Positions 1 to 32,000 of a stretch of 32,000 nt of DNA are shown here, piece after piece (positions within the stretch are counted from its first letter, which is position 1; the number at the start of each line of letters is the position of its first letter). The stretch covers positions 1 through 32,000 of the forward strand of contig CAYHAA010000004.1 in assembly GCA_964354495.1 (NCBI GenBank), given 5' to 3'. The notes beneath the pieces are model-generated. The model made no database searches and had not been told where the DNA came from. It worked only from the letters and a program-made list of their open reading frames with translations. This DNA comes from an uncultured archaeon. Lineage in GTDB: Archaea > Asgardarchaeota > Thorarchaeia > Thorarchaeales > Thorarchaeaceae. Both the position numbers and the translations under genes were made by a program.

Positions 1-550
1 AGATGGGCGGGGTTGTTTCCGACTATTCCCACTGAACGACCGTCGAAGCGGGCAAAGCCCACTAGCATGTTCCTTGCCCAGTGCTCACGGACCTCAAAGA
101 ACTCGCCGTTATCGACGAGCTTTCGCACAACATCACGCATGTCGTATGGTTTGTTGGGATCATCTGGAATCAGGTCATCGATTGACTCATCGACATCATC
201 AGGAGCATGACCAGTGTCGACTCGTGGGGGCTCCTCGAGGTTGTTCTGGGGGACATAACTGAGGAGAGTCTTGATCTGCTCGAAGCAGTGGTCCTCATCC
301 TCGCTCGCGAACTGCGCCACGCCGCTGACTGAGTTGTGGGTCATCGCTCCGCCGAGCTCCTCGAAGGTCACCTCCTCGCCCGTGACCGTTTTGATGACGT
401 CGGGACCGGTGATGAACATGTGGGAGATGCCCTTTACCATGATAGTAAAATCGGTGACAGCAGGACTATAGACTGCACCGCCAGCACAGGGACCCATGAT
501 TGCAGAGATCTGGGGGATGACTCCGCTAGCCAGGTGTTGTGTTCGAATAT
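1..550 (-). pseudogene. 5'-truncated second copy of the acyl-CoA carboxyltransferase gene; runs off the left window edge
   Basis: Colinear with 5682-6232 at offset 5681; sampled 60-nt blocks match 45, 43 and 54 of 60, mostly synonymous changes. Frame open from 530 to base 1 ([28 protein letters not shown]...). A 1-nt deletion in the Trp codon near 531 (acc tg gct agc vs acg tgg gca agc). Homology ends ~550, so ~150 N-terminal codons are missing. Confidence 0.85.
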
Positions 551-634
551 CCAACAGTAACTTATTTCGTTGGGGTATTCAGAACACCACTCAATAGTAC
601 AATCAATTATGTATTAAATAACAAATTAGTAAAG

Positions 635-642
635 TATATATA
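635..642 (+). promoter_or_regulatory. Candidate archaeal TATA box for the S8 protease gene
   Basis: TATATATA preceded by purine-rich AAAG (BRE-like), ~50 nt upstream of ATG 695. Confidence 0.45.
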
Positions 643-660
643 TGATAGAGGAGTATCATA

Positions 661-678
661 TTTGGGAATATTCCCAAA
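661..678. promoter_or_regulatory. Perfect 18-bp palindrome, candidate operator
   Basis: TTTGGGAAT|ATTCCCAAA between the TATA-like box and ATG 695. Confidence 0.55.
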
Positions 679-694
679 ATGGTAGTGAAGGTAG

Positions 695-2410
695 ATGAGA
701 AGCAAATATTCAGTCATAGTGATTTCTTTGTTGCTAACTGCAATCTTTGTTTTCCCCACGTTTGTGGCTTCGCAACAAGTACAGGACACAGAGATTCTCC
801 CTCCTGAAGTAATATCAAAATGCAACAGAGATCTAATATCCGAATTATCAATGAAAGATGGGACTTGCTACTATGATGTAATAGTAGCGTGCAATCCTAA
901 TGGTCCAGATGACTATGCAAATCGTTGTATTGGATTAGTTGATGATTTAGTGATTTCGAAGAATTGGAATAGATTCAATATCTTTCAAGGTAACCTGACA
1001 AAAGAGCAACTGTATGAAATTGCAGAACTCCCCTTTGTCAGACGTATGGACAATAATTCATTCGAAATTGCCGCTTGTATGAATTATGCGAAATCGTACG
1101 CAGATGTCACAACATTGCAGTATTACGTCCCTTCAATGGATGGTAATACTGATGGATCTTCATCCTATTCAAAAGATGATATTGTAATAGCTATTCTTGA
1201 TACAGGAATTCACAATAGTCATTATGATTTAGATGGAGGAAAAGTCATAGGGTGGGTTGACCTGATTGGTGATTTCTGGGGAACGAAGTATGACAATCCT
1301 TATGATGATAATGGGCATGGAACACATTGTGCAAGTATTGCCGCAGGATCTGGAGATGCAACTTATGGATATAGAGGTGTAGCACCGGGTGCAGCTCTAG
1401 TCGGTGTTAAAATGCTCAATTGGTTTGGCGGTAGTAGTAAAAGTATCGCGATTGATGCACTTGAATGGGTGGGGGATAACAAAGACACATATGGCATAGA
1501 TATCGCCAGCTGTTCATGGGGTTGGACTGACTATGGACAATATGACACCCTAGCACAAGCAGCCGACTCTTTAGCTCATGACGATGATGTTGTTGTTTGT
1601 GTGGCTGCAGGAAATGAGGGGCCATCATCAGATACAATACGGACTCCAGGTACAGCCAAATGGGTTATCACAGTTGGTAATGCAATAGATCCTGCAGAAG
1701 GTGGCTGGTCGCTAGCCTCTAGCTCAGGTAGAGGACCGTGTGATGATGACCGTACAAAACCAGATGTATTGGCACCTGGAACAGATATCAATGCTGCAAA
1801 AGCTGGCACATACAACGAGTATATTGAAAAGACAGGAACTTCAATGGCAACTCCATTCGTAGCAGGTTTAGCTGCAATCTTCCTTGATTACAACTCTGGA
1901 CTAGCAAGTGATACAGATAGTGATTTCAATCCAGACATAAAGCAACTTCTTATGGCTAGTGCAGTAGATGTTCCTGGCGACAGTGATCCGGGATTGGACG
2001 ATTTTTATGGAGCCGGACGGATAGATGCTCTGGATGCATACACCTTTCTAACGGGAGACATTTCCGAGTGGTATCAAGATGTCTATCTTGCCGCCTCATA
2101 CCAAGAGAAGACATGGAATTGGTACAACGAACCCATGTGGGTATGCGATGACGATTATGAAAGTGATTGGTACAAAGTGAATATGTACACTGACTGGTTT
2201 CTGTACGTTGGAGCTTATGGAGACCCTGACCTATTACTCAAAATACAAATCTACGATAAAAACCTCAATGTAGTAACAACATCTACGACTGGAAACGATA
2301 GAACTCTTGGATACTGGTCAACTTATACTGGCACGTACTATATCAGGATTTGGGGTCAAAGTCACACTGGAGACTACTATGACATTCAGATTATAACTAC
2401 AGCATCATAG
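695..2410 (+). CDS. Secreted subtilisin-like (S8) serine protease with propeptide and C-terminal PPC-like domain
   Basis: Hydrophobic N-terminal signal; catalytic motifs ILDTGI (Asp), DNGHGTHCASIAAG (His), AAGNEG (oxyanion Asn), GTSMATPFVAG (Ser); C-terminal DWYKV...IQIYDK...GTYYIRIWG pattern typical of PPC domains. Confidence 0.95.
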   Translation: MRSKYSVIVISLLLTAIFVFPTFVASQQVQDTEILPPEVISKCNRDLISELSMKDGTCYYDVIVACNPNGPDDYANRCIGLVDDLVISKNWNRFNIFQGNLTKEQLYEIAELPFVRRMDNNSFEIAACMNYAKSYADVTTLQYYVPSMDGNTDGSSSYSKDDIVIAILDTGIHNSHYDLDGGKVIGWVDLIGDFWGTKYDNPYDDNGHGTHCASIAAGSGDATYGYRGVAPGAALVGVKMLNWFGGSSKSIAIDALEWVGDNKDTYGIDIASCSWGWTDYGQYDTLAQAADSLAHDDDVVVCVAAGNEGPSSDTIRTPGTAKWVITVGNAIDPAEGGWSLASSSGRGPCDDDRTKPDVLAPGTDINAAKAGTYNEYIEKTGTSMATPFVAGLAAIFLDYNSGLASDTDSDFNPDIKQLLMASAVDVPGDSDPGLDDFYGAGRIDALDAYTFLTGDISEWYQDVYLAASYQEKTWNWYNEPMWVCDDDYESDWYKVNMYTDWFLYVGAYGDPDLLLKIQIYDKNLNVVTTSTTGNDRTLGYWSTYTGTYYIRIWGQSHTGDYYDIQIITTAS

Positions 2411-2494
2411 TGATATCGAATGAGGATAGTATGTAGATTTATGAATCTACATACTCTCTATTTTATTATTCAATGATTAGGTTATGTAACAACA

Positions 2495-2941
2495 ATGAGC
2501 GAGAGCGGGGATTCAGACATTTCCATAAAAGATGTGCAAGGAAATACATTGATAGTGTACTGGTTTTTACTAAAATCAGATGGAACACATAGTGCAAGAG
2601 AAATTCAACGAAAAACAGGCATCTCTAGTTCGAGCTTGGCTTTGCACCATCTAAATAAGCTAATTGAACTTGGTCTCGTGAAGAAAGATATTCATGGAGA
2701 ATACTCAGTAGCACGAAAAATCAACCTCGGTATCTTGAGCCTGTTTTCAGGAAAAGGTAAGATTTTTGTACCGAGATTCGTTTTCTACGCAGCTTTCAGC
2801 TCAGGGTTATTACTGTCTTCGATCTATCTGTTCTATTATCGCCTCAATACTGCGAGTGTTCTCTTGATTTCGTCACTGCTTGTCTTTAGTATTATTTTCT
2901 GGGTCGAAACACTGCGAATCTGGAGAAACCAACCGGTCTGA
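2495..2941 (+). CDS. Winged-HTH (ArsR-like) regulator with two C-terminal transmembrane helices
   Basis: SAREIQRKTGISSSSLALHHLNKLIELGLV...GEY wHTH pattern followed by two hydrophobic stretches. Confidence 0.8.
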   Translation: MSESGDSDISIKDVQGNTLIVYWFLLKSDGTHSAREIQRKTGISSSSLALHHLNKLIELGLVKKDIHGEYSVARKINLGILSLFSGKGKIFVPRFVFYAAFSSGLLLSSIYLFYYRLNTASVLLISSLLVFSIIFWVETLRIWRNQPV

Positions 2942-3023
2942 AAGTAGCTCACCTGTGCTCTGAAACTAGATTAAAGTTAGTTTGTGTCTATATAGTATAT
3001 ACCGAATAATTCGATGAGCGGCG

Positions 3024-4175
3024 ATGAAAATGACGAAATTTAGCGGTAGGATAATTGCAATCATTATCATGATCACGGTTGTCACATTTCTATTTTCAAG
3101 TGCTGTTGGATATGCATTAGATTCTTCCATTGAAAACAGATTTGTAGGAACTCCAATTGCTGAAACCACCTTTGCCAATTTATCTAGTGCAGAACCTGGT
3201 TCAGTGATGTTTCCAGGATCGGTAATCGAAGTATCGGAAGAGTTCATATCTATGAGAGTAAACTTCACAGAGTCAGAATTATGCAACCATACTGATGCCA
3301 GCTCATCAGCATTATTATTCATGAGCCAATTTGCATATCTTACACAATTGAATTTCACGCTTGATGAAGGTTGGACAAGATTAGAGTCGGGTAAATGGAC
3401 TCTCCGGTTCTACAGCCCTTCTGCTGATGTCTATGTTGGAGTGAACGCTTTTACATGTACAGTTCTTCGATTTGCTGTTCGATGGGTTGGTCCGTCCCCA
3501 TATGTGAGAGAAGTCGATAGTAGCATTTTGAGCATTAGTGAAGTTGAGCTTGCAGCTGCTCAGTTCCTTCTGCAAAACAATATTTCCCTCTCAATTCATT
3601 CTCAATACATTCCAGCTGTCTTAAAACACGATATCCAATACCTCACCCACAACGTCTTTGCAATTCGTTTCTTTGAGAGTATCAATAATACACTAATTGA
3701 GGGCAATGTAATTTCCATCATTCTTGACATCCTCACAGGAAATGTGGTTGACTTCAGTTATCAATGGGTCTATGTTGAGGGTATTCCAACAGAGGATATC
3801 ATCGACAATACTAGTGGTATCAATTATGCTCTGGCGTACATAGAACAGGAAAGTAATTCGGGAAATACAAGAGTTGCATATTCGATTCTTCTGTTCAAGG
3901 ATTTTGGTTCAGTTGAGTTGATGTCGTATTCACTCTGTCGGGCAATATACACCGATAACTCAGAATTTGGAGTTGTATATGTCAATGCCAAAAGTGGAGA
4001 GATAATTTCAACCCTCCAAACTGGGCTAATATCCGAATTTATCGAAAACACGAGACTCGATTTATTATCTCTAATCATGCCTGTTTCACTTACCATGATC
4101 TTTGCAATAGCAGCTTTCGCGATAACAAATCATCTTGTAAAGGAGGAGATGCCAGTAATAAAAAACTCAAGGTGA
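3024..4175 (+). CDS. Membrane-anchored exported protein with PepSY-like motifs
   Basis: N-terminal signal/TM and C-terminal TM; ILDILTGNVV and VYVNAKSGEII resemble the PepSY terminal motif; TATA-like TATATAG ~30 nt upstream. Confidence 0.6.
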   Translation: MKMTKFSGRIIAIIIMITVVTFLFSSAVGYALDSSIENRFVGTPIAETTFANLSSAEPGSVMFPGSVIEVSEEFISMRVNFTESELCNHTDASSSALLFMSQFAYLTQLNFTLDEGWTRLESGKWTLRFYSPSADVYVGVNAFTCTVLRFAVRWVGPSPYVREVDSSILSISEVELAAAQFLLQNNISLSIHSQYIPAVLKHDIQYLTHNVFAIRFFESINNTLIEGNVISIILDILTGNVVDFSYQWVYVEGIPTEDIIDNTSGINYALAYIEQESNSGNTRVAYSILLFKDFGSVELMSYSLCRAIYTDNSEFGVVYVNAKSGEIISTLQTGLISEFIENTRLDLLSLIMPVSLTMIFAIAAFAITNHLVKEEMPVIKNSR

Positions 4176-4199
4176 TACATAGATTGAAGGACACGAGAG

Positions 4200-4973
4200 A
4201 TGAGATTTGAAACATCTAATCAGTTGATAGAACAAATTACCAGAATTTCAAAAGAAGAAAAAATGGATAACTACTGCGAGTCAATTTATCTAGTTGGATC
4301 ATACTCTCGAGAAGAGTTTGACCACCTAAGTGATGTTGATCTTATTGTTATCGTACATAATGAAAGTGAATTACCATTTGTTCTTGAATTAGTGAAGATT
4401 ATTCAAGAATACATAGCACCATTTGATGTAATGTTGGATTCAAAGGTCTATACAGAACTCAGTTTTAATGATGCAAAAAAAGGGATTGATCATTTCTCAA
4501 TTTGGCTAAATATCGAAACAGGAATCTGTATTCTTGGCAACGAGATTCAGGTGAAATTGAATCCATCTTTAGTTATATCAGGATTATTGCATTGGATTGA
4601 TAGAGTGGAAGAATCGATAGTTATTCTTGAAAATCATTCCCAATTCGAGGGTTCATGTTTCGTACTATATTCAGCACTAGTCTGGATATTTTTCATTGAA
4701 AAATACCTTCTAGAAAGCAACAAAACAATATCGAAGAGGGAAACCTTGAATGTATACTTTGGTGATATGGAACCAATCGTTCGTGTTCATTACGATAGGA
4801 TAGTTCACAAAATAAGAAAGGAGTCACCGAATAGGTATCCAAAGAAGTTGCAGTTCAAGGAAAAGAAAACTTGGTCGGATGTATATTATTCAAATCTCAT
4901 CCAAAAAGCCAGAAAGATTCTTGAATATGGTAATGCAGTATATAGATCATTATCAGCGAAATACGATGTTTGA
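4200..4973 (+). CDS. Pol-beta-superfamily (minimal) nucleotidyltransferase domain plus unassigned helical C-terminal region
   Basis: YLVGSYSREEFDHLSDVDLIVIV = hG[GS]x9-13DhD signature; very AT-rich (27% GC in one sampled line). Confidence 0.75.
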   Translation: MRFETSNQLIEQITRISKEEKMDNYCESIYLVGSYSREEFDHLSDVDLIVIVHNESELPFVLELVKIIQEYIAPFDVMLDSKVYTELSFNDAKKGIDHFSIWLNIETGICILGNEIQVKLNPSLVISGLLHWIDRVEESIVILENHSQFEGSCFVLYSALVWIFFIEKYLLESNKTISKRETLNVYFGDMEPIVRVHYDRIVHKIRKESPNRYPKKLQFKEKKTWSDVYYSNLIQKARKILEYGNAVYRSLSAKYDV

Positions 4974-5122
4974 CATTATAGCTTGATACTACCTCCATCC
5001 CGAGAACGCATATGGTGTCATCGGTAACATACTCTCGATAAAGAATACTTCATCCTAAGTAAATGCAATGTCACACAAATTCCATAATTTCAGTAGGTGT
5101 GTAATCATTTTCGTGAACAAAA

Positions 5123-6676
5123 TTAAAGCGGGATGTTCCCATGCTTCTTTGGGGGTCGCGATTTCCTCTTGCTCGCCAGCATCTCAAGACCACTACATAT
5201 CGAGGGTCTGGTTTCATGTGGGAAGATGACCCTGTCAATGTAGCCAAGTCCTGCCGCAACATACGGGTTGGCGAACTTCTCGCGGTACTCCTTCACTAGC
5301 TCCGTGCGCTTCTTCTTTTTGTCCTTCGCTTCCTCGATCTCCTTGCGAAAGATGATGTTGATGGCGCCATCAGGCCCCATCACCGCAATCTCGGCTGACG
5401 GCCAGGCATAGACAAGGTCAGCATCGATATGTCTCGATGACATGACGTCGTAAGCACCCCCGTATCCCTTTCTTGTGATGATGGTGATCTTAGGGACGGT
5501 AGCCTCCGCAAATGCATAGAGAATCTTTGCGCCATGGCGAATGATACCGCCCCACTCTTGAGCTGTCCCCGGTAGATATCCAGGGACATCCATGAATGTG
5601 ATGACAGGGATGTTGAACGCGTCGCAGAATCGAACGAAGCGAGCACACTTGTCTGATGCATTGATGTCAATTGTGCCTGCTAGATGGGCGGGATTATTCC
5701 CAACAATTCCTACGGACCTGCCATCAAATCTGGCAAAACCCACCGTCATGTTCTTTGCCCAATGTTCGTGGACTTCAAAGAATTCTCCATTGTCAGCCAA
5801 CTTCTTAACGACATCGCGCATATCATACGGTTTGTTCGGATCATCCGGGACAATTCCGTCGATTGACTCATCAACGTCATTGGGTGCATGACCAGTATCG
5901 ACTCGAGGGGGTTCCTGAAGATTGTTCTGGGGGATGTAACTGAGAAGTGTCTTGATCTGCTCAAAACAGTGGTCCTCATCCTCGCTCGCAAATTGTGCGA
6001 CGCCACTGACGGAGTTGTGAGTCATTGCGCCGCCCAGCTCTTCAAAGGTGACCTCCTCTCCGGTCACTGTCTTGATGACCTCTGGACCCGTAATGAACAT
6101 GTGTGCTGTGCCCTTGACCATGAGCGTGAAGTCCGTGACTGCTGGGCTGTAGACAGCTCCACCCGCGCACGGCCCCATAATCGCCGAGATTTGAGGAATG
6201 ACCCCGCTTGCCCACGTATTGCGTTCGAACACAAAAGAATAATTTGCCAAACTCAAAATCGATTCTTGAATTCGGGCACCGCCGGAATCCAGTAGGCCAA
6301 TGACAGGAGCACCAGTTTGTATTGCAAGATCCATTATCTTGCAGATCTTTTCCCCATGCTTTTCTGAGAGCGAACCTCCAAAGACAGTGAAATCCTGACT
6401 AAAGATGAAAGCTTTTCTGCCAGCAATTGTGCCATAGCCGGAGATGACCCCATCGCCAAGAATGCGTTTTTTGTCCATGCCAAAATCTGGAACCCTACTG
6501 ATCACGAATTCATCAATCTCAACAAAGGATCCGGGGTCTAGAAGTTTGTCGATTCTCTCACGGGCGGTATATTTGCTCTGCTCGTGTTGCTTCTCAATTC
6601 GTTCTTTGCCGCCACCTAGTTTGGCTTGTTCACGCAATTTCCTGAGTTCCTCAAACTTATCATCACAACCAACCAT
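5123..6676 (-). CDS. pccB: Acyl-CoA (propionyl/methylmalonyl-CoA) carboxylase/decarboxylase carboxyltransferase subunit
   Basis: [50 protein letters not shown]-terminal KKHGNIPL; start moved to ATG 6676 (GGAG upstream). Confidence 0.93.
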
Positions 6677-6767
6677 TGACAAGCACACTCCAGTCTTTCA
6701 ATCAAATGTTTCAATCCATCATGGTTTTGAATGTTCTGCTATTTCAAATAGAGGTAGAGAGAAGTCT

Positions 6768-9700
6768 TCACGAGTCTGCATCATTGATTACCTTTTGAAT
6801 AGTACTAGATCTACGAGCTCTTCCAAAGTCTACCCACAGCAGCGGCCCGATTTGATTTACCTTAATTCCCTGTCTGTGATACTCCAGGATTCTCTTCTTT
6901 TCCTCCTTGCTGACCTTTGTGTGTTTCATGGATGCTATCATCATAATGAGTTCGCGTAGTCGAAAGAAACGATCAGCAGCATACTTAAACAAAGGTAATT
7001 CAGCTGCCATTCTCAATGATTCTTTCTTTGATATGACAATTCCGGTTCCTCCGTCCACAGAATCGATTCCAAGGAGAGATAGCAACGATTGGAAAAACTT
7101 CTTGTTGTGTTTTGTGCCTATACCTGCAGTCATATTGCGAACAGAGGCATATCCGTCCCCATCAGCAACGCCTTGCAGAATGGGCAGAATCATCTCATGA
7201 GGAATTTTGAGAACCCATTCTGCTCGAATGGATTGGTCTTCTTTTGCAGCGTCCATTCTCAAACCAAGTAGTGTGCTCCGTATCCACAGCAAGAATGGCG
7301 AAGCCGAGCTCAGCCAGTTCATCGTTTCGATGTCCTTTCCTGCTTTGTTCTTTCTTACGCGATTCTTGTTCCTCCAAGCCCTGAAACCTAGTATGCCAAG
7401 ACAGTAGCAGAAGGCCTCACCGAACGTTTCGCTCCAAGAATAGTTTGCACTTAATGAAATGCCAACAGTGGTGGAAATGCCATTCCGACGCACGAAGAAT
7501 CCATCCGAAATAATAGCTCCAAGCAGATACATGAAAGCAATGATTCTTGGGATTGCGCCAAAACGTTTTGTCCAGTCTTTCATTTTTCTTCCTTTCAGGG
7601 GTACAAGTTGATCTAGAACATACTTGATATCACTGATATCGCTGATAACTAGCGGAACTTGGATGAACCCATGTTGTTTTCCATTTTTTACTTTGAGCGC
7701 CACCCATCTATTGCCACTTTGGGGAGGAACTCTAGGAATAGATGAGGCGACTCCCACAAGTCTTGGAAAAATGTGTTCTAAGCGTCTTCTCTTTGCATTT
7801 GCCATGTTCAATCGCCCACGTTTGATGATATCTGTGTAGAGTCCCCCTTTCTCTAAGGCTTTAAGAAACTGAAAGAACTCCTTGGCGCGCACGTGGTCTT
7901 TCTTGTGGCTAGGGAGCAATTTCAGTGCGCCAAGTAAATAGAAAGTCCGCATCCGCTTCCTGTACTCCGTTAGACTGACAATCCCGTTGAGTTTCTGATG
8001 GATTGCCTTGAGTTCTCTCTTAGCCTCAGTGACCGACAATGCCCTCTCGAGCATATCGATTACCATAGGCAATGATATTCCTACAAGCCATTGATTCACA
8101 GTCTGTTGTGAAACGTCATGTCTTGCAGCAAAATCAACGATTTCCTTTCGTGTAACATGCTTTTGAGCCCCAAACTTGCGTCTTGCCAAGAAATACACTC
8201 GGACAACGTGAAGGAGCCGCTGATAATCGGACCGTTCCTTCAGCCATGGAAAATCACTATCAACGACTTTCTTGAACTCGGAATAGGAATCAATCACTTT
8301 GCTCCGCAATACTAGGGGACGGATCTTGACCCTGTACGTGGATCCCCTGTGCGACGTGTATCTCTCCGTCGGAGCCAACTTCCCTGTCTGCGCCAGCACA
8401 TGCCGGATGAGCCACGGAACCTCCCCAGCTGTGAACGCCCGCACGCGCCGCTTGGAGATGCCCGACCGCCGAGCGATGTCCTTCTGGGCCCCGCCGCGCT
8501 CCAGTTCGCCGAGGAAGGCGAAGAACTCTCTGACCCGCGCTTCCTTGCTCCGGTACTGGGCAATCCTCGTGTACGCACCATCGGGATAGAGAAGTTTCAA
8601 CCAGAGTTCGAGTTCAGACCACGTTCTGATGCCGCCTGCCCTCTTGACAATCTCGTTCAAGAGCCGGCGAGCCTCGCGCGCTGACATGCTCGACCCGACG
8701 ATCTTGAAGAGGTGGGGCACATGACCATACAGAACCCATTCGCGTGCAGTTGACTTCTTCAGGCCGAGCCGTGCCCCGATCGTATCGACCTCGAACTGAC
8801 GGACCGCGGTGCGCCCCCTGAGGGCATCCCTGAGCTCGAAGAACTTGCGCAGCTGCTCCAAGAGCGCAGGATAGTCGGAGCGCACAGAGACTCCGGGGTA
8901 GTAGCGCTCCAGCCACTTCTTGTAGCTCTCAAAGGAGCCAGCAGGTCGCTTTCCGCACATGGGTCGGTGAAGTCGGAGCGTGTACTCGCGCCCCCTGTGG
9001 TAGCCGGTCTTTCGCTTCTTCTTCACCCTCTGCTGTTGAGCAACCGGAGACCTCACTACCCCTGCAAGACCCCGCTCAAGCGACCGACGGGCAGCCTCAC
9101 CAACAACAGACGCCCATGCCCGCTCGACCTCAAGAGCCCGCAGCTCGCGGATGAGTCGAGGGACCTCTCCCTTCTTCTTGCTGCGGACGTACTGACGCGC
9201 ATCCTCCAAGTTCTGCCTGAAGTCGGGGCTCACCACTCTCGACCGCCATCGCCTTACGAGCGCCTCCAGTTCTTCCTCAGACTCGACCTCTCTCCGCACT
9301 GACTCCTTGAACCGCTCACGCTCCTCCTCGGTGAGCCTCGCAAACAACTCCCTGAGCCGCTCACGAGTGCGTTCTTCCTCCTCTCGCTCGCGGTCCTCCT
9401 CGGTCTCGGGGAAGTACGGGCGTGGTTCCAGAGAGTGGTCGATGTGCCGCTCCCCGGTCATGGCGTCGATGATGACCCGAGGCTCGTTGACCTCTTGCTC
9501 CTCAAGCACATCCAACTCCTCCAGCAGCTCCTCGACTCTCCTGATGATCTCCTCGGGAACCTCGACCGACTCCTCGCCAGCCTCCCCAGCGTCAGAGACC
9601 TCCCCGGACTCCTCGGGCCCGACCTCCATGCCGCTATCCGAGGTCTCCTCTACCTCGGCCGAGTCCTGCTCGACCGCGTCTTCGCTCTCCTCAGGAACTG

Positions 9701-10574
9701 ACTCCGTGGTCTCTGGAACAGGCTCTTCGATGGGCTCCGTTACCTCCTCGGAAGCGACTTCGGAAGCAGGCGAGAGGGTCTCCTCGACCTCAGATGGCAC
9801 GCTCGCAGTCTTCTGCTTGTGCTCACTCTCGGACTCCTCTGTGCAGTCCTCTAGACCAACATCCTCTTCCCTCGATGACTTCGCTCGACCCTCGGTGGCC
9901 TCTGAGGGAACCACGGTCTCTCCAGGCTCTTCGACCTCCGCATGTTCCGGGCGGGTGATGGAGTTCCTGACCTTCACCGACTCGTCGGATTCAACCACTT
10001 CAGATGTAGCCTCAGGGATCTGTGGAGCCTCTCGATGCTCCTCTTCTTCCACTTCCTCGGTTTCAGCCTCGACCTCGCTCTGCGCATGACCCTCAGATGG
10101 ACCACCGGTCTCGACCACATAGACTGTACCGTCACCGCCCTCGATATACGACGGAGTGGACTCTTCGGTCTCTGAGGTCTCTCCATCGCGGTCAGGCTCT
10201 GAGGACTCATCCTTGGTTTCCTTGAGAGAGGGACCGTCCAGCTGGCTCTCCATGTCATTGATGAAGTCCTCATGAAGCTCCTCTCGGGCATGATCAAGTG
10301 CATCCCCGAGCTCATCCTCGACCTCTCGCAGCTCCTCGGACGCCTCTCGCGCAATCTCCTGGGATCTGTCCTGCTGGGACTCGAACTCTTCAAGTTCCTC
10401 GAGGGATTCCTTCACTATCTTTTCGACGGACTCCTTGTGCTCCAGCTCCCGGAAGACCCCATCAAGGACTTCCCTGATCCGTTCAGACCGTTCCTCCTTC
10501 TCGAGGATTTCGTCGCGCTCCCTGTTCTCACGAGGTGTCCATCGCCTGCGATGTTCGGAGAACTCAGAAGGCAA
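6768..10574 (-). CDS. 1268-aa protein: acidic low-complexity N-terminus, tandem HTH-like repeats, two-motif LAGLIDADG domain, C-terminal HTH-like segment
   Basis: LAGLIDADG motif 1 YLLGAIISDG (~7500-7535) and motif 2 ILQGVADGDG (~7150-7185); 216-aa internal duplication (8939-8385 vs 8291-7745); TTG start 4 nt after the upstream stop. Confidence 0.85.
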   Translation of the reverse strand: MPSEFSEHRRRWTPRENRERDEILEKEERSERIREVLDGVFRELEHKESVEKIVKESLEELEEFESQQDRSQEIAREASEELREVEDELGDALDHAREELHEDFINDMESQLDGPSLKETKDESSEPDRDGETSETEESTPSYIEGGDGTVYVVETGGPSEGHAQSEVEAETEEVEEEEHREAPQIPEATSEVVESDESVKVRNSITRPEHAEVEEPGETVVPSEATEGRAKSSREEDVGLEDCTEESESEHKQKTASVPSEVEETLSPASEVASEEVTEPIEEPVPETTESVPEESEDAVEQDSAEVEETSDSGMEVGPEESGEVSDAGEAGEESVEVPEEIIRRVEELLEELDVLEEQEVNEPRVIIDAMTGERHIDHSLEPRPYFPETEEDREREEEERTRERLRELFARLTEEERERFKESVRREVESEEELEALVRRWRSRVVSPDFRQNLEDARQYVRSKKKGEVPRLIRELRALEVERAWASVVGEAARRSLERGLAGVVRSPVAQQQRVKKKRKTGYHRGREYTLRLHRPMCGKRPAGSFESYKKWLERYYPGVSVRSDYPALLEQLRKFFELRDALRGRTAVRQFEVDTIGARLGLKKSTAREWVLYGHVPHLFKIVGSSMSAREARRLLNEIVKRAGGIRTWSELELWLKLLYPDGAYTRIAQYRSKEARVREFFAFLGELERGGAQKDIARRSGISKRRVRAFTAGEVPWLIRHVLAQTGKLAPTERYTSHRGSTYRVKIRPLVLRSKVIDSYSEFKKVVDSDFPWLKERSDYQRLLHVVRVYFLARRKFGAQKHVTRKEIVDFAARHDVSQQTVNQWLVGISLPMVIDMLERALSVTEAKRELKAIHQKLNGIVSLTEYRKRMRTFYLLGALKLLPSHKKDHVRAKEFFQFLKALEKGGLYTDIIKRGRLNMANAKRRRLEHIFPRLVGVASSIPRVPPQSGNRWVALKVKNGKQHGFIQVPLVISDISDIKYVLDQLVPLKGRKMKDWTKRFGAIPRIIAFMYLLGAIISDGFFVRRNGISTTVGISLSANYSWSETFGEAFCYCLGILGFRAWRNKNRVRKNKAGKDIETMNWLSSASPFLLWIRSTLLGLRMDAAKEDQSIRAEWVLKIPHEMILPILQGVADGDGYASVRNMTAGIGTKHNKKFFQSLLSLLGIDSVDGGTGIVISKKESLRMAAELPLFKYAADRFFRLRELIMMIASMKHTKVSKEEKKRILEYHRQGIKVNQIGPLLWVDFGRARRSSTIQKVINDADS

Positions 10575-10578
10575 TCCC

Positions 10579-11367
10579 CTACCCCCGCCCTATCATCTTT
10601 GACTGGACTTCAATGAAGATCTTCCTCCAGACGACATCGTCTTCTGGAATTCCATGGGCGGTCCGGGCATAGTGAAGGAGAGAACCAGAGACCTCGGTAA
10701 GGGCGCAGTCCGGGCTCGCGATCTTTCTCGAGAAGATCTCGACCAGACGTAGGAGGGGACCAACATCGCCAGTCACGGCCTTCTCCATGCGCTCCAAGTA
10801 CTTCGCTGCGAACTCTTCTGTTCTGACGACACTATCGATTGTCCTAGAGAAACGGCTTTCGGGATTGAAGGGGATGGCGGCGGCAGCGAGGCTCCGTTGG
10901 GGGCGCTGCGTGAATTCTGCAATGCCTCGTTTCACAGCCTGTGAGATGAGAGCACCGGTCTTCACCTCGTCGACCCTGACTGATTTTGTTCTTCTGGCAC
11001 ACTCGATGTCCAATTGCCTGTGCAGGGTTTCGAGGTCAGACCTCAGGAAGCCCTTCTTGTCTGAGATCAGTCCTGCTAGGTCAGCGACAATCGAGCTCAC
11101 CACCTCCTTGGGCATGGGATTGCCATTGTGAGTATACGACCGGAGAAGACGGAGACAGCAGAGAGGGAGGGTTGTCTCGGTGTCTGTGGCAAGGCGAGCC
11201 ACCGCACGGATGATGAGAGCGACCAAGAGGGAGCTGCCGCTCCGAGTCACATCTGTGAGCACTTCTTGCATACCCCGAAAGGTATGATGCTCACCGATCA
11301 TGTGTGCTCGCACCATGCTCATGATATCCGGTTCTATTGACGGGACTGATCGGTCAGACATCGCCAT
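10579..11367 (-). CDS. Hypothetical alpha-helical protein, likely co-transcribed with the LAGLIDADG gene
   Basis: 262-codon ORF with protein-like composition ending 4 nt before the next start; no motif recognised. Confidence 0.7.
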   Translation of the reverse strand: MAMSDRSVPSIEPDIMSMVRAHMIGEHHTFRGMQEVLTDVTRSGSSLLVALIIRAVARLATDTETTLPLCCLRLLRSYTHNGNPMPKEVVSSIVADLAGLISDKKGFLRSDLETLHRQLDIECARRTKSVRVDEVKTGALISQAVKRGIAEFTQRPQRSLAAAAIPFNPESRFSRTIDSVVRTEEFAAKYLERMEKAVTGDVGPLLRLVEIFSRKIASPDCALTEVSGSLLHYARTAHGIPEDDVVWRKIFIEVQSKMIGRG

Positions 11368-11465
11368 GTCACAATGAACATTGCGTGCACATCAGACCTA
11401 ATCCTTTGTCAAAGCATTAGAAGTCCGTTATCATGCACGCACACGGAGGAAGAAGGCTTCTTCAT

Positions 11466-11504
11466 CTCTCGAGCGGCCAAACGAAGCCTATTCGCGCTCG
11501 AGAG
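11466..11504. repeat. 10-bp inverted repeat with 19-nt spacer
   Basis: CTCTCGAGCG ... CGCTCGAGAG, with an inner CGAA/TTCG stem. Confidence 0.6.
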
Positions 11505-11729
11505 CGATGTTCCAGTGTGCATGTTGACCTTCTGTTGTGTATCAGGGTACCATACTGCAAATACACCTGTACACTACTCTCATCTTACAAGAGGAGGCGC
11601 CCTCTTCGAAGGGGTGCGGTCTGAACACACCCGAATAGATGCCACTCTTAATGTACACGAAACCGAAACGATAGGACATTGGAAAGTTTAATATCAATGG
11701 ATGGCAATGCCGCATATTGAGGGTATCTC

Positions 11730-12230
11730 GTGGGCAATAATCAAGAAGGCAGATTCTTCTCTGCTCCAGTGATTGTCGTCTTTGTCTTGTTCCTTGTTGT
11801 GCTAATCAGTCCTGCAATAGTATCGTACCATGAGTCCTATCAGGTCTATACCTCGATCACATGGGTCATCAGATTTGAGGAGGGAGAGCCCCTCCAGGCC
11901 TATCTTACGCTCGACCAAGTCTTTGCCTTCCACAGATACCTCTTCAAATACATCTTCCTCTGGATGATCTATAGATACTATCGAAATCGGACAACTCTAG
12001 CACGGGCTCTTTCAGTCGGGATCATCTCTGAGGCCCAACTCTTTGTGTACAATAATCTTGGAACGATCATCAATGATCTGCTTATTCCCGGCGGTCGTAG
12101 CTACTATGACATTCCCCTCCCATTTGCTCTCATCTCATTTCTGATTCTCGCGGTTCTCATTCATCGACCACAATCGGAAACGAATCTACCAAGTGAGGAG
12201 TGGCTTGAGAGAAACAAGAGTCAAGAATGA
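11730..12230 (+). CDS. Hypothetical membrane protein (3-4 TM)
   Basis: GTG start, several hydrophobic segments, charged C-terminal tail. Confidence 0.7.
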   Translation: MGNNQEGRFFSAPVIVVFVLFLVVLISPAIVSYHESYQVYTSITWVIRFEEGEPLQAYLTLDQVFAFHRYLFKYIFLWMIYRYYRNRTTLARALSVGIISEAQLFVYNNLGTIINDLLIPGGRSYYDIPLPFALISFLILAVLIHRPQSETNLPSEEWLERNKSQE

Positions 12231-12424
12231 AACAGACCACTATGCGTCATAAGTGACTATTTGCAGAGGCTCCTAACATTCTGCCGTGTGCATCTTGTGT
12301 TCCCCGTTTTTACCTTCTCTGTGATTTTTAGTGTTTTTTCTCGTTCCTCGCTTCAACTGGAATGAGATGCGTCTTGGTATTTTAACTCATCCAAGACGGG
12401 TATCTGAATATTACGAAAAAGAAG

Positions 12425-12586
12425 TCACGGGGAATAGATATTCAGAGCAAGAGTCTTGCAGAGCTGCTCTGCCCGTGTAAGATCACCCTCTCGCATGCAG
12501 TCCATGACCTCGTCAAGTTCATTTCTGTCGAGTGACTTCCTGAACAGGTCTACATACAATGCCCTTTCCTCTGCATCCAGTGTCAC
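12425..12586 (-). CDS. Small 53-aa helical protein, below the ORF-track cutoff
   Basis: GTG overlaps the TGA of the upstream gene (GTGA overlap); translates to MTLDAEERALYVDLFRKSLDRNELDEVMDCMREGDLTRAEQLCKTLALNIYSP. Confidence 0.65.
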   Translation of the reverse strand: MTLDAEERALYVDLFRKSLDRNELDEVMDCMREGDLTRAEQLCKTLALNIYSP

Positions 12587-13317
12587 TGCCCTCGCCTTCC
12601 CGTTGTGCTGGCATTTGATACGTTCCCCTCGCGGAAGATGTTCAACCAGACCTTACTGACCATGGCGCCACTGCACCTGCAAGTCAAAGCAATATCCTTC
12701 TGCGCGACCTGTACTACATTCTGCGAGGGCTGCATCTGGATTGCGCCATAGACGGCAGCCGCAGCAAGGACATCCGGATCGTAGGATGCTCGTTGTGCAT
12801 CTGTTAGTGACCCGACCATCGAGATGGCCTCGGCCTGCACACTCACAAACCACTCGGCAGTCCGCGACGTTCTTTCCTCAAGGGCATTTTGAAGAGAGTC
12901 AATGATCTCCTTGACAAGGTCTGCTGGAACCTCGCTCGACATCCGGATACACCCGACCCGATGACTTTGAATCTTCACACGTCGGTCAAAGAGTACTCGG
13001 TAAGCCTCGTTGGTCGCGCAAGGGGTGATGCCAAGGCTCTTACAGAGGAATGGAGTCGTAACCTGGACCCGAGTTCTGCTTTCGAACACCAAAAAGGACT
13101 GATAGATCGCAGCTGCAGCTACAATCTCCGGTCTGCGCCTTGACACTTGAACATTCTTGAGACATGCAATGCTCTGTTGAGCATGCTCCTCAATTTCAGA
13201 CAGCCATTGGTCAAGTTGTCGACGCACCTCTTCCTTCATGCTACCTAAGAGGACTGACATCGATTGCGAAACCATATCCCTCTCGACTGCCATTCTCATG
13301 CTGGACATTGATGCCAA
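12583..13317 (-). CDS. TFIIB/TFB-like two-repeat cyclin-fold protein lacking the N-terminal zinc ribbon
   Basis: RRPEIVAAAAIY and YDPDVLAAAAVY match the two TFB cyclin-repeat helices; terminal QKDIALTCRCSGAMVSKVW resembles the TFB C-terminal HTH; no CxxC ribbon; start uncertain. Confidence 0.7.
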   Translation of the reverse strand: MASMSSMRMAVERDMVSQSMSVLLGSMKEEVRRQLDQWLSEIEEHAQQSIACLKNVQVSRRRPEIVAAAAIYQSFLVFESRTRVQVTTPFLCKSLGITPCATNEAYRVLFDRRVKIQSHRVGCIRMSSEVPADLVKEIIDSLQNALEERTSRTAEWFVSVQAEAISMVGSLTDAQRASYDPDVLAAAAVYGAIQMQPSQNVVQVAQKDIALTCRCSGAMVSKVWLNIFREGNVSNASTTGRRGQ

Positions 13318-13442
13318 TTGTGCTCTACTCCACGAACATCTTATGCACGATACTAGTTAGTTGTTTACTTCATGCACGATACGGCGTACTTAGGCTATAA
13401 TTGACAATTAAAGAGCAATGATTTCTATAGGCATCCAATTCG

Positions 13443-13467
13443 AGTGTCATTGAACTTTAATGACACT
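13443..13467. promoter_or_regulatory. 9-7-9 inverted repeat in a divergent intergenic region
   Basis: AGTGTCATT gaacttt AATGACACT. Confidence 0.5.
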
Positions 13468-13882
13468 GAAAGAAAATATGAGCCAAGATTGCTCTTGACA
13501 CGAGTACCAAAGTGCAATCCAAAGGTAGTGAAGTCCGGAGTTCAACCTTTTTTTCTATCTTCTGTCTTCAATCTGCTTCATCGTTCAAATTCATCCCTGC
13601 TTCCCGTATGGATTGTCTTGGGTCTTGTCACGAAACCTTGTTCTGCTCAGAGAGTAGTCGGAATTCCATCGGGTCTGGGTCCTGGAAATGCAGCTCCATG
13701 ATTGGCTTCAAATCAGTAGAGGATAGTTGCAGCCGCCCTTTGCTGGTTCGAGGATACGACATCTATCATGTCAGTGTTAAGAGAGGTTGAAACCAACTTT
13801 CAGAAGGCACGCCAAACAAATCAATCCATCCGCAATTGCAATATATGTAGATGCTTGCACACTGAACGCCAAGGTGCTGCAA

Positions 13883-14443
13883 TTGAACAAATACTGCGCT
13901 ATCTGTCTGTGGCTAGCAATAGTACTTGTTGGAGCGTTCGGACTTGTCTATGGCTCACTCGGAGCACTTGCAGTCGGACTCACAGGTGCTATACCGGGTT
14001 CTGGACTTCCTCCATACTTGCCTCTTGGTATTGGAGGTCTTCTGTTTCTACTCGGACTGTATATGCTAGTAGCAACCCTTAGAAAAGACTCATTGATGAA
14101 ACGAATCATCGGCGTTGCAAGTTCATATGAAAAGATCACAATTGATGATATCAGTAGACAGTCTGGCGTCAAGATTCCCAGAGTTCGACCTCTGCTTTTT
14201 GAGGCTATTTCAGAGGGCAAGATAGAGGGAACTGTCAAAGAGAATATGTTCGTGAGAGAAAAGGCAATGCCAGGCGAAACTGTGAGAGTCGAACGAGAGG
14301 TTATGATCACTCGAAAAGCCCCAGATGCATGTTTCAGATGCGGAGCCTCACTGAATCCGAAGGAAGTAGAGTGGGTAGGTCCAGACCAGGTTCGATGTCC
14401 GCACTGCGGTGCAACAATGGCCGTTGAAACTGAGCGTGTTTAG
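13883..14443 (+). CDS. Membrane protein: 2 TM + PCI-like winged helix + C4 zinc ribbon
   Basis: TTG start with AGGTG SD upstream (track start 13787 likely too long); YEKITIDDISRQSGV...AISEGKIEGTV; CFRC...CPHC. Confidence 0.75.
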   Translation: MNKYCAICLWLAIVLVGAFGLVYGSLGALAVGLTGAIPGSGLPPYLPLGIGGLLFLLGLYMLVATLRKDSLMKRIIGVASSYEKITIDDISRQSGVKIPRVRPLLFEAISEGKIEGTVKENMFVREKAMPGETVRVEREVMITRKAPDACFRCGASLNPKEVEWVGPDQVRCPHCGATMAVETERV

Positions 14444-14445
14444 TT

Positions 14446-14477
14446 GATGGAGGGAAGTCAGGACTTCCCTCACCATC
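14446..14477 (+). terminator. Strong hairpin immediately after the stop codon
   Basis: GAGGGAAGTC ag GACTTCCCTC, extendable by GATG/CATC. Confidence 0.45.
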
Positions 14478-14755
14478 TATTCCCTTCGAGAGTGTGTTCT
14501 CTCCTCTTGATTATAGATGAAGCATATGCTCATAGATTGACATTGCTCTACGCTATCTGGAAAAAAAAGAGTCTGTTCTTGGAGTTGCAAGATGCTGCAA
14601 GCCATGTACGAAACTTGCTGTGGAATTGGCAGTCGACACGACTCGGTGAGGTCAGTGTTTGTGTCGTGTCAACCCCAAGGTTTTATTCCAAGACACGACA
14701 TGTAGGTACCTGTCCAGCACCGCCAGATTTCACGGAAACGATGAGTACCTGCAGT

Positions 14756-14887
14756 CTTCTGAAATGGATAAGAAGAGGATTGGACCAAGTCCTGCTTCAT
14801 CATTGGAGAGCTATGTCATGACTCATGACCTTATCGTTGTCGGTGGAGGACCGCCTGGCGCCGCATGTGCGAGAAGAGCAGCACAGC
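14756..14887 (+). pseudogene. Remnant 5' copy (upstream region + first ~23 codons) of the geranylgeranyl reductase gene
   Basis: Gap-free match to 16779-16910, 106/132 identical; encodes MTHDLIVVGGGPPGAACARRAAQ, then diverges and stops at 14925. Confidence 0.85.
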
Positions 14888-15085
14888 AAGCAACTAAAAC
14901 CTGCAGATGCCCGGCTCAAGACTGAAGAGGAATAGAGAACTCACTTCAATCATCGTGCATGACAGCCTGCTTTCTTCTTCTGAAACAGACACTCCTTCAG
15001 AAAGATTCACTTTCCTGTTGCGTTGAAACTTGGTCTTATATTAGCTAATACTGCTGTTGGTTTCGAGTGAGGAGGAAATTCAGGT

Positions 15086-16654
15086 TTGAAGTCAGCTGGA
15101 GAAGTAGCAACTCTGATACTATTCACTTACATCCTGGTTAGCATTCCATTGAATTCAACCTTCAATGTAGCAGCATTTGTGATGAATTCGACACATTCTG
15201 AGAGTCCTTCGTCCATATCCATTGAATTCATGACATATTTAGGCGGAGATGGCGAGGACTGGTTAGCTGATGTCTGCTTTGACAGCCAGGGGAATGTGTG
15301 GGTTCTGGGATATACTGAGTCTGTAGACCTTCCTCTTGTTCAGGCGATTCAAGAGTCTTATGGAGGGGCAGGTGATGCAATAATTGCCAAGTTCTCATCG
15401 CAGTATGGTCTTGAGTTCTGTACCTACTTTGGAGGAGATGGTGTAGACTATGCAATGGCGGTTGAGATAGATAATAATGGTGATATTGTTGTTGTTGGAC
15501 ACACCGAGTCATCTGATTTCCCAGTGCTTAATGAAATTCAGTCAAACCTCAATGGCACAAGCGATGCCTTCATTTCGAAATTCGCTCCAAATGGATCCCT
15601 TCTTTTCTCCACATATTTCGGTGGTTCAGGAACAGAGAATGTTGAAGCATTGTGTTTCGACAGTGCAGGCAATTATATACTAGCCGGAGCAACAGGGTCG
15701 ACAGATCTGCCAGTTACCGAAGGTGTGATTCAGAACACCTACGGCGGAGGGCTGACCGATGCAATGCTGGTGTCCTTTGCGTCTGATGGACAGTCAATCG
15801 GATTTTGTTCTTTCTTTGGAGGAAATGGTGATGATTATGCAATCGGCATGGTGCTTGATACAGTGGGCAATATTCACATCACGGGTATAGTGAGTGATAA
15901 TGATACCGTTTCAGTGAATGCCTTCCAGAAGGAGTATGGAGGAGGGTTGTCTGATGCATTTGTAGCCAAACTGAATTCAAACTGTGATTCCCTGATCTGG
16001 TGCTCGCTACTGGGCGGAAATGGATGGGAATTCGCAGGCAAAATCAACCTCGACTCGGAGGGCAGTATCATCATTTCTGGATACACAGGTTCCACTGATT
16101 TTCCCCTTATGAACGAGCTCATGGGAAATAAAGGTGGCAATGATGCGTTCTTATGCAAATTGACAGATAATGGAACCAATATTCTATTTAGTTCCTACAT
16201 CGGAGGAGGGATGGAAGATCGTAGCTACGGGCTTGGAGTGTTTCCTGATGACTCTGTGGTTCTCTTATGTCAGGCGCACTCAGCGGACTTCCCGGTGACA
16301 AATCCCTTGCAGGCTGAGAATAAAGGGAGTGTTGATGGATATCTACTAATTCTCAATGCTAATGATGAGATGGTCTTTGGATCGTATTTTGGAGGAAGTC
16401 TGGGCGATTATCCAGTGGGTCTTGATGTAATGGGGAACTCTACAGTTGTATTCACTGGTTACTCATCATCCAGTGACCTTCCCTTGGTAAAACCTACTCA
16501 GTCCATCAAGGCGGAAGACACAGATGGTTTTCTCTGCATCATCATACGCACAGACACTTCAACAATTGCTGATTCCATGATTTTGATAATCATTGGCATG
16601 GTGGTCGTCGCTGCAATCGTGGCAGTTATCGCTGTTATACAGAGAAGGAAATAG
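15086..16654 (+). CDS. Cell-surface seven-bladed beta-propeller (SBBP-type repeats) with C-terminal TM anchor
   Basis: Seven TY[LF]GG.G.D...D..G....GxT.S.D[FL]P repeats; N-terminal signal; C-terminal TM followed by QRRK; GAGGAGG SD before TTG. Confidence 0.88.
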   Translation: MKSAGEVATLILFTYILVSIPLNSTFNVAAFVMNSTHSESPSSISIEFMTYLGGDGEDWLADVCFDSQGNVWVLGYTESVDLPLVQAIQESYGGAGDAIIAKFSSQYGLEFCTYFGGDGVDYAMAVEIDNNGDIVVVGHTESSDFPVLNEIQSNLNGTSDAFISKFAPNGSLLFSTYFGGSGTENVEALCFDSAGNYILAGATGSTDLPVTEGVIQNTYGGGLTDAMLVSFASDGQSIGFCSFFGGNGDDYAIGMVLDTVGNIHITGIVSDNDTVSVNAFQKEYGGGLSDAFVAKLNSNCDSLIWCSLLGGNGWEFAGKINLDSEGSIIISGYTGSTDFPLMNELMGNKGGNDAFLCKLTDNGTNILFSSYIGGGMEDRSYGLGVFPDDSVVLLCQAHSADFPVTNPLQAENKGSVDGYLLILNANDEMVFGSYFGGSLGDYPVGLDVMGNSTVVFTGYSSSSDLPLVKPTQSIKAEDTDGFLCIIIRTDTSTIADSMILIIIGMVVVAAIVAVIAVIQRRK

Positions 16655-16840
16655 AATTCCAAATGATTGAAATGAAGCAACTTCTGGTCGACTGGCTTTA
16701 ATTAGCAATCTTCACTCGAAATGCAATGATTCTTCCACAATCAATGGGGTCTGACTCTCAACGCTAACATTCCACTTGCTTCTGAAATGGATAAAAGGAG
16801 GATTGAACCAAGTTTCGAATCGCTATTGGAGAGAGCTGCA

Positions 16841-18046
16841 ATGACTCATGATTTGATTGTTGTCGGTGGCGGACCAGCAGGCGCTGCATGTGCGAGAAGA
16901 GCGGCACAGCGTGGACTTGACGTAGTTGTTATTGAGAAGGCTGTGCATCCTCGCAGGAAAGCTTGCGGCGGCGGATTCAGACCGGGGCTTCTTGACCTGT
17001 TGGACTTCGATGCTAGCCCAGCTCTGGATAGGGAGTCGTGCGGGTCACATCTATTCTCACCTTCACGAACAAAGGTCGTAGCAACAAAAGACATGATAAC
17101 GGGATATCTGGTCAGACGTGAGGTGTTTGACAAGTTACTGCTGGATAAGGCGAAGGAGGCTGGAGCTGAGGTCATCTCAGAAGTCGAAGTCATCAATGTC
17201 ACGGAATCTGCAGAAGACGTCGTTGCTCATCAGGCAGACGGAGGAAGCGTCAGGGGAAAGTACCTCGTCGGAGCGGATGGCGTCAATAGTAGAGTGGCCA
17301 GAAGTTCGGGTCTGAAACCGCATTGGAGAGATGACGAGATTGGTTTGTGTTTTGAGGCACGGGTTCCGATGGACGAGTCTGACATTGTCAGGATAACAAA
17401 GGGGCCATATGCCCGAGACCTCTTCTGCATCCAGATCTATTTCGGCGGCATTGAACATGGATATGCGTGGTGTTTTCCCAAGAAAAGAGAGGTCTCCCTT
17501 GGAATGGGATGCCTGATGCCATATGCAGCAGATCTCAAGAGAGCATGGACCAGATTCACTTCTGAGTTCAGCAAGATGTATGAGGTCAATGTTGACCTCA
17601 GCGAAGCAACTGCTATGAGAGTTCCCCTCAAAGAACCTGCTGATAGGACTGTGACCAAGCGTATTCTGCTTGCTGGAGATGCTGGAGGCTTTGTCTCAGC
17701 TGCAACAGGCGAAGGTATGTGCTATGCAATCGAAACAGGCCAGATTGCTGGAGAAACAGTCAATGACCTCATTCAGCGGCGTGCAAATGATACGACCGCG
17801 TACGAGCAAAGATGGAAGAAGACAATCGGCAAAGAGCTCAAGGTTTCAAAGTTTCTGGCGAACCTCTTGTTCAACTCTGAGAAGAACATGGAGCTAGCTG
17901 TTCAGATGGCAGCCCGGGATGAGGTGATGCGAAGCCACATGACTGACCTGATCGGGGGTCTGAAACCCTATTCAGACGTGCGGACTGCGTTGATGAAGCG
18001 CGTCCTCACTCGCCATCCCTCAACAGGTCTGAAAATGCTAGTTTAG
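16841..18046 (+). CDS. Geranylgeranyl reductase family FAD-dependent oxidoreductase
   Basis: DLIVVGGGPAG, PRRKACGGG, YAWCFP, LAGDAGGFVSAATGEGM; start set at MTHDL (16787 is possible). Confidence 0.92.
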   Translation: MTHDLIVVGGGPAGAACARRAAQRGLDVVVIEKAVHPRRKACGGGFRPGLLDLLDFDASPALDRESCGSHLFSPSRTKVVATKDMITGYLVRREVFDKLLLDKAKEAGAEVISEVEVINVTESAEDVVAHQADGGSVRGKYLVGADGVNSRVARSSGLKPHWRDDEIGLCFEARVPMDESDIVRITKGPYARDLFCIQIYFGGIEHGYAWCFPKKREVSLGMGCLMPYAADLKRAWTRFTSEFSKMYEVNVDLSEATAMRVPLKEPADRTVTKRILLAGDAGGFVSAATGEGMCYAIETGQIAGETVNDLIQRRANDTTAYEQRWKKTIGKELKVSKFLANLLFNSEKNMELAVQMAARDEVMRSHMTDLIGGLKPYSDVRTALMKRVLTRHPSTGLKMLV

Positions 18047-18148
18047 ATGTCCTGAGGAGGAAGTCACGGGAAATTGAGTGGCCCCGTGTGCACTGCTCGA
18101 TTTTTGGTATAGTCGTAAATCGCTCATAGAGCACTGCAAGCGATACTG

Positions 18149-18340
18149 CTAGTCCTCAGGCAGTCTCTCAGTTAATTCTTCCCCAACTGATTCAACTTCA
18201 GCTAATCCTTTCTCACCAGCTCTTTGAGCTCTCTTCTCAAAGCCCAGTCTCTTGCCGGATTTCTCTACATGATGCGGGGATCCACCTTTCTTCTCATGGC
18301 CTTTAGCTTTTCCTTTTTCTGTCTTTCCACCTTTTGACAT
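18149..18340 (-). CDS. Small 63-aa protein, Lys/Gly-rich N-terminus and acidic C-terminus
   Basis: ATG 18340 preceded by strong SD GGAGGTG; MSKGGKTEKGKAKGHEKKGG... Confidence 0.65.
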   Translation of the reverse strand: MSKGGKTEKGKAKGHEKKGGSPHHVEKSGKRLGFEKRAQRAGEKGLAEVESVGEELTERLPED

Positions 18341-18518
18341 CACTCCACCTCCATCTTGCAGTGAATATACGCAGAAGTCACAAATGCACTTAGCCTCTAT
18401 CATCACAAAACGAGTAGACGCCTGTAGACATGTCGAACTGCCATGAGAGGCTCTAGACAACGCTTTTTACAGAGATAGCTATTTGTTATTCCTCCAAAAA
18501 AGAGGAGAAGTGTTTCTC

Positions 18519-18731
18519 ATGGAAGATGGAAGTGTCTACAAGATAATCACCCTAATCGGAACCAGCCCGAAGAGCTGGGAGGATGCTGTCAGCAAGGTAG
18601 TTGCGAAGGCAGCAAAAACCCTTCGCGATCTTCGTATTGCTGAAGTGAAAGAGCTTGACGTGAAGATTGTAGATGGCAAGATTGAAGCCTATCGTGCAAA
18701 AGTCCAGGTGAGTTTCAAATACGAAGATTAG
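18519..18731 (+). CDS. Dodecin family flavin-binding protein
   Basis: VYKIITLIGTSPKSWEDAV...KTLRDLRIAEVKELD...YRAKVQVSFKYE, 70 aa; GAGGAG upstream of ATG 18519. Confidence 0.9.
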   Translation: MEDGSVYKIITLIGTSPKSWEDAVSKVVAKAAKTLRDLRIAEVKELDVKIVDGKIEAYRAKVQVSFKYED

Positions 18732-18748
18732 GCGTTCAGAATAATATC

Positions 18749-18790
18749 TACTTAGGGGGCTAAGTACCCCCTATGTCTTTTCTTTTTGCA
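18749..18790 (+). terminator. Hairpin plus T-rich tract between convergent genes
   Basis: TAGGGGG ctaagta CCCCCTA followed by TGTCTTTTTCTTTTT. Confidence 0.55.
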
Positions 18791-18852
18791 TTCATCCTGT
18801 CTTTTTCTCGCAGCCTCGCCCTAACCTGCCCTGAGATACCTAGAATGTCGGT

Positions 18853-20127
18853 CTAGACAATGGGATACTCGAAAGATCCAAGCCACATGTCCATACCAGT
18901 AGTAACGGAAGCCGTTGAACCAGATACATACACTCCAAGACCAGAAGTCTGGATTATTGCGAAACCTGAGTCATATCCTCCGCCGGAGCCATCGAATGTC
19001 ATGTTCTGTATGTGTGTGAAGTCGGGCTTGAACTTGGCAACAAGAATATTCGGACCGCCGTCTACTTCAGTATAGACCCCCGTGAGGACTAAATCACCAT
19101 CGCCCTCAAGGAACAGAGAATACGCCGTATCCTCGCCACTGCCAGGTCCATTTATCGTCACGTTCCTGAGTAATTCAAGACTTGTGTCGAAGGCCGCAAG
19201 CCAGATGTCGAGACCTTCGCCCTCGATTGTCATTGTGCCAACGGCAAATAGCGTTCCATCGCTCGCAAGGGCAAGACCATAGCCCTTGTCTTCTCCAGTC
19301 GTCGGACCGGCTATGATTCGTTGTTCGACAATACTCAGGTCGCCATCCAGCTTGGCGAGCCATATGTCATAGTTGGAACCTGCCTGACTCATTGAGCCGC
19401 TTACATAGATGTACCCGTCGGAATCGATTTCGAAGAAGCGAGCCTTGTCAGTCATATGCGAAGGTCCGTCAAGTGTGATGTTCTCTATTTGGTTCAGATT
19501 CGTGTCGTACTTTCCGATGAAGATATTGTAGCCTTCACCAATGTCTGTCACAGTTCCTGCCACCAGCAAGTTCCCATCGTTATCGAAGGCAACACCATAT
19601 CCGTCGTCAGTTTGGTGCATGCTCCCATCGACGGTCACATTTGACACGAGCGTCAGATTGGTGTGGTATTTGGCAATCCAGATATCCCTGCCACTGGAGA
19701 GATTCACAACATAGCCAACGATGTATAGGTATCCGTCCTCTCCCAAGCAGATCGTATAGCCCATATCATCACCATGCGCCGGACCGGAGTAAGTTACATT
19801 TGATAATTGGTTCAAGGATTCATCATACTTCGCAAGCCAGACATCGGCTCCCTCTCCCGGTACTGTGATGAAACCCGTCACGTAGAGGACATGAGCGGCG
19901 TCATCAAAGACCAGTCCCACTGCCCAGTCATCGCCACCAGCGCCACCATCTAGAGCCACTGACTTGTTCAGTGCAAGAGCCTCTGGCGGCGTCTGCTGGT
20001 TAAGCCTTGTCAGGAACAGATATGATACGGCAGCCACAACAAGAATGAATGCGCAGGCATAGGCTGCAATCTTCCGCTTCCCTCGTACATTGTTCGGCTC
20101 TTTCTTGCCCTTGCTTCTCCTACTCAT
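18853..20127 (-). CDS. Type II membrane-anchored seven-bladed beta-propeller
   Basis: Start at MSRRSKGKKE (basic segment, then one TM); seven ~53-aa repeats D.GY...D.DG...V.G......DIW.AK.D. Confidence 0.85.
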   Translation of the reverse strand: MSRRSKGKKEPNNVRGKRKIAAYACAFILVVAAVSYLFLTRLNQQTPPEALALNKSVALDGGAGGDDWAVGLVFDDAAHVLYVTGFITVPGEGADVWLAKYDESLNQLSNVTYSGPAHGDDMGYTICLGEDGYLYIVGYVVNLSSGRDIWIAKYHTNLTLVSNVTVDGSMHQTDDGYGVAFDNDGNLLVAGTVTDIGEGYNIFIGKYDTNLNQIENITLDGPSHMTDKARFFEIDSDGYIYVSGSMSQAGSNYDIWLAKLDGDLSIVEQRIIAGPTTGEDKGYGLALASDGTLFAVGTMTIEGEGLDIWLAAFDTSLELLRNVTINGPGSGEDTAYSLFLEGDGDLVLTGVYTEVDGGPNILVAKFKPDFTHIQNMTFDGSGGGYDSGFAIIQTSGLGVYVSGSTASVTTGMDMWLGSFEYPIV

Positions 20128-20268
20128 ACGAGCATACTCCCAGTGCAATAGATGTGCAGTCACATTATTTCCCCTGCCGACATATAAGGATGCCATCTTA
20201 CGAAGTGAACGAGCGATTAGCCTATCGCATACACTGAGTTCTGATGAATTGACTAAGACGTTCAACTG

Positions 20269-20703
20269 CTAAGGATAGGGCGTTCTGGGAGAGCTGGCTC
20301 CAGTTCCATGCATCTGGGGCGGCTTCCATTCACCCTTGCTTATCAAGTACTCAGCTTTCTCTGCACCATCATGAATCTCAGAGACTGTTGCCAAATAGTC
20401 GCCAGCATCGTTTCGTATCGGGTATATGTACTCGTAGACATATCTCCCGATGAAATTCACCCAGCCTTCGTATTTGCTCAGTTCACCGCTCTTCAACTGA
20501 TTGATCATCTTGAGTAATCCCGGTTCGGCTCTCTTGGGATGGCAACGAAGAATTGAGGAGCCTACTCGGCTCTCAGGGTCTTGTTGAAGAAACTCTCCGG
20601 CTTTCCGATTGAACACGATAATCTGATTGTCCTTATTCAAGATGACAATTCCAACATTGAGATTCTCAACAAGCTGCTGCATCAGTTCAAGACTAAGGCT
20701 CAT
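20269..20703 (-). CDS. Stand-alone PAS domain protein (PAS_10-like)
   Basis: ENLNVGIVILNKDNQIIVFNRKA...RVGSSILRCHP...IYPIRNDAGDYLATV. Confidence 0.8.
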   Translation of the reverse strand: MSLSLELMQQLVENLNVGIVILNKDNQIIVFNRKAGEFLQQDPESRVGSSILRCHPKRAEPGLLKMINQLKSGELSKYEGWVNFIGRYVYEYIYPIRNDAGDYLATVSEIHDGAEKAEYLISKGEWKPPQMHGTGASSPRTPYP

Positions 20704-20854
20704 CGTAATTCACCCGTATGTCGACTCCTGTGATGAGTGTGACCATCTCAAATCCTTTCCGGAAAGACACAACGAAAACCAGATTGAAGTCACTGAGATT
20801 AGGACACCTATAGAAGAGAAATGGATTGTCGCTGCTGTACAGCACCATGAATAC

Positions 20855-21001
20855 TCAATCAGTTTTCTTCTCTTTCTTGGTCCACTTTCCACAGCTTACA
20901 CAGCGGAAGAAGATGGACACGATTGTTTTTCCTGCTACAACTTCGGTTTCCTCATGTTTCTCAATGAGTCTACCTCCGCAGTGCGGACACATTTCGACCA
21001 T
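20855..21001 (-). CDS. Small 48-aa zinc-ribbon protein
   Basis: MVEMCPHCGG...FRCVSCGKW; the longer N-terminal extension in the ORF track looks spurious. Confidence 0.7.
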   Translation of the reverse strand: MVEMCPHCGGRLIEKHEETEVVAGKTIVSIFFRCVSCGKWTKKEKKTD

Positions 21002-21212
21002 TATAACTTCACATCGATAGGAGCCACGCGGATAACGAGGTGGATAGATAGACACAGAGACGTATTTACTTTTCAGTAGAGGATTCCATGAAACTATTCG
21101 AAGGATGAAGGAACAATGGAAGTTTCGTGACCATTCGTTGAATGTCAAAACGAAGATGCGCGAAACCTTATTGTAGAGGTTCATCTTCAAACGTGCAGGT
21201 GAAAAATAGGGA

Positions 21213-22286
21213 ATGCCACCCTTCATCGAACTCAGCTTGATTCGAGACATCGTGTTGGTGCTTCATTCTGCTGTTGTTCTATATTCGATCCTGTTCTCTG
21301 CAACCTTCGTGACGCAATGGATCAGAAGCCCGCTTCGCAAACTCACGGATGTACGGTTGGCGTGGGCTGTGTTCATGTTTGGCATGGCATGCAACTCATT
21401 CTCATTCATCATGTCGGATTTCTACTTCACAGTCGATCCAGGTTCATTGCTGTGGACAAAGACAGGGTATCTCATGATGATGATTGCTCTGATTGGTTTC
21501 TTCCTGGCTCTGGAAAGAATACTGCCCTATCGGACGCGACATGCCTTCACTGCTGCTGGAGCCGTTGTCGCCTTTGTCACAGTTCTTGCACCGCGGGAGT
21601 TACTCACTATCATGGCTCTCAGTGCATCGCTGGTGGTCTTTGGAATTCTTGCGCTCTTCTTCTCATTCTATGTTCGAAACACCTCAGGCATTGTTCGCGG
21701 GAGCATGAGAATGATCTTCTTCGGATTCTTGGGCGGGTTCATTGGCTACATCTTGCGGAGTGATTTCATATATTACAGTCTTGGAGAGTCAGCGTATCTC
21801 CTCGGTGCATTCCTTCTCGTGACAGGGCTCGTGGTCATGGGTATTGCAGTCCTGGGCTCGCCAGCCCTGGATGAACTGGACTGGAACGAGCAGTTGCTGG
21901 AACTCTTTGTCATCCACTCAAGCGGAGTGCTCATGTATCATCATAAGTTCGTTCAGACAGTGGATTTGGACGAGAATTTGACTGCCGCGGGATTGACTGG
22001 TGCTCAAGAGCTCTTCAAGGAAATAACTCAGAGCAAGACCGGGCTCAATACGCTTTCTGTGGGCGAGGTCAACATGCTTTTTGCCCATAGGACTAATTTC
22101 ACCACTGCACTAGTCGCAAGGCGGGCATATAGGGTACTTCTCGGAAAGACAAGGGATTTTGCAGTTCAATTCGAGCTCATCTTCGGAGATGCAGTAAAGG
22201 ACTTCGGTGGAGAAGTAAGTCAGTTCGACCGAGCTAGCAGAATCGCTGTCAACGTGTTCAGTCCAGGTACAACTGAGAAGAAATAG
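21213..22286 (+). CDS. Multi-pass (~7 TM) membrane protein with C-terminal longin-like domain
   Basis: About seven hydrophobic segments, then ELFVIHSSGVLMY...DENLTAAGLTGAQELFKEI...TALVA...F...F...F pattern; GGTGA SD. Confidence 0.75.
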   Translation: MPPFIELSLIRDIVLVLHSAVVLYSILFSATFVTQWIRSPLRKLTDVRLAWAVFMFGMACNSFSFIMSDFYFTVDPGSLLWTKTGYLMMMIALIGFFLALERILPYRTRHAFTAAGAVVAFVTVLAPRELLTIMALSASLVVFGILALFFSFYVRNTSGIVRGSMRMIFFGFLGGFIGYILRSDFIYYSLGESAYLLGAFLLVTGLVVMGIAVLGSPALDELDWNEQLLELFVIHSSGVLMYHHKFVQTVDLDENLTAAGLTGAQELFKEITQSKTGLNTLSVGEVNMLFAHRTNFTTALVARRAYRVLLGKTRDFAVQFELIFGDAVKDFGGEVSQFDRASRIAVNVFSPGTTEKK

Positions 22287-22333
22287 CTTCGATACTCTAT
22301 GCAGGTGTCAGATACTCATCGGAGGCTGAATCA

Positions 22334-22594
22334 ATGCCTAGAAAGACCTACAGAGACGCACAGGGATATCTTCGGTTCATAGACTCAGGTAGACTAGTAC
22401 ATAGATGGGTGGCAAGTAAGAGACTTGGAAGATCTTTGGAACCCGGAGAAATCGTACATCATAATAACAAGATACGAACTGACAACAGAAGCACGAATCT
22501 CACCGTCTTCACTTCAAGTAAGGCTCACCATGCCCATCATATCAAGGAGATGTGGGCCGCTACTCGCAGAAAGAGAACACTGAAAGGTCGATGA
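22334..22594 (+). CDS. Small free-standing HNH endonuclease (HNH_3-like)
   Basis: VHRWVA...LGRSLEPGEIVHHNNKIRTDNRSTNL; GGAGG SD. Confidence 0.8.
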   Translation: MPRKTYRDAQGYLRFIDSGRLVHRWVASKRLGRSLEPGEIVHHNNKIRTDNRSTNLTVFTSSKAHHAHHIKEMWAATRRKRTLKGR

Positions 22595-22606
22595 ACGAGC
22601 GTGAGC

Positions 22607-22864
22607 TCAGCAGTCCTGGCAGCCTCTTGTGGTTCGTCGTAGCCTCACTTTTGTCGCTGGTAGTATCCGAGCTGGACCGTAGGATTGCTTTGTTGGAGCG
22701 TACTCACAGTCCAGTAAGGATGCGAGCCAGAGGTCGGGATAGGATTGCTTACCAACCCATGCAGGATCCGGGTTTCTTGGCCCCACTAATCGATCGTAGC
22801 CTAGGACAAGAAGGGTGAAACCTAAGGCACCAAGCACCATGTAAACGAGTAGCACGCCAAACAA
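22607..22864 (-). CDS. Small single-TM hypothetical protein
   Basis: N-terminal hydrophobic helix, repeated KQSY motif, terminal CQDC; start uncertain (22864 or 22840). Confidence 0.5.
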   Translation of the reverse strand: MFGVLLVYMVLGALGFTLLVLGYDRLVGPRNPDPAWVGKQSYPDLWLASLLDCEYAPTKQSYGPARILPATKVRLRRTTRGCQDC

Positions 22865-22905
22865 TAGTTAATATTGTTTATTAAGTTGAGGACATGGCCA
22901 AGCAT

Positions 22906-23769
22906 TCATTCATGCCGGGACAACTTCTCAAGGTATTGTATCTTTGAGAAAGAAGCACGATCGGGCCGTGCAAGGGCATCAGGAACACTCAATTCTCTGA
23001 GATCGAGTTTCATCCGTGAAGAGAACTGATCAATCCATTCCTCTCGAGCCTCACGAGCCAAGATGCTTGCAGCTGCAACAGCAATCTCGTCCTCAGCTCG
23101 TGGTCGTTGAATAAGATCGACCTTTTCGAGGTGAATGACCCGAGAGAGCCGCTGCTGTGTTTTCACTCTTGAGAACTCGTCTACTACGATTCGAATAGCC
23201 TCCGTCGAAGAGAGATTAGAATAGACGTCTGAGATTACTTTGGCGTGACCCCAAGCCAGAAGATCATTGAGATTCTTCCCTTCATTATGCAGCTCCTGAA
23301 GCCGTTTGTTGAAGGTTTCTGGTGATATGAGCAGAACACTTCTTCCCTCGCAGCCAGATTCAATCTCGACGGCAAGTTTGCTCAGCCGACGAAGTGGCAC
23401 CTCCTTGCTGTCCATGACTCCGAGGCTTTGAAGTTCTCGGGATTGGTTCTCTGTTGTTGCCACTGCCGCGACGACAAGAGGACCTAGCCATTCACCCTTG
23501 CCTGCCTCATCAGAACCGATGACGAACTTCTCTGTCGCCTCGCTCTCAGCAAGTCCTCGGACAGCTGTCTGTGCAATTGCTTCAGCGTGAGGGCCGCTAC
23601 AGACAATCTTCCCACTTGTGTATCCTACAATCGTCTCTCCATCACATCTAATCCTAAAGGCCTCGTACTCACTGTCAACTTTCAGAGAGCTTGCATGTTT
23701 GTTCGCCAGAATCAGTTGTTCGAGTCGTTTTAGGTCCTCAACCTTGACCTTGATGATTGCCTGTTTCAC
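22906..23769 (-). CDS. rnhC: Ribonuclease HIII-like protein (N-terminal TBP-like domain + RNase H2 catalytic domain)
   Basis: N-terminal YTSGKIV; GSDEAGKGEWLGPLVVAAV, MDSK, VVDEF, VAAASILAR. Confidence 0.8.
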   Translation of the reverse strand: MKQAIIKVKVEDLKRLEQLILANKHASSLKVDSEYEAFRIRCDGETIVGYTSGKIVCSGPHAEAIAQTAVRGLAESEATEKFVIGSDEAGKGEWLGPLVVAAVATTENQSRELQSLGVMDSKEVPLRRLSKLAVEIESGCEGRSVLLISPETFNKRLQELHNEGKNLNDLLAWGHAKVISDVYSNLSSTEAIRIVVDEFSRVKTQQRLSRVIHLEKVDLIQRPRAEDEIAVAAASILAREAREEWIDQFSSRMKLDLRELSVPDALARPDRASFSKIQYLEKLSRHE

Positions 23770-23818
23770 TTAGCCTCGCCCCATGCGTGGTAGACTGATG
23801 CTTCACTCTCTTTTAAGT

Positions 23819-24649
23819 CTAAAACCTTCTGACTTCAAGATTGAATTGTCGACGATTAGGGTCGAATCGAAGAAGAGAGTAGTACCCATCTTTCACAGCA
23901 GGGAGAACTGCGCAAGGAACTGATCCGACTGTGAACCTGTGGTCCCTATGGTAGTGGCCTGAGAGCACGAGCGAGGGATGATACTCATGAATGAATCTGG
24001 TTATTGCCTTGCTGCCAGTCGATACACCCTCAGGCAAATTGGGATTCATTCCTTCTTTATAGGGCGGAACGTGGGTTAGAAGCACCCTAAAAGGCAGTCC
24101 TCTAATCGCCTCATATCCGCGGAGTAGGATATCGAATATCTCGCTCTCTGTGTGTTCGAATGGGCTTCGATATTTCTCCATCTGTTGTAGTTTCTCGGGA
24201 GGCCAATTTTCAACCTCAAAGAAACCATCTCGGATGAACACACCGAAAGCGTTGAGCGTTTCAATAGATTTGGCATGAAGGCGGATAGCTGGACGCCGAT
24301 TCTCCTTGAGATACTGTCTGAGGGCATGGACGACCTCCACCGCATCAGTCACCCCGCCTACTCCGAAGAAGCCAATCTCTTCAATCTGCTTGGATGTGCC
24401 ATGTACATTAACGCCAATATCGGACATGAATTGAACAACCTCTGGTAGTGCACCATTGCCAGGCACTGCCACCATCCATTCTGCGGTATCATAGATGCAC
24501 CTGAAATTCTCAAGAGACCTCTGAGCAATCTTTCCATATTTCATCAGGTCACCCAGAAATATTACGCCATTGCATTCGCGAGCCAATCCTAGCATCTCAT
24601 CCAGATGAGCCCAGTTGTCATGAATGTCGGCGAGCACAAGGAACTCCAT
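23819..24649 (-). CDS. Calcineurin-like metallophosphoesterase
   Basis: ADIH, LGDL, PGN, THVPP, SGHYH motifs. Confidence 0.88.
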   Translation of the reverse strand: MEFLVLADIHDNWAHLDEMLGLARECNGVIFLGDLMKYGKIAQRSLENFRCIYDTAEWMVAVPGNGALPEVVQFMSDIGVNVHGTSKQIEEIGFFGVGGVTDAVEVVHALRQYLKENRRPAIRLHAKSIETLNAFGVFIRDGFFEVENWPPEKLQQMEKYRSPFEHTESEIFDILLRGYEAIRGLPFRVLLTHVPPYKEGMNPNLPEGVSTGSKAITRFIHEYHPSLVLSGHYHRDHRFTVGSVPCAVLPAVKDGYYSLLRFDPNRRQFNLEVRRF

Positions 24650-24683
24650 GGATCTTCATTCACATCCTCTGAATTCTTGCTTC

Positions 24684-25472
24684 TCAGTCTTCGCGAAGAT
24701 GAGTCACATCGCCCATGCTAAAGGCCACATCGCCGTTTTCGGTTTCAACAAGCAGAGAGCCATCATCAAGTAGCTCCTTTGCAGTACCAACATACATTCT
24801 GACTCCATTGTCAATGCGGACTCGTGCGCCCAGCGTGGAGTTCATTCTTCTCCACTCAGCTAATACGGCATCAAAGGATTCCTCAGAGCGAGTTATCTGA
24901 ATCCAGTGGTCAATGAAAGTGAGAACCTCACACAGCATCTCTTCAGGGGAGGTAATATTCCCAAGATGTTCAATAAGAGAAGTCGCAGAGTGTCTGATTG
25001 CTTCAGGAAGAACAGAGATGTCAGTGTTTAGGTTTATGCCAATACCAAGGACCACTAGATGGTCATCATGGCTGCGAGAAACCAGCTCGCTCAATATGCC
25101 GGCTACTTTGCGCTGTGATATCAAGACATCATTGGGCCATTTCAGGCGAGCTCCGTCTACTCCCATCTTTTGGAGAGCGTTGACGACTGCGCATGCACAG
25201 AGAAATCCATGTAGAGGTGCAGATTCTATCTTCAAGATGGGTCTGATGACTATTGAGAAATACAGACCTCCCATTGGAGAGGACCAGGTTCTATTGTACC
25301 GTCCTTTACCATGGGTTTGAATCTCTGAAATGATCAATAGCTCGTCGCTTAGACCTGAGTTGATACGACGCTTTGCCTCATCATTTGTAGAGTCTATAGA
25401 CGAAACGACCGCAACCTGTAGGTTGAGAGTGAGGTGCTTCAGGCACCTACGTATCGCTTCAGGCTCGACCAC
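24684..25472 (-). CDS. birA: Biotin--protein ligase (no N-terminal HTH)
   Basis: DSTN, QTHGKGRYNRTWSSP, KWPND, KVAGIL, GIGINL; GGAGTGA SD before GTG. Confidence 0.93.
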   Translation of the reverse strand: MVEPEAIRRCLKHLTLNLQVAVVSSIDSTNDEAKRRINSGLSDELLIISEIQTHGKGRYNRTWSSPMGGLYFSIVIRPILKIESAPLHGFLCACAVVNALQKMGVDGARLKWPNDVLISQRKVAGILSELVSRSHDDHLVVLGIGINLNTDISVLPEAIRHSATSLIEHLGNITSPEEMLCEVLTFIDHWIQITRSEESFDAVLAEWRRMNSTLGARVRIDNGVRMYVGTAKELLDDGSLLVETENGDVAFSMGDVTHLRED

Positions 25473-25700
25473 GGAAATCAGTCACTCCAAATACAGTGGG
25501 TCATTTGTTCACAATCAAGCCACAGACATCACTTGTACCGCACGCATATGAGCAATGTGCTGATGTCAGATTCCTTTGCCTAGGAAGATCTCGTCGGACG
25601 ACCTATGCTTCTATACTTATGGTCATGCCGGCATATGATGATGTCGTGAAGCGGTGACACATATCTACTGCAGGGGGCAGCGATTCGAGCTCATCGTGAC

Positions 25701-26135
25701 TCAAGGTGCCCAACCTAGAAAGAACCAGTAGAGACCAAGGGCAAAGGCAAGTAGCCAAATACCAATTGTCAGAAGCATGAAGGGCTTCGTTCTCTTGATC
25801 AGCTTGCCGGGCATTCCCCCCTTAATTAGAAAGACCAACACCAGAAGTGCTCCTAGTCCAATTGCCAGGAGGCCAACGATATCATGAAGGATCTGATACC
25901 AATAGAGAAGGGGATTTGAGAAACTAATCGAGAGCCGGTTTAATGCCACTGGTATCATCCAGAATCCAACAGTGAGAATATGAAGAAGAACAACGAGCCA
26001 TATAGCTCGGTGATGGATCTTAAAGTTCCTCCTCTTGCGAGAGCCATATGCCCATCCAACAATTAGTGCGCCGAGTACAAAGATCTCGATGACCAGTACA
26101 AGAACCGATATCGGTATTCCAAATATTGTCTGCAT
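25701..26135 (-). CDS. 4-TM membrane protein (DUF420-like)
   Basis: Four hydrophobic helices with His residues (KIHHR, LLH, LHDIVG). Confidence 0.65.
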   Translation of the reverse strand: MQTIFGIPISVLVLVIEIFVLGALIVGWAYGSRKRRNFKIHHRAIWLVVLLHILTVGFWMIPVALNRLSISFSNPLLYWYQILHDIVGLLAIGLGALLVLVFLIKGGMPGKLIKRTKPFMLLTIGIWLLAFALGLYWFFLGWAP

Positions 26136-26304
26136 CTCAAGTACCTCGCTTTAATTCGCCTCAATTGGCAGAATCCATTTCAGCTTTGAATTTCTTGTGT
26201 GCAAGTCAGGCATATGAAATACACGGTCGCACAGGTTGTATCATGATTGAAAGAAAGACTATTAGCCACGGATGCGAATAGCAGGGAGATGGTGGATTCT
26301 TAAT

Positions 26305-26778
26305 ATGACGAGAATGAGAGCTCTTGTTTTGTGCGCGCTGGTCTTTCTTGTGACCACCGCATACCAGCCAATGCATGCAGAGGGGCACGCACCAGGTCCA
26401 GTGACTCTTGAATACGACACCGAAACCGAAGTGTTGACTGTTACTGTGACTCATGTGACTGAGAATGTCAATACGCACTACGTCTACCAGATAGTGATAG
26501 AAAAGAACTCAATTCAATACACAACAAGGAGCTACACAAACCAGAGCAGCGCCTCAGGCGTGTCGGATACCTTCAATATCTCTGCGTCTGCTGGGGACAT
26601 TCTACGAGCTACTGCAAAGTGTAGTGTAAGTGGCCAGGGCTCTGGTCAACTTACTGTACCCGGAGCCACGACGACAACGGCAACAACCAGCGATGACACA
26701 CTTCCGACGCCTATTCTTGTCGCTCTCATATCTCTAGGTATTGTCGCTGCGATAGTGTTCGTTATGAAAAGACGATGA
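26305..26778 (+). CDS. Exported, C-terminally anchored beta-sandwich protein with candidate His/Cys metal site
   Basis: Signal peptide, GHAP...VTH...THYV...AKC, Thr-rich linker, TM then KRR. Confidence 0.75.
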   Translation: MTRMRALVLCALVFLVTTAYQPMHAEGHAPGPVTLEYDTETEVLTVTVTHVTENVNTHYVYQIVIEKNSIQYTTRSYTNQSSASGVSDTFNISASAGDILRATAKCSVSGQGSGQLTVPGATTTTATTSDDTLPTPILVALISLGIVAAIVFVMKRR

Positions 26779-26797
26779 TCATGCGTGGATGATTATC

Positions 26798-28090
26798 CTA
26801 GGTAATGTCCGGGGCGTGCTTATGCTCGGCTTCGGCGACCAACTTGATACTCCTTAGTAGTTCAAGCTCTCGTTCCTTGTTCTTGAACAGCACATAGAAC
26901 AGGATTATTGCCAGAACATACAGTCCAGCAACGACAAAGTATGGTGTCTGATACATTCCTATGGCTAGAAACCAGCCTCCAATGTTGGCAGCGATTCCGC
27001 GGACGAGAGAGTCGCCTGTACGTACAACACCTACCGCGGTTGCCCGCTCCTCTTTTGTCAGACCTTCCATAAAGAACGCATTTGAAACTGGACCAGCCAT
27101 GTTCATGAGAACGTTTCTGACAATGTATCCTGTCACAGCTATCGGTAGACTTTCTGCCAGGCCTATCATGAGCAGAAAGGGAAGAGAGAGCGCCTCAGTG
27201 AACACAACCGTCTTCACCTTGCCAATCCTGTCGGCTAGAGCAGGCGCAAGGAAACTCCCTGAAGAGAGAACAATGGTATTGATTCCGAAGATGATACCGA
27301 TGACTTCAGAGTTGGCTGAGAAACGATATTTGAAAAAGAGATTGAAGAAACTCACAATTACACCAGCACCCATACCGACGACCGTGACAGTAGAGGCGTA
27401 TTTTCCGATGAACTCCCAGTTTGTGACGTTCTTGAGGCCAAGCTGAGGTGTCGATTGTCCTGGCTCATCATTGGTCATGAACACGATCAGCATCAGCGAG
27501 ATGGCAGATGGAACGAGTGTTACTAGCAGAGTAAGGCGATACGCGGGCACGCTCTCTGCGAGAAAGCCAAACATGCCTGAGAACAATCCTGGCAGGAATC
27601 CGCCGAAGAGATTACCAATGAATAGGGCCAGAAGCGAAACTCCGTGACTGAAGCCGAATAAGTGCGCACGCTCTTCATCAGTGGAGAGATCGGTCATGTA
27701 GGGCGACCACGCGACTTGTGTGAAAGCCCCCGAGATGCCAATCAACACCGCAGATGAAACTAGTGCAAGACTGTCGAGAGTAAGATATTGGAATGCAACA
27801 AACGAGAAGGATATGGCATTCGAAACCAGCAGTATCTTCTTGCGGCTCTGCCTATCTGTCAGCAGTCCCGCTATGAAGGAGATGCCAGCAGTTGCGAACA
27901 TTGAGATAGAGAGAAAGAATCCGATGAAGTCCGCTGAGTGAATGCCTTCACCTTCAAGGTATAGATTGAAGACAACACTGTTGATGCCATTCGCAAAAGC
28001 ACCGGTTGACATAATCAGAATGTAGAGCCGGGCATCTCGCTTGAAGAGACGCAACTTGTCGACATAGCCCAGCTTTTCTGTATCACCCAA
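26798..28090 (-). CDS. Major facilitator superfamily transporter
   Basis: About 12 TM; motif A-like GLLTDRQSRK and LADRIGKVK. Confidence 0.92.
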   Translation of the reverse strand: MGDTEKLGYVDKLRLFKRDARLYILIMSTGAFANGINSVVFNLYLEGEGIHSADFIGFFLSISMFATAGISFIAGLLTDRQSRKKILLVSNAISFSFVAFQYLTLDSLALVSSAVLIGISGAFTQVAWSPYMTDLSTDEERAHLFGFSHGVSLLALFIGNLFGGFLPGLFSGMFGFLAESVPAYRLTLLVTLVPSAISLMLIVFMTNDEPGQSTPQLGLKNVTNWEFIGKYASTVTVVGMGAGVIVSFFNLFFKYRFSANSEVIGIIFGINTIVLSSGSFLAPALADRIGKVKTVVFTEALSLPFLLMIGLAESLPIAVTGYIVRNVLMNMAGPVSNAFFMEGLTKEERATAVGVVRTGDSLVRGIAANIGGWFLAIGMYQTPYFVVAGLYVLAIILFYVLFKNKERELELLRSIKLVAEAEHKHAPDIT

Positions 28091-28206
28091 CGTGCGTGTC
28101 TCCAGAAGGAAATCCTTGGGACTCGCAACGATTGTGGCATGCCTTTATGCATTCCTGAATGAACACAACGCCAAGGCTTAATTGAGGGGATGGAAACTCA
28201 GTAAGT

Positions 28207-29250
28207 ATGAAGACTATCGACCTTCGCAGCGACACCGTGACACTCCCGACCGATGAGATGATCGAGGCTATAGTCACGGCTCACCGACAGAACAAGTTCG
28301 GCGATGATGTCAATGGAGAAGATCAGGTTGTCAACGAGCTACAAGAGAAGGCGGCGCGCATTCTAGGAAAGGAGGCAGCACTCTTGGTGACATCAGGAAC
28401 CCAAGGCAACGTCATTGCGCTTCTCTCACAGACCTCCCGCGGTGATGAGGTCGTCGTGGAGGAGATGTCACATACCTATCTCTTTGAGGCTGGTTCGATG
28501 TCTTCGCTGGGAGGCCTCTTCCCCAAGCCTGTCAAGGGAGTCAGAGGATACATCCTTCCTGAAACCCTTGCTTCTTCTATCAACAGTGATGATGCCCATC
28601 TCGCAAGGACATCAATGGTCGTGATCGAGAACACTCACAACTATGCGGGCGGCACGATTATCAGACCAAAGCAAATCAAGGCTCTGGCGGCTGTGGCACG
28701 AGATCATGGTCTCAAGATACACTGTGATGGAGCACGGCTGTTCAATGCTTCAGTCGCTCTAGATGTTCCTGCAAAGAAGCTAATTGAAGAGGTGGACACT
28801 GTTCAGATTTGTCTGAGCAAGGGGCTCTCCGCGCCGGTCGGCTCAATCATAGCAGGAACTGAGGAGTTCATTCACGAGGCTCATCGAACAAGGAAGAAAC
28901 TCGGCGGAGGAATGAGGCAGGCGGGAATCATTGCGGCACCTATGATTGTTGCCCTCGAAAAGATGGTTTCCCGACTGAGAGAGGATCACGAGAATGCCAA
29001 GATACTGTATCACAACTTAGCCGATATTCCGAATCTAATCATCGAAGAGCCAGAGACCAACATACTATTCCTTGTGCTTGACAAACTACCTATCAATGCA
29101 AAGAGACTCTCCGAGGAGTTGGCAAAGGAGAAGATTCTCGTCTATGGCGAGTACGGCAATCGCTCTAGGTTTGTGCTTAACCGAATGGTCAATCGAGAAG
29201 ATGTTGTCAGAGCTAGCGACGTGATAAGAACGATTCTGACGACTCTCTGA
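28207..29250 (+). CDS. ltaE: Low-specificity L-threonine aldolase (PLP-dependent)
   Basis: IDLRSDTVT, SGTQGN, ENTHN, HCDGARLFNA, CLSKGLSAPVGS. Confidence 0.93.
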   Translation: MKTIDLRSDTVTLPTDEMIEAIVTAHRQNKFGDDVNGEDQVVNELQEKAARILGKEAALLVTSGTQGNVIALLSQTSRGDEVVVEEMSHTYLFEAGSMSSLGGLFPKPVKGVRGYILPETLASSINSDDAHLARTSMVVIENTHNYAGGTIIRPKQIKALAAVARDHGLKIHCDGARLFNASVALDVPAKKLIEEVDTVQICLSKGLSAPVGSIIAGTEEFIHEAHRTRKKLGGGMRQAGIIAAPMIVALEKMVSRLREDHENAKILYHNLADIPNLIIEEPETNILFLVLDKLPINAKRLSEELAKEKILVYGEYGNRSRFVLNRMVNREDVVRASDVIRTILTTL

Positions 29251-29337
29251 ATCGATGAAACCATAGTCAGGTCTTGCAGTCATCAATCATTGCTCGGATA
29301 TGTCTCGTCCAGCGCAGAGCCATCTCGATCGGGGCAA

Positions 29338-29745
29338 TCAGTCAGGAATCTGACAGAGCTCCAACAACACGCCTCCTGAAGCCTTGGGATGAACGAAGGC
29401 TATCTTCACCCCATGAGCGCCTATGCGCGGATGCTCATCTATGAGCTTTGCACCAACATTCTTGAGTGCCGCGAGGGCTTTCTCGATATCATCAACCTTC
29501 AGAGAGATGTGATGCAATCCTCCACCTCTCTTCTCGAGAAACCCGGAGATGGGGCTGTCAGGAGAAGTGGGTTCAAGAAGCTCGATTCGACCATCTCCAA
29601 TTGTCAGAAACGCAGTGCGGACTTTTTGTTCTGCCACAACTTCTGACCCTTTGAGCTTCAAACCGAGCACATCACGATAGAAACCAATCCATTTGTCAAT
29701 ACTCTCTACAGCAATCCCAATGTGATCAATTCTTTCGATTTTCAT
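29338..29745 (-). CDS. mce: Methylmalonyl-CoA epimerase
   Basis: IDHIGIAV, IELLEP, GLHHISL, FVHPK...GVLLEL; GAGGTG SD before ATG 29745. Confidence 0.93.
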   Translation of the reverse strand: MKIERIDHIGIAVESIDKWIGFYRDVLGLKLKGSEVVAEQKVRTAFLTIGDGRIELLEPTSPDSPISGFLEKRGGGLHHISLKVDDIEKALAALKNVGAKLIDEHPRIGAHGVKIAFVHPKASGGVLLELCQIPD

Positions 29746-29755
29746 AGTCAACACC

Positions 29756-31426
29756 TCATAGAACATCCGGTGCCTTATACTCTCCGAAGACTTCTCGCAA
29801 CACATTGCATATCTCCCCTATTGTTGCGTAGGCTCTGACAGCATTCAGAATGAGAGGCATCAAGTTGTCATCTCCCTTGGCGCCAGTCTTCAGGGCAGAG
29901 AGAGCTCGCTTGATGTCGGACTTCTTACGATGAGACCTGACCTCTTCGAGCCGTCCGATCTGTTCAGCCTCAGCAAGGGGATTGACACGGAGATAGTCAA
30001 ACTGCTGCTCCTCATCAACAACATACTCATTCACACCCACAACAATCCTGTCCTTCTTGTCCACTGTAGTCTGGAAGTCATAGGCGCTGTTGTGAATCTC
30101 ACGCTGCATGTATCCATTCTCAATTGCCGCGGGCGCGCCGCCCATTCTTTCGATTTTCTCGATGTACTCCAACGCCTTCTTCTCAATATCGTTGGTCAAT
30201 GACTCGATAAAGTATGATCCCGCAACAGGATCAATAGTATCCGCCACTGCGGTCTCATGCGCGATTATCTGCTGGGTCCTGAGAGCTATTTGAACTGACT
30301 TCTCTGTAGGCAGAGAGAGAGCTTCGTCTCTGGAGTTGGTATGAAGAGACTGCGTTCCGCCGAGTACAGCTTGTAGTGCCTGAAGGGTCACACGAACAAT
30401 GTTGTTGTCAGGTTGCTGCGCAGTCAGTGTATAACCAGCTGTCTGAGTATGAAACCGCATTGTACAGGACCTGTCATCTTTGGCCTTGAACTGCTCTCGC
30501 ATGATTCGAGCCCAGAGACGCCGTGCGGCTCTAAACTTGGCAATCTCTTCAAAGAACTCGCTTGCAGATCCGAAGAAGAAGGACAGGCGGGAGGCAAAAG
30601 AGTCGACATCGAGGCCCGCATCCATGGCAGCCTTCACATAGGCGATTCCATTGGCAATCGTGAATGCGACCTCCTGTACTGCTGTGGATCCAGCCTCTCG
30701 TATATGATAGCCACTGATAGAGATGGTATTGAAGAGAGGCATCCTCTCGGAACAGAACTTGAAGATGTCCGTAATCAGACGCATAGAAGGTGCAGGCGGA
30801 AAGATGTATGTTCCTCGAGCTGCGTATTCCTTTAGGATATCATTTTGAATAGTACCACGGAGTTTCTCCATCGGCACTCCCTGTTTCTCACCGACAGCAA
30901 TGTACATGGCTAGCAGAACCGCCGCGGGTGAGTTTATCGTCATTGATGTACTCACCCTGTCCAAGGGTATTCCATTGAACAGCATTTCCATATCTTCTAA
31001 TGTGTCAATGGCCACGCCGACCTTTCCAACCTCTCCGCTGGCCAATTCATGGTCCGAGTCATACCCTATCTGCGTTGGTAGGTCAAATGCAACAGAGAGG
31101 CCGGTCTGCCCCTGTTCCAGAAGAAACCGAAACCGCTTGTTTGTTTCTGCAGCGGTCGCAAATCCACTGTATTGCCTCATAGTCCAGAGACGTCCCCGGT
31201 ATCCAGTGGTCTGTACACCTCGGGTGAAGGGATACTCACCGGGAAAACCAAGGTCTCTTTGATAGTCCAGCTCCTCCACATCAAGTGGCGTGTATAGTCG
31301 CTTCACAGGCAGACCTGATACGGTCTTGAAGCTCTCATGTCTCTCAGGGGACTTATCCACAGTCTTCTTGACTTCAGTGTCTTCCCACCGTTCCACCGCA
31401 TCTGAGAGCTTTTTCTTGTCTTGCAT
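29756..31426 (-). CDS. Methylmalonyl-CoA mutase large (substrate-binding) subunit, split type without the B12-binding domain
   Basis: [15 protein letters not shown] (Tyr specificity residue typical of methylmalonyl-CoA mutases), [30 protein letters not shown]. Confidence 0.93.
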
Positions 31427-31432
31427 CCCAGT

Positions 31433-32000
31433 TCACCTGCTCTCACTGAACAAGAATTCTGCAATGAGCTGCTCTGCAACCGTGTACGGATCCTTCTTGC
31501 GCTGTGCTATCATTCGGATTGCCTTCTCATATGCGGGCTTTCCTTGCAGCTTACTCGAGAGTTCCTGTGTTAGTTTGTATTTCATGATGCTCTGTAGCTC
31601 TTCCCTGCTGTGCTGGAGACCCTTCTGTTCAAGCAGGCTGGAGTCTTTGAGATACTTGAAATGCTCCAGTAGCTTGTCAGCAAGTTCTGTAACACCATCT
31701 CCGGTCCGAGAATTCGTAAGCAGGACTGGAGGCCTCCACGGACGCTCACGTGGATCAGTATCCAACATCGTGTTAATCTCAGCGACTTTCTTATCAGCTC
31801 CAGGGTAGTCACTCTTATTCACGACAAAGATGTCTGCAATCTCCATGATGCCTGCCTTTATCGCTTGGATGTCATCACCGCTTCCTGGCACATCGATTAC
31901 TATCACAGTATGCGCAATCTCTATGACCTCGACCTCTGACTGACCCGTGCCCACAGTCTCTACAAAGATGATATCCTTGCCAGATGCATCGACTGCCCTG
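31433..32000 (-). CDS. meaB: MeaB/ArgK mutase-associated GTPase, 3' part (gene starts beyond the window)
   Basis: IFVETVGTGQSE, GDDIQAIKAGIMEIADIFVVNKSD; adjacent to the mutase. Confidence 0.92.
   Translation of the reverse strand, partial: RAVDASGKDIIFVETVGTGQSEVEVIEIAHTVIVIDVPGSGDDIQAIKAGIMEIADIFVVNKSDYPGADKKVAEINTMLDTDPRERPWRPPVLLTNSRTGDGVTELADKLLEHFKYLKDSSLLEQKGLQHSREELQSIMKYKLTQELSSKLQGKPAYEKAIRMIAQRKKDPYTVAEQLIAEFLFSESR

Follow-up and report, generated by a model that had tools for sequence, protein, structure and literature searches.

How a block of AT-rich accessory genes came to lie between an intact carboxyltransferase (CT) gene and a diverged, 5'-truncated copy of the same gene is the question raised by the first kilobases of the window, by which we mean the whole stretch of 32,000 nucleotides that was analyzed, from an uncultured archaeon of the Thorarchaeaceae (genome G000; other G and L codes denote compared genomes and metagenome loci). 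A first-pass annotation of this DNA had proposed that a foreign allele was acquired together with cargo by homeologous recombination. According to our analysis, the resident CT gene was cut at a position from a small fixed set and its 3' remainder was pushed downstream by a foreign tract, made up of a working CT gene or gene end together with cargo. Repeated events of this kind at a reusable hotspot on the 3' side of the CT gene built an array.

The carboxyltransferase locus and its array

The features are given by window position, except for the last one.

1 to 562, minus strand: 5' part of f1, the displaced 3' portion of the CT gene, codons ~147/149 to 335; GC 0.56
531 to 532, minus strand: 1-nt deletion relative to the intact allele, from alignment and translation, ~25 nt inside the 5' edge of f1
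557 to 562, minus strand: junction of the cargo end with the f1 start, site "x445", between codons Ser148 and Tyr149; recurrent insertion site
563 to 5122, plus strand: cargo 1, GC 0.385, with Pfam and PADLOC matches
695 to 2410: S8 subtilase-like protein of cargo 1
2495 to 2941: winged-HTH protein of cargo 1
3024 to 4175: membrane protein of cargo 1 with N- and C-terminal hydrophobic segments, from the alignment consensus
4200 to 4973: nucleotidyltransferase of cargo 1
5123 to 6688, minus strand: intact acyl-CoA carboxyltransferase gene, 521 aa, PF01039 over its full length
5364, minus strand: intact-gene equivalent of the second recurrent site (nt ~1325)
6244 to 6245, minus strand: intact-gene equivalent of site x445 (between nt 444 and 445), computed from alignments
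6768 to 10574, minus strand: gene for a LAGLIDADG-like protein, 1,268 aa, directly upstream of CT
C10, 109402 to 110015: remainder of f1, up to codon 521 and the stop codon

The open frame of the intact gene matches PF01039 (Carboxyl_trans) with 645.8 bits over model positions 1 to 493 of 493, and scores 831 bits against TIGR01117 (mmdA), which is under the cutoff of that model; an exact look-up of the protein gave no record. Window positions 1 to 547 form a direct repeat with 5682 to 6229 at 78% nucleotide identity, in good agreement with the ~80% first reported for 1 to 550 and 5682 to 6232, and the reported fall in GC beyond ~550 (0.56 to 0.36) and the 1-nt deletion were both recovered, the latter shifting the frame of the initial ~9 homologous codons in f1. 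The fragment edge that had been set at 550 does exist, but with closer alleles as reference the homology starts at ~559 to 562, at codon Tyr149. Contig C4 begins with the window, whose positions 1 to 55 overlap exactly with the last 55 nt of contig C10. Extended leftwards across this overlap, as the first-pass annotation had suggested, f1 becomes one open frame of 370 codons with its own stop codon, and its protein is 90 to 91% identical to residues 159/160 to 521 of the intact enzyme.

Besides the rest of f1, C10 holds four or five further 5'-truncated CT copies, each reaching its own stop. The array runs in the order intact gene, cargo 1, f1, cargo 2 (Fic), f2, cargo 3, f3, cargo 4 (AbiE), f4, f5, and possibly f6, and the cargo types found between CT copies are AbiE, Fic, nucleotidyltransferase, and a protease module. 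The layout first described, of an intact gene, cargo, and a displaced 5'-truncated gene end, was thus borne out, and f1 is real, but five or six such ends exist, and its displacement is one event of a series. PF01039 matches in the fragments are confined to the C-terminal part, and public records annotate such fragments as partial or short carboxyltransferases (349 to 379 aa).

This arrangement is shared by at least seven genomes of the same genus (including G004, G005, G011, G014, G015, and G039), by another genus (G067), and by 8 to 24 or more independent contigs from metagenomes. Assemblies from these organisms are prone to contig breaks at the CT insertion sites, and those of G049 and L122 break at the same codon, between 148 and 149. 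Metagenome pattern scans for the G000 and L122 junctions gave zero matches; in small shares of four wetland runs, CT-like parts and the upstream gene were found at 95 to 99% identity, with none of the cargo covered.

Fragments and intact gene are far apart at synonymous sites, which are saturated (pS 0.6 to 0.75), while dN/dS is 0.02 to 0.06 (~0.03 for f1) and the fragments are 85 to 94% identical in protein to the intact enzyme. Long fragments are without stop codons, several older short ones carry stops, and P0077 has changes at residues kept by other copies. Saturated synonymous divergence at such low dN/dS identifies the copies as once-working gene ends of different lineages rather than local duplicates, which upholds the different origins first proposed for the two copies; in the tree, the G015 intact gene and the fragment G015_f2 fall in different clades, with support of 100/97.

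Fixed junctions and variable flanks

At least six unrelated fragments start within ~10 nt of the bond between codons 148 and 149. Junctions at TAC (Tyr149) with unrelated DNA upstream were found in G000_f1, G011_f3, L114_F1, L122/L142, G067, and G058, and a 3'-truncated CT copy in G007, comprising the 5' half of the gene, ends at the same bond. By our own arithmetic, the chance that five further breakpoints fall within +/-10 nt of the first in a 1,566-nt gene is ~4e-10. At a second site, near nt 1325, four fragments (f3, G004_f2, G014_f2, and L114_F2) start at nt 1319 to 1334, and at least six to nine distinct start positions were found overall. The boundaries of f1, L122, G058, G015_f2, and G005_f were taken from alignments, the automatic X-drop mapping having mis-anchored them.

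A near-identical element (1 to 2 mismatches in 2.6 to 3.5 kb) is found next to two CT alleles whose sequences part 11 nt beyond the junction; the fragments adjoining it differ with dS of 0.23 to 0.71 and are followed by different downstream DNA. The contigs sharing this element hold just two alleles near the junction, so that independent insertion there amounts to one contrast. A search for other 5' parts of the gene attached to this element end found no full-length protein at >=99%. The foreign lineage of the acquired allele stands as first proposed, but random homeologous recombination explains neither the codon boundary shared by unrelated fragments across species and genera nor a near-identical element beside alleles whose differences set in only 11 nt beyond it.

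On the far side of the incoming DNA the borders vary, and a fixed junction with co-converted flanks of variable length is the pattern expected of homing. L114 is ~95% identical to its sister G005 up to 95 nt before the CT start; its intact CT gene is wholly foreign (63 to 80%), and its fragment is 89% identical to the G005 gene. Leftwards from the site, L144 equals L142 over at least 84 nt, despite differing fragments, and on the right the L138-type fragment departs from the L142 element within its first ~250 nt only. In G000, GC3 within the upstream LAGLIDADG-like gene shifts from ~0.75 to ~0.45 near 8330, and, going by GC3 composition alone, the left border of the incoming tract probably lies there, inside this gene. 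The tract would then probably span ~555 to 8330 and take in all of the intact CT gene, along with cargo 1 and the 3' portion of the LAGLIDADG-like gene; the acquired tract is, as first described, a foreign allele with cargo, but it probably includes the whole gene and part of the upstream gene rather than a gene end alone.

Possible routes of insertion

We favor, at slightly less than an even chance, a homing-like origin of the array, with breaks at fixed sites and repair by homologous recombination that leaves a foreign tract beside the resident gene. A site-specific break would be made in an uninterrupted CT allele, for example between codons 148 and 149, and would be repaired by homologous recombination from a donor already carrying the insert. 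Break at a set site and repair from a donor would together leave the right-hand junction fixed and the length of the co-converted flank variable. At least six to nine start positions would call for several nuclease specificities.

The prime suspect for making the break, judged from sequence, is the LAGLIDADG-like family encoded next to the gene. The G000 protein matches LAGLIDADG_3 weakly, with 17 bits against a cutoff of 22.5 bits, while its G014 orthologue reaches 33 bits and a remnant in G007 25 bits. Such a gene or remnant lies upstream of CT in 4 of ~22 loci (G000, G014, G007, and G003), and is absent from the L114 and L122 types of locus. The fold model of the C-terminus has a pLDDT of 35 and is unusable, and a PDB sequence search with the protein was without match.

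No integrase had been visible at the outset, and the wider search agrees with this: PF00589 (tyrosine recombinase) had zero matches genome-wide in G000, as in G004, G005, and G014, all of which bear arrays, and the scanned cargo proteins of G000, its relatives, and the metagenome loci included no member of a tyrosine or serine recombinase family. In cargo 1, neither a recombinase nor a nuclease family was detected with Pfam and PADLOC. A 383-aa cargo protein, considered as a hidden recombinase, was rejected, having 14 homologues only and the look of a surface protein, with hydrophobic segments at both the N and the C terminus; the 554-aa protein of the L122 element is still a possible candidate for this role, with no match to a known family and with a paralogue encoded at another place in G000. 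Targeting of CT by a TnpB guide was also rejected: no TnpB gene was found in the CT array, genome matches of 15 to 18 nt occur in chance number, the single one close to a TnpB remnant coincides with the beginning of a signal-peptide open reading frame, and the single C17 match lies inside a tnpB reading frame. The end of the 23S rRNA was the sole Rfam match. The absence of an integrase points to an undescribed insertion mechanism.

Classical conservative site-specific integration, the first alternative, is in our estimate unlikely. Here, non-autonomous elements carrying a replacement CT 3' end adjacent to their attachment site would be inserted by a recombinase acting in trans (from a virus, a plasmid, or an unrecognized family) and would accumulate in tandem. 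The fixed junction positions agree with it, as do the L122 contig, whose first base is the very junction nucleotide of the upstream copy, as expected of a left end located at that site, and the 5 to 6 nt (ACTGC/TACTGC) common to both ends of L122. Recombinases do exist elsewhere in these genomes, with PF00589 matches in G011 and G015 on contigs other than that of the array and two small serine recombinases encoded in G000. However, the scanned arrays hold no recombinase gene, the motif at the L122 ends falls short of an identical core, and the ends of the G000 insert have in common, near both sites, only the 7 nt TTCGAAC, with no identical core above ~6 to 7 nt. The foreign tract of L114 begins 95 nt upstream of the gene, away from the site, the identity of L144 with L142 likewise extends left of the site, and the mismatch gradient of L138 resembles a conversion tract, all of which tell against integration.

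The same L138 gradient would suit homologous recombination acting by itself, in which a few ancient illegitimate junctions spread from strain to strain through recombination (double crossover or Campbell-type) in which the CT gene and a fragment supply the homology arms, an explanation that generalizes the first-pass proposal and that we regard as distinctly improbable. Mosaic fragments are in its favor (L123 and L124 are alike for ~750 nt and then diverge), and so are the differing cassette orders of L114 and L138 and the apparent transfer of whole arrays, since the G015 fragments are of another clade while its intact gene matches that of sister G034. Yet junctions at the same bond occur with unrelated DNA directly upstream, on alleles of different lineages and genera, and a single inherited junction cannot explain this. 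In addition, L114_F1 belongs to the G005/G004 type of allele right from its start, and the 11 nt after which the alleles beside the near-identical element diverge are too short for a crossover.

A two-strain chimera or a fragment of an independent working gene, the two objections raised with the first-pass annotation, would be a very improbable source of the pattern, for although the genome is a 51-contig metagenome bin with a contig break inside f1, and long fragments retain open frames, the layout was assembled independently in many samples and species, a recurrence that rules out a chimeric assembly, a single contig contains both the fragment-cargo and the cargo-gene junction, f1 is preceded not by a gene start but by AT-rich cargo with an in-frame stop, carries the deletion, and lacks residues 1 to 148, and older fragments decay, several by stop codons and P0077 at otherwise kept residues.

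Relation to known systems and significance

Gene-restoring integrative elements with tandem accretion include ICESt1/CIME at the 3' end of fda in Streptococcus thermophilus, the guaA islands, and additive islands in tRNA genes; they use a tyrosine or serine integrase, a short identical core, and one site per family. As in these, the CT element replaces the end of its target gene, the displaced end stays downstream, and successive insertions give an array, with sites reused by independent elements and the target gene restored. The CT locus differs in having no integrase, no clear core, and several sites in one gene, with up to 72% or all of the gene replaced and the flanks converted.

C-terminal displacement arrays are found in Rhs/CdiA orphans and T6SS effector loci, with sequential displacement in Vibrio cholerae (PMC5361080). 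They too have a full gene followed by 5'-truncated orphan ends with their own downstream genes, through successive displacement. However, their ends are different toxins with cognate immunity genes, whereas the CT ends are the same part of a conserved enzyme, with dN/dS of ~0.03, and the CT cargo is unrelated to the CT gene, which sets the locus apart from polymorphic toxins.

Intronless homing by free-standing homing endonucleases is described in T4-like phages for SegF/SegG and mobE (PMC2988022, PMC2790892). The likeness here lies in a nuclease gene beside a conserved gene and a fixed break in the naive allele, both putative in our case, in variable co-conversion, and in the lack of an integrase. 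In contrast to the phage systems, the CT insert carries kilobases of cargo and a replacement gene end, the remainder of the gene is kept as a trailing fragment, arrays accumulate, the host is an archaeal chromosome, and the nuclease is a candidate.

To our knowledge, the acquisition of accessory and defense genes by Asgard archaea is poorly known, and there are few integrases in these genomes. The CT locus is a housekeeping gene serving as a repeated landing pad at defined nucleotides, with no recognizable recombinase and a candidate nuclease adjacent; the pattern is family-wide and testable. The CT fragments are a dated stack of past alleles, usable to reconstruct gene flow between lineages. 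More broadly, and as a tentative proposal that we consider somewhat unlikely, giant modular LAGLIDADG-like nucleases of Thorarchaeota might drive a cargo-carrying homing, cutting conserved housekeeping-gene sites in naive genomes, with repair introducing defense and accessory cargo along with a resistant version of the gene end or of the whole gene. If true, it would be an integrase-free route to Asgard defense islands, in which the trailing ends record successive invasions.

Displaced carboxyltransferase ends in the studied genome

Our analysis showed that incoming tracts have repeatedly displaced the resident end of the acyl-CoA carboxyltransferase (CT) gene, with junctions at fixed sites. 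The intact gene encodes 521 aa, matches PF01039 over the full model (646 bits), and forms an array with displaced 5'-truncated copies (f1 to f6, of which f1 starts in the window) and the cargo DNA between successive copies.

Window 5123-6688, minus strand: intact CT gene
Contig C10 107972-108346: f2, CT residues 398-520
Contig C10 105413-105661: f3, CT residues 440-521
Contig C10 102385-103431: f4, CT residues 174-521
Contig C10 101273-101410: f5, CT residues 477-521
Contig C10 95571-95660: f6 (weak), CT residues 478-507
Cargo 1: subtilase, wHTH protein, membrane protein and nucleotidyltransferase
Cargo 2: Fic/DOC protein
Cargo 3: two proteins, neither with a family match
Cargo 4: AbiEi and AbiEii

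The diverged partial CT repeat that the first-pass annotation placed at the window start was recovered (1-547 against 5682-6229, with 78% nucleotide and about 90% protein identity), as were the reported 1-nt deletion, located in f1 between window positions 531 and 532, and the abrupt drop in GC, which falls sharply past ~555. The window is the opening 32 kb of contig C4, and its positions 1-55 are the final 55 nt of C10, another contig of the same genome; the joined contigs carry a single open frame of 370 codons, collinear with CT residues ~150-521 and ending in its own stop codon. In every C10 copy, CT homology likewise ends at the stop codon.

Origin and recurrence of the fragments

Compared with the intact CT, the fragments have saturated pS (0.60-0.75), pN of 0.03-0.07 and dN/dS of 0.02-0.06, and the long ones are free of stop codons, which shows that each copy was a working gene while it diverged in a lineage of its own. 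Their joining is recent, and they did not originate by local duplication. Once displaced, fragments decay, since several older short fragments of relatives contain stops and one database fragment, P0077, is altered at residues kept by other copies.

Among named relatives, a Candidatus Thorarchaeota MAG is the closest. An intact CT with one to three fragments behind it in a single contig was found in G004, G005, G014, G015 and G039, three fragments in succession in G011, and the same layout in G067, a genome of a different genus. In a sister lineage of G005 (L114 to L121, 8 contigs listed of 14), CT and four fragments were present in different samples, and 37 index blocks contain a second type of element. 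Since the layout recurs across genomes, in another genus and in separate samples, the assembly chimera of two strains that the first-pass annotation had considered is ruled out as a general explanation. L114 and L138 share cassettes (DUF7387-HicA; HTH-235aa-~530aa; TPR-HEAT) whose order differs between the two lineages, so that cassettes insert or are shuffled independently.

One element was found beside different alleles. In L122, L123 and L124, the 2.6-3.5 kb upstream of the junction, which include a CT 3' portion plus LRR and 554-aa genes, match except for 1-2 bases, while the adjoining fragments are divergent from 11 nt past the junction on (dS 0.23-0.71) and the DNA beyond their stop codons is diverged or unrelated. 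Among ten contigs compared, two allele types occur near the junction and variation is greater further in. L144 and L142 have different fragments yet are identical leftward of the site over 84 nt or more, and differences between the L138-type upstream fragment and the L142 element are confined to the first ~250 nt. As far as 95 nt upstream of the CT start, L114 and its sister G005 share ~95% identity; from there the intact CT of L114 is foreign along its whole length (63-80% identity), and L114 fragment F1 is 89% identical to the G005 CT (dN/dS 0.009). Between the LRR and 554-aa genes, L142 (2149-2328) carries an old CT end (residues 462-521, 60% identity), which makes this widely shared element a composite of two earlier cassettes now travelling together.

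Junction positions and the incoming tract

By comparison with the closest alleles, fragments start at or a few nt from TAC (Tyr149) in G000_f1, G011_f3, L114_F1, the L122/L142 type, G067 and G058, and the DNA directly upstream of these starts is unrelated among them. In G007, a 3'-truncated CT copy (L125, G007:C278, 714-1166) has its end precisely at codon 148/149; a complete CT was not found in this 87%-complete genome. Behind the truncated copy lies a HEAT-repeat gene in convergent orientation, and the 3' end of the LAGLIDADG-like gene directly precedes it. G049 and L122 have contig ends at the Tyr149 codon. A second cluster of starts lies at nt ~1319-1334 (f3, G004_f2, G014_f2, L114_F2), and further starts near nt 505, 575-589, 1030-1050, 1191, 1350-1410 and 1440-1475.

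Directly upstream of CT, a gene encoding a LAGLIDADG-like protein of 1268 aa (window 6768-10574) changes in GC3 from ~0.75 to ~0.45 near 8330. This switch, together with the GC-rich f1, suggests an incoming tract of window ~555-8330. The gene is probably recombinant; the closest relative of residues 1-507 is in G012 (63%) and that of residues 1122-1266 in G007 (62%). The region at window ~10575-26000 (3791-18273 in joined coordinates) is also variable, with ~14 kb separating CT from conserved upstream genes that adjoin it in most relatives. It includes a second diverged gene-end duplication (14756-14887 and 16779-16910; 132 nt, 80% identity), whose copies lie 2023 nt apart with a gene between them, a footprint of the CT kind.

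Candidate enzymes and proposed mechanism

The first-pass annotation saw no integrase, and this extends to the whole genome: PF00589 (Phage_integrase) has no match in G000 (97.7% complete), G004, G005 or G014, nor did this search detect a Xer-type recombinase there, while all 14 control genomes gave matches. In G011 and G015, PF00589 matches lie on contigs other than that of the CT locus. G000 contains small serine recombinases, two in number, as well as 16 TnpB-like matches, all of them away from its CT locus. The LAGLIDADG-like gene, whole or as a remnant, occurs upstream of CT in G000, G014, G007 and G003; its match is under the cutoff in G000 but over it for the orthologue of G014 and for the remnant of G007.

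We propose a homing-like process, in which a fixed-site break in CT would be repaired from an insert-bearing donor; such repair would yield a fixed junction with variable conversion and would not need an integrase. Alternatively, the tracts may have been inserted by an integrase working in trans or, less probably, inherited junctions may have spread by homologous recombination alone. Our literature search found no description of a combination in which an Asgard archaeon housekeeping gene is hit at several defined positions, as much as the entire gene is replaced, displaced ends form arrays with up to six members, and a recombinase is absent, none being detected at the locus. The components are all of known kinds, namely, gene-restoring insertion, tandem accretion, intronless homing and C-terminal displacement.

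Follow-up and report, generated by a model that had tools for sequence, protein, structure and literature searches.

On the reverse strand of the window (the whole stretch of 32,000 nucleotides analyzed here, from an uncultured archaeon of the Thorarchaeaceae), two adjacent genes appear to encode a modular and probably active LAGLIDADG endonuclease with an HTH arm and, beside it, the tail of an ATPase without its motor. A role in genome conflict, through rare cutting, is part of this reading, which we hold with somewhat better than even confidence. The larger gene (P0001, 6768..10574, minus strand) starts with TTG in the open reading frame list and encodes 1268 residues. The frame is uninterrupted across the 1268 codons, every family-invariant residue is kept, and relatives (for example, L007 and L024) have the same TTG start and the same initial residues (PxEFSE). 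The homologs of P0001 form 24 close clusters and 280 distant ones. The smaller gene (P0002, 10579..11367, minus strand) encodes 262 residues and stops 4 nt ahead of the P0001 start. No description of the nuclease family or of an ATPase–nuclease pair was found in a full-text search of the literature, and the window yielded no match to Rfam and no tRNA.

The nuclease core, the HTH array and the N-terminal module

The two-motif LAGLIDADG core spans residues ~978–1200 (6975..7643, minus strand), with the motifs IISDG at 1021 and ADGDG at 1137 and the catalytic residues D1024 (codon 7503–7505) and D1140 (codon 7155–7157). The preliminary description had noted that both motifs keep the terminal acidic residue, and this holds across the family: no variation occurs at D1024 or in D1138-G-D1140 among 51 sequences whose mean column identity is 27%. 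In the AlphaFold model (pLDDT 92.6, above 90 in the LAGLIDADG region), two predicted alpha-beta-beta-alpha-beta-beta-alpha halves pack via the LAGLIDADG helices. The core matches PI-SceI (Z 16.4), PI-PfuI (16.0), I-SceI (14.4) and I-DmoI (13.5), with rmsd of 2.6–3.5 over 159–195 residues for PI-SceI, I-SceI and I-DmoI and 15%–21% identity across the known-enzyme matches; the Foldseek TM-score normalized by target is ~0.6. The LAGLIDADG fold expected earlier is thus recovered by structure prediction. At the profile level, Pfam LAGLIDADG stays below cut-off for P0001 alone (17 vs. 22.5 bits), the paralog L019 scores 35.7 bits, and LAGLIDADG_3 matches 42 of the 51 aligned relatives (best E 7e-12). 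Conserved residues and predicted fold together indicate a single-chain two-motif LAGLIDADG endonuclease that is probably catalytically active. Some LAGLIDADG proteins with intact acidic residues work as maturases or binders.

With PI-SceI, PI-PfuI, I-DmoI and I-SceI, P0001 shares the pseudo-dimeric two-motif fold (Z 13–16) and the motif-terminal catalytic Asp. Unlike these enzymes, it has no Hint or intron host (no Hint or intein match is found in P0001 with Pfam, in line with what was first noticed), it is linked in an operon to a HerA-type ATPase, it is a predicted endonuclease, and it carries ~1000 extra residues, made up of four HTH sub-repeats, an acidic N-terminal module and a helical tail.

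The HTH sub-repeats form two consecutive units on the minus strand, unit 1 (residues 546–761, 8292..8939), with sub-repeats 1a and 1b, and unit 2 (residues 762–~977, 7644..8291), with sub-repeats 2a and 2b and a small beta element. A default whole-protein self-BLAST missed this internal repeat, which was found by a targeted unit-versus-unit comparison: an ungapped alignment of the two units covers 161 aa and has 28% identity. The matching halves of the units are related with profile–profile probabilities of 99.9% and 99.7%, and all four sub-repeats, of ~100 aa each, are homologous to one another (96%–98%, hhalign). The Pfam families HTH_23, HTH_28 and HTH_3 match P0001 (at residues 691–718) and up to 16 of the 51 relatives (best E 6e-13), and the HTH profile matches the N-terminal HTH of an IS21-type transposase (IS5376). 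The AlphaFold model likewise has predicted tri-helical segments. The description of two 216-aa units, each with two HTH-like sub-repeats, is therefore confirmed by Pfam, profile and model evidence. An ESM Atlas feature search with unit 2 returned nothing usable.

Following the core, residues 1201–1268 (6768..6974, minus strand) form a C-terminal tail that was first read as a final HTH-like segment. The tail is indeed predicted to be helical (model helices H661–728), but no profile confirms an HTH with hhalign, and we keep it as a possible fifth HTH. The net charge is basic over residues 500–1100. As judged from the arrangement of the modules in sequence and model, the HTH array appears well placed to extend target recognition, as had been suggested; the four sub-repeats would constitute a long basic DNA-reading arm that lengthens or specifies the target site.

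The N-terminal module is of the opposite charge. Residues ~1–420 had been described as low complexity rich in Glu and Ser; the strong acidity stands (net charge of ~−100 over residues 1–400), but the first part is a conserved leader. In an alignment of 11 relatives, residues 1–118 (10221..10574, minus strand) contain the conserved motifs MPxExSExxER and RxELHxEFVNDMxxQLEGxS. The leader is followed by a spacer rich in Glu, Ser, Thr and Pro (residues 119–400, 9375..10220, minus strand), with a net charge of −23 to −31 per 100 aa, little conservation beyond close relatives and a composition that makes it probably disordered. A charged segment (residues 401–545, 8940..9374, minus strand) is the last part of the module in common with the protein of L024; its identity is 68% to P0180 and 77% to P0011, and the relatives that lack the ATPase begin inside it.

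The 262-residue ORF and the motor that it lacks

The preliminary description took the 262-aa protein for an independent partner of unknown nature. Alignments to full-length ATPases replace this with another identity: P0002 is a homolog of the final ~260 residues, a helical domain, of a membrane-anchored HerA/FtsK-type ATPase of ~1030–1180 aa. It aligns with residues 903–1151 of P0171 (E 1e-20), and its identity to the C-terminal end of P0178 (1175 aa) is 68%. The model is all-helical (pLDDT 81), and we found neither a Walker A motif nor a TM segment in P0002. Fold searches with the model brought up nothing informative (at best Z 6.1 among PDB representatives and TM below 0.4 in the ESM Atlas), values that are not proof of a new fold; an ESM Atlas feature search gave nothing usable.

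In a three-way DNA alignment with L024, the ancestral ATPase start (M-S-D) is joined to ~residue 914 at 11350..11358 (minus strand). On the other side of the start codon, 11368..11588 (minus strand) is homologous at the nucleotide level to positions 5765–6000 of L024, which lie directly upstream of the full-length ATPase start, and corresponds to the retained promoter/5′ region of the ancestral gene. These alignments show that the P0002 gene arose by an in-frame deletion, as measured against the most similar full-length locus identified. Membrane anchor, middle domain and P-loop motor were lost with it; the upstream region and the start codon are still in place, as is the tight junction to the nuclease gene. 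A stand-alone copy of the same domain, P0175, occurs on another contig from another sample; it is 71% identical to P0002, has the same N-terminal join and overlaps its downstream gene by 11 nt. The C-terminal domain is kept directly upstream of the next gene in both places, and the existence of P0175 points to one old, retained deletion.

Since P0002 is the ATPase C-terminus left by a deletion, the complete system consists of ATPase and nuclease; what the window has is a derivative of it without the motor. Such a conserved in-frame deletion can be regarded as a natural experiment that would mark the tail as the part of the ATPase working with the nuclease. A complex prediction for P0002 with leader residues 1–130, both entered as alignments, gave a score of 0.01, which counts neither way.

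Coupled ATPases, exchangeable partners and proposed function

The HerA-type P-loop ATPase is not beside the nuclease in the window, where only the C-terminal domain is found; relatives do have it there, as do other loci of the genome. The profile of the full-length ATPases matches Pfam DUF87 and, with E 9e-13, HerA chains of known structure; the similarity to DotL is weak and at the level of Walker A (E 0.03). Most of the full-length ATPases scanned have ~4 N-terminal hydrophobic segments (one in the C3b paralog, none in P0002). Relatives have a full-length ATPase followed by a large partner gene, an arrangement that recurs at four further loci of the same genome. The two genes overlap by 4 or 11 nt in L001–L003, L006, L007, L019, L022, L024, L034 and L035, and are adjacent also in G093 and G131. 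The linkage of the upstream gene to the nuclease, proposed from the window alone, is thus genuine in relatives, but it is not obligatory. In L004, a close relative, neither the ATPase nor the acidic N-terminal region (residues 1–~430) is present. Short forms of 530–600 aa, without the N-terminal module and without the ATPase, stand alone between housekeeping genes in another family of the phylum, much like the free-standing endonuclease genes of phages. These short forms imply that the nuclease does not need the ATPase.

HerA-NurA of archaea and the bacterial defense complexes HerA-Sir2 and HerA-DUF4297 offer the nearest likeness for the relatives, in which a HerA-clade ATPase is translationally coupled to a nuclease. 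In contrast to those pairs, the ATPase of the relatives has N-terminal TM segments, an extra middle domain of ~350 aa and a C-terminal helical domain of ~260 aa; the nuclease is of the homing-endonuclease type (LAGLIDADG, or HNH at C10, and not NurA, Sir2 or DUF4297), and in the window the motor is deleted. PADLOC gave weak HerA/mad8 matches for the full-length ATPases and no match for P0001 or P0002.

The partners coupled to these ATPases are of three kinds, LAGLIDADG type A, a second type, B (P0173 and P0180), and HNH with NUMOD3. P0180 and P0001 are alike over residues 1–545 and not beyond. A short N-terminal motif like the P0001 leader is present on other ATPase-coupled partners, including the HNH and NUMOD3 protein; across partners, this likeness consists of a motif of ~12 residues and an acidic composition, and the pairwise BLASTP between leaders of LAGLIDADG and HNH partners is not significant (E 0.35). 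The nuclease cassette thus appears, from these sequence comparisons, to be exchangeable behind a common N-terminal leader. Enzymes of the I-TevI type likewise join a nuclease domain to serial small DNA-binding modules (NUMOD, HTH), and the partner at C10, a paralogous locus of this genome, coupled to the same ATPase, has ten NUMOD3 modules and an HNH domain. P0001 differs from I-TevI in its catalytic fold, its much larger size, its place in an Asgard chromosome, its N-terminal leader and its ATPase partner.

Full ATPase and nuclease form a coupled pair both in the relatives and at the genome's other loci. Gene order and the joint retention of the two parts suggest that the N-terminal module of the nuclease is what the C-terminal ATPase domain docks or handles, with the joint loss of both in L004 as the counterpart; docking of the module would explain why the C-terminal domain alone survived with the nuclease. 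The system may serve genome conflict, in that foreign or allelic DNA would be cut rarely and at specific sites close to a membrane motor. In the motorless copy, the enzyme could be a free-standing nuclease of the homing type that keeps its docking domain at its side. The analysis identified neither a target site nor an immunity gene or a defense-island signature. More tentatively, and with a probability clearly below even, Thorarchaeota and a second Asgard family may possess a hitherto undescribed conflict system in which the C-terminal domain of a HerA-type membrane motor holds leader-tagged, swappable and sequence-programmable homing-type nucleases, which intercept DNA at the membrane or are exported. 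If so, the natural motorless deletion would show that docking domain and nuclease make a self-sufficient functional sub-module. In the Asgard archaea, which are the nearest known kin of eukaryotes and of whose genome-conflict machinery little is, to our knowledge, known, the link to a membrane HerA-type ATPase with exchangeable cassettes points to an accessory system that is as yet uncharacterized.

The same architecture can be compared with export systems. Like DotL, EssC/YueA and the toxin loci, the ATPase is a membrane P-loop motor with a C-terminal extension, beside leader-bearing and swappable nuclease cassettes. By analogy, the ATPase might be a secretion motor (like EssC/YueA of type VII secretion, or a type IV coupling protein) that exports leader-tagged polymorphic nuclease toxins against competitors, and what remains in the window would then be an orphan toxin and the substrate-docking domain of its lost motor. 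According to a survey of polymorphic toxins (PMC3482391), FtsK/HerA-type ATPases power their export in bacteria, and the N-terminal TM segments of the ATPase agree with such a motor. The layout of a constant N-terminal part with variable nuclease cassettes is seen through P0180, and among partners the cassettes differ as LAGLIDADG versus HNH with NUMOD3; the motif on the HNH partner is short and weak in pairwise comparison. We nevertheless consider this reading unlikely, though it is the best placed of the alternatives. No channel or immunity genes were seen nearby, and the gene after the nuclease is a conserved carboxyltransferase. LAGLIDADG is absent from the main text consulted for that survey (PMC3482391). 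The nuclease looks sequence-specific, with a LAGLIDADG core and long HTH arrays that suggest a rare cutter and not an indiscriminate toxin, and homologs without leader or ATPase are common.

Distribution of the pair and composition of the nuclease gene

At the same chromosomal site, the relatives have either the full pair, a nuclease with a shortened N-terminus and no ATPase, a remnant of 76 aa (G146) or nothing (G156). The ATPase–nuclease pair is therefore accessory: one and the same site can carry the cassette, a decayed form of it or none. The nuclease family is patchy, multi-copy and fragmented, with many members containing stops or existing as fragments. As regards homing into an intron, an intein or an intergenic site, we saw no intein or intron, and found presence or absence at one locus and multiple copies with fragments. 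A comparison of the empty site of L032 with filled sites recovered no boundary repeats around the inserted pair, the intergenic DNA being too diverged.

This distribution bears on a comparison with WhiA, a bacterial regulator made of a LAGLIDADG domain and a C-terminal HTH, in which the catalytic acidic residues are lost. P0001 could be a domesticated DNA-binding protein of that type, with LAGLIDADG and HTH parts binding sites for transcription or chromosome organization without cutting, and with the Asp residues needed solely to bind metal or DNA. In the fold comparisons, WhiA structures rank near the top (Z 15.4), both proteins are free-standing LAGLIDADG scaffolds fused to helical DNA-binding parts, a helical tail follows the core in both, and the position beside the carboxyltransferase gene is stable in several genomes (the window, L004, L007 and L034). 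Such a role is nonetheless quite improbable, slightly more so than export. Both Asp residues lost in WhiA are invariant here, no Pfam or NCBIfam profile of the WhiA N-terminal domain or the WhiA HTH matches P0001 (E up to 1), and at a paralogous locus the cassette is replaced by an HNH nuclease. The family is accessory, multi-copy, patchy and often pseudogenized, which is unexpected for a core regulator. The view of P0001 as an unusually large free-standing LAGLIDADG protein that, unlike WhiA, retains its catalytic residues is thus supported.

The locus might also be decaying and without present function, the ATPase deletion being the first step of a loss and the two frames open by chance. All stages of loss do occur at this site among relatives, and the stops and fragments in the family agree with it. 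This is more improbable still: the deletion is in frame, with start codon and upstream region kept, the same short form is intact at 71% identity on the other contig, and the 1268-codon frame is unbroken with all family-invariant residues present.

Within the P0001 gene, the GC content switches sharply at ~8300, from 44% to 60%–66%, and each half of the protein has its own nearest relatives. Both this switch and the recombination breakpoint match the 5′ edge of HTH unit 2, and the mosaic pattern of identity marks the gene as a recombinant. Public sequencing runs matched with shares of only 0.06–0.07, from wetland and soil metagenomes, with no RNA run among the matches listed; the contigs from these runs are short and 90%–95% alike, and none bridges ~8300 or ~11350. 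An assembly chimera, with the GC switch at ~8300 and the truncated ATPase at ~11350 as joins between populations in a metagenome-assembled genome, would fit the switch, the two sets of closest relatives and the missing bridging contigs, but is scarcely credible given the continuous reading frame, the like GC3 gradient within the gene in the independent assemblies L006 and L007, the deletion junction common at the protein level to P0175 from another sample, and the ATPase upstream region kept in the correct order. If active, the recombinant enzyme would represent a meganuclease of natural modular build, in which four or five HTH readers lengthen a LAGLIDADG core and recombination breakpoints fall at the borders of modules. 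Such a build bears on the evolution and re-targeting of long-target nucleases.

Anatomy and fold of the large protein

The large gene (window 6768–10574, minus strand) is an uninterrupted ORF of 1268 codons. Because its TTG start and the first residues, PxEFSE, recur in relatives, the start call is probably right. The named homologs of its product come from Thorarchaeota assemblies, and some are labeled "LAGLIDADG family homing endonuclease" by the NCBI pipeline, so that the fold assignment is not new. A literature search turned up nothing published on its architecture, on the HerA-type partner, or on swappable cassettes.

Checks on charge, repeats, HTH motifs, fold, acidic residues, and the Hint domain uphold the preliminary description of this protein, except in one detail. 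The first 118 residues, taken as part of a low-complexity region, carry motifs kept in 11 aligned relatives. Net charge is about –100 over residues 1–400 and positive over residues 500–1100. The two 216-residue units (546–761 and 762–~977) align without gaps (28% identity, 161 residues). With sub-alignments taken from the 51-sequence family alignment, hhalign matches the corresponding halves of the two units with probabilities of 99.9% and 99.7%, and each of the four sub-repeats of ∼100 residues is homologous to all others (96%–98%). HTH profiles match the window's protein weakly but up to 16 of the 51 relatives strongly (best E 6e-13), and the family profile also matches the N-terminal HTH of the IS5376 transposase (IS21-type).

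The AlphaFold model of residues 540–1268, built from the same 51 sequences, has a mean pLDDT of 92.6. Its C-terminal part has a two-motif LAGLIDADG fold (Z of 16.4 with PI-SceI, 16.0 with PI-PfuI, 15.4 with WhiA, 14.4 with I-SceI, and 13.5 with I-DmoI). The catalytic residues are conserved: across the 51 sequences, whose mean column identity is 27%, D1024 in motif 1 and D1138-G-D1140 in motif 2 do not vary. No Hint or intein domain was detected in the protein. We infer that the large protein is an endonuclease with long, specific target sites that the HTH arm helps to recognize. Less likely readings are a DNA binder that, like WhiA, does not cut, and an exported polymorphic toxin.

A HerA/FtsK-type ATPase reduced to its tail

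Immediately 5′ of the large gene lies an ORF of 262 codons (10579–11367, minus strand), whose product (P0002) had been described as a helical partner of unknown kind. It is instead the C-terminal domain of an ATPase. In relatives, a protein of ∼1140–1180 residues is encoded upstream of the large protein, with an 11-nt overlap. Most copies scanned have about four hydrophobic segments within the first ∼130 residues; a P-loop domain matching Pfam DUF87/HerA follows (profile against solved HerA chains, E 9e-13), and the C-terminus is a helical domain of ∼260 residues. P0002 aligns to just this last domain (E 1e-20 against the ATPase P0171) and is 68% identical to the C-terminus of the 1175-residue ATPase P0178. 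Its model is all-helical (pLDDT 81); a search of known folds with it gave no informative match.

The origin of the short gene can be read from a three-way DNA alignment. Window 11353–11588 is homologous to the DNA just 5′ of the full-length ATPase gene at L024, the closest full-length locus found, including the start codon (M-S-D), after which the P0002 gene resumes at about codon 914 of the L024 gene. Relative to L024, it is an in-frame deletion derivative: membrane anchor, middle domain, and motor are gone, and what is preserved is the ancestral 5′ region, the start codon, and the nuclease-gene junction. The deletion explains why no further ATPase remnant was found in the window. A similar protein of 265 residues (P0175), encoded in full on a contig of a different sample, is 71% identical to P0002 with the same N-terminal join; the protein sequences point to one old deletion kept open. 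The P0175 gene overlaps by 11 nt a downstream gene, a candidate nuclease gene, that runs off the contig. A less likely reading is a locus in decay. Upstream of the P0002 gene, two small plus-strand ORFs of 105 and 166 residues occupy 11374–12230; the 166-residue product has no match in a Pfam scan, and the 105-residue ORF, possibly not a real gene, overlaps the DNA kept from upstream of the ancestral ATPase.

Modular ATPase–partner pairs

The pairing recurs and is modular. The same genome has four full-length ATPase paralogs, each followed by a large partner gene. On contig C3 the partner is a 1144-residue LAGLIDADG relative with a 4-nt overlap, and on C16 a LAGLIDADG relative, adjacent to the ATPase gene, runs off the contig. 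On C10 (L022 6644–8500), the partner has 618 residues, with ten NUMOD3 motifs and an HNH nuclease domain at the C-terminus, and its gene overlaps the end of the ATPase gene by 4 nt; a motor of this kind is here paired with a second type of nuclease. The fourth partner, adjacent to its ATPase elsewhere on C3 (L023 1541–4279; 912 residues, P0173), is of another, "type B" form, also found as the C-terminal 700 residues of the L024 partner P0180 (E 2e-56). The cassette common to both (L024 11200–13297; 26% identity over 635 residues) is Pfam-silent, with putative LAGLIDADG-like motifs seen by eye only (…GSDG…, …IPEEG…). ATPase-coupled partners begin with a short similar motif, M-[PT]-x-E-x-[SG]-[ED]...R, followed by acidic helices; between LAGLIDADG and HNH partners this similarity is short and pairwise not significant.

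In the close relative L004 there is no ATPase and the nuclease begins at about residue 430, a joint loss of the ATPase and the acidic N-terminal module. In the window, the ATPase tail gene lies directly 5′ of the module, and the P0175 contig has the same layout. Mainly from this co-loss and co-retention, we infer that the tail works with the N-terminal module of the nuclease. Complex prediction for the two gave no answer. The C-terminal domain of the ATPase would dock the module, and the system may serve genome conflict.

The large gene is itself a mosaic. At about nt 8300, the boundary between units 1 and 2, GC jumps from ∼44% to 60%–66% and stays high through the P0002 ORF. The closest relative switches at the same place: residues 1–761 are closest to P0011 (61%–80%), and residues 762–1268 to P0004 and P0007 (63%–71%), with P0011 falling to 52%–55%. 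An assembly chimera could produce such a junction, but the independent assemblies L006 and L007 show a similar GC3 gradient within the gene, and we read the mosaic as probably the result of recombination between modules. In these two and in window 8292–11367, three independent assemblies, GC3 within the large gene is strongly uneven, with a peak at about codons 450–760 and a minimum in the nuclease core; it has no clear cause beyond such recombination.

Distribution and turnover of the cassette

An exhaustive search gives 280 clusters of large-protein relatives at 50% identity. In the phylum (151 genomes), nearly all matches belong to two families, the window's own (14 of 26 genomes) and another (14 of 19), with up to nine per genome. 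Fragments and copies with stops are frequent, as are copies at contig ends. Second-family copies usually have 530–600 residues, one unit plus the nuclease core. No ATPase was found in the second-family genus holding most of these copies (0 of 15 genomes). Short copies of this kind stand alone, flanked by housekeeping genes (L025 4180–6633 and 7935–10478; L027 6098–7705), an arrangement that recalls free-standing homing endonuclease genes. One lies between MoxR ATPase and DUF58 genes, in opposite orientation, and another between the genes for ribosomal protein S3 and Trm112.

The window is the initial 32 kb of contig C4, in a 3.3-Mb genome of 51 contigs (estimated completeness 97.7%). The pair lies between two ordinary archaeal genes, a carboxyltransferase gene downstream (5123–6688) and upstream a cyclin-fold (TFB-like) gene, a weak match (12583–13317). 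Related genomes cover the whole range at this locus. L006 and L007 have the complete pair, flanked by an HNH_3 gene and the carboxyltransferase; L004 has the nuclease without ATPase; in G146 a 76-residue C-terminal remnant of the large gene precedes the carboxyltransferase (L030 9425–9652); and in G156 the site is empty, with 180 bp from HNH_3 to carboxyltransferase (L032 3668–4102). The ATPase–nuclease pair is therefore an accessory cassette that turns over rapidly.

The HNH_3, RNase HII, and biotin-ligase genes that flank the pair in relatives lie here at 22334–25445, 12–15 kb away, so the neighborhood is rearranged in this genome. Extra partial copies of the 3′ part of the carboxyltransferase gene occur at window 3–548, C10:102388–103431, and C10:109405–110013 (85%–91% amino acid identity). 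Since the end of C10 carries one of them and the start of C4 another, with overlapping residue ranges, the two contigs are probably neighbors. The carboxyltransferase site looks like a hot spot of repeated integration. The same footprint is seen at L004, where the cargo is an MNT/HepT toxin–antitoxin pair.
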